From contig JAFXIL010000195.1 in assembly GCA_017563185.1 (NCBI GenBank), positions 16,159 through 80,158 on the forward strand: a stretch of DNA of 64,000 nt. The letters run 5' to 3'. A program made the translations under genes and the position numbers. This document shows positions 1 through 64,000 of the stretch, piece after piece; positions within the stretch are counted from its first letter, which is position 1, and every line of letters begins with the position of its first letter. Source of the stretch: Kiritimatiellia bacterium. Its GTDB lineage: Bacteria; Verrucomicrobiota; Kiritimatiellia; RFP12; UBA1067. The notes beneath the pieces are model-generated. The model ran no database searches. It saw nothing but the letters and a program-made list of their open reading frames with translations, and was not told the origin of the DNA.

Positions 1-1
1 T

Positions 2-484
2 CTCCACTCCCGCGCGCGCAAGCCCGGCGAGAGCGAGCGCTTCACGTTCCTGATGTGGCAGTACGCCTTCGCTCACAAGCTGCACCGCACGCCCACCAAT
101 CCCGTCGGACGCAGGTTCGACCCGACGGTGCCCTGGATCGACGAAAACATGAATCCCGACACGGCGGACTGGATCGCCCGCACGCTCCTCCATCAGCGCA
201 AGCAGAAACCCCGCGAGCGCGGCAAGGACTACAACCACTCGACGTTCTGCGATCTGGTTGTCTCCGGACTAGTTGGTTTCATGCCGGAGGGCGCGGACGG
301 CTTCTCGGTCGATCCGCTCTGCCCCGCGACGTGGGACTACTTCATTCTCGACAACCTCCGCTACCGCGGCCATGACGTCTCCATCCGTTGGCACCGCGGG
401 CGCGGGCTCACTGTGAAGGTAGACGGACGCGAGGCCGCGCACAGTCAGACGCTCGCCAAGATGCACGTGCGCCTAGAGAAATGA
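2..484 (+). CDS. C-terminal fragment of a glycoside-hydrolase-like protein (5' end lies outside the window)
   Basis: The reading frame is open from the window edge (frame of ORF 53..484). The C-terminal sequence (…WDYFILDNLRYRGHDVSIRWHRGRGLTVKV…) resembles the beta-sandwich C-terminal domain of large secreted glycosidases. No catalytic motif is visible, so the family is unassigned. Confidence 0.35.
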   Translation, partial: LHSRARKPGESERFTFLMWQYAFAHKLHRTPTNPVGRRFDPTVPWIDENMNPDTADWIARTLLHQRKQKPRERGKDYNHSTFCDLVVSGLVGFMPEGADGFSVDPLCPATWDYFILDNLRYRGHDVSIRWHRGRGLTVKVDGREAAHSQTLAKMHVRLEK

Positions 485-500
485 AAGAAAGGCGGTAACG

Positions 501-1880
501 ATGGGCAGCGGTGAATGTCAGGACATAGGTCGGCGCGCGTTTCTTGAACGCGCGGCATGGGCCGTTACCGTGGCGGCAGTCGGAAGCGGCGCGGCGTCGA
601 AGGCCGCGCCCGTGCAGGGTAAGGCGTCCCTCGTGGGATTCGCGGCGTCGAAGCTCGAGAAGATCCGCGTGGCGGTGATCGGCACGGGCGGACGCGGCGG
701 CAGTGCTGTGCATCGTCTTTGCCACGTGCCCGGCGTGGAGGTGGTGGCGCTCTGCGAACTCGACGAGAACAAGGCGAAGCACCATCAGCAGGCGCTGAAG
801 AAGAATGGTTTCAGGGAGCCGCAGCTCTTTATTGGCCCCGAGGCGTACAAGAAGCTGTGCGAATCCGGCGTGTGCGACCTCGTGCACATCAACACGAACT
901 GGGAGTCGCACGGCATGATCGCGCGCTATTCCGTGGAGTGCGGAATACACACGATGGTGGAGGTGCCGGGCGTGCGCAGGATCGACGACGCCTGGGCGAT
1001 CGTGGAAGCCGCCGAGAAGAACCGCTGCCACTGCATGCCGCTCTCCAACTGCTGCTACGACGAGGACGCGATGACGATGATAAACGCGGCGCATGCGGGC
1101 ATCCTCGGCGAGCTCGTGCATGGTGAGGGCTGCTACCTGCACTTCACGCGCAATTTGCGTAGCCAGGGCTTCCAAGACGCCAACAGGATATTCTCGTCGC
1201 TCGAGGCGCTTAGAAACCACACGGGAATGTGCTACTGCGTGCATGCGCTCGGGCCGATCTCGCTCGCGATGAACATCAACAGAGGCGACAGGCTGGAGCA
1301 TCTCGTATCGATGGGCAACAAGGGATTCGGCTGGGAGATGTACGCGCAGAAGAAGTTCGGTCCGAAGGCGAGGGTTTCGCAGATCAGGTTCGAAGCGAAC
1401 GACTTCAACACCACGTGCGTCTACACGGCGCAGGGAAAGACGATCCTCCTTCGGCAGTGCAACGACGTTCCGATGCCGTACACGCGCTTCAACTCCATCT
1501 ATGGCTTCAACGGAACGATCGAGACGCGTCCGCTGCGCGTCGCGGTCGAGAAGAAGTTCGACGCGGGCGCGGGGAACTTTCTTGAAGGCGCCGAGCTTGA
1601 CGCGTTCCGCGCGAAATACGGTTCGCCGCTCTGGAGGAAGGACGCTGCAACGGCCAAACGCATTGGCGGACACGGCGGGCAGGATTACTTCATGGACTTC
1701 CGCTGGGCGCACTGCATCCGCAACGGCCTGCCGCTCGACATGAACGTGTACGACCTCGCCGCGTGGAGCGCCATCTTCGAGCTGAGCGAGAAGAGCGTCC
1801 GTAACCGCTCGCAGGCGCAGGACATTCCCGACTTCATGCGCGGCGCATGGAAGACCACCAAGCCCGACACGGCGATATGA
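501..1880 (+). CDS. Gfo/Idh/MocA-family NAD-binding oxidoreductase with twin-arginine signal peptide (GH109-like)
   Basis: 459 aa. The N-terminus GRRAFLERAAWAVTVAAVGSGAA is a TAT motif (RRxFL). A Rossmann motif VAVIGTGGRGG follows. The size and architecture are typical of GH109 / Gfo-Idh-MocA periplasmic enzymes. RBS gaaagg lies upstream. Confidence 0.8.
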   Translation: MGSGECQDIGRRAFLERAAWAVTVAAVGSGAASKAAPVQGKASLVGFAASKLEKIRVAVIGTGGRGGSAVHRLCHVPGVEVVALCELDENKAKHHQQALKKNGFREPQLFIGPEAYKKLCESGVCDLVHINTNWESHGMIARYSVECGIHTMVEVPGVRRIDDAWAIVEAAEKNRCHCMPLSNCCYDEDAMTMINAAHAGILGELVHGEGCYLHFTRNLRSQGFQDANRIFSSLEALRNHTGMCYCVHALGPISLAMNINRGDRLEHLVSMGNKGFGWEMYAQKKFGPKARVSQIRFEANDFNTTCVYTAQGKTILLRQCNDVPMPYTRFNSIYGFNGTIETRPLRVAVEKKFDAGAGNFLEGAELDAFRAKYGSPLWRKDAATAKRIGGHGGQDYFMDFRWAHCIRNGLPLDMNVYDLAAWSAIFELSEKSVRNRSQAQDIPDFMRGAWKTTKPDTAI

Positions 1881-2099
1881 CGCTGCCTTCCCTCGCGCGG
1901 CGCTGCACACGGCGCAGGCGTCGCGGTCGATGTTCTCGTTCGTAACCTGCGTGTCGGCGAGCTCTCCCGGATAGACAGCGAAAGGCGCCTGGGCGACAAG
2001 CGCGAGCGCCATCGTCGCCATCTCCTTCACAGCATGCTTCTGCTTGTTCGTTTTTACCATGCCGACATTGTACCACACTTACATAATGGCGACATGGGG

Positions 2100-3074
2100 C
2101 TAGAATACGCGGTTGATGATCTCGGCTGCCGAGTTGAGGCAGGCACGGTAGTCGCTTGGCGTCTTTGCGAGCGGGAAGCGGATGCCGGACCAGTCGATCT
2201 TGTGGTGGTTCTTGCCGCTGATGTAGCGGAAGCCGATCTTCTCAAGTTCGGCTATGGCGGAGGCGTCGAGGTTGGAGCCGGCATCCTTGACGATCTGCCG
2301 TACGGCCTCGCGGCGGGCCTCGAGTTCGCCGGAGGGTGGATTGGCGGCGATTACGGCCTCGAGGATCCGGGCGCGGCGGTCGCGCCCAGCGGCCTCTGCC
2401 GCGCGGTATGCGTCGCGCAGAGTCTCCACAACGTGTTCGCGCAGCTCGCCCGTGAACTTCTCGGCGAAGGCAGGGGGCTTCTCGAGCATCACCGACGACG
2501 AAAGCGACGTGCGCTGTGCCTCGACGAGAAGGTCCTTGAGGCGGGATATCTCGCGGTCGCGCTCCTCGATCGCCCGGTCTCGCTCCGCGATAGTGCCATC
2601 GCGGGCGGCGACTTCGGCGGAGAGCCTTGAAATCTCCTCCGGATCCGGACGGGGGGAGGCGCGAAGCTCGTCTAGCTCCTTTAGCGCGGCGGTGTGTTCG
2701 TCTCGCAGCTGGGCGAGGTCGGCGGCCAGGGATTCGCATGCCGCCATCTGCGCTTCGAGCTCACCTGACAACTTGGCTTCTCGCGCGGCTGCGGCCTCGC
2801 GTTCTGCGGCGAGGGCGCTTGCGGCCTGCTCCTCGCGCACTCGTGAAATGGTGGACGGGGTTACGATCGTCGTATGCCGCTCTGGAGCTGCGGGGGTGCG
2901 GGCGTCCTTCCTGCGGTCTTCGCCAGGGCCGAGCAGGGATGAGAAGTAGTCGGACGCGTTTGAGGCGCCCACGAGGGCTCGGTCGGCGGAGGAAACGGGC
3001 TTGGGCGGCTCGGGCGCGGGCTTAGGGGGCGCTGGCTTGAATTTGAGCTTAGAGAGGTCGTTGAAGGTCCCCAT
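2100..3074 (-). CDS. hypothetical coiled-coil protein (Ala/Glu/Arg-rich)
   Basis: 324-aa ORF. The N-terminus is proline/lysine-rich, and the long central region is heptad-like and rich in A/E/R/L. It is divergent from nusA. I recognise no catalytic motif. Confidence 0.5.
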   Translation of the reverse strand: MGTFNDLSKLKFKPAPPKPAPEPPKPVSSADRALVGASNASDYFSSLLGPGEDRRKDARTPAAPERHTTIVTPSTISRVREEQAASALAAEREAAAAREAKLSGELEAQMAACESLAADLAQLRDEHTAALKELDELRASPRPDPEEISRLSAEVAARDGTIAERDRAIEERDREISRLKDLLVEAQRTSLSSSVMLEKPPAFAEKFTGELREHVVETLRDAYRAAEAAGRDRRARILEAVIAANPPSGELEARREAVRQIVKDAGSNLDASAIAELEKIGFRYISGKNHHKIDWSGIRFPLAKTPSDYRACLNSAAEIINRVF

Positions 3075-3234
3075 GGGTCTATGTTCCTTTCATTGGATGT
3101 GTTTCACAAGATTATACCACAAATTTCGGAAACTGTCGCAGCCGCTGAAAGCGACGTGGAAAATGAAGCGCGCGAAACCGCGAAACTAGAAACCACGAAA
3201 CTAGAAGCCGCAACCACTTTTTTCCATTTACCCA

Positions 3235-3263
3235 TTGACTTTTCACCTAAAAAACGATACTAT
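3235..3263 (+). promoter_or_regulatory. putative sigma70-type promoter upstream of nusA (-35 TTGACT, 17-nt spacer, -10 TACTAT)
   Basis: TTGACT at 3235-3240 and TACTAT at 3258-3263 with a 17-nt spacer, about 75 nt upstream of the nusA ATG. The match to the E. coli-type consensus is from sequence only. Confidence 0.35.
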
Positions 3264-3339
3264 TATCGTCGTTTTTCACGGTGGTTCAGCGAATCACCGA
3301 AGTGTTGTTTTGTTTTTTGACAAGAGAGGAAGCTGCATC

Positions 3340-4662
3340 ATGGCCACGAACAATGACTTGTTGGCAATAGTGAACTACATCGAGCGCGAGCGCGGTGTGG
3401 ACCGCGAGATTGTGCTTGGCGCAATCGAGAGCGCGGTAACGAAAGCCGCCGTCAGGAACAATCCCGACGTGACGAGAGACCTCCGCGTGGCCATTGACCG
3501 CAAGACTCTCATGCTGCATGTGTACGACACGAAGGTCGTGACCGACGAGGACTTGGGGCCTGGCTACATTTCCGTGGCGCGCGCGCGCCGCATCAAGCCC
3601 GACGCCGCCGAAGGCGAAACTCTTGAGATCGAGATACCCGCCGCGAAGCTTGGGCGCATAGTGGCCGCCGCCACGCGCCAGGGCATCACGGACGCCATCC
3701 ACAACGCGGAGCGCGACAACACTTTCGTTGAATACAAGAACCGCGTCGGCGAGATCGTGAGCGGCACCGTGACGGCCGTGAACCACCGCGACCTCTACGT
3801 GATGGTTGGCAAGACGGAGATGGTGCTGCCCGGCAAGGAGCGCATCCCCATGGAAGAGCACAAGGTGGGCGATTCGATCCGCGCGATCGTGGACAAGGTG
3901 CGCGACCCCGACGACAACAAGGAGAGGCAGCGCGGCGCCTCCTTCAGCGCGCAGAGCCACGCCGTCATGCTCAGCCGCTCCTCGCCCGAGTTCGTGCGCA
4001 CGCTCTTCCGCCTCGAAGTCTCCGAGATCGCCGACGGCGTGGTGGAGATCATGGGCATCGCCCGCGACGCCGGCTACCACACCAAGATAGCGGTGCGCAC
4101 GCACGACGACAAGGTGGACCCCGTGGGCGCGTGCGTGGGCCTGAAGGGCGCGCGCGTGCGCAACATCGTGCGCGAGCTCAACGGCGAGAAGATCGACATC
4201 GTGCGCTGGAGCGACGACATGAAGAACTACGTGACCCAGGCTCTTGCCCCGGCGAAGCTTGAGTCCGTGGAAGTGGACGTGGCGCGCGGTTCGGTGCATG
4301 CCACCGTGGCGCCCAGCGAATACTCCAAGGCCATCGGCAAACGCGGCCAGAATGTGCGCCTCACCTCAAAGCTCACCGGCTGGCATGTGGAGGTGACCAA
4401 GGCCATGTCGCTCGCAAGCTTCGAAGACCAGAAGGCCGAGGCCATCAAGAACCTTGCCGAGACCTTCAGCGTGTCAACCGCTGTTGCAACGCAGCTTGCC
4501 GATGCCGGCTTCCTCACTGTGGACGGAATCGTGGAGAGCGACGAGGAGGGCTTCATCGCGGCTACCGGACTCGACGAGGTCACCGCCAAGGGCCTCTACG
4601 CCGCCGCTCAGGCGGTGGCCGAGCTTACGGCCCAGGCCGAAGAGGAGAACGGCGAGGGCTGA
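3340..4662 (+). CDS. nusA: transcription termination/antitermination factor NusA
   Basis: The N-terminus MATNNDLLAIVNYIERERGVDREIVLGAIESAV is the classic NusA start. S1 and KH regions follow. It is immediately upstream of infB (conserved synteny). RBS agagagga precedes the ATG at 3340. Confidence 0.9.
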   Translation: MATNNDLLAIVNYIERERGVDREIVLGAIESAVTKAAVRNNPDVTRDLRVAIDRKTLMLHVYDTKVVTDEDLGPGYISVARARRIKPDAAEGETLEIEIPAAKLGRIVAAATRQGITDAIHNAERDNTFVEYKNRVGEIVSGTVTAVNHRDLYVMVGKTEMVLPGKERIPMEEHKVGDSIRAIVDKVRDPDDNKERQRGASFSAQSHAVMLSRSSPEFVRTLFRLEVSEIADGVVEIMGIARDAGYHTKIAVRTHDDKVDPVGACVGLKGARVRNIVRELNGEKIDIVRWSDDMKNYVTQALAPAKLESVEVDVARGSVHATVAPSEYSKAIGKRGQNVRLTSKLTGWHVEVTKAMSLASFEDQKAEAIKNLAETFSVSTAVATQLADAGFLTVDGIVESDEEGFIAATGLDEVTAKGLYAAAQAVAELTAQAEEENGEG

Positions 4663-4720
4663 GAGTCGGTTGCGCGGCAGCAAATTCGTTTCGGCTTCAA
4701 TGTGGTGAGAGGGAATTGTC

Positions 4721-7456
4721 ATGAGAGTATATCAGTTCGCCAAGAAGATCGGCGCCACGTGCGCAACGGTCATGAAATGGGCAGAGGAGTGCGAAATCGA
4801 GGTGTACTCGCCGCTCTCGGAGCTTGAAGGCGATGACGCCAATACGCTGAACGCCCGCTTCCTCAAGGAGGGGCCTGCGACTGTCAAGGCCGAGACTGAG
4901 GCCGTTCGCGCACGCGGAAAGGCGAAGGCCGAGAAGGCTGTGAAGGCGCGCGCCGCCAAGGACAAGGCACAGGCTGAGGCCCTTGAGGCCGCACGCAGGC
5001 GCGCCATGGCCGTACACAACGGCGAGCCTTTCGTGATGACTCCGGCCGAGCCGCCGAAGGCGGAAGAAGTCCACGCAGAGAAGCCGGCGAAGGAGCAGAC
5101 GGAGCCGGTTGAGGAGAAGGGGCCGAAGGTTGAGATCGGAGTGTCCCTGCCCGAACTGCCCAAGGTGAGCTTTGAGATGTCGGAGGAGCAGGACACTTCT
5201 GGCGGAGATGATTTCGAGGACGAAGACGACGAGGACGCTCTCGACTATCTGCAGGGCAAGGACCGCGGACGCTCCTCCAAAAAGGACGTCAAGAAGGAGA
5301 AGGATTCCAAGAAGGACGAGGAGAAGGGTGGCTCCAGGCGCGACCGCGAGAGAGGCGAGCGCGACAGGAAGGACGCTCCTGCGAAGAAGGACCGCGATGT
5401 GCGCGCTACGGCAAGAACTGCCGAGCCTGCCGCCGCGCGCCGTTCTGCCGCGCCAGCTGCGCCCGCAGCGCCTGCTGCCAAGCATCCTGCAGCGCCGCAG
5501 CGCCCCGCCTCCACGCGCGTGGGCGGTCATCGCGCGGGCTTCTCTTCCGTGTCCATGAAGCTGTCACGTCCGCAGGTGCAGATCGGCACTGCCAAGCCGG
5601 TGGTCACGGCAGTCGGCGCGCCGACTGCCGCCCCCGCCGCTCCCGCGAAGCCAACGATATCGCTTTCCGTGTCGACCCGCGAGATCTCGATCCGCGGCGC
5701 GGTGGTGGTGAAGGAGCTCGCGCTCAAGCTCGGCATACGCCCGAACAGGCTAATCGCCGATCTCATGGGCCTGAAGATACTCGCCTCCATCAACCAGCGC
5801 GTCGAGCCGGAGGTGGCCATCAAGGTGGCGCAGAAGTACGGCTACAAGGTGAACGTGGAGCACGCGCGCGACGCTGCGAACAAGAAGCCCGTGCTGAAGT
5901 CGATCGACGCAGACGACGAGATCCCGCAGGACAAGCCCGAGGACATGCAGCCGCGTCCTCCGGTGGTCACCTTCCTCGGCCATGTGGACCACGGCAAGAC
6001 GACTCTCATGGACTACATCCGCCACGCGCACGTGGCGGCCGGCGAGGCTGGCGGCATCACGCAGCAGATCTCCGCCTACCAGGTGGACGTGCAGGGCCGC
6101 AAGATCACGTTCCTCGACACGCCCGGCCACGCCGCGTTCAACGCGATGCGCCAGCGCGGCGCGCAGCTCACCGACATCGCAGTGATCATCATCGCGGCAG
6201 ACGACGGCATCATGCCGCAGACCGAGGAGGCTATCAAGTTCGCCCGCCAGGCCGGCGTGCAGATCATGGTGGCCATCACCAAGTGCGACAAGCCCACCGC
6301 CAACACCCAGCGCGTCAAGCAGCAGCTGCAGAAGGCCGGTCTCACCCCCGAAGAGTGGGGTGGCGACATCGTGTGCTGCGAAGTGTCGGGCGTCTCGGGC
6401 CAGGGCGTGGACAACCTTCTCGAGATGATGCTGCTGCAGGCCGACGTGCTCGAGCTTTCCGCCAACCCTCGCCGCCGCGCCAACGGCTACGTGATCGAGG
6501 CCGAGCTCGAACAGGGCTTCGGCCCCTCCGCCACGCTGCTCGTCACCGGCGGCACCCTCAAGGTGGGCGACGCAATCCTCATCGGCGAGCACTTCGGCAA
6601 GGTGCGCTCTCTCATCGACGACCGCGGCCGCCGCATCAAGGAGGCGCCTCCCGCGACGCCCGTGAAGTGCACTGGTCTCTCCGGCGTGCCCGAAGCAGGC
6701 GCGGAGTTCCGTGTGATGCTCGACGAGAAGCGCGCCCGCACGCTCGCCGAGGAGACGGCCCGTCTGCGCAAGGAGCAGGAGCTTTCGCAGACGAAGGCGC
6801 TCTCGCTCGACGACCTCATGAGCCAGATGAACGCCGGCGACAAGCGCGAGCTGAGCGTGGTAGTGAAGAGCGACACGCAGGGCTCACTCGAGGCGATCGT
6901 CGAGGCGCTGCGCGGCATCAAGAGCGAGAAGGTGGGCCTCAAGATCATCGGCACTGGCACGGGCAACGTCTCCATCACCGACGTGAAGAGCGCCGCCGCT
7001 GGCAAGGCCGTGATCGTGGGCTTCGACATCGGCTGCGACTCCGGCGTGCAGCAGCAGGCCCGCCACGACGGCGTGCGAATCAACTCGTTCCGCATCATCT
7101 ACGAGCTGATCGACCATGTGAAGAAGACCATGCTCGACCTTCTGCCGCCAGAGTACACAGAGAAGATCAAGGGCCACGCCCAGGTCAAGGCGATCTACGA
7201 CATCGGCAAACTCGGAAAAATCGCAGGCTCGCAGATGCTCGACGGCTCTCTCGTGGCCTCGGCCCGCTACCGCATCCTCCGCAACGGCGCCAAGGTGTGG
7301 GAAGGCAAGGTGCAGACGCTGCGCCACTTCAAGGACGAGGTCAAGGAGGTCACCGGCCAGCAGGAATGCGGCATCTGCTTTGCGAACTACGAGGGCTTCG
7401 CCGAGGGCGACGTGGTGGAGTGCTATATCCTCGAGGAACTGCCGCGCTCGCTCTAG
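4721..7456 (+). CDS. infB: translation initiation factor IF-2
   Basis: 911 aa. The N-terminus MRVYQFAKKIG… is IF2-like, with a charged low-complexity linker. The GTPase G1 motif is GHVDHGKTTLMDYIR, and DTPGHAAF and NKCD-like (TKCDK) motifs follow. Synteny is nusA-infB-rbfA. Confidence 0.95.
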   Translation: MRVYQFAKKIGATCATVMKWAEECEIEVYSPLSELEGDDANTLNARFLKEGPATVKAETEAVRARGKAKAEKAVKARAAKDKAQAEALEAARRRAMAVHNGEPFVMTPAEPPKAEEVHAEKPAKEQTEPVEEKGPKVEIGVSLPELPKVSFEMSEEQDTSGGDDFEDEDDEDALDYLQGKDRGRSSKKDVKKEKDSKKDEEKGGSRRDRERGERDRKDAPAKKDRDVRATARTAEPAAARRSAAPAAPAAPAAKHPAAPQRPASTRVGGHRAGFSSVSMKLSRPQVQIGTAKPVVTAVGAPTAAPAAPAKPTISLSVSTREISIRGAVVVKELALKLGIRPNRLIADLMGLKILASINQRVEPEVAIKVAQKYGYKVNVEHARDAANKKPVLKSIDADDEIPQDKPEDMQPRPPVVTFLGHVDHGKTTLMDYIRHAHVAAGEAGGITQQISAYQVDVQGRKITFLDTPGHAAFNAMRQRGAQLTDIAVIIIAADDGIMPQTEEAIKFARQAGVQIMVAITKCDKPTANTQRVKQQLQKAGLTPEEWGGDIVCCEVSGVSGQGVDNLLEMMLLQADVLELSANPRRRANGYVIEAELEQGFGPSATLLVTGGTLKVGDAILIGEHFGKVRSLIDDRGRRIKEAPPATPVKCTGLSGVPEAGAEFRVMLDEKRARTLAEETARLRKEQELSQTKALSLDDLMSQMNAGDKRELSVVVKSDTQGSLEAIVEALRGIKSEKVGLKIIGTGTGNVSITDVKSAAAGKAVIVGFDIGCDSGVQQQARHDGVRINSFRIIYELIDHVKKTMLDLLPPEYTEKIKGHAQVKAIYDIGKLGKIAGSQMLDGSLVASARYRILRNGAKVWEGKVQTLRHFKDEVKEVTGQQECGICFANYEGFAEGDVVECYILEELPRSL

Positions 7457-7480
7457 CGGGACGCGGCCAAGGAGCGTGAA

Positions 7481-7849
7481 ATGGCAGTTGACCGTCTTGA
7501 AAGAGTGAACTCGCTTCTGCGCCGCGTGATCGGCGAGGCGATGTTCCGCGTGCTGCAGGGCGACGACGTGAATCCCGGCGTAGTCACCGTGACCGCCGTC
7601 GCGTGCGCCAAGAACCTGCGCAACGCCACCGTGAAGGTGAGCGTGTTCGGCGACGCAGCCGAGCAGAGCCGCGTGATGGGCCACATCATCCGCCGCACGC
7701 ACGAATTCGAGCGCATCGTCAACGCAGAGGTGCGCCTGAAGTTCACGCCGCAGCTGCGGTTCGTGATCGACCATTCGCTTGAGAAGGGCGACCACGTGCT
7801 CAGCATCATAAGCGAGATCGAGAAGAACGAGAGCGGCGCGAATGGCTAA
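7481..7849 (+). CDS. rbfA: ribosome-binding factor A
   Basis: 122 aa. It has the RbfA-like N-terminus (RVNSLLRRVIGEA) and sits directly after infB. Confidence 0.85.
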   Translation: MAVDRLERVNSLLRRVIGEAMFRVLQGDDVNPGVVTVTAVACAKNLRNATVKVSVFGDAAEQSRVMGHIIRRTHEFERIVNAEVRLKFTPQLRFVIDHSLEKGDHVLSIISEIEKNESGANG

Positions 7850-8567
7850 CCTCGCCTCAATTGCCATGCTTGCAGAGCAGGACGGCCTGCTGCTTGTGGA
7901 CAAACCCGTCCAGATCGCCTCGCACGACGTGCTAAAGGCCGTGAAGACGCGCTTCAACCTGGTGAAGATCGGCCATGGCGGCACGCTCGAGCCCAATGCC
8001 ACGGGCCTTCTTGTGCTTCTCGTGGGCGACGCAACGCGCGTCTCGGGCGACGTGATGGACGGCGACCGCGAATACTCTGCGACAATCCGTCTCGGGCGCG
8101 TGACCGACACTGCGGACCGCGAAGGCCGCACGCTCTCAGAGTCCCCGTTTGACGGCGTCACTCGCGAGGCGCTCGATGCCGCTCTTCCCGAGTTCCGCGG
8201 CGACATTTTCCAGACGCCTCCTGCCTTCAGCGTGATGAAGCGCCCCGACACTCCGTCGTACGGAATCGTCCCCACCGACCCCGCCGACGCCAAGGCCCGC
8301 CTAGTGCACGTGTTCCGCCTGGCCGTGACGGAGTTCGCGCCGCCGCTCGTGTCGTTCGACATCCTCTGCACCAAGGGCGTGTGCGTGCGCGCACTTGCCC
8401 ACGATCTCGGCGCGCAGCTCGGCTGCGGCGCCTCTCTCGAGACGCTGCGCCGCACGCGCTGCGGCAGATTTTCCGTGGACGAGGCGCTTGGCTTCATGGA
8501 CGTGATGAAGCTCGATCCCGTGGCGTTCAAGGACCGTCTCGTTCCAATGGCGAGGGCCTTTGCCTGA
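7842..8567 (+). CDS. truB: tRNA pseudouridine(55) synthase TruB
   Basis: The motif VDKPxxxxSHDVLKAVKTRFNLVKIGHGGTLEPNATGLL carries the TruB catalytic Asp. It overlaps the rbfA end by 8 nt. Confidence 0.9.
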   Translation: MANLASIAMLAEQDGLLLVDKPVQIASHDVLKAVKTRFNLVKIGHGGTLEPNATGLLVLLVGDATRVSGDVMDGDREYSATIRLGRVTDTADREGRTLSESPFDGVTREALDAALPEFRGDIFQTPPAFSVMKRPDTPSYGIVPTDPADAKARLVHVFRLAVTEFAPPLVSFDILCTKGVCVRALAHDLGAQLGCGASLETLRRTRCGRFSVDEALGFMDVMKLDPVAFKDRLVPMARAFA

Positions 8568-9421
8568 TGAACCTCGCCGTGGGCTTCTTCGACGGCGTGC
8601 ATGTCGGCCACCGCCGGATTCTCGCCTGCGCCGATGCAGCGCTCACTTTCCGCGACCATCCCGCGCGCGTGCTTGCGCCGTCGCGCGCGCCTGCGCTGCT
8701 GATGACTTCGTCCGCAAGGCTTGCCGCCGTAGAGGCGGCGCTGCGTCCCGGAGCGACCGGGCGAGTGCGCGCGCTTGATTTCACGCCCGACTTCGCCGCC
8801 GAATCCGCAGAGGCGTTCGCTCTCTGGCTGCGCCGCGAATATCCCGATCTGGAGGAGATTCTCTGCGGACCAAACTGGCGCTTCGGCGCAGGAGGAGTTG
8901 GCGACGCCGCTTTCCTGCGCGAGAGGGGATTTGCCGTGCGCGCGATGCCGTTCGTCGAGATCGACGGTTCGCCCGTCTCCTCCACGCGCATCCGCGCCGC
9001 GATTGCCGCAGGCGACATGGCCGATGCAGCGCGTCTCCTGGGGCGTCCATGGCGCGAGGAGGGCGAGGTCGTTCCGGGTAAGGGTTTGGGACGCGCGCTT
9101 GGATTTCCCACGATGAACGTGAAGGTGGCTGAAGGACTGGTGCGCCCTCCATGCGGCGTGTACGCCGTGGAGACGCCGCTTGGGCGCGCCGTGGCGAACT
9201 GGGGTGTCGCGCCGACGATGGGGGAGAAGGCGTGGGAGCATCCCGTCCTTGAAGTGCATGTGGTCTCAACGCATCCTGTCGCCGCGCCGAAGACGCTTGC
9301 GGTTGACTTTCTCGCGTTCATCCGCCCCGAGCGCGTCTTCTCCGGCGAAGATGCGCTTCGCGCGCAGATCGCCGCCGACATTCTGGCGGCGCAGGGCATG
9401 GACGAATTGTTTCTAAACTGA
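8567..9421 (+). CDS. ribF: bifunctional riboflavin kinase / FAD synthetase
   Basis: The internal start MNLAVGFFDGVHVGH is the nucleotidyltransferase HxGH-type motif. The C-terminal riboflavin-kinase part includes GKGLGRALGFPTMN. Its ATG at 8567 overlaps the truB stop (TGATG). The preceding ORF frame from 8381 is an artefact of the open GC-rich frame. Confidence 0.85.
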   Translation: MNLAVGFFDGVHVGHRRILACADAALTFRDHPARVLAPSRAPALLMTSSARLAAVEAALRPGATGRVRALDFTPDFAAESAEAFALWLRREYPDLEEILCGPNWRFGAGGVGDAAFLRERGFAVRAMPFVEIDGSPVSSTRIRAAIAAGDMADAARLLGRPWREEGEVVPGKGLGRALGFPTMNVKVAEGLVRPPCGVYAVETPLGRAVANWGVAPTMGEKAWEHPVLEVHVVSTHPVAAPKTLAVDFLAFIRPERVFSGEDALRAQIAADILAAQGMDELFLN

Positions 9422-9459
9422 CACTAAGTCACAAGGCATGTCCGCAACGGCTGAAAATG

Positions 9460-9468
9460 TGCTATAAT
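9460..9468 (+). promoter_or_regulatory. extended -10 element TGcTATAAT, 7 nt upstream of the sod ATG (leaderless-type arrangement)
   Basis: TGCTATAAT at 9460-9468; the ATG at 9476 follows a 7-nt spacer. The same architecture recurs at 24456 and 25628. Confidence 0.4.
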
Positions 9469-9475
9469 GTCTGCC

Positions 9476-10174
9476 ATGAAAACAGACATTACTAGACGAC
9501 GTTTTGCGGCAGGCGCGGCGTGCGCCGCTCTGGCCGCGTGCGCCGATGCCAAGAGAGGAAAGCCCGCCATGAAGGAGATAGCTCTTCCACCGCTGCCGTA
9601 TGCCGAAGACGCACTTGCGCCCGTCATCTCGGCAAAGACGATTTCCTACCACTACGGAAAGCACCATGCCGGGTACATAAAGGCACTGAATGGCCTTATA
9701 TCCGGAACTCATTATGAAACTCTGTCGCTCTCGGAGATGGTGGGGCTTTCGCGCGAGCTGAACGATCCCGGGATATTCAACAATGCAGCCCAGGCGTGGA
9801 ACCACGACTTCTACTGGCATTCGCTCGCCCCTGTGGGCAAGGGAGGCGAACCGTCGGCCGAACTGCTCAAGGCGATCAACGAGTCGTTCGGGTCGCTTGA
9901 CAATTGCAAGAAGGCGCTTTCCCAAGCCGCCACGAGGCAATTCGGAAGCGGCTGGGCGTGGCTCGTCGCAAAGGGCGGAAAACTCCTCGTGGAGAGTACA
10001 GGCAACGCCGACACGCCGTGCAGGCAGCAGTACGTGAAGCCGCTTCTCACCATCGACGTGTGGGAGCATGCCTACTATCTCGACTGGCAGAACAACCGCG
10101 CCGCATACGTCAAGGCGATTGTCGACGGTCACCTGGACTGGTCCGCCGCCTCCAGTCGCTTCGCGTCGGCCTGA
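9476..10174 (+). CDS. Fe/Mn-family superoxide dismutase with N-terminal export/lipoprotein-like signal
   Basis: SOD signatures are present: YHYGKHH and DVWEHAYYLDWQNNRAAYV. The N-terminus MKTDITRRRFAAGAACAALAACADAK has an RRRF TAT-like motif and a lipobox-like LAAC. An alternative start lies at 9467. Confidence 0.85.
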   Translation: MKTDITRRRFAAGAACAALAACADAKRGKPAMKEIALPPLPYAEDALAPVISAKTISYHYGKHHAGYIKALNGLISGTHYETLSLSEMVGLSRELNDPGIFNNAAQAWNHDFYWHSLAPVGKGGEPSAELLKAINESFGSLDNCKKALSQAATRQFGSGWAWLVAKGGKLLVESTGNADTPCRQQYVKPLLTIDVWEHAYYLDWQNNRAAYVKAIVDGHLDWSAASSRFASA

Positions 10175-10193
10175 GACGACTGGAGGTGTTCCA

Positions 10194-11165
10194 ATGGCAG
10201 CCGCCCATAATGAAGGCGCATCGCGCCGAAAGGCCGGATCTCTGGACCGGCGCTCGTTCGTTGGATCGCTCGCGGCGTTTGGCGCGGGACAGGTTGCGTT
10301 TGGCGCGACGAACTGCGTTGAGCAGACGTCTGCCGCGCCTAAGCCGAATAACAGGTTCTCGGCGTGGGACGAAGTGTCGCTTGGCGGCACGGGCATTCGC
10401 ACGTCGCGTCTTGGCTTCGGAACGGGCGTGAAGTCCGGCAACCGCTCCAGCGGGATGGTCCGCCGCAACGGACACGACGGCGCGGTGAAGCTGGTGCGCG
10501 CCGCATACGAGCGCGGGATAAGGTTCTTCGACACTGCCGACAGCTACGGCACCCACGCGGTGCTGCGCGAGGCGCTCTCTCCGTTTCCGCGTTCGTCCTA
10601 CGTAATCTGCACGAAGTACTGGTTCATGGGCGGCGGCATCCCGGAGGCCGACAAGTCCGACGTCGAGAGCTCCGTCAGCCGCTACCTTCGCGAGCTAGGA
10701 ACGGACTACATTGACATTTTGCAGCTGCATTGCGTGTTTCAGCCAGATTGGCCGACAAATCTCCAGAAGCACATGGAGGGGCTTGAGCGCTGCAAGAAGG
10801 CAGGAAAGATCCGCGCCCATGGCTGCTCGTTCCACGGCGCGAAGTCGCTTCCGCTCGCTGCCGACACGAAGTGGCTTGACGTGGCGCATGTGCAGATCAA
10901 CCCGTTTGGAAGCAAGATGGGACTCAAGCCAGACGAGGCGCTTGAGCAGGTACGGAGACTGCACGCCGCCGGGAAGGGCGTGATCGGGATGAAGGTGCTT
11001 GGCGAAGGGGCTATAGCCAAGGAAGGGCGCATGGACCAGTCGATTGCCTGGGTGCTGAAGAACAATGCTGCGGATGTGCTTGACATCGGTTTTCTCGACA
11101 TCGCCGAGATCGACGACATCGCCCGCCGTATCGCGGCGGTCGAGGGGACAGTCCCCAACACCTAG
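10194..11165 (+). CDS. aldo/keto reductase with twin-arginine signal peptide
   Basis: Internal start MAAAHNEG…SLDRRSFVGSLAAFGAG (TAT motif), with RBS ggaggtg upstream. The AKR fold is indicated by GxGxxxxG…RFFDTADSYG…ILQLHC…GVIGMKVLGEG. The last codons (…GTVPNT*) are themselves a copy of the downstream palindromic repeat. Confidence 0.8.
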   Translation: MAAAHNEGASRRKAGSLDRRSFVGSLAAFGAGQVAFGATNCVEQTSAAPKPNNRFSAWDEVSLGGTGIRTSRLGFGTGVKSGNRSSGMVRRNGHDGAVKLVRAAYERGIRFFDTADSYGTHAVLREALSPFPRSSYVICTKYWFMGGGIPEADKSDVESSVSRYLRELGTDYIDILQLHCVFQPDWPTNLQKHMEGLERCKKAGKIRAHGCSFHGAKSLPLAADTKWLDVAHVQINPFGSKMGLKPDEALEQVRRLHAAGKGVIGMKVLGEGAIAKEGRMDQSIAWVLKNNAADVLDIGFLDIAEIDDIARRIAAVEGTVPNT

Positions 11166-11399
11166 CGGGGACAGTCCCCAATGCTTCCAAGGGGGACAGT
11201 CCCCAATATCCAAGGGGGACAGTCCCCAATGCTTCCAAGGGGGACAGTCCCCAATGTTTGAAAAGGAGAACAGATGAGAACACCTAGCGGGGACAGTCCC
11301 CAATGCTTCAAGGTGACAGTCCCCAATATCCAAGGGTGACAGTCCCCAATGCTTCCAAGGGGGACAGTCCCCAATGTTTAGAAAAGGAGAACAGATGAA
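11142..11399 (+). repeat. tandem duplication (2 x ~122 bp) containing 9 copies of a ~24-bp sub-repeat with palindromic core GGGGACAGTCCCC
   Basis: The direct repeat unit aacacctagcggggacagtccccaatgcttccaag…aaaaggagaacagatga occurs twice (11156-11277 and 11278-11399). Each unit carries four GGGGACAGTCCCCAAT(A/G)(T/C)… sub-repeats at 23-25 bp spacing. A ninth copy lies within the last codons of the upstream reductase gene. Each 122-bp unit ends with RBS aaaaggagaacag plus ATG. Confidence 0.9.
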
Positions 11400-14300
11400 T
11401 GAAAAAAGCGGACGGGCCTGCGAAACGTTGGGTTGTCTTCGTTGGGCGCGGCTGTTGGCTCTTGTGGCGGGGATTGCCGCAGTTGGAGGCGTGAATGGTG
11501 CGGTGTCGTATATAGTTGATTCCGCCGAGGGGCCTGAGAAGGCGAAGTGGGCCGAAGACGTGCTTGAGTTCGCTGATCCGTTCATCGGCTCAGGCGGCAC
11601 GGGCCACACCACTCCGGCGGCCGCGTATCCGTTCGGCATGGTCCAGCCTGGCCCTGACACCAGCCACTCCGGCTGGGAACATTGCTCCGCCTACCAGTAC
11701 GGCGACAAGCGCATCAGGCGCTTCTCCCAGAACCATCTGAGCGGGACAGGCTGTTCTGAGTTCACCGACCTTGGATTCATGCCCTCGGCCGATGACCCTG
11801 ACGATGCGCTGAGGCGCGACTATTCTGCCGGTTTCGACAAGGCTACGGAAAATGCGTCGCCGGGATACTACACCGCCACGCTTGAATGCGGAACGAAGGT
11901 GGAGGCGACGTGCACGAGGCATGTGTCGCTCTTCCGCTTCACGTTTCCGAAGGGCAAGAAGGCGTCGCTCCTGTTCGATCCGTCGTGGTCGTTCTCCAGG
12001 ACAAAGTCCGCAGAAATCGCCACGATGAAGGATAGACGCGTCTCGGGACACGTCGACCGCCACGGCTGGCCGGGCCACGAGTACTGGTTCGCCTGGGAGG
12101 TGTCTGCCGAGCCCACGCGCGCGCGCGTCGTCAGAGAGGCCATGGCGGAGAAGGGCAGAGTGCCGATCTGCGCGTACGAATTCGATGCGGACAGGGACAA
12201 CGTCATCTACCTCAAGGTCGCGCTGTCGCGCACCTCCGCCAAGGGCGCGCGCCGCAACATCGACAAGGAGGTGCCGGACTGGGACTTCGACGGGGTGCTT
12301 GCCGCCAACCGCGCCGCCTGGCGCAGGATACTCGAGCGCGTAAAGGCGAAGGGCACCAGAGACCAGCTAAAGACACTCTATACTTCGCTCTACCACCTCT
12401 GCTTCCAGCCGAACACTATTTCAGACGTTGACGAACCCGACCTCTATTCCACCTTCTCGTGCTGGGATACGTATCGCGCGGCGGGTCCGCTCTACACCAT
12501 CCTCACTCCCGAATACGTGCCCGCGTTCATCAACTCGATGTTGTGGCACTTCGAGAAAAACGGCCACCTCCCCGTATGGACCCTCTGGGGCAAGGACAAC
12601 CAGTGCATGGTCGGCGTGCATTCAGTGCCCATGATTGTCGATGCGTACCTGAAGGGCTTCAAGGGCGTGGACTGGGAGCGGGCGTTCGACTGCGTGCGCA
12701 AGACGCTGAGGGAGAACCGCGGCAGATGGATTGCGCGATACGAGCTCCTCGACAAGTACGGCTACTATCCCTGCGACTTCATCAAGAACGAATCGGTGTC
12801 GTGGCTGCTCGAAAACTGCTACGACGATGCCTGCGCGTATCGTATGGCCAAGAAGCTCGGCGGCAGGAAAGAGGACGAGAAGTTCTTCCTTGAGCGTTCC
12901 CGCACCTGGACGAAGTGCTTCGACCCGAAGACCGGCTTCATACGCGCCCGCGACTCGAAGGGCAGATGGCGCGAACCTTTTGATCCCTACAGAATCCACG
13001 GCGAAGGCCATCACCACTACACGGAGGGCAACGCATTCCACTGGAACTGGCATGTCATGCAGGATCCTGACCTTCTCGTCAAACTGCTTGGCGGCAAGGA
13101 CGCCGCGCTCAAGAGGCTTTACGGACTCTTCAACGAAGACCCCAGCAAGCTTTCCGATGCGCCGCCGGATGTGACCGGTCTTATCGGGCAGTACTGCCAC
13201 GGCAACGAGCCTAGCCACCATAACATCTATTTCTTCTCTTTGCTCGGCAGGCGCGACCTCGCCGCCCAGTACATAAGGGAAGTGATGGATACGCAGTATC
13301 AGACCACTCCCACGGGCCTCTGCGGAAACGACGACTGCGGGCAGATGAGCGCGTGGTGCATATTCAGTACGCTGGGTTTCTATCCGTTCGACCCGTGCGG
13401 CGGCAAATACGTGCTTGGTGAAGCGCAGATGGAGGAGATATCCATCGACGTAGGCGGCGGCAAGCGGTTCCGGGTGTCGTCCGAACTGCCCGGCGAGGCT
13501 TCCAAGGCGGTTCAGTTCAACGGACGCAAGATGGACGGCGTCATGATCGCCCACGACGAGATAATGAAGGGCGGCACGCTCGACTTCGTTGGAGGCACCT
13601 CGAGGTTCGACTACGTCTTCGACACGACCGGCGCCCCGGAACTTGCCGCATGGACCAGGCAGAACCTTGCGCCGCTTATCCGCAAATGGTATCCGAAGCT
13701 GACCGAGATGTTCCCGTCGGAAGGCTGGAGCCCGAACAGGAAAGTCAGATTCCGCTTCAAGGAGAGAATCGGCTGCCCGGCGTATGCGGCTGGCAACTGC
13801 GTGACTTTGGACCGCGAGTGGATCAATAGCAACCCCACGGACGTCGGCTGCGCGATACACGAGCTTTTCCACATTGTCCAGGGCGGGTATCGCAAAGCTC
13901 CTGGCTGGCTTGCAGAAGGACTTGCCGACTACGTCAGGTTCTATCTCTATGAGCCTGAAGCGCATGGATGCGACTTGATTCTAGGCTCCTCCGAGGTACG
14001 CTACAACCAATCCTATCGCGTGTCCGCAAACTTCCTCAATTTTGTAGAAACGAAATACCCCGGCGTCGTGAAGGAGCTGAACGCGCTCTGCCGTCAGGGC
14101 AAATATGAAGAAGAGACCTACTGGAAGAAGCGCACCGGCAAGACGGTCAAAGAAATCGAGAGGGAATGGAAGTCCCTAGGGGATATGCCGTTCAGGTACT
14201 ACCGCTTCTGCGTTGACCGCACGAAGCGCCCGGCCGACTGCATGCAGCTTTCCGAAATCGAGCTGATCGATTCAAAGGGCAAGGTGATTCCCGCCGGGAG

Positions 14301-14658
14301 ATTCGAGCTTGGCTTCAACGGTAGCGGCGGCAGAAAGTTCGGAAATGGCGAAACGCCTGACCGGGCCATTGACGGCGACGTCGAAACCAAGTGGCTGGAT
14401 TTCAGGGCCGAGCACAATGCCAAGCCCTCGCTTCGCGCCGCCGTTTGGCTGCAGTTCAAGTTCGCCTCGCCGACTGAGCTCTCCGGCTACAGGTGGTACA
14501 CGGCGAACGACTTTGAAGACCGAGATCCCGGCGCCTGGCGCCTCCTCGGATCCAACGACGGCGCCAACTGGGTCATGATCGACCAGGTCACCGGCTTTCG
14601 CGCCACTTCAGAGCGCAACAAACTCGCCTTCTCCCGGCGCCTGCCAGAAGTGAAGTAG
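11395..14658 (+). CDS. secreted GH92-family alpha-mannosidase fused to an HExxH (BSP-like zincin) domain and a C-terminal F5/8-type discoidin (CBM32-like) domain
   Basis: A signal peptide follows M at 11395 (…LLALVAGIAAVGGVNGA). The GH92 N-terminal signature is GSGGTGHTTPAAAYPFGMVQPGPDT, and the GH92 body runs to about aa 740. Residues 745-930 contain GCAIHELFHIVQG (HExxH). Residues 940-1087 are F5/8-C-like (…DGDVETKWLDFRAEH…WRLLGSNDGANWVMI). An ATG at 11374 inside the repeat is an unlikely start. Confidence 0.85.
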   Translation: MNEKSGRACETLGCLRWARLLALVAGIAAVGGVNGAVSYIVDSAEGPEKAKWAEDVLEFADPFIGSGGTGHTTPAAAYPFGMVQPGPDTSHSGWEHCSAYQYGDKRIRRFSQNHLSGTGCSEFTDLGFMPSADDPDDALRRDYSAGFDKATENASPGYYTATLECGTKVEATCTRHVSLFRFTFPKGKKASLLFDPSWSFSRTKSAEIATMKDRRVSGHVDRHGWPGHEYWFAWEVSAEPTRARVVREAMAEKGRVPICAYEFDADRDNVIYLKVALSRTSAKGARRNIDKEVPDWDFDGVLAANRAAWRRILERVKAKGTRDQLKTLYTSLYHLCFQPNTISDVDEPDLYSTFSCWDTYRAAGPLYTILTPEYVPAFINSMLWHFEKNGHLPVWTLWGKDNQCMVGVHSVPMIVDAYLKGFKGVDWERAFDCVRKTLRENRGRWIARYELLDKYGYYPCDFIKNESVSWLLENCYDDACAYRMAKKLGGRKEDEKFFLERSRTWTKCFDPKTGFIRARDSKGRWREPFDPYRIHGEGHHHYTEGNAFHWNWHVMQDPDLLVKLLGGKDAALKRLYGLFNEDPSKLSDAPPDVTGLIGQYCHGNEPSHHNIYFFSLLGRRDLAAQYIREVMDTQYQTTPTGLCGNDDCGQMSAWCIFSTLGFYPFDPCGGKYVLGEAQMEEISIDVGGGKRFRVSSELPGEASKAVQFNGRKMDGVMIAHDEIMKGGTLDFVGGTSRFDYVFDTTGAPELAAWTRQNLAPLIRKWYPKLTEMFPSEGWSPNRKVRFRFKERIGCPAYAAGNCVTLDREWINSNPTDVGCAIHELFHIVQGGYRKAPGWLAEGLADYVRFYLYEPEAHGCDLILGSSEVRYNQSYRVSANFLNFVETKYPGVVKELNALCRQGKYEEETYWKKRTGKTVKEIEREWKSLGDMPFRYYRFCVDRTKRPADCMQLSEIELIDSKGKVIPAGRFELGFNGSGGRKFGNGETPDRAIDGDVETKWLDFRAEHNAKPSLRAAVWLQFKFASPTELSGYRWYTANDFEDRDPGAWRLLGSNDGANWVMIDQVTGFRATSERNKLAFSRRLPEVK

Positions 14659-14742
14659 GAATCCGTCGGCGCACGAAGATGCACATTACTGCGTAAGACC
14701 GGAAGCCCGCGCTTTGTGCCGCGTATGGCTACGCTCGCCGAA

Positions 14743-17037
14743 TTAGAAGCGGGCGAGATCGAGCATTGAGCCTGGGCCGAGCGCGCGAAGATAGATGAAG
14801 AAGTAGAAGCGGTTGTCGCATTCCTCCTTCGAGCCGTCCACGCGCGTGTACGAGGTCTCGTGTGCGAACTGGAAGCGGTAGCCGATGCAGTCCGTCATCA
14901 GGTCAAACCACGAGCCAACCTCGTCGAGGTCGTTGCGGCGGCAGTCGTAGCGGATGTACGGCGACCACGCGAACCAGTCGCACACGGTGTGCTCGAAGCC
15001 GAGCTGCACCACGTTTGAGTACTCGTAGTTCCATCTGTCGTAGAGGCTGGGAAGGTAGTTCCATATGCGGTGGTCGCGGCCGATGTAGCCGGCGTGCCAC
15101 GCGAAGACGTCGGTGAGGCGCTGGCGGAAGAAGACGTCGGCGTAGGCGGCCTTGGAGTTTTCGCAGTCGTATTCGGCGCGGGTGTAGAACGTGACGTCGC
15201 GGGTGGGCAGCCAGCGGATGCGCGTGCCGGGAACCGCCTGGCGGTGTCCGCTGCGGCTGTAGTTGGGGTCTTCGTCCGTGTCGGGGTAGCCGGCGAGAGG
15301 GCCGTCCTTGTATGGGGTCATGGTCTCGAAGGGGATGGCGGCATACACGTCCCAGTCCAGAATGGTTCGTAGAATGTTCTGCTCGTCCGTTCTCTGGAAG
15401 ACGTTGCGGATGCCGGGGCGCACGCCGTGCCAGCTGGTTGGAAGGCCGCGGCCCTCGAAGCCGAACTGGTCGAGCCAGTCGACGGAGCTGTCGTAGCTGT
15501 CGAAGACGTAGTGGCGCTTGCTACGGCCGGAGGAGAGCTGCGCGTTCTGGTAGGAGTAGTCGATGTACGGCTCGAAGGTGTGGCGCCACGAGTCGTTGAG
15601 CCAGCTGGTGGCGTGCGCGGAGAGGGTGAAGCCGAACTCGCAGATGTGGCGGAAGAGGGCGTCGCCGGAGGCCTTGAGGTATTCGGAGCTGCGCGAGCCG
15701 CTGTTGCTCCAGTAGGTGCCGCGGTAGCCGGCGCGCGGGTTGACGGCGAGCACGTCCCAGAGCTTGAAGGGGGCGGTCACGCGGTGCGCGGTGTCCATGC
15801 GAAAGGCCTGGTAGTCGGCGCCGCGTCCGCTCTCGCCGAGGTATGGAACGTAGCGGAACATCGGATCGTGCGAGCCGTAGCGGGCATAGTCGTGGTTGAG
15901 GTAGCCGGCGCGCGTCTGCGACTCGTAGTTGGCGGGGAGGTCCCAGATGGGCTGCGGGGCGATGTTGGCCCAGCCTTCCGGGAGGCGGGAGGTGCCGCCG
16001 TAGAAGTCGTTGATGGGACCGGATACGCTGCCGCCAACGGCCCATGAGAGCCAACGGTGTTCGTACCATGCTTCATTGGAGGGGAGGGACTCGAGGCGGT
16101 GGTCCTTGTCGAAGAAGTCGCGGTTCATGTGCGAGTCGCTGAAGTAGGTGGCATGCACTCGCAGGTCGTCGTTGGGCGAGAGTTCAGCGCTGTGGTCCAG
16201 CACCACACGGTAGCGGTGGCGGTCCACGTCGCTGCCCCAGTTCTGGTAGTTGCGGTGGTGCCCGCTCCAGCGGCGGCCGGTGTAGCGGTCGTAGTCCTCG
16301 TCCCAGGCGTTGTAGCCGGAGATCTTGCCCTTGCCGAACTCCTGCAGATCCCAGCGCAGCGACTGCCCCACGGCGAAGCCGTTTTTCGTGCGGTAGTCGG
16401 CCGAGGTCGATGCGCCCAGCTTGTAGCCGCCGGGTGTGCCGTCGTCGTACAGGTTGTACACGTATTTGGTGAGCAGAAAGCCGCCCCAGCGCGAGCGGTA
16501 GCCGGGCATTGCGCGCAGGCCGTAGTCGGTGTTGAGCGGGTAGTACCACATGGGCACCCAGAGAACGGGCACGTCCATGTACCTTAGCCATGCGTTCTTG
16601 ACGAGCACGGCCTTGTCCTGGATGTATGTGAAGTCGCCGCGGAGGTCCCAGTGAAGATGGTCCACATCGTTGGAGCATGTGGTGGCCTTGGCGGGATTGC
16701 CGAAGGAGTAGATGCCGTCCACGCTGCGAGAGACGCGCTCCGAGAAGAAGCGGTACGGCGCGGCAGTGGCTGTGACGGAGCCAGTGGCGAGCAGAGCCCC
16801 GTCCTTGAGTCCACCCTGCAGGTACTTGCCTGTCACCGTGAGCTCGCCCGCGATGCGCTGGCCCTTCGCCTTCTGTGGAAGGGGGGCTGGGGCGAGGAGG
16901 TCTAGGATGCTAGACTCGGGGGAGAGAATATCCAGCATGTTAGACTCGGCTGCGACAGCGCCGAGCGTGGCGAGCGAGGCAAGAAAGAGTAGTGTCTTTT
17001 TCATTGTATTTTGTTCGCTTTGCGGGCTGAGTGTCAT
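14743..17037 (-). CDS. lptD: LptD/OstA-like outer-membrane beta-barrel protein (LPS-assembly protein family, tentative)
   Basis: It has a signal peptide (MKKTLLFLASLATLGAVAAES), an N-terminal OstA-like beta-jellyroll region, and a very W/Y/G-rich C-terminal ~550 aa typical of large OM barrels. The start at 17037 overlaps the rng stop (ATGA); an alternative ATG is at 17004. The upstream 200 codons of the ORF-track entry are antisense/overlap artefact. Confidence 0.5.
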   Translation of the reverse strand: MTLSPQSEQNTMKKTLLFLASLATLGAVAAESNMLDILSPESSILDLLAPAPLPQKAKGQRIAGELTVTGKYLQGGLKDGALLATGSVTATAAPYRFFSERVSRSVDGIYSFGNPAKATTCSNDVDHLHWDLRGDFTYIQDKAVLVKNAWLRYMDVPVLWVPMWYYPLNTDYGLRAMPGYRSRWGGFLLTKYVYNLYDDGTPGGYKLGASTSADYRTKNGFAVGQSLRWDLQEFGKGKISGYNAWDEDYDRYTGRRWSGHHRNYQNWGSDVDRHRYRVVLDHSAELSPNDDLRVHATYFSDSHMNRDFFDKDHRLESLPSNEAWYEHRWLSWAVGGSVSGPINDFYGGTSRLPEGWANIAPQPIWDLPANYESQTRAGYLNHDYARYGSHDPMFRYVPYLGESGRGADYQAFRMDTAHRVTAPFKLWDVLAVNPRAGYRGTYWSNSGSRSSEYLKASGDALFRHICEFGFTLSAHATSWLNDSWRHTFEPYIDYSYQNAQLSSGRSKRHYVFDSYDSSVDWLDQFGFEGRGLPTSWHGVRPGIRNVFQRTDEQNILRTILDWDVYAAIPFETMTPYKDGPLAGYPDTDEDPNYSRSGHRQAVPGTRIRWLPTRDVTFYTRAEYDCENSKAAYADVFFRQRLTDVFAWHAGYIGRDHRIWNYLPSLYDRWNYEYSNVVQLGFEHTVCDWFAWSPYIRYDCRRNDLDEVGSWFDLMTDCIGYRFQFAHETSYTRVDGSKEECDNRFYFFIYLRALGPGSMLDLARF

Positions 17038-18725
17038 ACGGCCGGTTTCCCGGCACCAGAAGAGTATAGCACTTGTCCGCTCTCCGCGTCCAGTATAGAA
17101 TACGATTCCGGATGACGGTGGAGTTCCGAGACGAAGGTGAGCTTTGTGTTGAACTGTGCCTGCAGCTGTGCGAGAATCTGCGCGTCTTCGGTGCGCAGGC
17201 GCTGCATCACCGCGGGGGCGATCACTATCTTCGGCACGAACGGACGCTTCTCCGCGTCGGCCTTGCGCAGCAGGGACGTGAGCTGGCGCTGGAGTTCGAT
17301 GGAGACTGCGAGCGGACTCTTCACCACGCCGTGGCCGCCGCAGCACGGGCAGGTGCTGCTGAGCATGGAGAGGATGGATTCCTCGTGGCGCTGGCGGCTC
17401 ATCTCCAGGAGGCCGAGGTCGCTGATCTCGAGCACGTTGGTGCGCGCGCGGTCGCGCTTGAGCGCGTCCTTGAGCGCGCGGTACACCTGCTTCTGGTGCT
17501 TGCGGCTCTTCATGTCGATGAGGTCGAGCACCACGAGTCCGCCGATGTTCCTGAGGCGCAGCTGGCGGGCGACCTCCTCCACGGCCTCGAGGTTGACTTC
17601 GAGAATCGCCTCCTCCTGAGTGCCCTTGCACTTGTGGTGGCCGGTGTTCACGTCCACCGCGATGAGGGCCTCTGTCTCGTCGATCACGAGATAGCCGCCG
17701 CCTTTCAGGCGCACTTGGCGCTTGAATGCGTCGTGCAGCTGGCGCTCAACGCCGAGGCGCTCGAAGATGTTCTCTGCGCCGTCGTAGCGGCGCACCTTGC
17801 CGCGTGCGCGGCGGGAGATGCGGCTCGTGGCGTCGCGCAGCTTCTCGAAGGTGCTCTCGTCGTCCACGACAACGCTGTCGATGTCCTCGGTGAGCCAGTC
17901 GCGCACCACGCGCTCCACGAGGCCGGGCTCCTGCCACACGCAGCAGGGCGTGCGCAGGTTCTTCACGTTGCCCTGCAGCTCGTGCCAGCTCTGCAGGAGA
18001 TTGCGCATGTCGCGCACGAAGGAGGTTCCCTTGGCGCCAACGCCTGCTGTGCGCACGATGAGGCCCACGTCGTCGGGCAGGAGAAGGCGGTCGAGAATCT
18101 TCTTGAGGCGCTTGCGCTCCTCGGCGTCGCCGATCTTGCGGCTGACGCCGCGAGTCTTGGTGCCGGGCATCATCACTAGGTAGCGTCCGGGAATGGAGAG
18201 ATTCGTGGTCACGCGTGGCCCCTTGGTGGAGATGGGGCCCTTCGTCACCTGCACGATGATCTCGGTGCCGGGTTTGAAGCGCTCGTGGATCTCCTCGGTG
18301 GTGAGGCGCGGGGGCTTGCCGCGGCGCTTGGAGTTGTTCTTGCCTTTGCCGTTCTTGCCGTTTTTGCCGTTCTTGCCAGAGGACTTGTCGTCCGCATAGT
18401 CGTCGCTGCCGTCGTCGATTTCGTCGAGGAAGGCGTCTACGTCGGGCTGCATGTCCCAGTAGTGGAGGAACGCGTTCTTCTTCAGGCCGATGTCCACAAA
18501 CGCCGCCTGCAGGTCGTCCTGCAGGTTCTGGATGCGCCCCTTGAAGACGCATCCGACGAGGCGCTCGTCCTCGGGATGTTCCACCATGTACTCCTCGAGA
18601 CGTCCGTTTTCCATCACGGCCACGCGCGTCTCGAGCTTTTCGACGTTCACGAGTATCTCTCGCTTGATCTTGCTTCGGTTCAGCCAGTTCCTGACTGTGT
18701 TCACCACTGTTTGTATCACTGACAT
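17034..18725 (-). CDS. rng: RNase E/G-family endoribonuclease
   Basis: The start MSVIQTVVN…REILVNVEKLETRVAVMENGRLEEYMVE is the S1-domain start of the Rne/Rng family. Further markers are DVNTGHH (the DNase-I-like catalytic region) and a CPxCxGxG zinc link. It is 564 aa. RBS gaaaggaa lies upstream. Confidence 0.85.
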   Translation of the reverse strand: MSVIQTVVNTVRNWLNRSKIKREILVNVEKLETRVAVMENGRLEEYMVEHPEDERLVGCVFKGRIQNLQDDLQAAFVDIGLKKNAFLHYWDMQPDVDAFLDEIDDGSDDYADDKSSGKNGKNGKNGKGKNNSKRRGKPPRLTTEEIHERFKPGTEIIVQVTKGPISTKGPRVTTNLSIPGRYLVMMPGTKTRGVSRKIGDAEERKRLKKILDRLLLPDDVGLIVRTAGVGAKGTSFVRDMRNLLQSWHELQGNVKNLRTPCCVWQEPGLVERVVRDWLTEDIDSVVVDDESTFEKLRDATSRISRRARGKVRRYDGAENIFERLGVERQLHDAFKRQVRLKGGGYLVIDETEALIAVDVNTGHHKCKGTQEEAILEVNLEAVEEVARQLRLRNIGGLVVLDLIDMKSRKHQKQVYRALKDALKRDRARTNVLEISDLGLLEMSRQRHEESILSMLSSTCPCCGGHGVVKSPLAVSIELQRQLTSLLRKADAEKRPFVPKIVIAPAVMQRLRTEDAQILAQLQAQFNTKLTFVSELHRHPESYSILDAESGQVLYSSGAGKPAV

Positions 18726-18898
18726 GTCTGTTCCTTTCGGTTGTAAGTTTGTTTGAGAGTTTGAGAGTTTGAAAGTTTGAAGGTTTGAAAGTTTGAGAGT
18801 TTGAAAGGTTGAGAGTTTGAAAGGTTGAGAGTTTGAAAGGTTGAGAGTTTGAAAGTTTGAGAGTTTGAAGGTTTGAAAGGTTGAGAGTTTGATGGGTT
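18726..18898. repeat. 8-bp microsatellite (GTTTGARR / GGTTGAGA; ~18 tandem copies) occupying the whole rodA-rng intergenic spacer
   Basis: The tract gtttgagagtttgagagtttgaaagtttgaaggtttgaaagtttgagagtttgaaaggttgagagtttgaaagg… occupies 18747-18895. On the coding (minus) strand it reads as (YYTTCAAAC)n, i.e. a CA/U-rich unstructured 5' leader directly in front of the rng start. Confidence 0.9.
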
Positions 18899-20065
18899 CT
18901 AGGTTTCGGCGATTTCTTCGTTGTGGACGGCCACGCTCTGCACTAGGCCGAGCGAGGCCATCAGCACTATGAGGAAAGTGCGACCTGCGCTGATGAAGGG
19001 CAGCGGAAGGCCGGTTATGGGCATGAGCCCGATGGACATTGCGATGTTGATGTACACATGGCAGAAGATGAGTGTGGCCACGCCGGCTGCCAGAAGCTGG
19101 CCGCGTTCGTCGGTTGCCTTGAAGGCGATCCGGAGGCATGGCAACAGAACGCCCAGATAAAGAGCGAGCAGCAGCAGGTTGCCGATGAACCCGCTCTCCT
19201 CCGCCACCACCGCGAAGATGAAGTCGTTCATGGAGACTGACTGCGGCAAATATCCGAGCGCCTTGAACTCGCCCTTTCTCAGTCCCTTGCCCCATACGGA
19301 TCCCGAGCCAATCGAGATGAGCAGCTGATGCTGGCTGTATCCCGTTCCCTTCAGGTCCCTCTCCGGGAACAGGAACACCTTCAGTCGCTTGATCTGGTGC
19401 TCCCTCAGGGGAAGGCGGCTGTACATCTGCGCTTTGCGCGCCTCGTCGTTCTGGCGTTCGGCAACGTACACGGTGCCAAGCACCAGGCCTGCGGCGAGCA
19501 GCGCCACCATTAGCAGCGCAACGAGTCCTTTCGTCCAAACGCGCGCCACGAGCAGCATCACCATCACCGCCGGCGCCAGCACGAGCGCCGTGCCGAGGTC
19601 CGGCTCTTTGAGTATGAGAAGGGCGGGAACGGCGAACGCAGCACCCGCTGCGGCGAACCACTTGAAGGACCTGCGCCCCTCGCGCCCCAGCAGATACGCT
19701 ATGAAGATGATCACCGCGAGCTTTGCCACTTCGCTTGGCTGGAAGAACCACAGCCACCTTCTGCCGCCGTAGATCTCAGCGCCCACGATCAGCACCGCCA
19801 CGAGCAGTACGAGCGCGCCGGCGTAGGCGGGTATGGCCACGAAGTCGAAAAGCCTGCGATAGTCGATTGAGGCGAGCGTGAAGTAGATTGCGAGGCCGAA
19901 TGCGGCAGTGCCGGCGTGGACGCGCCAGATGTTCTGTATGACGGCTATCTGGCGTGTGCTGCAGGCGCTCCAGATGAACGCCGTGCCCATTGCTATTAGG
20001 CAGGTCATGCATGCTGTCAGCACCCAGTCGGTGCGTTTGAGCTTGGAAAGGAACGCCGCGATCAT
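18899..20065 (-). CDS. rodA: SEDS-family peptidoglycan glycosyltransferase RodA
   Basis: A 10-TM FtsW/RodA-like protein (…GTGYSQHQLLISIGSGSVWGKG…). It lies directly downstream of PBP2 (mrdA) in the mre cluster. Confidence 0.85.
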   Translation of the reverse strand: MIAAFLSKLKRTDWVLTACMTCLIAMGTAFIWSACSTRQIAVIQNIWRVHAGTAAFGLAIYFTLASIDYRRLFDFVAIPAYAGALVLLVAVLIVGAEIYGGRRWLWFFQPSEVAKLAVIIFIAYLLGREGRRSFKWFAAAGAAFAVPALLILKEPDLGTALVLAPAVMVMLLVARVWTKGLVALLMVALLAAGLVLGTVYVAERQNDEARKAQMYSRLPLREHQIKRLKVFLFPERDLKGTGYSQHQLLISIGSGSVWGKGLRKGEFKALGYLPQSVSMNDFIFAVVAEESGFIGNLLLLALYLGVLLPCLRIAFKATDERGQLLAAGVATLIFCHVYINIAMSIGLMPITGLPLPFISAGRTFLIVLMASLGLVQSVAVHNEEIAET

Positions 20066-20068
20066 CTG

Positions 20069-21949
20069 CTAGTCCCTCCCCTCGTAGTAGTGGACTGACG
20101 GGCGGCCGCCCGTCACCTCCTCCTCGCCGAATATCCCCGCGAGCACGTTGTGGACGCGCGGCGCAACAGTCTTGCCGCCTGATTCTCCTCGCTCCACGAG
20201 CATTGCGATCGCCACCGTCGGATTCTCGTATGGGGCGAAAGCGATGATCCACGTGTTCTTCCGCTTCGTCTCGCCGCGTCCGATCTCGGCCGTGCCCGTC
20301 TTGCCTGCGCAGTCCACCTTCAGCCTGAAGCGGCGGCGCCGTTCGCCGGGCTTCTGCGCCTGCTCGGTGCGCACGAGGATGGCGCGTCCCGTGCCTGTTT
20401 CCACAACGGCCTTCATGCTCTTCCTCACAAGGTCTATCGCGTCATCCTCGTAGGGAATGCGCCGCACGGCCGAGGCGATGTGCGCGCCCTCCCTGCGCGC
20501 GTATAGATATGGACGGTACACCCGTCCGCCGTTCGCGAGCGTGGCGGCCACCACTGCCATCTGGAGCGGTGTCACGAGCAGCATGCCTTGGCCGATGCAC
20601 ATCTGGCACGTGTCGCCGGGATACCAGTGCTCGTTGTACCAGCGGTATTTCCATTCGTCGTCGGGCACCACGCCGGAGTATTCCCCGCCGATGTCGATTC
20701 CGGTGCGCGAGCCCAGGCCGAAGGCCCGCGCGGCGGTGATGACGGCGTTGGAGCCAACAGCCGTGCCGAGGTTGCAGAAGAACGTGTTGCAGCTCTGCTC
20801 GATGGCATCGCTCAGATTGACGGAACCGTGTCCGTAGCGGTCCCAGCAATGGAGGCGCAGGTTGCCGAGGCGGTACACTCCCTGGCAGTTGTATTCGTCC
20901 TCGGGCATCCACGCGGTGGCGAGGCCGGCGAGGGCGGTGATGGGCTTGAATGTTGAGCCCGGGGCGTAGCCTTCGGAGATGGCGCGGTTCTGCCCGCGCT
21001 TGGCTGGGGCGTTCGTAAGGTTGGCGTACATTGCGTGCGTGAGGGCGGGCACGCACTCGTTGGGGTTGAAGGTGGGGGCGCTTGCGAGGGCCAGCACGGC
21101 GCCGTCGCGCGGATCCAGCACCACACCCGCGCCGGTGACGCCTTCGAGCTCGCGTTCGAGCGACGCCTGTATCCTTATGTCGAGCGTGAGGGCAAGGTCG
21201 AGCCCGTTGGCCGGCGCCACGTCGCCGTCTTCCGTTTCGTCCATGATGCTCTTGTGGGCGCGGGTTGGACGGAACCCGCGTGCGTCCACCGTCACGCGCT
21301 TCTCTCCCGTCACACCCGAAAGGAATCGGTTGTAGTAGCTCTCCACCCCGCCGCGTCCCTTCATCTCCTTCTCGTTGAAGTACACTGGATCGTTCTCAAA
21401 TCCCTCGGGATCGCTGCGGCCCGTGTAGCCCAATACGTGCGCGGCGAGGGACCCGAAGGGGTAGGTGCGTTCGGCGGAGACATGGTCGGCGAAACCAGGG
21501 AACTCGTGGGAGCGCTCGCAGAAGCGCGCGAAGGTGGCCTCGTCGAGGTCTTGCCACGCCACAAGGGGTATCGCGCTTGCAGTGTGCAGGTGGCGCGCGA
21601 TCTCGCGCGCGGATATCTGGCGGGGAATCGCAAGGGCGCGGGAGAGCGCGTCGATTGCCGCGTCAACTGCGGCGACGGTGTTTGACGATGCGCCGCGGCG
21701 CTGGAACTCCTCGAGATTGCACTGGATGCAGCGGCTTGGACGGCATTCGGCGAGCACACGGCCGTTGCGGTCGAAGATGCGGCCGCGCCTGCCGGGAACG
21801 CGCACGCGGCGGATGGTCTGAATGGCCTGGCTTTCGCGCGACTTCGCAACGTTGAGAACCTGCAGGCGGAATAGAGAAATGCCCAGCACGAGTTCGCCGA
21901 ACACGAACACCGCGCCGAGCGCGGCTATGAACCAGCGGGACGGATTCAT
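20069..21949 (-). CDS. mrdA: penicillin-binding protein 2 (elongasome transpeptidase)
   Basis: It has an N-terminal TM anchor and a PBP dimerisation domain (…RGRIFDRNGRVLAE…). Transpeptidase motifs STFK, SSN and KTGT are present. Synteny is mreBCD-mrdA-rodA. Confidence 0.9.
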   Translation of the reverse strand: MNPSRWFIAALGAVFVFGELVLGISLFRLQVLNVAKSRESQAIQTIRRVRVPGRRGRIFDRNGRVLAECRPSRCIQCNLEEFQRRGASSNTVAAVDAAIDALSRALAIPRQISAREIARHLHTASAIPLVAWQDLDEATFARFCERSHEFPGFADHVSAERTYPFGSLAAHVLGYTGRSDPEGFENDPVYFNEKEMKGRGGVESYYNRFLSGVTGEKRVTVDARGFRPTRAHKSIMDETEDGDVAPANGLDLALTLDIRIQASLERELEGVTGAGVVLDPRDGAVLALASAPTFNPNECVPALTHAMYANLTNAPAKRGQNRAISEGYAPGSTFKPITALAGLATAWMPEDEYNCQGVYRLGNLRLHCWDRYGHGSVNLSDAIEQSCNTFFCNLGTAVGSNAVITAARAFGLGSRTGIDIGGEYSGVVPDDEWKYRWYNEHWYPGDTCQMCIGQGMLLVTPLQMAVVAATLANGGRVYRPYLYARREGAHIASAVRRIPYEDDAIDLVRKSMKAVVETGTGRAILVRTEQAQKPGERRRRFRLKVDCAGKTGTAEIGRGETKRKNTWIIAFAPYENPTVAIAMLVERGESGGKTVAPRVHNVLAGIFGEEEVTGGRPSVHYYEGRD

Positions 21950-22503
21950 GCGTCCCCTCCGATCGACTCGGGGCCTTCGAATCCCACGTTCTTCTCAAGG
22001 CGCGGCATGAGGAAGAAAATGACTGCGCCCACAGGGGCGGCGGGGATGGCGCTCGCGAAGAAGCGTATTATCGGCGCTGGATCGTCGCCCGCGACGCCCC
22101 ACACGGCGAGCCACAGTTCGTGAAGGGGGGCGGCAAGCGTCACCGCCAGGAGTCCGAAGGCCGCAGGGGAGAGGGTGGCTGCGGTTGAGCGCATGAAGCG
22201 CATGGAGACGCCGGCGAGAAGGAAGAAGCCGGTGGCGCAGCCTATCGGGAAGCCGCTCAGCGCGTCCTCGAGCGCGCCTGCGAAGACGGCCACGGGAATC
22301 CAGCGGGCGGCGTAGAACGGACGCTTCCGCGATGGGTGGCGTTCGGAGTCGTTGGTAGGTTGGTCGGCAATGGTCCAGTGGAGGACGAGCGCGAGGAGGA
22401 ATGGGGGCTTCGTCCCGCCGAAGACGGGCCACATGTCCTGCAGCGCGGCAGCGAAGACCGTGCAGACGAAGAAGAAGAGGAACTGTACTGCTCTAGTCTT
22501 CAC
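21946..22503 (-). CDS. mreD: rod shape-determining protein MreD (tentative; GTG start)
   Basis: A small polytopic membrane protein (VQFLFFFVCTVFAAAL…) between mreC and mrdA. The GTG at 22503 overlaps the mreC stop, and the 3' end overlaps the mrdA start. The longer ORF-track version (to 22590) is implausible. Confidence 0.5.
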   Translation of the reverse strand: MKTRAVQFLFFFVCTVFAAALQDMWPVFGGTKPPFLLALVLHWTIADQPTNDSERHPSRKRPFYAARWIPVAVFAGALEDALSGFPIGCATGFFLLAGVSMRFMRSTAATLSPAAFGLLAVTLAAPLHELWLAVWGVAGDDPAPIIRFFASAIPAAPVGAVIFFLMPRLEKNVGFEGPESIGGDA

Positions 22504-23332
22504 GGCGGATGAACACGTCCTCGAGGGATTGGAAGTCGACGGCCGGCATGACGGCTCCCTCCCTCTCAAGCTGCGTTTCGTCCTCTTCACACCCTTCGAC
22601 CAGGTAGCCGACCGTCAGCCCGCGGGGAAATACGCCCCCCAGGCCGCTAGTGATGATTTTCGCATTTGGCGGCAGTGCGGGCCGCCTTTTCATGTGTCGC
22701 ATGCGAAGAGGGTTTACAAGATACAGAATGGAAAGTCCGGTGCGGGCGTGGGCGATGTGCGTGCCGCCGCCCTCGAGTATGCCGTGCACTGCGCCCAGCG
22801 AGGGGTCGCCGGTATGGATTTCGCAGGCGACCTTTACGGAAGGATCTGTGAGAAGGCGCACGTCGGCCGTGCTGCGCGACACCTGCTCGACGCGCCCCAC
22901 TAGCCCGCCCGGCACGGCAACGGTGGCGTTTGTCTTGACGCCGTCAGCCGAGCCGCGCCCCACGCGCATGAGCCCGCGCACGCCGCCTGCTCCGTCGCGG
23001 CTCAGCACCGGCGCGCATATCCAGCGGTTCGTGGCGGCCGCGGAATATGCCAGCAGCTTCCTGAGCCGCTGGTTCTCCTCGGCGAGTGCGTTTCTTTCCG
23101 TCTCGAGCATTCGCAGTGCGGCCGCCTCAGTTCTGAGCCGCTGGTTCTCGGAGGCTGTTTGCGCCGGGCGGCACACCGCCTTGAGCCAGGCCACGGGGCC
23201 GCGCACCGTCCAGACACGGGCGTTCTCCACGGGATACACAGCCTCCTTGGCAAGACTGCGCCCGCACGCGAGCCAAAGCCCGAGAGCTGCAAGCGCGACT
23301 AGCGCGGCGACTGTTCCTGTGTTGCCTTTCAA
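22493..23332 (-). CDS. mreC: rod shape-determining protein MreC
   Basis: It has a signal anchor, a coiled-coil region (LRTEAAALRMLETERNALAEENQRLRKLL), and a C-terminal beta-barrel-like domain. The start is TTG at 23332, preceded by RBS gggaagg. Confidence 0.8.
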   Translation of the reverse strand: MKGNTGTVAALVALAALGLWLACGRSLAKEAVYPVENARVWTVRGPVAWLKAVCRPAQTASENQRLRTEAAALRMLETERNALAEENQRLRKLLAYSAAATNRWICAPVLSRDGAGGVRGLMRVGRGSADGVKTNATVAVPGGLVGRVEQVSRSTADVRLLTDPSVKVACEIHTGDPSLGAVHGILEGGGTHIAHARTGLSILYLVNPLRMRHMKRRPALPPNAKIITSGLGGVFPRGLTVGYLVEGCEEDETQLEREGAVMPAVDFQSLEDVFIRRED

Positions 23333-23366
23333 TCGTCCTTCCCTTGCGGAAGGACTTCCGGACGCG

Positions 23367-24410
23367 TCAGTCTCTCTTGTTCTTGAGGAGAATGTCGAGC
23401 TGGCTCATGACCTGTCCGGTGCCCTCGGCCACCGCCGAGAGAGGATCGTCCGCAAGCGTGACGGGCAGACCCGTCTCCTGGGCGATCAGCTTGTCGAGGC
23501 CGCGCAGAAGCGAACTGCCGCCGGAGAGCACGATGCCGCGGTCCACAAGGTCCGCCGCCAGCTCCGGTTCGCAGTTGCCCAGCGTCGAGCGAACAGCCTC
23601 GACGATGTTTGAAACAGGTTCTGTGAGCGAGTCTCTGATCTCCTCGGACGAGATCGTCATCGTCTTCGGAAGCCCCGCCACTATGTCACGGCCGCGCACT
23701 TCCATGGTCATCTCCTGACCTGTAGGAAACGCCGAACCGATCGTCATCTTGATTTCCTCGGCCGTGCGCTCGCCAATCAGAAGATTGTACACGCGCCGCA
23801 TGTGGCTCACGATGCACGCGTCCATGGCGTCGCCCGCCGAACGCACGCTGCGCGAATGCACTATGCCGGCAAGCGAGATGATCGCCACCTCGCATGTGCC
23901 GCCGCCGATGTCCACTATCATGCTGCCCGCCGGCTCTGACACCGGCAGTCCCACTCCGATCGCCGCCGCCATCGGCTCCTCGACCAGAACAACCTCTCCC
24001 GCCCCTGACGCCTTGGCGGCATCTTCGACCGCGCGCTTCTCCACCTCCGTGATGTCGCCTGGAACGGCAATCACCACGCGCGGCTTCGCGTAGTTCCTCC
24101 AAACGTGCTTGGGGCACACTTTGTTTATGAAATAGCTGAGCATGGCCTCCGTTACGTCAAAGTCCGCAATCACGCCGGACTTCATCGGACGAATGGCCAT
24201 GATGTTTCCGGGAGTGCGGCCAAGCATCTTCTGAGCCTCAATTCCAACGGCCAGAACGCGCTTGGTGTCCTCCTTTATTGCGACAACGCTGGGCTCCCTC
24301 AGCACTATTCCATGGTCCTTGACGTAAACAAGGCAGTTGGCAGTGCCGAGGTCTATGCCGATGTCGGTTGAGAAGAAGCTCGAAAAGAGACCTTTGAATT
24401 TGGAAAACAT
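23367..24410 (-). CDS. mreB: actin-like rod shape-determining protein MreB
   Basis: The motifs DLGTANCLVYV…DIGGGTCEVAI… are actin-fold phosphate-binding motifs. It is 347 aa. Confidence 0.95.
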   Translation of the reverse strand: MFSKFKGLFSSFFSTDIGIDLGTANCLVYVKDHGIVLREPSVVAIKEDTKRVLAVGIEAQKMLGRTPGNIMAIRPMKSGVIADFDVTEAMLSYFINKVCPKHVWRNYAKPRVVIAVPGDITEVEKRAVEDAAKASGAGEVVLVEEPMAAAIGVGLPVSEPAGSMIVDIGGGTCEVAIISLAGIVHSRSVRSAGDAMDACIVSHMRRVYNLLIGERTAEEIKMTIGSAFPTGQEMTMEVRGRDIVAGLPKTMTISSEEIRDSLTEPVSNIVEAVRSTLGNCEPELAADLVDRGIVLSGGSSLLRGLDKLIAQETGLPVTLADDPLSAVAEGTGQVMSQLDILLKNKRD

Positions 24411-24455
24411 GTTACATATTATAGACTATTCGCGCGCGCGTTGCAAGGGGATTTG

Positions 24456-24464
24456 TGATATACT
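24456..24464 (+). promoter_or_regulatory. extended -10 element TGaTATACT inside the 15-mer GATTTGTGATATACT, 6 nt upstream of the anSME ATG
   Basis: An identical 15-mer also occurs at 25622-25636, and the start codon follows 6-7 nt later in both cases. This suggests leaderless transcripts and/or a shared operator. Confidence 0.4.
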
Positions 24465-24470
24465 TGTGGC

Positions 24471-25535
24471 ATGGATTTTTCTCTGCTGGTAAAACCCGTG
24501 GGCTCGGCATGCAATCTTGCCTGCGACTACTGCTTCTACTGCCCGGCCAACGGAGCGCGCGCCCCGGCGCCTGCGCGCATGACGCGCGCCGTGCTGGAGC
24601 GGATGCTCGCTTCGTATCTGGCCGAGCCAGTTTCCGCCCCGGCGGTCGCCTTCCAGGGTGGCGAACCGCTGCTGGCGGGCGAGGACTTCTTCCGCGGGGC
24701 TGCTGCAATCGCCGCGCGCGCCGGGCGGCGCGTTTCGTTCTCCGTCCAGACGAACGGCACCCTCGTCACACCCTCCCTCGCCCGCTTCTTCGCCGCGGAG
24801 GGTTGGCTCGTCGGCGTGAGCGTTGACGGCCCCGCCTCCCTGCACGACCTTCACCGCCGCACCTCGTCGTCCTCACCCTCCCATGCCGATGTCCTGGCCG
24901 GTCTCTCGGCCCTCCGTTCAGCCGGCGTCGAGTTCAACACCCTCACCCTCGTCACCCCAGCCAACGCCAGTTCCCCCGAAATCGTCTATCGCCACCTTCG
25001 CGACGAGATCGGCGCCCGCTTCCTCCAGTTCATCGAATGCACATCGCCGGCGCCCTACGCGGTCTCCGCCGCTGCATGGGGCGATTTTCTCTGCCGCCTA
25101 TACGATGTGTGGCGCGCGTGCGGCGACGAGCGCCGCGTGAGCGTGCGCCTATTCGACACGATCGTGCTACGGCTTCTGGGCGGCCCGCCGGACGCCTGTC
25201 CGTTCGCCAGCGACTGCCGCAACTACTTCGTCGTCGAGAACGATGGCTCGGTCTATCCCTGCGACTTCCACGTCTCCCCCGAATGGCGCCTTGGCGACGT
25301 CATGCATGATTCATGGACTTCGCTCGTGGAGAGTCCCCTCTACGCCGCATTTGGACAGCGCAAGTCCGATCTTCCGTCCCAGTGCCTGGAATGTCCATAC
25401 TGCTTCATCTGCCAGGGCGACTGTGTGCGCAACCGCGCGCCGGGCGGTCCCTCACGCCTGTGCGCCGGCTGGCGCCGCTTCTTCGATCACGCCATCCCCG
25501 GCCTCGCCGAACTCGCCCGCGAGGTGGTGTGGTAG
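24471..25535 (+). CDS. anaerobic sulfatase-maturating enzyme (radical SAM / SPASM)
   Basis: CNLACDYCFY is the radical-SAM CxxxCxxC cluster. The C-terminal Cys-rich SPASM region is CPFASDC…CDFHV…CLECPYCFICQGDC. The size (354 aa) and architecture match AnSME (AslB/ChuR-like). Confidence 0.85.
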   Translation: MDFSLLVKPVGSACNLACDYCFYCPANGARAPAPARMTRAVLERMLASYLAEPVSAPAVAFQGGEPLLAGEDFFRGAAAIAARAGRRVSFSVQTNGTLVTPSLARFFAAEGWLVGVSVDGPASLHDLHRRTSSSSPSHADVLAGLSALRSAGVEFNTLTLVTPANASSPEIVYRHLRDEIGARFLQFIECTSPAPYAVSAAAWGDFLCRLYDVWRACGDERRVSVRLFDTIVLRLLGGPPDACPFASDCRNYFVVENDGSVYPCDFHVSPEWRLGDVMHDSWTSLVESPLYAAFGQRKSDLPSQCLECPYCFICQGDCVRNRAPGGPSRLCAGWRRFFDHAIPGLAELAREVVW

Positions 25536-25627
25536 ACTCGTGGCTCGTGGCTCGTGGCCCGTGACGCCACTTCGTTTTTGTTGTTGCGCGCATGGAACCG
25601 TTAGACTGGCGCTGAGATGCCGATTTG

Positions 25628-25636
25628 TGATATACT
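25628..25636 (+). promoter_or_regulatory. extended -10 element TGaTATACT inside the second copy of GATTTGTGATATACT, 7 nt upstream of the GH43 ATG
   Basis: See the feature at 24456; the 15-mer here is at 25622-25636 and the ATG is at 25644. Confidence 0.4.
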
Positions 25637-25643
25637 CTTTGCA

Positions 25644-28238
25644 ATGAAAAAGCCAGAAGAAATCAAGATCGTCGGATTGACGGGGAAGGTCGTGTTCGCG
25701 CTGTGTGCCGCAATGGCGGCCTTCGGCGCGCATGAGGCGCGGGGAGCGGCGATACAGCCCATGTTCGCCGCCGCAACGGCGCTTCAGTCTTCTGACGGCA
25801 CGAATCCGATCGTCAAGGACCGTTTCTCGCCCGATCCCGCCCCGGTGGTGGACGGTGATACGCTCTATGTATTCACAGGGCACGACGAACCCGACGCGCG
25901 CGGGTACAAGATGAAGGACTGGCAGGTGTTCTCGACGAAGGATATGGTCCACTGGCACAGCCACGGCGCGGTGATGGACACCTCCACGTTCAAGTGGGCG
26001 CGCCAGGGCGACCGCGCCTGGGCCTCGCAGGCGATCAAGCGCAACGGCAAATGGCATTGGTATGTCGCGGTGCAGCACGGAAAGGGCGGCGACGCGATCG
26101 GCGTGGCCACTGCCGACTCGGTGGATGGCCCATGGACCGATCCCGTGGGCGACGCTCTTCTGCGCGCCCCCGCCGGCTACATCGACCCGTCCGTATTCAT
26201 AGACGACGACGGCAAGGCCTGGCTCTTCTGGGGCAACTGCGGCGGAAACCCCGGCTGCTGGTACGTAGAGCTCAAGGAGAACATGCACGAGCTCGCCGGC
26301 GAGGTGAAGCCGGTGGCGGGCCTCATGGACGAAGCCGCGTTCGGCGCGCCGCTGTGGAAGAAGTGGGGCGCAGGCCACCGCCGCAACGGAGAGAAGAACA
26401 CCAACTTCGAGGAGGCGCCCTGGATATACAAGCTCGGCACCACCTACTACCTCGAATACGCCGCCGGCGGATGCCCGGAATTCTGGGCATACTCCACGGC
26501 GAAGTCGATACACGGCCCTTGGACCTACCGCGGCGCCGTCACGGACTGCGCGGAGAACACGGGCACCATCCACAGCGGCAGCGTCTTCTTCAAGGGCTCG
26601 TGGTATCTCGTCTACCACAACGCGAACCTGCCCAACGGCGCCGACTGCCGGCGCAGCTTCTGCATCGAAAAGTACACGCGCAATCCCGACGGCTCTATCC
26701 CGTTTGTCCACCAGACGAAGAGCGGCGTCTCCCGCGCGGGGGCGACATCGCTTGCGCCAACGCTCTGGGCTGATGTGCCCGACATCGCGATGTGCCGCAA
26801 GGGCAAGAAGTTCTACATGGTTTCCACGTCCATGCACTTCAACCCCGGCATCCCCGTGATGGTTTCGACGAACCTCGTGGACTGGAAGACGGCCTCGTAC
26901 TGCTACGAGACGATAGAGAACCGTCCTAAGGACCGTCTCGACGACGGACGCAACGACTATTCGGGCGGCACATGGGCAAGCTCCATCCGCTACGACGCGC
27001 AGGGCGACATGTTCTACGTCACGAGCTTCAACAACCAGATCGACTCGACGTATCTCTTCTGGACGCGCGACCCAGAGAAGGAGCCGTGGTCGTTCTCTCG
27101 CCTTTCGCCGAAGCAGTACGACGAATCTCTCTGGATAGAGGACGGCCGGTTCTGGATATACGCCACCGTGCCGGGGCGCCCGTACAAGGTGCGTCTCACC
27201 GAGCTGAAAGACGACCTCTCGGGCTTCAAGGACCGCGGCGAGATCGTGCTCGACAACGTGACCGACTGCTGCGGGGGCGGCGGGCTCGGCGAGGGCACGC
27301 AGGTGTTCAAGCGCAACGGATGGTACTATCTCGTCAACATCGCATGGCCGCGCGGAAATTGCCGCACGGTGGTGGTGCATCGCGGTAAGTCTCGGAGGGG
27401 ACCGTGGGAAGGAAAGGTCGTATTGCAGCGAGAAGGCATCGCCCAGGGGTCGTTCATAGACGACGCAGACGGCAACTGGTACGGCTATTTCTTCGGCGAC
27501 CGCGGCGCGGTGGGGCGCTGCCCGTACATCCTGCCAATCACGTGGGAGGACGACTGGCCGGTGGTGGGGCGGACGAATCTAGTTTCCTCCGCCTCGCCGC
27601 GGATGCCGGGCGTCGTGGCGTCCGACGAATTCAACTCCGGCAAGCTCGACATCGCCTGGCAGTGGAACCACAATCCCGTGGAGAGCCTCTGGTCGCTCAC
27701 GGCAAGGCCAGGATGGATGCGGCTCTCCACGGACCGTCTCGACAGCGACCTCCTCAGCGCGCGCAATACGCTTACGCAGCGCTGCTGGGGACCCGCCTGC
27801 CGCGCCGTCACGAAGCTCGACGTCTCTGGCATGAAGCCGGGCGACTGGGCTGGAATAGCCTTCTTCCAGAAGGAATACGGCTTCATCGGCGTGCGAAAGA
27901 CGTCCGACGGCCGCGTGTTCGTGGAAGTGACTGGCCCCGCCGTCAAGCGCGGCCAGGGCGCTGTGGCGGAGCTCAGGAGCGGAGCGAAGGAGGTCTACCT
28001 CAAGGCGATTGGCGATTTCGCGCGCCCGGCGCGCGAGTTCTTCAACGGCAATCCCGAGGGCGACGACCTTGGCCGCTTCGCGTTCAGCGAGGACGGCGTT
28101 GCATGGTTCCCGCTTGGCCGGTCCTTCAAGATGCGCTATACGATACCGCATTTCACGGGCTACCGCTTCGCGCTCTTCTACTTCTCCACCGAGGAGGCGG
28201 GCGGGCACGTTGATTTCGATTTCCTCAGGCTGGACTGA
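25644..28238 (+). CDS. secreted multi-domain GH43-family glycoside hydrolase (two beta-propeller-like modules plus C-terminal beta-sandwich)
   Basis: It has a signal peptide (MKKPEEIKIVGLTGKVVFALCAAMAAFGA). The first module has GH43 motifs (DPAPVVDGDTLYVFTGHDE…DPSVFIDDDGKAWLFWG…EAPWIYK). A second propeller-like module spans about aa 380-650, and the C-terminal ~220 aa is concanavalin-like. An ATG at 25617 is an alternative start. Confidence 0.8.
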   Translation: MKKPEEIKIVGLTGKVVFALCAAMAAFGAHEARGAAIQPMFAAATALQSSDGTNPIVKDRFSPDPAPVVDGDTLYVFTGHDEPDARGYKMKDWQVFSTKDMVHWHSHGAVMDTSTFKWARQGDRAWASQAIKRNGKWHWYVAVQHGKGGDAIGVATADSVDGPWTDPVGDALLRAPAGYIDPSVFIDDDGKAWLFWGNCGGNPGCWYVELKENMHELAGEVKPVAGLMDEAAFGAPLWKKWGAGHRRNGEKNTNFEEAPWIYKLGTTYYLEYAAGGCPEFWAYSTAKSIHGPWTYRGAVTDCAENTGTIHSGSVFFKGSWYLVYHNANLPNGADCRRSFCIEKYTRNPDGSIPFVHQTKSGVSRAGATSLAPTLWADVPDIAMCRKGKKFYMVSTSMHFNPGIPVMVSTNLVDWKTASYCYETIENRPKDRLDDGRNDYSGGTWASSIRYDAQGDMFYVTSFNNQIDSTYLFWTRDPEKEPWSFSRLSPKQYDESLWIEDGRFWIYATVPGRPYKVRLTELKDDLSGFKDRGEIVLDNVTDCCGGGGLGEGTQVFKRNGWYYLVNIAWPRGNCRTVVVHRGKSRRGPWEGKVVLQREGIAQGSFIDDADGNWYGYFFGDRGAVGRCPYILPITWEDDWPVVGRTNLVSSASPRMPGVVASDEFNSGKLDIAWQWNHNPVESLWSLTARPGWMRLSTDRLDSDLLSARNTLTQRCWGPACRAVTKLDVSGMKPGDWAGIAFFQKEYGFIGVRKTSDGRVFVEVTGPAVKRGQGAVAELRSGAKEVYLKAIGDFARPAREFFNGNPEGDDLGRFAFSEDGVAWFPLGRSFKMRYTIPHFTGYRFALFYFSTEEAGGHVDFDFLRLD

Positions 28239-28253
28239 GATGAAAGAGAAAAG

Positions 28254-28440
28254 ATGAATAGAGCTGTAGTTGCCTGCTGCGCATTCGCGGCGTGCACGGT
28301 CTTCGCCGATGTCGAGATGATCAACATCGCCCATCGCGGCATGTGGGATAAAGCAGTGCCGCAGAACACAGTGGAGGCCATCAGGCGCGCGTACGAGTCA
28401 GGCGCCACATGGGTGGAGACCGATTTCCACAGCAGCACCT
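28254..28440 (+). pseudogene. N-terminal fragment of a glycerophosphodiester phosphodiesterase (GDPD) gene; rest of domain missing/degenerate
   Basis: The first ~62 codons (signal peptide plus INIAHRGMWDKAVPQNTVEAIRRAYESGATWVETDFH) match the GDPD N-terminus well. After that, no reading frame continues the domain; the ORF-track tail is a Cys/Arg-rich artefact. About 200 bp of non-coding-looking sequence follows. Confidence 0.45.
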
Positions 28441-28648
28441 GTGCCCCGTGCGCTTCCGCAACGTGTGGGTGCGTGTGCGGCAACGGCGCACGAGGTGATG
28501 CCCCACGCGGTCGAGTCCGTTCGAAATCGAGCGCATTATGGTGTTGTGGTAGTTCTGCGCGGTGGGGCCGACGTTGTCGAACTCGTTGCCGTACTTGCCG
28601 AGTGTGATGCCGCTGCATTCGGTGCCGGACTTATTTCAGTCGGATGTT

Positions 28649-29482
28649 TTATCGGTCTGCAAGCGTGGCCATGCGCGCGGAGCGGCCCGCGGCGAGGAGT
28701 TCGCGAAGGGCGGTGCCGTCTTCCGCAGCTATCGCGCGGCGGTATTCGCCAAGGCGGGCGATTAGGCCGTCGAGCGCGTCGAGAAGGGCGGAGCTGTTCT
28801 CTAGGAAGAGGTCGCGCCAGATGTCGGGATCGAGCCGGGCCACTCGCGTCATGTCGTGGAAGCTGCCGGCCGAATATCCGCGGTGCTCGAGGGCGAGGGG
28901 ATCCTGGACGTATGCGGACGACACCACGTGCGCGAGCTGCGAGGTGAGGGCGATCATCCGGTCGTGGTGTTCTGGTGTGGTGACGACCACGCGTCCGAAT
29001 CCAAGCGACTTGAAGAACGTCTCCAGCATGTCGAGCGGGCCGCGTCCGCACGAAGGATACGGCGTGAGTATCATCGATGCGCCATTGAATAGATCGGCGC
29101 TTGCGTTGGCGAAGCCGCTCACCTCCTTGCCGGCCATCGGGTGCCCGCCAACAAATGTCCATCTGCTCTGGAAGGCGAACCTCTCGAGCGCCTTGCAGAC
29201 GGCGCTCTTTACGCCTGTTGCGTCCACCACCACGGCTCCCTGCTTGAAAGTGGCTTCGTGTGCGCATATCCACGGCGCGACGGCGGCGGGCGGCAGCGCC
29301 ACGATCACGACGTCGCACGCGCCGATGTCGTCTTCCAGCACGGCCTGCGCCACGCCTTCTGAAACGGCCGTCTCCGCAGTCGCCCTCGTGCGGTTCCACA
29401 CCTGCACGGCATGGCCGGCCTGCGCGGCTGCCTTGGCGAACGATCCGCCGATCAGCCCCAGCCCTATGATGCCGATATTCAT
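28649..29482 (-). CDS. tyrA: prephenate dehydrogenase
   Basis: The N-terminus MNIGIIGLGLIGGSFAKAA is a Rossmann motif, and HPMAGKE marks the catalytic His region. It is 277 aa. The ORF-track start at 29491 is TTG; the ATG at 29482 is preferred. Confidence 0.8.
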   Translation of the reverse strand: MNIGIIGLGLIGGSFAKAAAQAGHAVQVWNRTRATAETAVSEGVAQAVLEDDIGACDVVIVALPPAAVAPWICAHEATFKQGAVVVDATGVKSAVCKALERFAFQSRWTFVGGHPMAGKEVSGFANASADLFNGASMILTPYPSCGRGPLDMLETFFKSLGFGRVVVTTPEHHDRMIALTSQLAHVVSSAYVQDPLALEHRGYSAGSFHDMTRVARLDPDIWRDLFLENSSALLDALDGLIARLGEYRRAIAAEDGTALRELLAAGRSARMATLADR

Positions 29483-29501
29483 GTGAAGCAATCCTTTTCG
29501 C

Positions 29502-30755
29502 TCACATTGCGGCGGCGAGGGCCGCCGCGAACGCCGAGCAGGAGACTTCGGTGGCGTTCTCCATCAGGCGGGCGAGGTCGTAGGTGACCGTCTTGGCGGA
29601 TATGACGGAGTCCATTGCGGCGATTATGCGGTCGGCGGCCTCCGTCCAGCCCATGTACCTCAGCATCATCTCGCCGGAGAGAATGAGCGAGCCGGGGTTG
29701 ACCTTGTCGAGGTTGGCGTTCTTGGGGGCCGTGCCGTGTGTGGCCTCGTACACCGCGGCGCCTGTATGGTAGTTGATGTTGGCGCCGGGAGCGATGCCGA
29801 TGCCACCCACCGTTGCGGCAAGCGCGTCGGAGACGTAGTCGCCGTTCAGGTTGAGCGTGGCGATCACGTCGTACTCGGCGGGACGCGTGAGGATCTGCTG
29901 CAGAAACGCGTCGCAGATGCAGTCCTTGACAACGATCTCGCGGCCCGTCTTCGGGTTCTTGAACGAGCACCAGGGGCCGTCGCCGATTGGCGCTGCGCCG
30001 TAGTCGCGCTTCGCGAGGGCGTAGCCCCAGTCGCGGAAGGCGCCTTCTGTGAACTTCTGGATGTTGCCCTTGTGGACGAGCGTCACAGACTTGCGGTCGT
30101 TCGCGACCGCATAGTCGATGGCGGCCTTCACGAGGCGCTCAGTGCCTTTCTGCGAGACGGGCTTTACGCCGATGGAGGACGTCTCGGGGAAGCGGATCTT
30201 CTTCACGCCCATCTCGTCGATCAGGAAACGCTTGATCTTGTCCGCCTCGGGCGTGCCGTTCATCCACTCGATGCCGGCGTAGATGTCTTCTGTGTTCTCG
30301 CGGAAGATCACCATGTCGGTGAGCTCGGGATGCTTCACGGGCGAGGGAACGCCCTTGAACCAGCGCACGGGGCGCAGGCACACGTAGAGGTCGAGCTGCT
30401 GGCGCATGGCCACGTTGATCGAGCGGATGCCGCCGCCTATCGGGGTGGTGAGCGGGCCCTTGATCGAGACCAGATACTCGCGGCACGCGTCAAGCGTATC
30501 CTGCGGCGGCCAGGTGTTCGGGCCATAGACTGCATTCGCCTTCTCGCCGGCGTACACCTCCATCCAAGATATGCGGCGGCTCTCGCCGTATGCGGCCTTC
30601 ACGGCGGCGTCCACCGCCGTGCGCATGGCGCGCGTGATGTCCGGGCCGATTCCGTCGCCTTCGATGAAGGGGATGATCGGGTTTGCAGGCACGGCGAGAC
30701 GGCCGTTATGCATGGTGATCTTCTCGCCTTGAGGCACGTTGATTTTGCTGGTCAT
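29502..30755 (-). CDS. icd: NADP-dependent isocitrate dehydrogenase
   Basis: The sequence [40 protein letters not shown] is the near-canonical prokaryotic Icd N-terminus. It is 417 aa. Confidence 0.9.
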
Positions 30756-30801
30756 TGCGTTGTCCTGATTTGTCTTTGAGAGTGTTGGCAGCGCCGCGGC
30801 G

Positions 30802-31653
30802 CTACTGGATGAACTTGAGAATCGCGGGGGTGACGTCCTCAAGCGACTTGACGGACGCGCGCAGCTCGGCCTCGCGTGGGCCGAAGGCGATGAAGGGGAC
30901 GGGGTTGCGCGTGTGGCCGCGTTCGTTCACGGCCTCGATGTTGCCATGGTCGGAAGTTATGACGAGCGTGATGCCGGCCGCCTCGGTGAATCGCACGAGC
31001 GAGGCGAGGAAACGGTCGTAGAGGCGCAGCACGCCGCAGGCGCGCGGGTAGTCGGAGGAATGCCCGGCGACGTCGGTCTGGAAGAACTCGAAGAGCGTGA
31101 AGTCGCACGTGCGGGCGATGCCGAAGAGGTGGGCGGCGGCATCCTCGGGGGAGATGGGGGGAATGTCGGGATAGCGGTCCTGGATGGTCTCGCGGGTGAG
31201 GTCCTGGAGAAGGGCCTGGTCGTCGCAGAGGTCGTCGAGGGTTGATATGACCTCTGGGGTGGTGAGGGCCATTACGGTGGTCACGCTCTTGAATCGGCGG
31301 GCGGCAAGTTCGTCGGGCGAGTCGATCAGAAAGGCGTCAGCAAACCGCACGCGCAGGCCACGCGCCTTGAGGGAGAGGAAGAGATTGCTCTCCTCGATCT
31401 TGCGGCGCAGTGCGGGGCCGGGAAAGCCTTCGCAGTGGCGGCCCATGAGAAGGGGGGCGTTGAGGCCGGTGAACATGGTGGCCTGCCCGGTGGCGGACTG
31501 CGGAAGGCCGTCCACCGAAAGGCATGCGTCGATGGGCGTCGAGTGCCGTTCGATGAGGCGGCAGAGGGCGGGGCACACTTCGGGATTGACGGGGTTGTCT
31601 GCAGCCGGCGGACGAAGCCCCACGCCGTCTATGAAGAGAAAGAGTATCTTCAC
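30802..31653 (-). CDS. metalloenzyme-superfamily protein (cofactor-independent phosphoglycerate mutase / phosphopentomutase-like)
   Basis: [12 protein letters not shown] is the N-terminal metal-binding Asp region, and ITSDHGN is the alkaline-phosphatase-core motif. It is 283 aa. Its start overlaps the stop of the upstream gene (ATGA). Confidence 0.55.
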
Positions 31654-33062
31654 TTTGACGCTGGCTTTTCCGCAGGCTTCGTTTCCGCTGGCTTTGTCTC
31701 CACTGGCTTGGCTTCTGCAGATTTTGCTTCCGCAGGCTGCGCTTCTGCGGGCTTCGCGGCGGCGGGTTTCTTCTCGGCGGGCTTTTTCGCGGGGAGCTCA
31801 ACGGGGAAGCCGTTGTCCTTCATCTCCTTCGCGAGGGTCTTTAGGGAGGGTTCGTCTTCGGCGGCCTTTTCGAGGGCCGTCTTGAAGAAGTCGGCTGCGA
31901 GGGCGCGGTATTCGGCGGCCTTGGCGGAATCGTTGGAATTCTTGGAGAATTCGGCGCAGCGGAGGTAGTTGCGGGCGATCACCCATTCGCGTGAGTAGAG
32001 GATGCCGGTGGAGGGGTCGCAGTCCTCGAAGTCCTTCTGCTCGTCGGAGCGCATGAAATCGATGAAGGCGAGCATCTGCTTCGTGGCCTCGGGCCAGTTC
32101 TTGGCCTCCATGGCCTTGTGTCCGCGCAGCTTGGCGGCGGTGGCCTTGCACCATGCGGGCGAGCGGTTGGGGAGGCCGCCTTTCTCGAGAAGCGCAATTG
32201 CGCTGTCGAAGTCGTTCACGAGGAAGAAGCCGTCGAGGCGGCGCTCGGCGAGGAGCTCGGCGCCGCCCTTTGAAAGTCGGCCCGACTTGACGAGTGCCTC
32301 GGTGTAGGCGAGCATTTCGCCGATGGCCTTCACGTTCGGAGGGTTCTGCGGCGTTCCGTCGCCGCCGAAGCGGATGATCTGCTCCTCGCAGATGGAGGCC
32401 ACGAAGTCGGACGATGTGAAGAAGGGCGACGCCTCGAGCTTGCGGAGGTTCGCGACGATCGCATCGGACGGCATCTCGCGGAATGCGCCGGAGAACGCCG
32501 AACGCACCATGCGCGAGGCGGTGCCAGAGCGGCCTACCTTCACGAGCCGTGCGCATGCGCCGTCGAGGTCTTTGGCCTGGACGAGCTGCACCACGCCGCT
32601 CGCGCGGAGCTGGTCGATGCTCTCCGTGAGAAGCCGCTGTGCGCGGAGAGGCGGAGTGTTCGTCGCGGGTGGCGGGAACGTCTTCACGAAGGAGTCTGCG
32701 AACATAAGCAGCTTGTCCGCCGCGGGGGTGAGCGCCTCCTTGGCGTCACGCGCGCGGTCGAGTGCGCGCGAGGCGTGGCCGGCGATGGCCTCCTGCGTGA
32801 TCAGCGTCTCGTGCCGCAGCTCAAGCCAGGGGAAGTTCGGCTTGCCGTAGATGCGCCACACCTTCTTCGTCGAGAGCTCCTTGAGCAGCTCAGTCTTCGC
32901 CTCGGTGGACGCCGCCTTCGCGAAACGCTGCTCCACCTGCTGGACCGTCGCGGAGCGCTTGGCCTCGGTGTAGCGAAGTTGCCGGCATCCGAATCCGATG
33001 GCCGCCACCACGACGACTGCCAGCGCCGATATTACTGCGATTTTCACTGAAGACTTGCTCAT
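31650..33062 (-). CDS. hypothetical membrane-anchored protein with C-terminal (KPAE)n low-complexity tail
   Basis: It has a signal anchor (MSKSSVKIAVISALAVVVVAAIGF). The C-terminus is [47 protein letters not shown] recognise no domain. It is the first gene of the hyp-metalloenzyme-icd-tyrA string. Confidence 0.5.
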   Translation of the reverse strand: MSKSSVKIAVISALAVVVVAAIGFGCRQLRYTEAKRSATVQQVEQRFAKAASTEAKTELLKELSTKKVWRIYGKPNFPWLELRHETLITQEAIAGHASRALDRARDAKEALTPAADKLLMFADSFVKTFPPPATNTPPLRAQRLLTESIDQLRASGVVQLVQAKDLDGACARLVKVGRSGTASRMVRSAFSGAFREMPSDAIVANLRKLEASPFFTSSDFVASICEEQIIRFGGDGTPQNPPNVKAIGEMLAYTEALVKSGRLSKGGAELLAERRLDGFFLVNDFDSAIALLEKGGLPNRSPAWCKATAAKLRGHKAMEAKNWPEATKQMLAFIDFMRSDEQKDFEDCDPSTGILYSREWVIARNYLRCAEFSKNSNDSAKAAEYRALAADFFKTALEKAAEDEPSLKTLAKEMKDNGFPVELPAKKPAEKKPAAAKPAEAQPAEAKSAEAKPVETKPAETKPAEKPASK

Positions 33063-33112
33063 GATTGTTGTGCCCTCAAAGTTTTTTCGCATATTATAAA
33101 ATGATTTTGGAT

Positions 33113-33142
33113 TTGACGCAAGGGGAAAGTGTGCGGTATTAT
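33113..33142 (+). promoter_or_regulatory. putative sigma70-type promoter of hom (-35 TTGACG, 18-nt spacer, -10 TATTAT) in an AT-rich divergent spacer
   Basis: TTGACG at 33113-33118 and TATTAT at 33137-33142. On the opposite strand a TATAAT (reverse complement of 33092-33097) faces the divergent gene. Confidence 0.35.
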
Positions 33143-33175
33143 ATACGCCCACACGGAAAGACGAGGTAGAAAGAG

Positions 33176-34474
33176 ATGAAAGAAATAGGAGTAGGAATAC
33201 TCGGATTCGGCACGGTGGGCGCAGGCGTGGCCGAAGGGCTGCTGCGCAACCGCAGGCTTATGGCTGAGCGCCTTGGCGTGGACATCGCGCTCAGGCGCAT
33301 TGCGGATCTTGACATCACGACGGACCGCGGCGTGGCCGTCGATCCCGATGTGCTCACAACCGACGCCCAGGGCGTGATCGCCGATCCAAACGTCCAGATC
33401 GTCGTCGAGACCATCGGCGGCACCGGCATCGCCCGCACGTTCGTGCTGGCCGCGCTCAATGCCGGCAAGGCCGTTGTCACCGCCAACAAGAAGCTTCTCG
33501 CCGAGCACGGCAAGGAGATATTCGACGCCGCCGCGAAGAACGGCGTGGACATCTACTTCGGCGCGTCGGTCGGAGGCGGCATACCCATCATCCGCTCGCT
33601 CCGCGAAGGCCTCGCGGGCAACGACATCCAGCAGATACACGGCATCCTCAACGGCACGTGCAACTACATCCTCACCCGCATGGAGACGGAGGGACGTCCC
33701 TTCGGCGAGATACTCGCCGACGCCCAGAAGCTCGGCTACGCCGAGGCCGATCCCTCCCTCGACATCGACGGCTTCGACACCGCCCACAAGGCATGCATCC
33801 TCTCGGCGCTCGCGTACGGCTTCCAGCCTTCGCTCGACCAGGTGCAGATGGAGGGCATCCGCAACCTCGACGGGCGCGACGTCAAGTACGCCGCGGACTT
33901 CGGCTGCCGCATCAAGCTGCTCGCCGTGGTGGCCAAGCACGGCGCCGACGTGGAAGTGGGCGTGCACCCCACGCTCGTCCCCTTCGATCACATGCTCGCG
34001 AGCGTGAACGGCGTGTTCAACGCCGCGATGGTGCGCGGCGACATGGTGGGCGACACGATGTTCTACGGGCGCGGCGCGGGCCGCCTGCCCACCGCGTCCA
34101 CGGTGGTGGGCGACATCGGCGACATCGCGCGCAACATGGCGCACGGCGAGACGCGCTACGCGCGCGCCGTGCCCACGTACGGCGAGGGCGTCACGAAGCT
34201 GCGCGCGCCGGGCGACATCTTGAGCCGCTTCTACCTGCGATTCGGCGTGGCCGACCGCGCGGGCGCGTTCGGGCAGATAGCGTCCATACTCGGCCGCCAC
34301 GGCGTCTCGATCTCCGCCGCCGCCCAGAAGGCGGCAGACGTGGACGCCGGCGGGTTCGTGCCAGTCGTCGTGCTCACCCATCCCGCCGCCGCGAAGGCCG
34401 TCGACGCCGCGCTCGAGGAGATATCGAAGAGCGGCGCGACTGGCGGCGCCCACGTGCGCCTGCGCATGCTCTAG
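33176..34474 (+). CDS. hom: homoserine dehydrogenase (with C-terminal ACT domain)
   Basis: The sequence ILGFGTVGAGVAEGL…VVTANKKLLA…IHGILNGTCNYIL… matches Hom. It is 432 aa. Confidence 0.9.
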   Translation: MKEIGVGILGFGTVGAGVAEGLLRNRRLMAERLGVDIALRRIADLDITTDRGVAVDPDVLTTDAQGVIADPNVQIVVETIGGTGIARTFVLAALNAGKAVVTANKKLLAEHGKEIFDAAAKNGVDIYFGASVGGGIPIIRSLREGLAGNDIQQIHGILNGTCNYILTRMETEGRPFGEILADAQKLGYAEADPSLDIDGFDTAHKACILSALAYGFQPSLDQVQMEGIRNLDGRDVKYAADFGCRIKLLAVVAKHGADVEVGVHPTLVPFDHMLASVNGVFNAAMVRGDMVGDTMFYGRGAGRLPTASTVVGDIGDIARNMAHGETRYARAVPTYGEGVTKLRAPGDILSRFYLRFGVADRAGAFGQIASILGRHGVSISAAAQKAADVDAGGFVPVVVLTHPAAAKAVDAALEEISKSGATGGAHVRLRML

Positions 34475-34515
34475 GGCAGATTGCGAAGAGAATGTTCACG
34501 AGAAAGGAAATCAAA

Positions 34516-35682
34516 ATGGCATCCAGGAAGCAGAGAACTCTCATCAAGAACGCGCACGTGATCTCGCCCGACCTCGACCTGAGGCGTGCGAACGTGATGC
34601 TCGAAGGCGCGAAGATCGCGCTCGTCACGCAGGAGGATGTGCCATCCGCGGGCTTCGGAACGGTGGTGGACCTGCGCGGCAAGTACCTCGTGCCGGGCTT
34701 CATCGACGTGCACCTGCACGGCGCAAGCGGCTTCGACGTTTGCGACGCCACCCCAGAGGCCATAGAGAAGATCGCCGAGGCCAAGCTCGCCGAGGGCTGC
34801 ACCAGCTTCCTGCCCACCACGCTCACCGTGGCGAACTCGACGCTGAAGGCCGCCGCGAAGGCCGTTGCCGCATACAAGAAGAACGAGCGCTTCGCCAAGG
34901 TGATAGGCATCCACCTCGAGGGGCCGTTCATCAACCCCGCCTGCTGCGGCGCGCAGAACCCCGCATTCGTGCGCAAGCCTAACATGCGCGAGGTGCTCGC
35001 GATCTCGGCCATCTCGCCCGTCAAGATGGTGAGCTTCGCGCCCGAGATGCCCGGCGGCGCCGAGTTCGCGGAGGCCTGCCTCGCAAACGGCATCGTGCCC
35101 AGCTGCGGCCACACCGGCGCCACCTTCGCCCAGCTCCTGCCTGCGTACGACAAGGGCCTCAGGCACCTCACGCACTTCTGCAACCAGATGACGAAGCTGC
35201 ACCACCGCGAGATAGGCGTGGTGGGCGCGGGCTTCCTGCTCGACGACCTGAACACCGAAGTCATCTGCGACCGCATCCACCTCTGCGACGACATGCTGCG
35301 CCTCGTCTTCTGGAAGCGCGACCTCGCGCACGTGCAGATGATCACCGACTCCCTCCGCTGCTCGCACTGTCCCGACGGCTACGAGTTCGAGATGGGCGGC
35401 CTCAAGGTGGCCCTCAAGAACGGCGAGGCGCGCCTCGTGGAGGGCGGCAACCTCGCGGGCTCCACGCTCTGGCTCAACAAGGGCCTCAAGAACCTCGCCG
35501 AGGTGACGGGGCTTCCGCTCAAGGATCTCGTGCGCGTCACGAGCTGGAACCAGGCGATTGAGCTCGGCCTCGGCAGAAAGCTCGGCAAGGTGGAGAAGGG
35601 CTTCATCGCCGACCTCGCCGTTCTCGACCCGAAGACGTTCGACGTCTGCGCCGTGTTCGTCGAAGGCGAACAGCGCATCTAG
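34516..35682 (+). CDS. nagA: N-acetylglucosamine-6-phosphate deacetylase
   Basis: FIDVHLHGASGFD is the HxH metal site; IHLEGPFIN…SCGHTGA… also fit the amidohydrolase NagA family. RBS agaaagga precedes the ATG at 34516; an alternative ATG is at 34492. Confidence 0.85.
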   Translation: MASRKQRTLIKNAHVISPDLDLRRANVMLEGAKIALVTQEDVPSAGFGTVVDLRGKYLVPGFIDVHLHGASGFDVCDATPEAIEKIAEAKLAEGCTSFLPTTLTVANSTLKAAAKAVAAYKKNERFAKVIGIHLEGPFINPACCGAQNPAFVRKPNMREVLAISAISPVKMVSFAPEMPGGAEFAEACLANGIVPSCGHTGATFAQLLPAYDKGLRHLTHFCNQMTKLHHREIGVVGAGFLLDDLNTEVICDRIHLCDDMLRLVFWKRDLAHVQMITDSLRCSHCPDGYEFEMGGLKVALKNGEARLVEGGNLAGSTLWLNKGLKNLAEVTGLPLKDLVRVTSWNQAIELGLGRKLGKVEKGFIADLAVLDPKTFDVCAVFVEGEQRI

Positions 35683-35684
35683 AG

Positions 35685-36185
35685 GTGCGCATGCTCTTCG
35701 CAAACGTGATAAGAGACTTCAATCCGGGGAACTACTTTCTGCATCCGTGGTTCTGGTCCGCGTTTCTCGCCTGGATCACGGCGCAGACGATCAAGATAGT
35801 GCGCTCCGCGGTGAAGACGAAGTCCATTGACTTCGAGTACCTCGTCTCCACCGGCGGAATGCCGAGCGCGCATTCCGCCATGGTGATGGGCCTCGCCACG
35901 TCGATCGGGCTCACCGAGGGCTTCGGCTCGCCCGTCGCCATGCTCGCGCTAGGTTTCGCGGCCGTGACCACGTTCGACGCCGCCACCGTGCGCCATGCCG
36001 CCGGCGAGCAGGCGAAGGTGCTCAACCGCATCATGAAGAACCTCGTCACATCGCATCAGTTCCCCTCGGTCACTCATCTCAAGGAGCTTCTTGGCCATAC
36101 GCGCAAGGAGGTGTGCTGGGGGATGGTGACAGGTGTGTGCGTGGCCGTGGCGGTGTGCAGCCTCTGGCCCGCGCGCTTTTCGTAG
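35685..36185 (+). CDS. divergent PAP2-family (DUF212) membrane protein
   Basis: A small 4-TM protein with GGMPSAHSA, the acid-phosphatase-like motif of the divergent PAP2 family. The start is GTG at 35685 or ATG at 35691, directly after the nagA stop. Confidence 0.6.
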   Translation: MRMLFANVIRDFNPGNYFLHPWFWSAFLAWITAQTIKIVRSAVKTKSIDFEYLVSTGGMPSAHSAMVMGLATSIGLTEGFGSPVAMLALGFAAVTTFDAATVRHAAGEQAKVLNRIMKNLVTSHQFPSVTHLKELLGHTRKEVCWGMVTGVCVAVAVCSLWPARFS

Positions 36186-36214
36186 GTGCCGCAAAACGAC
36201 ATGGTTTACAGCCA

Positions 36215-37834
36215 ATGAGACGCATCATAAAGTATTTCGACAACCTTGCCGCGCCGGCGCTTCTGGCGGCGGGGGCCTTGCTTTGCCTGGCATTCGCGGC
36301 CGTGTGGTTCGGCGGGCTCAACCAGGACGAAGGATGGTACCTGTACGCCGCTCAGATGGTGCGCGCCGGCCATGTGCCCTACCGCGACTTCTTCTACACG
36401 CAGGGGCCGGCCATGCCGTTCGTCTATTCGGTGCTTGCGCCTCTGTGGGGACGCGGCTCGCCGCTGCAGGGGCTTCTGGGTGGACGCATCGTCACGCTCC
36501 TCATAGGGCTTCTCGGCACCGGATGCGCCGTGGCGCTGGCGCGCCGTCTCGTGCCGCCCGCGCGCCGCACGGCGGCCGCGGTCGTCGTGTTTGCTCTTCT
36601 AGCCTGCAATCTCTACCACCTCTACTTCAACACGATTCCGAAGACGTACGCGCTTGGCGGGCTCTTCCTGATGGCGGGGCTCCTGCTGATCGTGCGCGGA
36701 CTCGAGGCGGGCGGCACGAAGGGCGGCGCATGCCTCTTCACCGGCGGCCTCTCGCTTGCGTTCGCCACAGGCACGCGCATCTCGCTGCTGCTCGTCCTGC
36801 CCGTGGTGGGCGTCACGCTGCTCGTCCGCTTCCGCACGTTCAGGTGGAGCTTCGCGTGGTACGGCTTCGGCGGGGCAACGGGGCTGCTGCTCACTTACGG
36901 CGTGTTCACGCTGGACGCGGATTCGCTGCGCGGCCTCCTCGCGGCGCAGAGCTACCACGCGGCGCGCGGCGGGTTCGACCCGTTCTTCGTCATAGGCAGC
37001 GTGAGCCGTCTCGTGCGGGGCTATCTTGCGCTGGGAGCGGCGTTCTTCGCCGCAGTCTGTCTCTGCGCGCGCGGGGAGGCGTCCTGCGAGGAAGAGCCCG
37101 AACGCGGCCGGGAGGTGGCGCGCACGATGTTCTGGATTCTGGGCCTCGGCTTCGCGGCGGTCTTCGCGCTGCAGCTCAGCGCGCCGTTCCCATACGACGA
37201 CTACCAGGTGCCGATAATGGGAATGCTCGCGGTGCTTGTGGCCGCGTGGCTGGTGCGGAGGCTGCCGGACGGGGATGCGTGGCGCGTTGGGGCCGCATGG
37301 TTCGTGGTTCTGACGGCATCGGCTGTCTCGTTCGCCTCGCCGCTCCTGCAGGAGTGGGCGGCGTACAGCAACGATCGCTTCTGGAGCCAGAAGAAGGAGA
37401 TGACCGAGCTCGCGAAGCTGCGCGCGGTGGGGCGCAAGATAGAGGCGCTCGATCCAGGCGGCGACACGCTTCTCACGCAGGATCTTTATCTCGCGGTGGA
37501 GACCGGGCGCACCGTGCCACGCGGGCTTGAGATGGGGCCGTTCTGCTATTTTGCCGACCTGCCGGACGACGACGCGCGCGCCCTGCACGTGATGAACCGC
37601 TCGCTCATGGAGCAGCTGCTCGAATCCGCCCCGTCTCCCGTCGCCGCATGCAGCGGCTACGCATTCGCCATCACCGCCCCGTCGTGCAGGGAGACCTCCT
37701 TCGACGAGCAGACCCGCGCCTTCAAGGTGCTGAAACGCCACTACGCGCGCACCGAGAGCGTGCTCAACTTCGGGCAGAACACCACAACGCTTCTTCTCTT
37801 CAAGCGCCGCAGCGCCGCTCCGCAGGGAGAGTGA
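36215..37834 (+). CDS. GT39/ArnT-like polytopic membrane glycosyltransferase (tentative)
   Basis: An N-terminal ~350-aa multi-TM region with a DE/loop motif (GLNQDEGWYLYAAQMVRAGHVPYRDFFYTQGP) resembles the PMT/ArnT/YkcB family. A soluble domain follows at the C-terminus. Confidence 0.6.
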   Translation: MRRIIKYFDNLAAPALLAAGALLCLAFAAVWFGGLNQDEGWYLYAAQMVRAGHVPYRDFFYTQGPAMPFVYSVLAPLWGRGSPLQGLLGGRIVTLLIGLLGTGCAVALARRLVPPARRTAAAVVVFALLACNLYHLYFNTIPKTYALGGLFLMAGLLLIVRGLEAGGTKGGACLFTGGLSLAFATGTRISLLLVLPVVGVTLLVRFRTFRWSFAWYGFGGATGLLLTYGVFTLDADSLRGLLAAQSYHAARGGFDPFFVIGSVSRLVRGYLALGAAFFAAVCLCARGEASCEEEPERGREVARTMFWILGLGFAAVFALQLSAPFPYDDYQVPIMGMLAVLVAAWLVRRLPDGDAWRVGAAWFVVLTASAVSFASPLLQEWAAYSNDRFWSQKKEMTELAKLRAVGRKIEALDPGGDTLLTQDLYLAVETGRTVPRGLEMGPFCYFADLPDDDARALHVMNRSLMEQLLESAPSPVAACSGYAFAITAPSCRETSFDEQTRAFKVLKRHYARTESVLNFGQNTTTLLLFKRRSAAPQGE

Positions 37835-37838
37835 CACT

Positions 37839-40211
37839 TTGGACGGAAGCAGGAAAGATGCGGAGTCTGACGCCGCGCTGTTCATGGACGACCCCAACTG
37901 GGCGGCGTTCATTCCCGACGCCCCGCAGGGCGGGCCGAAGTGCCGGATGGTGCCGCACGAGGACTGCTCGCCGCTGGACGTTGACGCCGTGGTGCGCCAT
38001 CTTGAGAGCGGCGGCATTCTCGGCTCCATGCAGGGATACGAGACTCGCCCAGGCCAGCTTGAGATGGTCCGCGCCGTCACATGCGCGTTCAACGGCAGAG
38101 AGCACCTGATGGTCGAGGCAGGCACCGGAGTTGGCAAGTCGCTTGCATACCTCGTGCCCGCCGTGCAGTGGAGCTTCCTGAACGACACGCCAGTGGTGCT
38201 CTCCACCGCCACGCGAAATCTCCAGAGCCAGCTCATATCGAGCGATCTGCCGCGCGCCGCGAAGACTCTTGGCGACGACGCCGGAAAGTTCCGCGCCACG
38301 GTGCTCAAGGGACGAGTGAACTATCTTTGCCTGCGCGCGCTCGGCGAATACATGCAGGGAGGGTATTGGACGCTCTCGGACGACGAACGCGAGGCGTTCG
38401 ACAAGTTCCTCGGATGGCTGCGCCGCACGGAAGACGGCGACCTGGACGACCTGGGCGACGAGGAGATGCGCGCGCGCCTCTCGTGTCCAAGCGAGGACTG
38501 CGCGGGAAGGACGTGTCCGTTCCGCGCAAAGTGCTTCGTGGCCAAGGCCCGCGCCCGCGCCCGCGAAGCGCATGTGGTGGTGGTGAACCACGCGCTTGTG
38601 CTTGCGGACTCCGAGAGCGCCGGCTCGGAGCTTCTGCCCGCGTACGGACGCATCGTCTTCGACGAGGCGCACAACCTCGAGGACATAGCAACGGAGTTTC
38701 TTTCGTACGAGCTTTCGCGTCCCGCCCTCGCCCGGCTTCTCGGCAGGCTGGCGCGTCCTTCCCGGTCGCGGCGCGGCCCCGGCCGCACGCGCGGCGTCTT
38801 GGGCGCGGTGGAGCGCCAGCTGCAGCGCGGCGCGTTTCCGAACAAGGACGCCGCCGTCGAGGCTCGAGAGCTTCTCACGAAGACGCATGTGCAGATGCGC
38901 TTCGTGCAGAGCGCCGGGGAGGCGCTCTTCGCGGTGCTGGAGCGCCTCTTCTCGCCCGCTCCGAAGGAGAGCGTGATACGCTTCCGCTGCGTTCCGCAGA
39001 GGCAGTATTCGCTGAGGGGGCTTTTCGCGGACTATTCGCCTGCGCAGTGGAGCGAGGAAGAGCTCTTGAACGCGGGCATTGCGTTCGAAGACGCGCTGGC
39101 GCGCCTTCAGGGATGCGTGTTCGACCTCGCCGAGGCGCTCGCGGCAGCCTCGCCAGGCGTGCCGCAGCAGGACGATCCCTCAGCGCAGATCAAGGCCGTG
39201 GCGGATTCGATCAAGGACTTCATGCTGGAGAGCAAATTCATCCTCAGCTCAAGCGATCCGTCGCGCGCCTACTGGGCGGAGCGCCGCCCCGGCAGCGCCC
39301 GCGCCCGCCAGGGCGCGTACGTGCGCCTTGTGGCCGCGCCTCTCTCGGTCGCGGGCGAACTGAAGAAGCGGTTCTACGACGCCAAGGACTCCGTGGTGCT
39401 CTGCTCCGCCACGCTGCGCGCCGGCGACAAGTTCGACTACATGGCGAGGAAGCTCGGCGTGTCGCTCGTTGAGGCGGGGCGCGTCCGCTCGCTCGTGGCG
39501 GCCTCGCCGTTCGACTACCTTCGCCAGGCCTGCGTGCTCGCTTGCGACTTTCTGCCCGACCCCTCGGCGAACGCCGTCGAATACGGCGCCGCGCTTGTGG
39601 ACGTGCTGCGTGACGTCTTCGTCGCCACCGATGGACGAGCCCTCGTTCTCTTCACCGCATACGAGATGATGCGCGCCGTCGCGGAGAACGTGCGCGCCCC
39701 CCTTGAAGAGGCTGGGATGGATCTTCTCGTGCAGGGCGACGGCCTTTCGCGCGAGGGCATGGTGGCCGCCCTCAAGAAATGCGGCGCCCCATCGAAGGGA
39801 AAGCGCGCGCGGCGCGTGGTGCTTTTCGGCGCGCAGTCGTTCTGGGAGGGGGTGGACGTGCCAGGCGAGGCGCTCAGCTGCGTGGTGCTGGCGCGTCTGC
39901 CGTTTCCGCAGGTGGGCGAGCCGATCGTGGAGGCGAGAAGCGACCGCATCAAGGAGAACGGCGGCTCGCCGTTCCGCGACTACATGCTGCCCGAGGCGAT
40001 CATCCGCTTCCGCCAGGGATTCGGACGCCTTGTGCGCACGAAGCGCGACAGGGGAGTCGTGGTGGTGACCGACCCAAGAGTGGTCACGAAGAACTACGGC
40101 GCGATGTTCCGCAAGGCGGTGCCCGCGAGCGTTCATTCCGTGCCGACTCTGGCGGAGCTCAGCGCGCGCACCGCAGCGTTTCTGCACGTGGAGCCTAAGA
40201 GCCTCATTTGA
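37839..40211 (+). CDS. dinG: DinG/Rad3-family ATP-dependent DNA helicase (Fe-S type)
   Basis: Walker A is EAGTGVGKSLAYLVP, and the DEAH-like motif is FDEAHNL. The Fe-S Cys cluster is CLRALGE…SCPSEDCAGRTCPFRAKCF. A C-terminal helicase_C_2 domain is present (VLFTAYEMM…GSFWEGVDVPGEAL). It is 790 aa with a probable TTG start. Confidence 0.85.
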   Translation: MDGSRKDAESDAALFMDDPNWAAFIPDAPQGGPKCRMVPHEDCSPLDVDAVVRHLESGGILGSMQGYETRPGQLEMVRAVTCAFNGREHLMVEAGTGVGKSLAYLVPAVQWSFLNDTPVVLSTATRNLQSQLISSDLPRAAKTLGDDAGKFRATVLKGRVNYLCLRALGEYMQGGYWTLSDDEREAFDKFLGWLRRTEDGDLDDLGDEEMRARLSCPSEDCAGRTCPFRAKCFVAKARARAREAHVVVVNHALVLADSESAGSELLPAYGRIVFDEAHNLEDIATEFLSYELSRPALARLLGRLARPSRSRRGPGRTRGVLGAVERQLQRGAFPNKDAAVEARELLTKTHVQMRFVQSAGEALFAVLERLFSPAPKESVIRFRCVPQRQYSLRGLFADYSPAQWSEEELLNAGIAFEDALARLQGCVFDLAEALAAASPGVPQQDDPSAQIKAVADSIKDFMLESKFILSSSDPSRAYWAERRPGSARARQGAYVRLVAAPLSVAGELKKRFYDAKDSVVLCSATLRAGDKFDYMARKLGVSLVEAGRVRSLVAASPFDYLRQACVLACDFLPDPSANAVEYGAALVDVLRDVFVATDGRALVLFTAYEMMRAVAENVRAPLEEAGMDLLVQGDGLSREGMVAALKKCGAPSKGKRARRVVLFGAQSFWEGVDVPGEALSCVVLARLPFPQVGEPIVEARSDRIKENGGSPFRDYMLPEAIIRFRQGFGRLVRTKRDRGVVVVTDPRVVTKNYGAMFRKAVPASVHSVPTLAELSARTAAFLHVEPKSLI

Positions 40212-40213
40212 GT

Positions 40214-40343
40214 TTAACGCAGAGACGCAGAGACGCATAGGCGCAGAGAATCCCATATAAAGCAGAAAGAGAATGAGAATCGAAACTATGAAGAATATGA
40301 GCACATACGATTCTTTCTCCGCGCCTCTGCGCCTCTGCGTTAA
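40214..40343. repeat. imperfect inverted repeat: 23-bp arms (TTAACGCAGAGACGCAGAGACGC / GCGCCTCTGCGCCTCTGCGTTAA, 2 mismatches) built from tandem CGCAGAGA octamers, flanking an 84-bp AT-rich core
   Basis: Left arm 40214-40236; right arm 40321-40343. Arm similarity extends, with gaps, to about 39 bp (…GCGCAGAGAATC / GATTCTTTCTCCGCGC…). The core (ccatataaagcagaaagagaatgagaatcgaaactatgaagaatatgagcacatacg) is AT-rich, unlike the rest of the genome. It lies between dinG and hrpB. Confidence 0.85.
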
Positions 40344-40393
40344 GAAATGCGAGTGGCAACAGAGGAATTTAGGCGGGGGGATAGGCCTTGCAG

Positions 40394-42805
40394 ATGAGAG
40401 AGATGTTTCCAGTTGAGAGGATAATCCCGGCAGTGGCCGCCTCGCTCGAGCGGAACCGCAGCGTTGTGCTGCGCGCGCCGCCCGGAAGCGGCAAGACCAC
40501 ATGCGTACCGCCGGCGCTTCTCGACGCGCCGTTTCTGAAGGGACGCAAGATCCTCATGCTCGAGCCGCGGCGTCTCGCGGCGAGAAGCTGCGCCGCCTTC
40601 ATCGCCCGCCGCATGGGCGAGGCGGTGGGCGACACTGTTGGATACCAGGTGCGCCTTGAGCGCAAGGTTTCGGCCCGCACGCGCCTCGAGATCGTCACGG
40701 AGGGTCTGCTCGCGCAGAGGCTCGTGTCGGATCCCGAGCTTGCCGACGTCGGGCTTGTGATCTTCGACGAGTTCCACGAACGTTCCCTGCAGTGCGATCT
40801 CGGGTTCGCGATGGCGCTCGACGTGAGGCGCGCGCTGCGCGAAGACCTGCGCATCCTCGTGATGTCCGCAACGCTCGACGTGGAGTCTGTTGCCGCCCAC
40901 ATGGGCGATGCCGACGTCCACTTCGCCGAGGCGCGCATGTTCCCGGTCGAGACGCGCTACCTGCAGGTGGAGTCGCTCGCGCCCATATCGGCACAGATGG
41001 CCGGCGCAGTGCGGCGCGCGCTAGCGGAGCCTGGCGGCGACGTTCTCTGCTTCCTGCCCGGCGAGGGCGAGATAAGGCGCTGCCAGGAGGAGCTCTGCGA
41101 CGACGCCGCGTCGCTCGGCGGCGCGGAGGTGCTGCCGCTCTACGGCGCGCTCCCGAAGGAGGCGCAGGACCGCGCGGTGGCGCGCCGGACGCCAGGCGAC
41201 GGCGGGGCGAGGCGGGTGATCCTCGCCACATCGATCGCCGAGACCTCTCTCACAATCGATGGCGTGACAACGGTGATAGACTCCGGCCTGATGCGCGTTA
41301 GCAGGTTCTCGCCAAGTTCCGGCATGAGCCGCCTAGAGACGCTGCGCCTCACGCGCGACAGGGCCGACCAGCGGCGCGGACGCGCCGGACGCGTTGCGCC
41401 GGGCGTGTGCCTGCGGCTCTGGACCGAAGCGCAGGACCGCCAGCTGCAGAGCGCCATGCAGCCCGAGATAATGGACGCCGATCTCGCCCCCGTCGTGCTC
41501 ACCGCCGCCACATGGGGCACGACGGCGCTGGACGGCCTCCCCTGGCTCACGCCGCCGCCGTGGTCCTCCTGGGAGAATGCGAAGTCCCTGCTCCGCTCTC
41601 TCGGCGCGCTCGACGGAGAAGGGCGCATCACCGAGCGCGGCCGGTCGATGGCCCGCCTCGCCGCTCATCCCCGCCTCGCGAACATGATGCTGCACGACCG
41701 CCGCTCCGCCTACTGGGCCGCCATTCTCGAAGAGGGCTCGCGTTCGCGAGAGACGGACATCTCGCGGATACATCCCACACCGAGAATGCTCGAGCTCGCA
41801 CGGCGCTGGGGATGGCGGCGCGGCGACGATCCGCCCGATCCCGCAGCGCTTGCATACGCTTTCCCCGACCGCATCGCCCGCAACCGCGGCAACGGCACGT
41901 TCCAGATGACGTGCGGACGCGGCGCGTTCATGGACCGTGCCGAGGTGCTTTCCTCCTCGCCGTTTCTAGTCTTGTGCGAGCTGGACGACCGCGGCGGCGA
42001 TGCCAAGGTGCATCTTGCCGCGTACATCGGCCTTGACGATATTGAGAGCATCTTCGCCGATGAGATCACCGAGGGCACCACAACGGAATGGGATAGGCGC
42101 GCCGAGGCGGTTAAGGCCGTCCGCCAGACGAGGCTCGGGAAGATGGTGATCGAGGAGGGCGGCCAGTCTAGTCCGCGCGAGGAGGACGTGCAGGCCGCGC
42201 TCTTTGCGGGCATGCGCCAGAAGGGCGTGGCGAACCTGCCGTGCTGGACGCCCGGTCTGCGCCAGCTTCAGGCGCGGATATGCTTTCTCCACCGCGTTCT
42301 CGCGGATGAGGCGTGGCCTGACGTTTCGGACGCGGCGCTTGAGGCTCATCTTGAGGCTTGGTTTGCAGGGTTCACGCTCGGCATGAGCCGGTGGGCGCAT
42401 CTTGCGAAGCTCGACCTTGCGGCCGTGTTCGACTGCGCGCTCGCTGAGGCGGGGCTCGACAGGCGCGCGCTCGACAGGCTTGCTCCTGTGAAGATGCAGG
42501 TGCCTAGCGGGTCGATGATGACGATCCACTACGAGGAGGACGAGCCGTTCGTGGCGGTGCGTCTGCAGGAATGCTTTGGGCTTCTCGCCACGCCGAAGGT
42601 GGCGGGTGGGAGAGTGCCGATCGTGATGCGGCTACTTTCGCCGGCGCAGCGTCCCGTGCAGGTGACTAAGGATCTCGAGGGCTTCTGGAAGACGAGCTAC
42701 GCGCTTGTGCGCAAGGACATGAGGGGCCGCTATCCAAAGCACTACTGGCCGGAGGACCCGTCAATCGCCGAGCCCACCCGCCGCGTGCGGCCAGCCAGGA
42801 GCTAG
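40394..42805 (+). CDS. hrpB: ATP-dependent RNA helicase HrpB
   Basis: Walker A is PPGSGKTT. Further markers are DEFHERS (the DEAH box), SATLD, and the HrpB-specific C-terminal domain. It is about 800 aa. Candidate starts are the ATGs at 40394 and 40403 and a TTG at 40388. Confidence 0.9.
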   Translation: MREMFPVERIIPAVAASLERNRSVVLRAPPGSGKTTCVPPALLDAPFLKGRKILMLEPRRLAARSCAAFIARRMGEAVGDTVGYQVRLERKVSARTRLEIVTEGLLAQRLVSDPELADVGLVIFDEFHERSLQCDLGFAMALDVRRALREDLRILVMSATLDVESVAAHMGDADVHFAEARMFPVETRYLQVESLAPISAQMAGAVRRALAEPGGDVLCFLPGEGEIRRCQEELCDDAASLGGAEVLPLYGALPKEAQDRAVARRTPGDGGARRVILATSIAETSLTIDGVTTVIDSGLMRVSRFSPSSGMSRLETLRLTRDRADQRRGRAGRVAPGVCLRLWTEAQDRQLQSAMQPEIMDADLAPVVLTAATWGTTALDGLPWLTPPPWSSWENAKSLLRSLGALDGEGRITERGRSMARLAAHPRLANMMLHDRRSAYWAAILEEGSRSRETDISRIHPTPRMLELARRWGWRRGDDPPDPAALAYAFPDRIARNRGNGTFQMTCGRGAFMDRAEVLSSSPFLVLCELDDRGGDAKVHLAAYIGLDDIESIFADEITEGTTTEWDRRAEAVKAVRQTRLGKMVIEEGGQSSPREEDVQAALFAGMRQKGVANLPCWTPGLRQLQARICFLHRVLADEAWPDVSDAALEAHLEAWFAGFTLGMSRWAHLAKLDLAAVFDCALAEAGLDRRALDRLAPVKMQVPSGSMMTIHYEEDEPFVAVRLQECFGLLATPKVAGGRVPIVMRLLSPAQRPVQVTKDLEGFWKTSYALVRKDMRGRYPKHYWPEDPSIAEPTRRVRPARS

Positions 42806-43854
42806 TCGTCCAGCTCCACCGACGTGGCGGCATCGGGCGCTGGCAGATCGCCACCGGCCTCCACCATGGTCGCCGCGTTGTACACGGCGTCCCAGGTCTG
42901 CAAGCGCGCCTCGCGGTCCTTCACGAGCATGTTGGCCACAAGATGCGCGAAGCCGCGCGAGAGCTCGGGCGCGAGCTGGCGGGGGTCTGGAGCGTGCGCC
43001 ATGGGGTCCACGTGCGCGCGCAGGATTTCGTCGTTGTCCATCAGCGGAAAGAGCATGCGGCCTGTGGTGAGGTGGTAGAGCGCGGCGCCGAGGCAGTAGA
43101 TGTCGGCCCGGCAGTCGAGCTCCTTGTCGCAGTATATCTGCTCTGGGCTGATGTATGCCGGCGTGCCGATCACCTCTTCCTTCTCGTCGTAGCGGTGCAT
43201 CACGGCGGTGGACTGGCAGAGGCCGAGGTCCATCACCTTCACCGTGCCGTCGCGGTCCACCATTATGTTCTCGGGCTTTAGGTCGCAGTGAACGATGCCG
43301 AAGAGATCCCACGCGTACTTCATCGCGTCGGCCACCGACTCGCAGACGATGAGCGCGTCCGACTCGGAGATGCGCTTCTTGCGGTTCTGCAGCGAGCCGA
43401 ACGTGTAGCCGTCCACATAGTCCATGATCAGGTAGTATCGTCCGTCAACGCAGTCCGCGCCGTAGCCCTGCACGATGCCCTGGTGGTGGAGGTCCGTCAT
43501 CATGCGCACCTCCGACATGAACTGGCGGATGTCCTGCCCGGTGGCTGTGAACTTTTCGTCCAGCACCTTCACGGCCACGAAGCGCTGCAGCTCCTTGTGC
43601 CATGCGCGCCACACAACGGCCATCCCGCCGCGTCCGACGATCGCGTCGAAGCGCAGGAAGGGGAGGTTGGGGGGAGTGTCGCGCGAGATTTTCTTCACCA
43701 CGCGCGTCTGCTGCACGGCGTCTGGCTCTGGGGATGGGATGCCGATCTTCGGGCGAAGCACGACGTGGGCGTTGGAGGGCCGCTTTGCGAAGCGGTATTT
43801 GCGGCGCGGCGCATCGCCGTCCGCCGCAGGGGGTGTGTTGTCTGCTGCTTCCAT
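42802..43854 (-). CDS. Ser/Thr protein kinase (Hanks-type), cytoplasmic
   Basis: Motifs: VAVKVL (the VAIK-like Lys), HCDLKPENIM (the catalytic loop), DLGL (DFG-like), and GTPAYISPE (the APE-like activation segment). It is 350 aa. Its ATG overlaps the stop of the upstream zinc-finger gene (TAATG), and its stop overlaps the convergent hrpB stop (CTAG). Confidence 0.85.
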   Translation of the reverse strand: MEAADNTPPAADGDAPRRKYRFAKRPSNAHVVLRPKIGIPSPEPDAVQQTRVVKKISRDTPPNLPFLRFDAIVGRGGMAVVWRAWHKELQRFVAVKVLDEKFTATGQDIRQFMSEVRMMTDLHHQGIVQGYGADCVDGRYYLIMDYVDGYTFGSLQNRKKRISESDALIVCESVADAMKYAWDLFGIVHCDLKPENIMVDRDGTVKVMDLGLCQSTAVMHRYDEKEEVIGTPAYISPEQIYCDKELDCRADIYCLGAALYHLTTGRMLFPLMDNDEILRAHVDPMAHAPDPRQLAPELSRGFAHLVANMLVKDREARLQTWDAVYNAATMVEAGGDLPAPDAATSVELDD

Positions 43855-44455
43855 TAGCGCTTCTCCCTCTTGGGCGTTCCGCCCTGGCCATGGCACTTTC
43901 TGCACACCACGCCGCCCCTGCCCATGCAGTCGGGGCATACGATCTTGCCTATGCCCGAGCATCCGCCGCACGGCGTCACCAGCATCTTCGCGTACTTCAT
44001 GGACGATCTCATCCCCGCGGTGGTGGTCTTCTGCGAGACGATCCATCCCGGCTTTCCGTTCTTGTTGCCTCCTCCGCTCTGGCACTTGCGGCAGGCCTGG
44101 TATCCCGTGCCATGGCACTTGCGGCAGGCCGTCACGCCGGCCCACCTGCATTCGGGGCATGCGTCCAGTCCATTGCGCTCCTCCTCTGGCGGTGCCTTCA
44201 CGAACAGTCTGTACGTCTCGTGACGGCCAGTGCCGGAACACAGCGGACACGTCTTGTACTTCACGTCGAAGCGGTGCGTGGTGAACGGCTTGCCCGGGGT
44301 GACGCCGATTTCGCCGTCGTACTGCCCGAGGTTGGGCGGAGTGAGGGATAGCGAGCGTTTGCCTCTGCAGGCGGCGCATGGCGACGACTGCATTGTGGGC
44401 TCGGCGAAGAGCGCTACGACGGCGGCGATTGCGAAGACGAACGTTGCTTGCGTTT

Positions 44456-44459
<4 letters not shown>
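43854..44459 (-). CDS. secreted Cys-rich zinc-finger protein with DnaJ-type CxxCxGxG repeats
   Basis: It has a signal peptide (MKTQATFVFAIAAVVALFAEP). At least 7 CxxC pairs are present, several as CxxCxGxG (CPLCSGTG, CRKCHGTG, CGGCSGIG, CRKCHGQG). Its start overlaps the stop of the response-regulator gene (ATGA). Confidence 0.6.
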
Positions 44460-45811
<1,352 letters not shown>

Positions 45812-45840
45812 TTACTTCCTTGTTAGGTTCATTCCTATGA

Positions 45841-46272
45841 TCAAGTATCGTCGGTAGTCATCCACCCCGGCTTGATTTCCTCTGCCATTGCGCATACAAG
45901 TGCAGCTGGACCGTATCCGATTCTGTCGGCCGCTTTCATCGCCTCTAATGCCTTCATGGGGTCTTTCTTGCAACCTTGTCCCATGCCTAATCTGATTCCC
46001 TTTTCATAAAGCATTTTCCCATGGTTGTACATTCCCGTGTTTACATGATTCATCCTGCTTCCGCGGTTTTCAGCGTCCTTGATCACGTTACTTGTCGCCA
46101 TTGCAGAAAGAAAGATCATTGATACGGTGACAGAGAGCTGTAGCCTCCATGACAGGGCACGTATCACGCGAAGAAGTGCGCGCGAACAGTCGGAACCGCC
46201 GTACCAGTCGGCAGCGATCTTGTTCTTAAGCTCTTCGAGGATGGAGAATGGATATTTCACTGTTGTGCCCAC
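45841..46272 (-). CDS. small Sel1-like repeat protein (tentative; GTG start; low-GC segment)
   Basis: 143 aa. The C-terminal half (GMYNHGKMLYEKGIRLGMGQGCKKDPMKALEAMKAADRIGYGPAALVCAMAEE) fits a Sel1/TPR-like repeat. GC is about 50% against about 68% for the genome. It is tightly spaced between the lipoprotein gene and the RR gene. Confidence 0.4.
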   Translation of the reverse strand: MGTTVKYPFSILEELKNKIAADWYGGSDCSRALLRVIRALSWRLQLSVTVSMIFLSAMATSNVIKDAENRGSRMNHVNTGMYNHGKMLYEKGIRLGMGQGCKKDPMKALEAMKAADRIGYGPAALVCAMAEEIKPGWMTTDDT

Positions 46273-46280
46273 GGCATCTT

Positions 46281-47072
46281 TTAATGCCTTTCTTTCTTTG
46301 CTTGAGGTAAATCTTTTTCCATCTCGCTTGGCAGTTTGCCAAGTACAGACTTTACATGTGACACAATAGCGGCTCGTTGCTCTAGCGTAAGACGGTGGCT
46401 TATGGAATGATATATGTGGTTGATTCTGCGAAGCTGGCTGTCTTCTTCCAGGCCCATTTCCTTTTTGAAATGTTCAAGTCGTCTATATTGTGTTGACTGA
46501 CGTCTATCGTTCAGGTTTAATCCAGGCATTGCGCTATCTGCCGCAGTTGCAGCTTGTCGTTCTTTTAGTATTACGTCCAGTAGTATGTTCCACCCCTCTA
46601 TTTTTTCTGGATTACGGAAGAATATGGTGAGCGCAGCCCATTGGCTGATATTCCATTGGTTACGCAAACGAACCTCAAGTCGATTATGTTCCTTTTCCTC
46701 TCCTTGAGCGTCATGTTCAATGTCGAAAGAAATATTCGTAGCGGCTTTAACGTAAATGCCGCTCAGAATTTCATAGAGGTTGGTCTGGGAATCTGCCGTA
46801 GCTTCCTTGCATAAATCATATGCTAGACTGTAGGAGTCGCATCCTCTAGCATCAAGCATTCCTGCTAGTTGCTGAACGCGAGTTTTAAATTTCTCTATGG
46901 CGTTACGCGAATCATCATTTTCTTCTTTTTGCGATGTAACTTGCTCGTGATGAGGCATTGCAACATTGCTCTTGATATCACTACGCTCTCTGCCGTCGCG
47001 ACATCCAACAACTACAGCAATCAGGCAGATGCTGAAGGATAGTGCCTTATCCCGTAATCCAAAGATGCTCAT
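46281..47072 (-). CDS. hypothetical lipoprotein (low-GC segment)
   Basis: The signal peptide carries a lipobox (MSIFGLRDKALSFSICLIAVVVGC). The 263-aa body is charged with no recognisable domain. Its ATG overlaps the stop of the upstream 876-aa gene (ATGA). Confidence 0.5.
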   Translation of the reverse strand: MSIFGLRDKALSFSICLIAVVVGCRDGRERSDIKSNVAMPHHEQVTSQKEENDDSRNAIEKFKTRVQQLAGMLDARGCDSYSLAYDLCKEATADSQTNLYEILSGIYVKAATNISFDIEHDAQGEEKEHNRLEVRLRNQWNISQWAALTIFFRNPEKIEGWNILLDVILKERQAATAADSAMPGLNLNDRRQSTQYRRLEHFKKEMGLEEDSQLRRINHIYHSISHRLTLEQRAAIVSHVKSVLGKLPSEMEKDLPQAKKERH

Positions 47073-49699
47073 TCTGGTAATCTCCCTGTTGTTATGATGG
47101 TGTTTGTACCGCGGATTACGTAATGTCCTGCCTTGATCACGCCAGCAGAGCCGTTTGGCAGAATTGTAAATTTCTGCTGCTCTGGAACTGCATTGGTTCG
47201 GGCTGGCATAGAGTCTCCGATCGTATTATGCTCATTCCACCCTAGTGGAATTGACCATATTATCACACCCTCCTGCCATCCGAACGAAACATCGTTTGTA
47301 AGTACGCCGTCGGGCGTCATTGGCTTAAGTATTCTGGAATTAGATGCTTCGTCCTCAAGCATGAAGAGATTGTCGTCACCTATGTTGAGCCACTCTCCGG
47401 CATGGTGGTCAGTTGTATGCGCCCATTCATCTGAGAATTCCTCGTTGCGAAAATATCCACTTACACCGCCTTCGGTGGTTGGTATCTCTTGCATGGCAAT
47501 GTTTCCGAAAGACACAGTGCGTGGGGCAATATACAGTTCTAGGAGCATACCTACGCCGCCAGCTTCGTTTTCGCCCAATCCAAAGTCAATTTTAGTTACT
47601 CGAGGACAATAGTATTTTCTCGGCTCTAGAATCATACAAGTAGTTTGGTAAGACTCATTGTTGACAGAAATTGTAAGAATACACTCGCCACCCTCTAAAG
47701 GAGCATGGAAGGAATGCGCGGTGTTCCTTAATGCAGAAATGGTCCCCTTGTTGACGTTCCAAGTGGCAGTCAATGATTTAGGCCAATGCCAGCAGGCAAC
47801 TTCTTCTTTTATCCCATAAATGTGCCTGCTCGTATTGCCGTCCAACGGCGCACTACGTATAGCCTCAAGTTGAACCTTGACTGTCGTTGCAGATGCCGAG
47901 TCTGACACAACTTCCAACAGAGACGGGGTGAATGCCGCGTTCACTATGATGTCGTCTGCTGCATCGCTGTGCCGTGCCGCTTCATAATCCACGGCAAACG
48001 ACATGCTACCTCCTGATGGAATCATTGCCATGTAGGGGAAGTGCAGATTGGCCCCGCCAGTTCGGACGAGTTGGTCAATATTCTGCGCTGTCAAGAGTAG
48101 CATGCCGCCGGTTTCTCCACCGTACACCGAGACTGAAAGAGTTGTGCTGGTGGATCGGCGCGCCACAACGTCATTCGGTGCATTCGTGTATGCGTCTTCA
48201 TAGAATACAACCGGCTTGTCAAAATCCACCGAGACGGACGCGGGCAGCTGCGGCATGCCTGGAAAGCCCGATCCAGCCGCAGCACATCCACACCACAACG
48301 ACGGTACGGCGAAAACCGCGCCTTCGAGCGTATATGTTCCGTCAATGGAAGTTCCGCCGCATTCGCAGTTGTCGCATCCCGTGAACCCAATCCAGTTGCC
48401 GCTGGCGACGTATGAACATGACGAGCCACCCGACAAAAGGCGGGGCCCGACACTGCCGCCAAATCCCGGCGTCCACGAGAATGCGCCGCCAGGATCGAAC
48501 GGCTGAACGCCGACGGCGTATCCGCCATCGTCAGGCGAGAGGTCGAACGAGAGCGGCCACTTGACTGTGAACGAGCGTCCGTCGTTGAGTCCATTTATGG
48601 TCACGACCGCGTTGCTGGGCGCTGACACGGAGAATGGCTCCGTGGATGTCACTATGTACTCAACGCCCATCAAAAGCGGAACATGGTTTGTCTCGCCGCC
48701 TCTGGCGATGACTATGGGCGAACCGAGATGAGATTCGCGGTCGGCGTTGAAGCAGATCGGCACAGGACCGCGATCCACCACGACGTCCACGAAGTAGTAG
48801 GCGTTCGTGTTCACAATGTCGGCGCATACGACATTGTACCATTCCTCGTTCGTCCCGTGCGCATCAGGTCCCGCAACGAGCGGCTCCGGGTCGAGGGTGT
48901 TTTCAAGGCCATCGTTGTCCCAGTCGAATGGAAACGCCGGTGCATATTCAACTGTCTGATTTTGATAGCGATACGCAAAGCGTCCGTCAGAGAAGAATTC
49001 CGCCTGGAAGTTGGTTATGCAGCTAACATCGCGGTTCACCGGCGAGTTCTCCCATGTGACGATCAGCGAGTTAGACGGCGATGTCGCATGCCAGAACACG
49101 TTTGAGACGCCGCCCGGCAGGAGATGCCAGTTGAACGCCGGCACCACGGCAAGCGGCGCTTCAAAAGGCGACGGAAAGTAGCATGTGCGCAGAGTCGGAC
49201 GAAACTCGCATTTGGAGAACACGGCCATTCCCTCGAGAAATCCCTCGCGCCATGGGAATGACCAGCCGACAGAAGGAATGCGCATCACATCTTCAAATCC
49301 GCCTCGCACGAGCCACGGCTCGTATGTCTGTGGCGTGCCGAAGGCATCACGCGCCACGATCTCACAACCCTCGCGCGTCTCAGCCACGCGCCAGCTGTTG
49401 GTAATGTCCGCGTCGGCAATTGGAAGCGCGATGTTCCCAGCATTGCGGTCACGCGGGACGCGTGACCCTACTGACCCTACCATGTTTGGCGGATCATTGG
49501 TGTACTTGGCGAAACCCTTGTACACTCCCGTTGCCGCCATCGCGCCCAGCAGCAGCGCCAAAACAAAGTTGTGCTCCTTCACAAGCCACGCAAGCGCATT
49601 GACGCGATTCCACACGAACCACGCCACAGCAACCGCAACACACACTCCCAGCAGTGCATGCAGTACATCTGGCGGCAAGGGATGGAGCATTTTGCACAT
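47069..49699 (-). CDS. large membrane-anchored protein of unknown function (two N-terminal TM helices; Cys/Gly-rich middle; compositionally distinct C-terminal third)
   Basis: 876 aa. TM1 is LHALLGVCVAVAVAWFVW and TM2 is FVLALLLGAMAATGVY. A DxDxDG-like acidic motif (FDWDNDGLENTLDPEP) is thrombospondin-type-3/calcium-binding-like. A Cys cluster (CSYVASGNWIGFTGCDNCECGG…CGCAAAG) follows. Codons about 1-530 are high-GC; the remaining ~340 codons are about 50% GC. The ATG at 49699 abuts the HK stop codon with a 0-nt spacer. Confidence 0.6.
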   Translation of the reverse strand: MCKMLHPLPPDVLHALLGVCVAVAVAWFVWNRVNALAWLVKEHNFVLALLLGAMAATGVYKGFAKYTNDPPNMVGSVGSRVPRDRNAGNIALPIADADITNSWRVAETREGCEIVARDAFGTPQTYEPWLVRGGFEDVMRIPSVGWSFPWREGFLEGMAVFSKCEFRPTLRTCYFPSPFEAPLAVVPAFNWHLLPGGVSNVFWHATSPSNSLIVTWENSPVNRDVSCITNFQAEFFSDGRFAYRYQNQTVEYAPAFPFDWDNDGLENTLDPEPLVAGPDAHGTNEEWYNVVCADIVNTNAYYFVDVVVDRGPVPICFNADRESHLGSPIVIARGGETNHVPLLMGVEYIVTSTEPFSVSAPSNAVVTINGLNDGRSFTVKWPLSFDLSPDDGGYAVGVQPFDPGGAFSWTPGFGGSVGPRLLSGGSSCSYVASGNWIGFTGCDNCECGGTSIDGTYTLEGAVFAVPSLWCGCAAAGSGFPGMPQLPASVSVDFDKPVVFYEDAYTNAPNDVVARRSTSTTLSVSVYGGETGGMLLLTAQNIDQLVRTGGANLHFPYMAMIPSGGSMSFAVDYEAARHSDAADDIIVNAAFTPSLLEVVSDSASATTVKVQLEAIRSAPLDGNTSRHIYGIKEEVACWHWPKSLTATWNVNKGTISALRNTAHSFHAPLEGGECILTISVNNESYQTTCMILEPRKYYCPRVTKIDFGLGENEAGGVGMLLELYIAPRTVSFGNIAMQEIPTTEGGVSGYFRNEEFSDEWAHTTDHHAGEWLNIGDDNLFMLEDEASNSRILKPMTPDGVLTNDVSFGWQEGVIIWSIPLGWNEHNTIGDSMPARTNAVPEQQKFTILPNGSAGVIKAGHYVIRGTNTIITTGRLPE

Positions 49700-50851
49700 T
49701 TATGTGAGGCTCCTGACGCGCTTTTCGAGGCGGGGGACAATTACGGTGAACTTGGTGCCTTCGCCTTCCTTGGACTCCACGTCTATGTCGCCGCCGTGTG
49801 CGCGTGCGATTCTGCGCGAAAGCATCAGGCCAAGGCCCGTTCCCTGCTTCTTCGTGGTGCGGTACGGCTCGAAAAGCGCAGCGACGGCGCTTGGCGCCAT
49901 GCCAGCGCCTGTGTCGCGGAACGACACTGTGACGGAGTCGTCGCTGGAATCGAGCGCGATCGAAAGTTCGCCGCCGTCCTTCATGGCCTCGAGCGCGTTC
50001 TTCACGAGGTTGAAGAACACCTGCTCCATCTGCGCGCGGTCGAGGGCGACTAGCGGAAGGGCGGGTGGAAGGTCGAGGGTCACGCGTATGCGGCGGCTCT
50101 CGATCTGCGGCTTGAGAGTCTCGAGTGTGTCGCGAAGGGGATCAGCAAGCGAGCCGGGCACCAGGTTGGGGCGAACGGGACGCATCGCCTCGAGGAAGCC
50201 GCGGTTGATGTCGATGATGCGGCGGATCTCGTTCTGGGCGGTCGCGACGTCTGCGAGCAGGCGCTCACGCCGGGCGGAGTCCGATTCTTTGCGGAACTCG
50301 CGGGCCATGAGCTGGAGGTTCATTGAAAGGGCGTTTAGCGGGTTGCCGATCTCGTGCGCGAGACCGGCGGCAAGGTCCTGGATGGCGTCCGTGCGCTCGC
50401 TCTCGCGCGCGTCCGCCGCGCGCGCGTGCTCCCCTGTGACATCGCGGATGATCACGACGACGGCGTTGCCGTTGGGAAGGGAGCCAAGCTCGAGTATGCG
50501 GCGCTCGGGGTAGGCGATCTCGATCTCGCAGGAGGCCTTGCGCGCCCAGCCTGCGCCCTCGGCTGAGGGGTTCAGCAGACGGTCCCAGTCCCAGCCCGGC
50601 AGCATGTCGCGTATGGGCTTGCCGCGCCCGCGCGAGAAGGGACATGCCGCCAGACGCTCGGCAATGCTGTTGGAATACATCAGCATACCGCTAGAGTCTA
50701 TCACGAGCACCCCCTCCGAAAGCGTGTTGAAGACTGACTCCAAAAACCCGATTTCGTTGGCAAGGGCCTCGAACTGATGACGACGATCTGCCGCATCGAG
50801 CTTGTCGATTCGGTCAGCGACTTTCTTGAAAAATTTCTTCATGTGCGCCAT
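49700..50851 (-). CDS. cytoplasmic PAS-domain sensor histidine kinase (NtrB-like)
   Basis: It has no TM segment. A PAS-like region is present (LSEGVLVIDSSGMLMYSNSIAERL). The H-box is LAHEIGNPLNAL. The N, G1 and G2 boxes are LVKNALEAM, DTGAGM and GTGLGL. It is 383 aa and is the first gene of the operon. Confidence 0.85.
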   Translation of the reverse strand: MAHMKKFFKKVADRIDKLDAADRRHQFEALANEIGFLESVFNTLSEGVLVIDSSGMLMYSNSIAERLAACPFSRGRGKPIRDMLPGWDWDRLLNPSAEGAGWARKASCEIEIAYPERRILELGSLPNGNAVVVIIRDVTGEHARAADARESERTDAIQDLAAGLAHEIGNPLNALSMNLQLMAREFRKESDSARRERLLADVATAQNEIRRIIDINRGFLEAMRPVRPNLVPGSLADPLRDTLETLKPQIESRRIRVTLDLPPALPLVALDRAQMEQVFFNLVKNALEAMKDGGELSIALDSSDDSVTVSFRDTGAGMAPSAVAALFEPYRTTKKQGTGLGLMLSRRIARAHGGDIDVESKEGEGTKFTVIVPRLEKRVRSLT

Positions 50852-50878
50852 TTAGTCCCAATGAAACCATTTGGCACA

Positions 50879-50887
50879 ATTATATCA
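50879..50887 (-). promoter_or_regulatory. extended -10 element TGaTATAAT on the minus strand, ~36 nt upstream of the histidine-kinase ATG (putative operon promoter)
   Basis: The reverse complement of 50879-50887 is TGATATAAT. This is the same TGATATA(A/C)T core seen at 24456 and 25628. Confidence 0.4.
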
Positions 50888-50962
50888 TTTTCTAGCTTGC
50901 AGTTCAATAGTGGATTTACATCGATTTAAAATGCCGGAGTTACTCAAAAAAGCGATTCTCTA

Positions 50963-50991
50963 TTGACGCGCGTTTAGCACAATGGTATGAT
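50963..50991 (+). promoter_or_regulatory. putative sigma70 promoter (-35 TTGACG, 17-nt spacer, -10 TATGAT) for the metallophosphoesterase gene
   Basis: TTGACG at 50963-50968 and TATGAT at 50986-50991. RBS aaggagagg precedes the ATG at 51036. Confidence 0.4.
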
Positions 50992-51035
50992 ATGGCGTGA
51001 TTTTTCAGACGGCAACGAGCAAGGAGAGGCATATA

Positions 51036-52766
51036 ATGAAACGACGTGAGTTCATTGGCGGCATGGTGGCTGTCGGCACAAGCCCGCTTTTCGGCGTGGC
51101 GGGTGACGGAGGTGAACGCATCGCCAGAATAGGACTCATTACCGACACCCATGTTGAGACGACTCTTGAAAGCTGCTCCCGCGTGCGTGCCGCGCTTTCG
51201 CTCTTCAAGGCCAAGGGTGCGGAGATGGTGATCAACTGCGGCGACATCGCCGACCGCCACTATCCCCAGGGCTATCGTTTCTACAGGCAGACCGTCAACG
51301 AGGTCTTTCCCGACCCGGCGTCGCGTCCGAAGGAGATATTCGTGTACGCCTGGCACGACCTCATCAACCATGACAAGGTGCTGGGCGGCAAATGGGATCC
51401 TGTGGCCGCATACGCCAATGTGCGCAAGCAGCTAGAGGCCCCCAATCCGCCTTTCTGCGACTTCGTGTGGAAGGGCCTTCCTTTCGTGGTGGCCACGCAG
51501 AACGTCGGCATGAAGGGTTTCCCCTCGTGGGAGGAATACGAGAAGACCGTCGATCGCGTGTGTGCCGCCAACCCCGGAAAGCCGGTGTTCGTGTGCGACC
51601 ACCTGCCGCCCGCCGGCACCACGTTCCACAGCCGCGAATGGGGCAGCGAGAGATGCCGCCGCATGCTCAACCGCTTCCCGCAGGTGGTGTCGCTTTCGGG
51701 GCACGTTCACGGCTCGCTCGCGAACGAGCGCCAGATATGGCAGGGCGAGTTCACGGCCGTTAACATCGGCTGTCTCCAGACTTGGGGCGGCTTTGCGTCC
51801 GGCTCAACCCCGCCTCGCCAGGCGAAGCCCAACTTCGGCGCGATTGTGATGGACGTCTTTGCCGACCGTCTCGAGTTCCATCGCCACGACGTGCGCGACG
51901 GCTCCGAGATCGCCCCTCCATGGGTGGTGCCTCTTCCGTTCGATCCTTCCGCCGCACCCTACGCGCCCGCCCGCGCCGCCGCGCGCGTGAGGAGACTGCC
52001 GGCATTCAATGACGGCGCGAAGGTGGAGGTGAAGCCCGTCGCCTCCGGCTTTGAGGTGAAGTTCGACGACGCCACCACGCCCCAGGCGTTCATGTACCGC
52101 ATCCAGTGCGAGCGCAGAAACGCGCTCGGCGAATGGGAGGCCTTCTCGCGGGACGACGTGTTCAGCGAATTCTGGAAGGCGAAGGCCGACCGCACAGGCG
52201 TCATCAGCCACGTTCTCGCCTCGGGCTTCTTCTCGCCGCGCGGCGAATACCGCGTGTCGGTGCGTCCGCTCGACTTCTTCTACCGCGCCGGCGCGGAAAT
52301 CGCTTCGCAGGCGGCGACCATGCCTGGAGAGCCAGCCCCCGAAGAGTTGTGGAGGATCGAGCCTCCCGTGCGCAAGCTTCGCTTCACCGAATACAATAAA
52401 GCGGTGGCGGAGACCGTAGGCGGCAGGTTCGCGCCGTCCACCGGGCAGGGCACGCTGTGGCTCCCCGAGAATGCGTTCGCGAATCTCGTGCCCGGAAAGC
52501 GCCACCAGCTTGTGCTGGACCTCGACAGCTGCCTGCCGGACGGCGACTGGTGCGGCTGGCGCGTGCGCCTCGCCCCGCGCTCGGGCGGAAGCGTGCCGGC
52601 CAGCAGCGCCCTCACGGCATCTGGCTCTCCCGGCACGCTGCGCTACGTGTTCACGTTCACAACTCCGGCGGACGGCTCGTTCCCCGCCTCCTGCAACATC
52701 ACATTCAACAACCACCTTCCCGGCGCAAGCCTTCGCGTGGCCGGAATCCGCCTTCTGCGCGGCTGA
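51036..52766 (+). CDS. calcineurin-like metallophosphoesterase with twin-arginine signal, plus C-terminal beta-rich extension
   Basis: MKRREFIGGMVAVGTSPLFG is a TAT motif. Metallophosphoesterase motifs are ITDTHV (DxH), GDIADR (GDxxDR) and LSGHVHG (GHxH). The ~250-aa C-terminal extension has no obvious domain. Confidence 0.8.
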   Translation: MKRREFIGGMVAVGTSPLFGVAGDGGERIARIGLITDTHVETTLESCSRVRAALSLFKAKGAEMVINCGDIADRHYPQGYRFYRQTVNEVFPDPASRPKEIFVYAWHDLINHDKVLGGKWDPVAAYANVRKQLEAPNPPFCDFVWKGLPFVVATQNVGMKGFPSWEEYEKTVDRVCAANPGKPVFVCDHLPPAGTTFHSREWGSERCRRMLNRFPQVVSLSGHVHGSLANERQIWQGEFTAVNIGCLQTWGGFASGSTPPRQAKPNFGAIVMDVFADRLEFHRHDVRDGSEIAPPWVVPLPFDPSAAPYAPARAAARVRRLPAFNDGAKVEVKPVASGFEVKFDDATTPQAFMYRIQCERRNALGEWEAFSRDDVFSEFWKAKADRTGVISHVLASGFFSPRGEYRVSVRPLDFFYRAGAEIASQAATMPGEPAPEELWRIEPPVRKLRFTEYNKAVAETVGGRFAPSTGQGTLWLPENAFANLVPGKRHQLVLDLDSCLPDGDWCGWRVRLAPRSGGSVPASSALTASGSPGTLRYVFTFTTPADGSFPASCNITFNNHLPGASLRVAGIRLLRG

Positions 52767-52921
52767 AAGGAGACCTATGGCAAGTCAACTGAATTCCAGC
52801 ATGTCCGCCGCGCGCGTCGCGGTCGCGGGCGTTCTCTCCCAACACCGAACGCGGCCTGATGGAGCTGGGCGAATGGCTGCCGGCAAACTGGAACGACGGC
52901 TGACCGCTGCGGGAGCAAGGC

Positions 52922-54451
52922 ATGAACTACATCCTGGCGCATGACCTTGGAACGAGCGGCAACAAGGCCACTCTGTACGCGGCTGACGGCACGGCATGCG
53001 CAAGCGTGCTCGCAGCCTACGACACGCGCTTCTTCAACGGTTGCTGGGCCGAGCAGAATCCAGACGACTGGTGGAAGGCCGTGTGCGACTCCACGCGGGA
53101 GCTGCTGGAGCGCGCGCGCGTGGACCCGCGCGACGTGGCGGTGGTGGCGCTGAGCGGGCAGATGATGGGATGCACGCCCGTGGACGCGGAAGGACGCGCC
53201 CTCAGGCCGTCCATGCTCTACTGCGACCAGCGCGCGACTGCCGAGGCAGACGCCATCCTTTCGCGGATGTCACTTGCCGACTTCTACCGCATCGTCGGCC
53301 ACCGCGTGAGCGCCTCCTACTCCCTCGAGAAGCTCATGTGGCTGCGCGCAAACGAGCCAGAGGTGTTCGCGAAGACGGCGAAGACGCTCTGCGCGAAGGA
53401 CTACGTGAACTGCCGCCTCACAGGCCGCATGGCCACCGACTACTCCGACGCGAGCGGCACGAACGCGTTCGACATAAACACATTCAAGTGGTCGGGGGAG
53501 GTTCTTGCCTGCGCCGGAATCGCGCTGGACCTCTTCCCCGAGGCGCTGCCATCCACGGCGATCCTCGGCGGAGTGACCTCCGAGGCGGCCGCCGCGACAG
53601 GGCTTCTCGAAGGCACGCCCGTAGCGGTTGGCGGCGGCGATGGAAGCGCGGCTGGCGTTGGCGTGGGATGTGTGAGGCCTGGCTCTGCGTACAACTGCAT
53701 GGGATCTTCGAGCTGGATCGCGCTCACGGTCAGGGATCCCGTTGTGGATCCTGAGATGCGCACGATGAACTGGGCGCACTGCGTGCCGGGATATCTGCAT
53801 CCGTCGGGCACGATGCAGACTGCCGGGTCGAGCTTCAAGTGGCTTGCCGAGCAGCTGTGCGCCGAGGAGACCGCCGAGGCGGCGCGCGCTGGAGGCTCGA
53901 AGTATGCGCTGATCGACGCGAAGGCCGCTTCCTCGCCCGCCGGCGCCAATGGCGTGCTCTTTCTGCCGTACATGCTGGGCGAGCGCACTCCGTGGTGGAA
54001 TCCGGACGCGCGCGGCGCGTTCGTCGGGCTCAACCTCGCGACGAAGCGCGCCGACATGCTGCGCGCGGTGCTGGAGGGGGTGGCGATGAATCTCGGGTAC
54101 ATCGTGGACATCTTCCGGAACGGCGGCGTGTCGTTCGACGGCGGCCTCAGGATCATCGGCGGAGGCGCGCAGAGCCGCGTGCTGCGGCAGATCCTCGCGG
54201 ACGCATGCGGCTGCCCGGTGCATACGCTTCAGTCCACGGCCGAGGCGACGTCCATGGGCGCCGCCATAATCGGCGGCGTGGCGTGCGGCATGTTCCCGGG
54301 ATTCGACGTTGTGGACGATCTTCTCAAGACGTCCGAGACCATCGCCCCAGACCCTTCGCGCGTCGAGTTCTACCGCGGCCGCACGAAGCTGCTTGCCAAG
54401 GCGTATAGATCGCTCGTGGGCGTGTACGCGGATCTCGCGGCGGGAATGTGA
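52922..54451 (+). CDS. FGGY-family carbohydrate kinase (xylulokinase-like)
   Basis: The N-terminus MNYILAHDLGTSGNKATLY is the FGGY N-terminal motif. The C-terminal signature is …GGGAQSRVLRQILADACG…. It is 509 aa with RBS gggag upstream. Confidence 0.85.
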   Translation: MNYILAHDLGTSGNKATLYAADGTACASVLAAYDTRFFNGCWAEQNPDDWWKAVCDSTRELLERARVDPRDVAVVALSGQMMGCTPVDAEGRALRPSMLYCDQRATAEADAILSRMSLADFYRIVGHRVSASYSLEKLMWLRANEPEVFAKTAKTLCAKDYVNCRLTGRMATDYSDASGTNAFDINTFKWSGEVLACAGIALDLFPEALPSTAILGGVTSEAAAATGLLEGTPVAVGGGDGSAAGVGVGCVRPGSAYNCMGSSSWIALTVRDPVVDPEMRTMNWAHCVPGYLHPSGTMQTAGSSFKWLAEQLCAEETAEAARAGGSKYALIDAKAASSPAGANGVLFLPYMLGERTPWWNPDARGAFVGLNLATKRADMLRAVLEGVAMNLGYIVDIFRNGGVSFDGGLRIIGGGAQSRVLRQILADACGCPVHTLQSTAEATSMGAAIIGGVACGMFPGFDVVDDLLKTSETIAPDPSRVEFYRGRTKLLAKAYRSLVGVYADLAAGM

Positions 54452-54511
54452 TGTGTTGTGCCATGCGGGAGTTTTTGGTAGAATATCGCCTTATTCAATT
54501 TAGGAGCAAAT

Positions 54512-55534
54512 GTGGACTTGAACAGTAACATTCCTCTGGTGCTTTCGCTGGTCTTCATCGTGGGAGGCCTCGCTGCGCTGTGCTGGAGCGCCGACCGCTT
54601 CATTTCGGCGGCGGCGCGCATTGCGCGCGCAATCGGGATGTCGCCGATGATCGTGGGCATGGTGGTGATAGGCTTCGGCACGAGCGCGCCGGAGATGGCG
54701 GTGTCGGTTCTCTCCGGAATGGCGAAGCACTCCAACCTGTCTCTCGGCAATGCGTACGGATCGTGCATATTCAACATCGCGCTGATCCTCGGCGTGTCGT
54801 CCGTGATATGGCCGCTGAAGGTGAAGCCGTCTATATGCAAGATCGGCGTGCCGCTGCTGATGGCGGTCACGGGGCTTTCGTTTCTGCTTGTGAAGGACAT
54901 GGCGTTCGAGCGCTCGAACGGCGTGGTCTTGCTGGCGCTGTTCGCGCTGATGATGCCGGCCTACTGCATCTACGACCAGAAGATGCAGGGGGGCGGTTCG
55001 CCGCTGAAGGTCAAGAGCGCTGAGCGTCCGCCACTGCGCGTCGTCGATTTCGCACGGCTTGTCTTCGGGCTGGCGTTGCTCGTGGCGTCGTCTCACCTGC
55101 TCGTGTGGGGATGCGTGGACTTCGCGCGCGACGTGCTGGAGGTGGACGATCTCATAATCGGCCTGACGATAGTGGCGGCAGGAACTTCTCTTCCAGAGCT
55201 CGCGAGCGCGGTCGCCTCGGCCCGCAGGGGCGAGCACGAGTTCGTGATCGGCAACATAGTGGGCTCCAACCTCTTCAACATGCTCGCCGTCGTGGGCCTG
55301 GCCGGAGCAATCGCCCCGTTCAGCGGGTACAGCCGCTACATCGTCTCGCGCGACATTCCGATGATGGCCGGCGTCACGGCGTTCGTGTTCATCTTCGGCT
55401 TCAACTGGCGCAGGCCGAGCGAGGCGGGGCGCATAGGCCGCCGAGCCGGCGCGTTGTGGATACTGTCTTTCGTGGCCTACGTCCTGATCATGATCGCGCA
55501 GGAGACGCGGCTGCGGGGAACCGGCATGCTCTAG
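54512..55534 (+). CDS. Ca2+/Na+ (CaCA-family, YrbG-like) antiporter
   Basis: Two alpha-repeat motifs are present: GFGTSAPEMAVSV and AAGTSLPELASAV. It has about 10 TM segments and a GTG start with RBS aggagc. Confidence 0.85.
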   Translation: MDLNSNIPLVLSLVFIVGGLAALCWSADRFISAAARIARAIGMSPMIVGMVVIGFGTSAPEMAVSVLSGMAKHSNLSLGNAYGSCIFNIALILGVSSVIWPLKVKPSICKIGVPLLMAVTGLSFLLVKDMAFERSNGVVLLALFALMMPAYCIYDQKMQGGGSPLKVKSAERPPLRVVDFARLVFGLALLVASSHLLVWGCVDFARDVLEVDDLIIGLTIVAAGTSLPELASAVASARRGEHEFVIGNIVGSNLFNMLAVVGLAGAIAPFSGYSRYIVSRDIPMMAGVTAFVFIFGFNWRRPSEAGRIGRRAGALWILSFVAYVLIMIAQETRLRGTGML

Positions 55535-55551
55535 GAAAGGAAGGACGGCAC

Positions 55552-56628
55552 ATGCAGAAGCTCACAGAGATAGCCTGGCCGGAGTTTGAGGCCCTGCCTC
55601 TCGAGGCGAAGAAGCCGTATCTCGAAAACTACGAGATACCGGCCACACCATACCACACCCTCTTTGCGCAGCAGTTCGACAGGCCGCTGCTGGAACGCCT
55701 CGCCGCGCTCGCGAACCGCATACGCTTCATGGCCAAGAGCAAGGAGGGGGCTCTGTACCTGAAGTCGCTGCTGCCGCACAAGCGGGCGATGCTCTACTTC
55801 TCGCAGCCGAGCTCGCGCACGTTCCTCTCGCATCTGGCGGCGTGCCAGATACTGGGGCTCACCACGGGGAGCGTGCGCGATTCGGCCACGTCCTCGGAGT
55901 TCAAGGGAGAGTCGCACGAGGATTCGATACGCACGTTCTCGTCGTACTTCGACATGATCATAATGCGCACGCCGGAGAAGGGCCTAGCCGAGCACATGGC
56001 CTGGGAGCTCTCCAATTCGTCGCGTCCGATTCCGATCATCAACGCCGGCTCCGGCAAGGACCAGCATCCCACGCAGGCGCTTCTCGACGTCTACACGCTC
56101 CTGCGCTCGTTCGAGACGAAGGGCGGCCTCAGGAACCGCACGGTGACATTCTGCGGCGACCTCATGCGCGGGCGCACCGTGCGCTCGCTCAGCTACCTTC
56201 TCACCAACTTCGAGAACATCCGCCAGGTGTTCGTGGCGCCGCCGCAGCTGCAGGTGCCGGAGGACGTGCTGAAGATTCTGCGCGCCAAGGGCGTGGAGTT
56301 CGCCGTGTCGCAGAACCTGCGCGAGGCGGTGACGCTCTCCGACGCGGTGTACATGACGCGCATCCAGGACGAGTGGGACCAGTCGAAGGGCGAGAGCGCG
56401 AAGATCGACACGAGCCACTTCAAGTTCGGCGCGGAGGAGCTGAAGCTGCTTCCCAGGGACGGCATCATCATGCACCCGCTTCCGCGCCGCGACGAGATCG
56501 CCGTCTGCTGCGACCATGATCCCCGCGCCATGTACTGGCGCCAGATGCGCAACGGCATGTGGATACGCTCCGCTCTGATCGCGATGACGTTCGGCTTCGA
56601 GAGACAGATAATGTGCTTTGGAGCGTAG
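55552..56628 (+). CDS. aspartate/ornithine carbamoyltransferase-family protein with atypical carbamoyl-phosphate motif and ~60-aa N-terminal extension
   Basis: The HPxQ motif is HPTQ and the HxLP motif is HPLP. The canonical STRTR is replaced by SQPSSRTF. RBS ggaaaggaagg precedes the ATG at 55552. It is 358 aa. Confidence 0.65.
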   Translation: MQKLTEIAWPEFEALPLEAKKPYLENYEIPATPYHTLFAQQFDRPLLERLAALANRIRFMAKSKEGALYLKSLLPHKRAMLYFSQPSSRTFLSHLAACQILGLTTGSVRDSATSSEFKGESHEDSIRTFSSYFDMIIMRTPEKGLAEHMAWELSNSSRPIPIINAGSGKDQHPTQALLDVYTLLRSFETKGGLRNRTVTFCGDLMRGRTVRSLSYLLTNFENIRQVFVAPPQLQVPEDVLKILRAKGVEFAVSQNLREAVTLSDAVYMTRIQDEWDQSKGESAKIDTSHFKFGAEELKLLPRDGIIMHPLPRRDEIAVCCDHDPRAMYWRQMRNGMWIRSALIAMTFGFERQIMCFGA

Positions 56629-56630
56629 CC

Positions 56631-57485
56631 ATGAGAATCGCGAAAGAGACAAGGGCGCTCGCATGGCAGGCGCTGCGTGCGAAAGACACATACGGCACCT
56701 TCCTCCTGGCGCTGCTGCTGCTGACTGCGGTGCGCGTGCTGGCGGTGCTGCCGTGCATCATGGCCGTAGTGGGGTTCGTGGTGGTCATGGCGGTCATGGC
56801 TGCGAAGGGGAATCCTGGGGGCTGCGGGGAGTCGTTGGACGACGCGATGGCCCTGCTGACAAGCTTGGGCGATAGAATTGGAGACCTTCAGCCCGGCATA
56901 ATCGCCGGCTCTGTGGTCATCTCGGCTGCCGTGGTGGCGGTGTTCTTATACCTGATCGGCTTCGCTACCTGGAGCAAGAACGCAATGGCGATTGCCGCAG
57001 CGCGAGGCGGGATAAGGACGGCCCATGCATTCAGCGGATGGGGAAACGGCTGGCGAATGGCCACGCTCGTCCTGTGGCGCGACACGCTTGTGTTCCTGCA
57101 GCTGCTGCTTTTGATCGTGCCGGGCGTCCGCGCGGCGTTCTCCTATGCGATGGCGCCGTTTCTTCAGATCGACCATCCGGACTGGACGGCGCTCAGATGC
57201 ATCAACGAGTCGAAGCGGCTCATGGAGGGCAACCGCTGGCGGCTCTTCTGCCTTGGCATCAGCTTCATCGGATGGTATCTGCTCGTGGTGCTCGTGAACT
57301 TGGCGATCCAGATCGGCGGCATCGCCCTCTTCGTCCTCGAGCCGTATCCATCTACGGCGACCGCCATCTTCTACGATGAGCTGCTCGACGACGATCCCGG
57401 GCAGCCACGCGCGGATGCCGCTTCTGGCGAAGAGCCCCCGCAGGAATCTGAAGAAACAGAACAAGAAAGGAATCCAGCAGAATGA
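56631..57485 (+). CDS. DUF975-like integral membrane protein
   Basis: It has about 6 TM segments and an acidic C-terminal tail (DDDPGQPRADAASGEEPPQESEETEQ). I assign no function. Confidence 0.55.
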   Translation: MRIAKETRALAWQALRAKDTYGTFLLALLLLTAVRVLAVLPCIMAVVGFVVVMAVMAAKGNPGGCGESLDDAMALLTSLGDRIGDLQPGIIAGSVVISAAVVAVFLYLIGFATWSKNAMAIAAARGGIRTAHAFSGWGNGWRMATLVLWRDTLVFLQLLLLIVPGVRAAFSYAMAPFLQIDHPDWTALRCINESKRLMEGNRWRLFCLGISFIGWYLLVVLVNLAIQIGGIALFVLEPYPSTATAIFYDELLDDDPGQPRADAASGEEPPQESEETEQERNPAE

Positions 57486-58528
57486 AGAACGTCAAATCAC
57501 TCGCAGGCGCGGCGCTCGCCCTCGGCATGATCGCAGGCTGCGGCCCCTCTAAGCCCGAGCTGCACATCTACACGTGGAGCGACTACGTGGACGAGGACGT
57601 GAAGAGCAAGTTCGAGGAGGAGAACAACTGCAAGGTCGTGATCGACACATTCGACTCGAACGAGGCCATGTACGCGAAGCTTCAGGCAGGCTCCACGGGA
57701 TACGACATCATCACCCCCAGCTCCTACCAGATTCCGCTCATGGCGAAGAACAAGATGATCATCCCCCTCGACCACTCGAAGATCCCCAACGTGAAGAAGA
57801 ACTTCGACGCCGCCTTCGCGAACTCCATCCTCGACCCGTCGCTCACCTACAACGCTCCCTACATGGTCACCTACACCGGCATCGCGTATCGCAGGGACAA
57901 GATCGCGAAGGACGTTCCCGTGGACAGCTGGAAGATCTACGAGACTGCAGCCCTCAAGGGGCGCATGTCGCTTCTCTCCGACATGCGCGAGACCATCGGC
58001 GCCGCGCTGAAGTCCCTCGGCTTCTCGCTCAACTCCGAGAAGAAGGAGGAGCTGGACAAGGCCGTTGAGGTGGTGCTCAAGTGGAAGAAGAACATCGCCA
58101 AGTTCGACAACGAGCAGTACAAGACCGCCGTCGCCGCAGGCGAGTGGTTCGTCGGCCATGGGTATTCCTCCGACGTCACGCAGATCATGCTCGAGGACGA
58201 CAAGGTGGGCTTCTCTCTTCCCAAGGAGGGCTTCACGATCGCGTTCGACGAGATGGTGATCGCGGCCGACGCCCCGCAGAAGGAGCTCGCCCACAAGTTC
58301 ATCGACTTCATGTACCGTCCCGAGATGGCCAGGGCCAACATGGAGAGCGTGTGCGCCCCGATGCCCGTCAAGGCGGCGCTTGAGGCGCTCAAGCCCGAGC
58401 TGAAGGCGCTCATCGTGAAGGACGCCGACACGATCAAGCGCGGCGAGGTGCTGCGCGACTTCGACGACAAGCCCGAAGTGCGCAAGATGTACATCGAGGC
58501 CTGGGACAGGATAAAGGCCGGCGAGTGA
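57482..58528 (+). CDS. polyamine (spermidine/putrescine) ABC-transporter substrate-binding lipoprotein, PotD/PotF family (orphan)
   Basis: The signal peptide has a lipobox (LALGMIAGCG). Similarity to the PotD/PotF fold runs throughout (…YTWSDYVDEDV…GYDIITPSSY…). No permease or ATPase genes are adjacent. Confidence 0.75.
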   Translation: MKNVKSLAGAALALGMIAGCGPSKPELHIYTWSDYVDEDVKSKFEEENNCKVVIDTFDSNEAMYAKLQAGSTGYDIITPSSYQIPLMAKNKMIIPLDHSKIPNVKKNFDAAFANSILDPSLTYNAPYMVTYTGIAYRRDKIAKDVPVDSWKIYETAALKGRMSLLSDMRETIGAALKSLGFSLNSEKKEELDKAVEVVLKWKKNIAKFDNEQYKTAVAAGEWFVGHGYSSDVTQIMLEDDKVGFSLPKEGFTIAFDEMVIAADAPQKELAHKFIDFMYRPEMARANMESVCAPMPVKAALEALKPELKALIVKDADTIKRGEVLRDFDDKPEVRKMYIEAWDRIKAGE

Positions 58529-58553
58529 GCCGGCGCGCAAGGAGTCTTTTCGA

Positions 58554-59366
58554 ATGAACAAGCTTCTCCCTTTGCTCGCGCTTGCGCTCTGCGCTGTCTG
58601 CGCCGGCTGCTTCGACAACCGCGGGCGTCCGCCTGACGCGACGCCCGTGACGTCCCTAAAGGCGCTCGCCGCCACGAACCGCGCCGACGTGACGCGCCTC
58701 TACCTGCGCGGCGGCGCGGAGCCGCTCGCGAAGGGCGCCCTCGCCGATCTGCCCAATCTCCGCGAGCTGGACCTCTCGGAGCGGCAGCTGGCCGCCGTGC
58801 CGGAGGAGGTGTTCGCCATGAAGTCGCTCGAACACCTGTATCTCGTGCGCAACGAGTTCAAGGAGCTGCCCGACGCGCTCGCCACGCTGCCCGCGCTCAC
58901 CTACCTGAACCTCGACGGCAACAAGCTCACGGGCGTTCCCGAGTCCCTCGGCGGCGCCGCGAAGCTGAAGTGGCTGCGCCTCAACGAGAACCAGATCGTC
59001 TCGCTGCCCGACTCTCTCGGCAGGCTCGGCGACCTGCGCCGCTTCTACGCCCGCCGCAACAAGCTCAAGGAGGTGCCGGCGTTCTTGAAGTCCTGCACGC
59101 GCCTCGAGGATCTGTCGCTCGACGCCAACTTCATCACCGAGGTGCCCGACTGGCTCGTGAAGCTTCCCGCGCTCAAGAGCGTTTCGTTCAGTGGCTGCCG
59201 CATATCCAAGCTTCCCGCAGACCTTTCCCCGTGGCGTCGCCTCGATTCGCTCGTCCTCTCCGGCTGCCCGATCCACGCCGACGAGATGGCTCGCATCCGA
59301 AAGGAGCTGGGCGACATCGGCGGCACCGAGCAGGTCAACGGCAAAGGCGTGGCGGTGGTGTTCTAG
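58554..59366 (+). CDS. leucine-rich-repeat lipoprotein
   Basis: It has a lipobox (LALCAVCAGC) and about 9 LxxLxLxxNxLxxLP repeats (LRELDLSERQLAAVP, LEHLYLVRNEFKELP, LTYLNLDGNKLTGVP…). Confidence 0.75.
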   Translation: MNKLLPLLALALCAVCAGCFDNRGRPPDATPVTSLKALAATNRADVTRLYLRGGAEPLAKGALADLPNLRELDLSERQLAAVPEEVFAMKSLEHLYLVRNEFKELPDALATLPALTYLNLDGNKLTGVPESLGGAAKLKWLRLNENQIVSLPDSLGRLGDLRRFYARRNKLKEVPAFLKSCTRLEDLSLDANFITEVPDWLVKLPALKSVSFSGCRISKLPADLSPWRRLDSLVLSGCPIHADEMARIRKELGDIGGTEQVNGKGVAVVF

Positions 59367-59369
59367 GCA

Positions 59370-61787
59370 ATGCCCGACTCTAGACTCAAGGATCTCGCGG
59401 AGGCGCCTCTCGGGCGCCTTCTGCTGCGCTATTCGTGGCCTGCCCTCGTCTCGATGACGTTGAACGCGCTCTACACTATCGTGGACCGTGCGTACATCGG
59501 CCATGGCTGCGGACAGGACGCAATGGCCGGCCTCACGCTCGCCTTCCCGGTGATGATGGTGTTTGGCGCGTTCGGCGTGTTCGTTGGCGCGGGCCACTCG
59601 GCGCTCATCTCCCTCAAGCTCGGCGCGGGCGACCGCCCGGCCTGCGACAAGATACTCGGCGAGCTTGTGGCGTTCAAGCTTGCGTTCTTCTTCGTGCTGC
59701 CGCCGCTTGTGTTCGCGTTTCTCGACCCCATTCTGCGTGCGACGGGAGGATCCGGCGTGACGCCGGGCGCCCTAGAGCAGGCGAAGACGTATCTGCGCCT
59801 CGTTCTCTTCTCGCATCTCTTCTCGCATCTCGCCTTCGGCCTCTCTGCAGCGATGCGCAGCGAAGGCGGCGTGCTGCCATCCATGATGTGCATGGTGGTG
59901 GGTTTCGGCACGAACCTCGTGCTCGACCCATTGTTCATCTTCGCATTCAAGATGGGCGTGACCGGTGCCGCCTGGGCCACCAACATCGCGATGTTCCTCT
60001 CGTGCCTCTGCGCGCTGTGGTACTACAGGCCAGGACACAGCGTGGTGCGCCTTCGCCTTGGATGCGTGCGGTTCTACCGCGAGTACGCGCGGCGGGCGGC
60101 GGGCATCGGCCTCTCGCCTGCCCTGCAGCAGCTGATGGGCAGCCTGATAACGGTCTCGATGCAGATGGCGTTCGCGAAGTGGGCGACAAGCCGCGAGGCG
60201 GCCACTGCGCAGATCGCGTCGCTCGGCATCTTCCAGATGTCGGTCATGTTCTTCTTCATGCCGGTGATGGGCGTGCAGCAGGGGCTTGCGCCGATAATGG
60301 GCTTCAACTGGGGCGCGCGCAGCTACGGCAGAGTGCGCGACGCGCTGATCCTCGGCTTCTGGATAACGACGGCGTGCGTGGCCTTTGCCTCGGCCGCGAG
60401 CGTCCTTGCCCCGGGGGTGATAGCGCGCGTGTTCACCGACGGCAAGGACGTCGGCTTTCTGCGTCTTGTCGCGGGCGACCTGCGCCTCGCAAACTGCATG
60501 TTCTGGTGCATCGGCCTCAACGTTGTGGCGACCACCTACTTCCAGTCCATCGGCCATCCATGGACGGCCATAGTCCTTTCGATGATGCGCCAGTGCCTCT
60601 GCCTCCTGCCGTGCATCTGGCTGCTCCCGTATCTCTTCTCCGACCACATGTTCGCCATCTGGGTGTCTCATCCGATCTCAGACGTTCTCGCCTTCTTCTT
60701 CACAATCCCGCCGTTCTTCTCGCACGCGCGCTTCCTGCGCCGCGCATCGAGCATTTCGGCCTCTCGTTCGCGCGAGAGCGTGCGTGTGGAGCGCGCTCCC
60801 CTGCGCAAGCGCATCGCGCCGTGGCTTTCGTTCTTTCGCCTTCCGAACCTGCCTACCGCCCCGGGCGACGCTCTGGCGGGGGCGGCGTTCCTTGCCGCCG
60901 CCTTCCCCGAAATCATCCGCGGTTGCGCGCCCCGCGCGCTCGCGGCGGCGGCGGCCGCGCTTTTTCTCTACATGTTCGGCCTTGCGGACAACGATGTGGT
61001 CGGTGCGCCTGAAGACGCGCAGCGCTCACCGCACCGTCCCATCCCGTCCGGGGCGATATCCATGCGCGCCGCGAAGAGCGCCCGCGCAATCTGCCTTGCC
61101 CTTGCCGCAGTCACTGGCGCCTGCGCGTCGCTGCCTTTGGTCTGGTGGGCGATTGCTCTTCTGCTTGGTGGCGCGATATTGCTTTACAACCGCGTGAAGG
61201 GCTCTTTGCTGATGGGCGCGTGCAGGGGCATCAGCATGATCGCGGGCGGCGCGGCACTATACGTGCCCGGGCTTGCGCGCCGTTCGACGATCATGCATCC
61301 AGGCGATCCGGGCGTGATGTTCTTCGCCGCGTGCGCGGCGCTGATCCTCGCGGCAGGGGGGTGGATGCTCTACATAGCGGCGGTGACGAAGCTCTCTGAA
61401 GGCGAGGAGACCGAGAGCGAGGGGCTGGGCAACCGGCGCTATCTGCTGGGGCTTGCCTCATTTGCGCCGCTTGCCGCGTTCGTGCCGGTTCTCGCATGCC
61501 GCATGAACCTGCCTGATCCGCGCGTCACGTTCACGTTCCTGATGCTGCCCGTTCTGGGCTGCCTCTGGACGTTCATCACATGGTGTTCGGCTGTGTCGCC
61601 GCTCTGGTGCGCGCATGGTCCGGCCGAGCGCCGCGCCGCCGTTGGACGCACCATAGGCGCGCTTCTCTACCTGCAGCTCGGCTTCGTGCTAGTGGCGCCC
61701 GAGCCTGCATTTCTCGCCGCGGCCGCGGTGCTTTGGGGCGCCTCGCGCACCATCCGCCGCTTCGCGCCGGGCATCAGCGGATCGTGA
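59370..61787 (+). CDS. fusion ORF: MATE/MOP-family efflux/flippase domain (aa 1-~470) + UbiA-family prenyltransferase-like membrane domain (aa ~480-805)
   Basis: The N-terminal half has 12 TM segments and is MATE-like (LLRYSWPALVSMTLNALYTIVDRAYIGHG…). The C-terminal half carries the UbiA signature region (ADNDVVGAPEDAQRSPHRPIPSGAIS) plus 7-8 TM segments. It is one continuous frame in this assembly. Confidence 0.65.
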   Translation: MPDSRLKDLAEAPLGRLLLRYSWPALVSMTLNALYTIVDRAYIGHGCGQDAMAGLTLAFPVMMVFGAFGVFVGAGHSALISLKLGAGDRPACDKILGELVAFKLAFFFVLPPLVFAFLDPILRATGGSGVTPGALEQAKTYLRLVLFSHLFSHLAFGLSAAMRSEGGVLPSMMCMVVGFGTNLVLDPLFIFAFKMGVTGAAWATNIAMFLSCLCALWYYRPGHSVVRLRLGCVRFYREYARRAAGIGLSPALQQLMGSLITVSMQMAFAKWATSREAATAQIASLGIFQMSVMFFFMPVMGVQQGLAPIMGFNWGARSYGRVRDALILGFWITTACVAFASAASVLAPGVIARVFTDGKDVGFLRLVAGDLRLANCMFWCIGLNVVATTYFQSIGHPWTAIVLSMMRQCLCLLPCIWLLPYLFSDHMFAIWVSHPISDVLAFFFTIPPFFSHARFLRRASSISASRSRESVRVERAPLRKRIAPWLSFFRLPNLPTAPGDALAGAAFLAAAFPEIIRGCAPRALAAAAAALFLYMFGLADNDVVGAPEDAQRSPHRPIPSGAISMRAAKSARAICLALAAVTGACASLPLVWWAIALLLGGAILLYNRVKGSLLMGACRGISMIAGGAALYVPGLARRSTIMHPGDPGVMFFAACAALILAAGGWMLYIAAVTKLSEGEETESEGLGNRRYLLGLASFAPLAAFVPVLACRMNLPDPRVTFTFLMLPVLGCLWTFITWCSAVSPLWCAHGPAERRAAVGRTIGALLYLQLGFVLVAPEPAFLAAAAVLWGASRTIRRFAPGISGS

Positions 61788-61792
61788 ATGCA

Positions 61793-62785
61793 ATGAAACA
61801 GATGGCCACAGATGCGCGCAAGCCCCTGAGAATGCCGGAGGGGAGCTGTTTGGGATGGCTGGCCGCCGCGTTCTCCATCGTCGTGTGGAGCATCACCTAC
61901 GCGAGCACGCGCGTGCTGCTGCGCGACTTCTCTTCGCTCGAAATACAGATCGTGCGCTTCACGCTCGCCTGGGCGGCGCTGGCGCTCTTAGGGGCGGCTT
62001 CTCGGCGGACGTCGTCGCCGCGCGGAGCTGGCAACGAGCCTCTTTTCGCGGCCATGGGCTTCACGGGGATTGCGGCCTACCAGTTCCTGGAGAACTGCGC
62101 GATATACTACACGAACGCGAGCAACGTGGCGATACTCGTTGCCTTCGCGCCGATAATGACGGCCGTGGTGACGAGGATGTTCGTGAAGGACAAGTCGATG
62201 TCGGCGTCGTTCGTGGCGGGGTCGCTGGTGGCGGTCGGCGGCGTGGCGGTGGTGAGCCTGGGCGCGGGGGCCGAGCTTGAGCTGCGTCCTGTGGGCGACC
62301 TGATGGCGATTGGCGCAATGGCGTCGTGGGGGGGCTACTCGATGCTGGTCGATGTGGCGAACAGGCGGGGAGTGCCGCCGGCATTGGCTATGCGCAGGGC
62401 GTTCGTGTGGTCGCTTCTGATGATGGCGCCGCTCGTCGCATGGGGGGCCACCGAGGCGGGCGCAAGGGCGGTGGACGGCGTGTTCGCGGTGACGTTCGAC
62501 TACGCGCGCAACGCGGAACGCTTCTCGAGGGCGGCGAACTGGGTGAACTTCGGATTCCTTGGCGTGTTTGCGTCCGCAGCGAGCTTCGCGCTCTGGAACT
62601 ACGCCTGCCGGTCGCTCGGCGTGGTGCGGGCGTCTGTCGGGCTCTATCTCACGCCGGTCATAGGAGTCGCGTTTGCCGTGGCGTTTCTAGGCGAGGCGCT
62701 CACGGCGTCGGGCGTGTGCGGCGGCGCGCTCATCCTCGCCGGCGTGTACGTGGCAAGCAGGACAAGGCAGAAGGAGAGGCAATGA
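61793..62785 (+). CDS. EamA/DMT-family transporter
   Basis: It has 10 TM segments in two EamA repeats. The ATG at 61793 comes 5 nt after the upstream stop. Confidence 0.75.
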   Translation: MKQMATDARKPLRMPEGSCLGWLAAAFSIVVWSITYASTRVLLRDFSSLEIQIVRFTLAWAALALLGAASRRTSSPRGAGNEPLFAAMGFTGIAAYQFLENCAIYYTNASNVAILVAFAPIMTAVVTRMFVKDKSMSASFVAGSLVAVGGVAVVSLGAGAELELRPVGDLMAIGAMASWGGYSMLVDVANRRGVPPALAMRRAFVWSLLMMAPLVAWGATEAGARAVDGVFAVTFDYARNAERFSRAANWVNFGFLGVFASAASFALWNYACRSLGVVRASVGLYLTPVIGVAFAVAFLGEALTASGVCGGALILAGVYVASRTRQKERQ

Positions 62786-63165
62786 CGACTAGACTGACAA
62801 AAGACGGACGCAAGGTCCCCGGCGTAGTCCTGTTCGCAGTGGTCGTGGCGCTTGCGGCGATCGGCAAGGGCCGCTTGTGGTGCAACTGGGTGTGCCCTGC
62901 CGGAGCTATAGAGGTGATTCCGCGCCTTGAGCGCAAGAACGCACATGGGGCACGCGATCTGGAAGAAGGACCATTGCATACGCATTTCGGATGGAGTGTC
63001 GTGCACGGCATGCGCCCGGAAGTGTCCGGTGAAGGCGATCCACATCGTCGAGGGCTTTCCCGTGGTGGACAAGGGCGCCTGCATCGGATGCGGCGCATGC
63101 GCCACGCCGCAAGCGCGGCCGCGTTGCGCACTCCTTTCTCGCGCGCGAGGCCGTCGCCCTGTTGA
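62782..63165 (+). pseudogene. 4Fe-4S ferredoxin-like membrane protein, apparently frameshifted
   Basis: Frame A (from the ATG at 62782, overlapping the EamA stop) encodes a TM region plus RLWCNWVCPAGA (the Fer4_5-type motif), then degenerates. Frame B (+1, open from 62918) encodes a ferredoxin cluster domain: CTACARKCPVKAIHIVEGFPVVDKGACIGCGACA. One gene appears split by a frameshift near 62915-62930. Confidence 0.4.
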
Positions 63166-63393
63166 TAACTTTTCCATCAGTGCAACGGGATGCCAGCCTG
63201 TTGGGTTGTTCGCCGCTCGAACCACGAGCCACGAATCGCGAACCACTGTCTTTCATCTTCCTGTCCTCCGCCCGCGCGGCCAGAATGGCTTCGGCGGAGA
63301 ACGGCCCCCGCCTCGCGCAGACGGGAACAGTGTCTCATTGGTTTGGCTGTCAAATGAAATTCACACGTCAGATTCCCCAGGACAAACGAAAAA

Positions 63394-63413
63394 CCCCCTG
63401 TAGATACAGGGGG
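63394..63413 (-). terminator. rho-independent terminator (8-bp GC stem CCCCCTGT/ACAGGGGG, 4-nt loop, U-tract on minus strand)
   Basis: The plus strand reads aaaaaCCCCCTGTagatACAGGGGGttgg. On the minus strand the hairpin is followed by TTTTTCGTTTG. It lies about 120 nt downstream of the minus-strand ORF ending at 63535. Confidence 0.6.
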
Positions 63414-63534
63414 TTGGCGCATTGGAAAAAGTTTCACGAGATGACGGTTTCGGTGAAACTTTCACCGCATTACGCGGGTTTTTCATGAAAGTTTCATCGC
63501 GCGAAGTGAAAGTTTCGCCGGAAGCGGACGTGCA

Positions 63535-63885
63535 TTAGAACTCTTGCGCGTGATTATGGCAGTAATGGTACAGCGCCTTGACGGACGGATAGCCGCCCTT
63601 GACGTTCTGCCATGCCTTGCGGCAGGCGCGGAGGATTGACATCCGCTTGCCGGCGGCGCGCGCCTCGCGCACGAGGCTGCGCACGGCGGCGATCTGGCGC
63701 CCGCGCTCGCCCTTTGGAGACCGCCTGTCGGCCTCGCTCGTGCGGGCGGTGTGCGCGTCCCTGATGACCTCGCGCCTGGGGCATTGACTTCTGCCTGTGG
63801 GTATGATACACTTTGAGCCGTCTCGGGGCAGGAGGATGCCGATGGAGATGGTTGTGAGGGTATTGTTTTGAAGAGAGAATTCCAC
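63535..63885 (-). CDS. hypothetical small protein (low confidence)
   Basis: 116-aa ORF. The C-terminal ~50 aa (…RSLVREARAAGKRMSILRACRKAWQNVKGGYPSVKALYHYCHNHAQEF) look protein-like; the N-terminal part may be GC-driven noise. The terminator above follows it. Confidence 0.3.
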   Translation of the reverse strand: MEFSLQNNTLTTISIGILLPRDGSKCIIPTGRSQCPRREVIRDAHTARTSEADRRSPKGERGRQIAAVRSLVREARAAGKRMSILRACRKAWQNVKGGYPSVKALYHYCHNHAQEF

Positions 63886-64000
63886 AAGTTTGCCTTTGTG
63901 GCGGTTGCCGCAGCGGTTGCCGTCGGCGCAGAAGCCGACGACGCAGCGGGCGTGATGCGCGCTTCGGCGTCGAACGAGTCCGTCACGGTTGTCATGCCGT

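Follow-up and report, generated by a model that had tools for sequence, protein, structure and literature searches.

A single open reading frame in a 64-kb window of a Kiritimatiellia genome (the window being the whole stretch of DNA that was analysed) joins a DinF-type MATE exporter to a UbiA-superfamily membrane domain, and this fusion is genuine and conserved. The same frame of 805/806 codons was open in four further contigs (L009, L002, L010 and L003), which stem from different samples and have 82–96% nucleotide identity to the window, and hence in five independent contigs in all, even where an indel of one codon affects the linker. Purifying selection acts on both halves, with dN/dS values of 0.09–0.10 for the MATE half and 0.14–0.15 for the UbiA-like half, while the linker gave 0.25–0.30 (dS 0.48–0.88 throughout). 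Because the frame was kept in five contigs and both halves are selected, the fusion is not an assembly artefact, and a sequencing or assembly error as its source was excluded. A preliminary description of this DNA had proposed one 805-residue MATE–UbiA protein and had considered a missed stop codon or frameshift; its coordinates were exact (Table 1), the MATE half matched its profile and the UbiA-like half matched profiles at scores below their cutoffs, the fusion recurred in other genomes, and its remark that the architecture was not known as a described one agreed with our literature search, which found no paper on a MATE–UbiA-superfamily fusion. We consider it probable that the gene represents a recent, fixed bifunctional fusion, the halves of which keep their separate former jobs.

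Table 1. Coordinates of the fused reading frame, its parts and its neighbours in the window.
Feature	Position (nt)	Strand	Basis or remark
Prephenate-dehydrogenase-like and isocitrate/isopropylmalate-dehydrogenase-like genes; 'empty site' without a UbiA-like gene	28664–30755	−	Homology to L004
DUF975, solute-binding protein and LRR protein genes, tightly spaced	56559–59366	+	Upstream of the fusion
Whole fused ORF	59370–61787	+	805 codons plus stop; ATG to stop without interruption
MATE (DinF-subfamily) exporter half, residues 1–459	59370–60746	+	Pfam MatE; DinF-BH alignment
Linker, 22 residues (S460–R481), basic, Ser/Arg-rich	60747–60812	+	Resemblance to native MATE tails; charge count
EboC/SCO3242-like UbiA-superfamily domain, residues 482–805	60813–61784	+	NCBIfam, AlphaFold2, Foldseek, L004 homology
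First acidic motif region, D540-N-D-V-V-G545-A-P-E-D549...R556-P...G561	60987–61052	+	DNDVVGAPEDAQRSPHRPIPSG
YNRxK block (Y606, N607, K610), conserved	61185–61199	+	Family alignment
Second acidic motif, S-E677-G-E679-E680-x-x-S-E-G	61395–61424	+	End of predicted TM6
EamA/DMT transporter gene	61793–62785	+	Starts 5 nt past the fusion stop codon

Assignment of residues 1 to about 470 to a MATE-like transporter was borne out by profiles and by alignment with a solved transporter; the half comprises residues 1–459. Pfam MatE (PF01554) matched it in two stretches (E = 3.5e-34; 118.3 bits against a gathering score of 24.9), NCBIfam MATE models covered residues 16–446, and DinF-BH (4LZ6/5C6O) aligned end to end (residues 12–450 against 13–439; E = 1e-61); TIGR00797 fell marginally short of its cutoff on the fusion (142.6 against 147.4 bits). 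Full-length alignment and two MatE repeats are shared with DinF-subfamily exporters (DinF-BH; PfMATE, 3VVN), from which the fusion differs in carrying an additional UbiA-like membrane domain of ~325 residues behind the cytoplasmic tail. The MATE half ends in the conserved sequence FFSHARFLRRA, and its orthologues include over 100 stand-alone MATE proteins of ~470 residues in relatives, with many in Kiritimatiellia. An earlier analogy with the MOP-type flippases MurJ and Wzx was not supported, as a Pfam scan at E ≤ 1 reported MatE and UbiA alone, with no MurJ or Wzx/Polysacc_synt family, and the NCBIfam matches of this half were exclusively MATE efflux models.

Residues 482–805 are predicted with confidence to adopt a UbiA-superfamily fold, albeit a divergent one. 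The best-scoring curated models for this domain and for its family were SCO3242 (NF045897; E = 3.5e-23, 82.6 bits against a cutoff of 260), which aligned nearly end to end, and EboC (NF035940; E = 4e-19, 69.1 bits against a cutoff of 250); other family members scored 54–81 bits on these models. Since scores of 54–83 bits lie far below cutoffs of 250–260, the domain belongs to neither family. Pfam UbiA (PF01040) was just below its gathering score of 34.2, with 31.6 bits (E = 1.3e-7) for the C-terminal half and 25.1 bits for the whole protein, and many stand-alone members of the family carry a precomputed PF01040 match. The AlphaFold2 model of the half (pLDDT 96.1, pTM 0.93) retrieved UbiA-superfamily structures as all of its top 15 Foldseek matches in the PDB (TM about 0.4–0.5), and it has about 9–10 helices long enough to span the membrane, slightly more than the 7–8 previously counted. 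Archaeal DGGGP synthase was the nearest solved structure both by profile (6M31/7BPU; E = 1.1e-10, over the N-terminal half of the domain) and by fold (E = 4e-5, probability 1.00), followed by ApUbiA and AfUbiA. Like these enzymes, the domain has a UbiA architecture of many helices and an N-D...D...RP.PSG region, but the TM-score is about 0.5, identity is 14–19%, the acidic motifs are altered and the second half of the domain has no detectable sequence similarity to them. In a full-length model, pLDDT was below 50 over the MATE half, so that the packing of the two domains could not be read from it. The UbiA-like family was seen here almost only in gut and rumen Kiritimatiellia and related MAGs.

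Comparison with unfused relatives traces the fusion to a single recent relocation. In the sister lineage L004, a stand-alone UbiA-like gene (L004 7055–8030) corresponds to window positions 60812–61787 at 69.6% nucleotide identity and is directly abutted by a segment (L004 8032–10108) that corresponds to window positions 28664–30755 at 81% identity; the UbiA-like gene thus adjoins the PDH and IsoDH genes in L004, whereas the window has both of these genes at 28.7–30.8 kb without it. Homology to the unfused orthologue in L001 stops at 60745. The gene that comes next in L001 is unrelated and the UbiA-like CDS originated at a site far away, and a merger of two adjacent genes was therefore rejected. 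The UbiA-like gene has moved about 32 kb and become attached, in frame, behind the MATE coding sequence. The fusion is also young and restricted to a single small clade of gut/rumen Kiritimatiellia: among the top 120 matches of a MATE homologue search only three proteins (P0001–P0003) were fused, the other top matches (to 58% identity) being stand-alone, and no protein of at least 700 aa occurred among the best 150 matches from 1.84 billion representatives. A two-peptide-pattern scan found only one UbiA-like locus per genome, including in fusion-bearing MAGs, in assemblies that are incomplete. A neighbour-joining tree and dS values suggested that L001 had lost the fusion secondarily, but this was not supported by a quartet bootstrap, in which the fusions were monophyletic in 59% and nested in 33%.

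The linker (11 K/R against 3 D/E) matches the native cytoplasmic tails of unfused MATE orthologues in length and composition. In other lineages the cytosolic enzymes HPPK or RdgB are fused to the same UbiA-like N-terminus, which indicates that this N-terminus is cytoplasmic; as the C-terminus of the MATE half is also on the cytoplasmic side, one polypeptide can hold both domains in their native orientation. The HPPK–UbiA fusions were also weighed as a hint that the donor might be a pterin diphosphate, but no HPPK or Ham1 gene lay near the UbiA-like family in the loci compared for this purpose and the Ham1 part of the Ham1–UbiA fusion is an ordinary RdgB beside NagA; this idea was rejected and the HPPK and RdgB fusions were treated as opportunistic.

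Neighbouring genes were called by ORF clustering, as GC3 could not be relied on to call membrane genes or the genes of low-GC loci. The genes upstream of the fusion probably form one operon with it, because they lie tightly spaced on the same strand and just 3 nt separate the LRR gene from the ATG of the fusion; their order is the same in L002, and in L001 too, minus the binding-protein gene. EboC and the SCO3242-family prenyltransferase are the UbiA-like members of ebo-type clusters, and in thallusin biosynthesis hydroxyquinolines are farnesylated by EboC (bioRxiv 10.64898/2026.05.21.724671). Distant UbiA-like family members show translational coupling to a TatD-family hydrolase (like EboB), to a PF01663 phosphodiesterase (like EboF) or to both: a TatD gene was immediately upstream at 11 of 39 family loci, and a PF01663 gene was downstream of the family member in L035, L053–55 and L019 and apparently in L024/L026. 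In contrast, neither a TatD nor a PF01663 gene occurs in the 64-kb window. The annotated neighbours of the family included no recognisable EboE-like gene, and full ebo cluster membership was not supported by the neighbour genes compared, none of which matched an Ebo-specific NCBIfam model.

A rearrangement thus took the CDS of an EboC-like gene, which normally stands alone and is apparently present once, from the PDH/IsoDH side and placed it straight behind a housekeeping DinF-type MATE exporter gene, such that the short basic cytoplasmic tail of the exporter now runs into about codon 3 of the UbiA-like CDS. We infer that one full-length protein is made in which both activities persist and are independent. 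The N-terminal half would perform cation-coupled efflux of small molecules, and the C-terminal half, by analogy with EboC, may catalyse a Mg2+-dependent reaction within the membrane in which some acceptor receives a prenyl group or another group activated by diphosphate.

The UbiA hallmark peptide DNDVVGAPEDAQRSPHRPIPSG, noted previously, is located in the C-terminal half (Table 1) and contains N541-D542-x-x-G545-x-x-x-D549, in which Gly replaces the second Asp of the canonical NDxxDxxxD; the second Asp-rich motif (DxxxD, found after TM6 in UbiA enzymes) is likewise absent, Glu rather than Asp being present there, and in both respects the domain differs from EboC and SCO3242. These departures, together with the Pfam UbiA score under its gathering threshold and the modest similarity to solved enzymes, are what one would cite for a non-catalytic module with a structural or regulatory role in the membrane; from a partly degenerate motif, the preliminary description had suggested that this half might be non-catalytic. 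We regard such a role as improbable. Position 545 is Gly in 48 of 57 family members and the canonical Asp in 8, the Asn and both outer Asp residues of the first motif are conserved, and eleven residues (D540, N541, D542, D549, R556, Y606, N607, K610, E677, E679 and E680) are nearly invariant across the stand-alone family, a pattern expected of an active site and not of decay. NDxxGxxxD is a conserved trait of the entire family and hence no sign of decay, and the low dN/dS of this half agrees with that; Mg2+, moreover, is bound by Glu as it is by Asp. It is just as improbable that the fused frame yields two proteins through internal initiation in the linker, with a stand-alone UbiA-like protein made next to either the MATE protein or the full-length product. 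In-frame GTG codons at 60780 and 60786 lie 9–11 codons before the conserved 'IAPWL' N-terminus of the UbiA-like domain, with comparable starts in L002 and L003 (the latter an in-frame ATG), a purine stretch (GAGAG/GAGG) lies just upstream, and stand-alone homologues begin 3–4 residues ahead of 'PWL'. However, neither the type nor the position of the start codon is conserved across the five contigs, the upstream purines form a weak stretch, a separate product, were that the point, would not have required the MATE stop codon to be lost, and the linker remains in frame with a dN/dS that indicates its translation as part of the protein.

An unlikely but more substantial alternative to independent halves is functional coupling of the 'Rosetta stone' kind, as the preliminary description had suggested, in which the MATE half exports or flips a prenylated or lipid-linked molecule that the UbiA-like half has made in the membrane. 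Persistence of the fusion under purifying selection in five sampled lineages, to a dS of about 0.9 and as seemingly the sole copy, could equally mean that coupling was selected. Transporter genes are often directly upstream of the family in other lineages (MacB/FtsX permease at 7 loci, SSF at 3, ABC ATPase at 2 and Na/H exchanger at 1), and an EamA transporter gene directly follows the fusion in the window. Against this, the upstream transporters represent few independent events taken without a statistical control, and the EamA gene is a variable insertion that is present in the window and L009 but not in L002 or L010. A MATE gene was immediately upstream at none of 39 stand-alone UbiA-like loci, and the MATE half is a plain orthologue of stand-alone DinF-type pumps, not of MurJ or Wzx. 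The partners of the family also change from lineage to lineage and include housekeeping HPPK and RdgB at the same N-terminus, which points to opportunistic fusions. The strictest form of coupling, in which an EboC-like enzyme hands a membrane-embedded prenylated compound directly to the MATE exporter, making this a true Rosetta stone, is more doubtful still.

Another UbiA 'Rosetta-stone' fusion is IspH–UbiA, and more than 400 double-size IspH proteins, IspH–RPS1 fusions included, are reported (PMC4746011). There, too, a UbiA-superfamily domain is covalently joined through its own N-terminus, but it is joined to a soluble enzyme of the isoprenoid pathway, the metabolic link is obvious and the distribution is wide, whereas the MATE–UbiA fusion has a 12-TM exporter as its partner, occurs in a tiny clade and shows no evident metabolic link. 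On the most probable reading, the fusion is a clean case of the birth of a two-domain membrane protein, in which the sequence records the donor and acceptor sites, the origin of the linker and the later selection. The fusion also brings into view an EboC-like UbiA family that is uncharacterised and has unusual motifs, with Gly in motif 1 and a motif 2 rich in Glu, both of them conserved. Should the two halves cooperate, the protein would offer a testable handle on the products of ebo-type prenyltransferases and on their exit from the cell. Were the Rosetta-stone reading true, ebo-type prenyltransferases would for the first time be physically linked to a defined export machine, which would have implications for the role that has been proposed for ebo genes in the movement of metabolites to the periplasm.

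The preliminary description had reported an 805-aa frame fusing a MATE transporter to a UbiA-like domain, and the same frame was recovered at the same coordinates, uninterrupted from its ATG start. Pfam reported both MatE (3.5e-34, in two stretches) and UbiA on the fused ORF, the UbiA score lying below the gathering cutoff. A missed stop or frameshift did not account for the fusion, which was real, as the frame was also open on four contigs of other samples: L009 (96% identity; from a same-species MAG), L002 (90%), L010 (86%; roe-deer omasum, Kiritimatiellae RGIG4394) and L003 (806 codons, 84%). Pairwise dN/dS (dS 0.48–0.88) was 0.09–0.10 for the MATE half, 0.14–0.15 for the UbiA-like half and 0.25–0.30 for the linker, and a one-codon indel within the L003 linker left the frame intact. 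Because the frame stayed open despite this divergence and an indel, the fused frame is taken to be a translated one.

Features of the window and of related loci.
Feature	Contig	Positions	Remark
Fused ORF	window	59370..61787 (+)	ATG start, 805 uninterrupted codons
UbiA-like CDS, ~codon 3 to stop	L004; window	7055-8030 = 60812-61787	DNA-level match
Two dehydrogenase genes	L004; window	8032-10108 = 28664-30755	DNA-level match
Short ORF fragment	window	~28240-28660	"empty" ancestral site by the prephenate-dehydrogenase-like gene
EamA/DMT transporter gene	window	61793-62785	exactly between fusion stop codon and next gene
Flank lacking ~2.1 kb	window vs L009	~62786-63400 vs 12008-14378	window lacks aldo-keto-reductase/4Fe-4S gene and part of Fer4_5 gene
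HPPK (FolK) N-terminal + UbiA-like, P0241	L051	569-1948	divergent family member
HPPK (FolK) N-terminal + UbiA-like, P0274	L052	2609-4006	divergent family member
RdgB/Ham1 + UbiA-like, P0279	L053; L054; L055	2154-3503; 132-1481; 712-2061	at least 3 contigs
MacB/FtsX-type permease, UbiA-like	L011	7559-10975	example of L011-L016
TatD, UbiA-like, PF01663	L035	7529-10710	in this order

The distribution of the fusion is, by these sequence searches, very narrow and confined to one small clade. Only P0001–P0003 were fused among the top matches of a whole-protein search; the others, down to 58% identity, were stand-alone MATE proteins of ~470 aa, save two with unrelated C-terminal extensions. The UbiA-like half (C-half) is a member of a large family of stand-alone proteins (295–345 aa, 45–70% identical). 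A search with this half left out P0001–P0003 despite 78–96% identity over it, seemingly through an oddity of the tool used; a protein missing from that list is not thereby absent. The best 150 matches of a family-profile search of 1.84 billion representatives included no protein of ≥700 aa. Scanning species-representative genomes gave 42 UbiA-like loci, one per genome with one fragmentary exception, of which only L009 and L010 were fused; nearly all belonged to Kiritimatiellia MAGs of gut or rumen origin, some of which bear the label Lentisphaerae or Verrucomicrobia.

The MurJ/Wzx-type flippase analogy proposed earlier for the N-terminal half did not hold, as the closest solved protein was the MATE exporter DinF-BH, aligned end to end (E 1e-61), followed by PfMATE; NCBIfam MATE efflux models cover residues 16–446. 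By homology this half is a DinF-type MATE pump. Separately, the MATE orthologues P0029 (1009 aa) and P0115 (975 aa) carry long C-terminal extensions of other kinds, the former without a Pfam match and the latter with GH43-type domains; each occurs on a single contig and may be a gene-call or assembly artefact.

Comparison with two relatives suggests how the halves were joined. The window shares its upstream genes (OTCase-like, DUF975, LRR protein and MATE) with the unfused close relative L001; homology ends where the MATE domain does, at 60745, and the following L001 gene is unrelated. The nearest stand-alone UbiA-like gene, P0121 (70% identity), lies in the sister-lineage locus L004, where it is convergent with a prephenate-dehydrogenase-like gene that is followed by an isocitrate/isopropylmalate-dehydrogenase-like gene. 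From the DNA-level matches to L004, the window therefore keeps the old neighbours minus the UbiA-like gene, whose CDS is now ~32 kb off and in frame behind MATE. The linker (S460–R481, 22 residues) resembles the short basic tail that follows "HxRFLxRA" in every unfused orthologue, and the inter-domain stretch 447–500 holds 11 K/R vs 3 D/E; most simply, the MATE tail would run directly into the relocated CDS. The neighbour-joining tree and dS values hinted that unfused L001 is nested within the fusion clade, implying later loss of the fusion; quartet bootstraps (fusions monophyletic 59%, L001 nested 33%) favoured neither decisively. The fragment at the vacated site, which by eye resembles a glycerophosphodiester phosphodiesterase N-terminus, may be a rearrangement scar.

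Downstream, the inserted EamA gene is present in the window and L009 and absent from L002 and L010, whose 39 nt after the fusion stop recur at window 62779–62817, directly past EamA. At the ~2.1-kb gap relative to L009, the window retains what is probably a pseudogene, made up of ferredoxin-like fragments that lie in two different frames.

Members of the UbiA-like family are also fused to HPPK or RdgB/Ham1. No HPPK gene lay near the family in the other loci analysed. The conserved Ham1-UbiA operon continues with a PF01663 phosphodiesterase (stop/start overlap) and two uncharacterised proteins of 261 and 331 aa; in L053, NagA lies upstream of the fusion, and an O-methyltransferase-type gene comes after the two uncharacterised ones. 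Because the partners are unrelated housekeeping enzymes that do not recur as neighbours, the family N-terminus appears to fuse readily to upstream genes, and because HPPK and RdgB/Ham1 are cytosolic, these fusions argue that this N-terminus lies on the cytoplasmic face. In known MATE structures the C-terminus of the 12-TM protein is cytoplasmic, which is compatible with this placement.

MATE was the immediate same-strand upstream gene in none of 39 stand-alone UbiA-like loci. A TatD-family hydrolase held this position in 11 (gaps 6–38 nt, all more distant family members), a MacB/FtsX ABC permease in seven (mostly nearest stand-alone relatives), a GFO/IDH/MocA oxidoreductase in five, an SSF symporter in three and an ABC ATPase in two, with DprA, IlvC, PriA and a Na/H exchanger as singletons. 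The tight TatD pair was seen in low-GC Kiritimatiellia/Lentisphaerae-labelled MAGs (L034–L037, L039, L041–L045, L048). In L011–L016, the nearest stand-alone relatives, the UbiA-like gene starts 0–60 nt past a ~800-aa MacB/FtsX-type exporter permease gene, or slightly overlaps it, and in L014 and L015 an ABC ATPase gene lies further upstream. PF01663 is directly downstream of the UbiA-like gene in L035 and L053–L055. In L019 it is the second gene downstream, as it apparently also is, judged from clustering, in L024 and L026. In the ebo cluster, EboB is a TatD-like hydrolase, EboC is UbiA-like and EboF belongs to PF01663 (PMC5133447; bioRxiv 10.64898/2026.05.21.724671); EboC is reported to farnesylate hydroxyquinolines, and the core genes to be dispersed across the genome in certain phyla, e.g. 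in a planctomycete (bioRxiv 10.64898/2026.05.21.724671). The L035 unit resembles a minimal EboB-EboC-EboF, yet falls under all Ebo model cutoffs. Since neighbours of the family matched no Ebo-specific curated model, all members score far under the EboC and SCO3242 cutoffs and the window holds no TatD or PF01663 gene, we call the domain EboC-like rather than EboC.

Pfam UbiA scored 1.2e-5 with the whole protein and 1.3e-7 (31.6 bits, slightly under the 34.2-bit gathering score) with the C-half alone. The NCBIfam "equivalog" models for SCO3242-family prenyltransferase and EboC gave 82.6 bits (cutoff 260) and 69.1 bits (cutoff 250), with generic prenyltransferase models far below both. An AlphaFold2 model of this half (57-sequence family alignment; pLDDT 96.1, pTM 0.93) best matched DGGGP synthase (7BPU/6M31), ApUbiA, AfUbiA, the membrane PRTase 8J8J and UBIAD1, all at probability 1.00 with TM just 0.4–0.5; the sequence profile match to DGGGP synthase (E 1.1e-10) covers only the N-terminal half of the domain. 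There, the second Asp of NDxxDxxxD aligns to a Gly that is found in 48/57 family members (Asp in 8/57). The "degenerate" motif, previously taken as a possible sign of a non-catalytic domain, is thus a family signature and not decay of the fused copy, because the altered residues are conserved across the family. D540, N541, D542, D549, R556, Y606, N607, K610, E677, E679 and E680 are invariant or almost so among the 57, and a Glu-rich S-E-G-E-E block at the end of predicted TM6 occupies the site of the second Asp-rich motif of UbiA enzymes. We infer from this conservation an active but divergent transferase, and consider a non-catalytic C-half improbable.

The reading we favour, with somewhat better than even confidence, is one polypeptide whose two membrane modules would work independently, fixed after a chance relocation. 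An internal start in the linker could instead yield a separate UbiA-like protein, for which in-frame GTG codons at 60780 and 60786 and an in-frame ATG in the L003 linker are candidates; we give this little credence. True coupling of synthesis to export by the fused halves is unlikely, if slightly less so. The full-length predicted structure is uninformative on domain contacts, because the MATE half is represented by just four sequences. A search confined to the literature turned up no account of a MATE-UbiA fusion.

From the comparisons, the fusion, whose parts both belong to known superfamilies and which is limited to one small clade, looks opportunistic in origin. The coupling hypothesis, though unlikely, is the more exciting reading and is open to experimental test.
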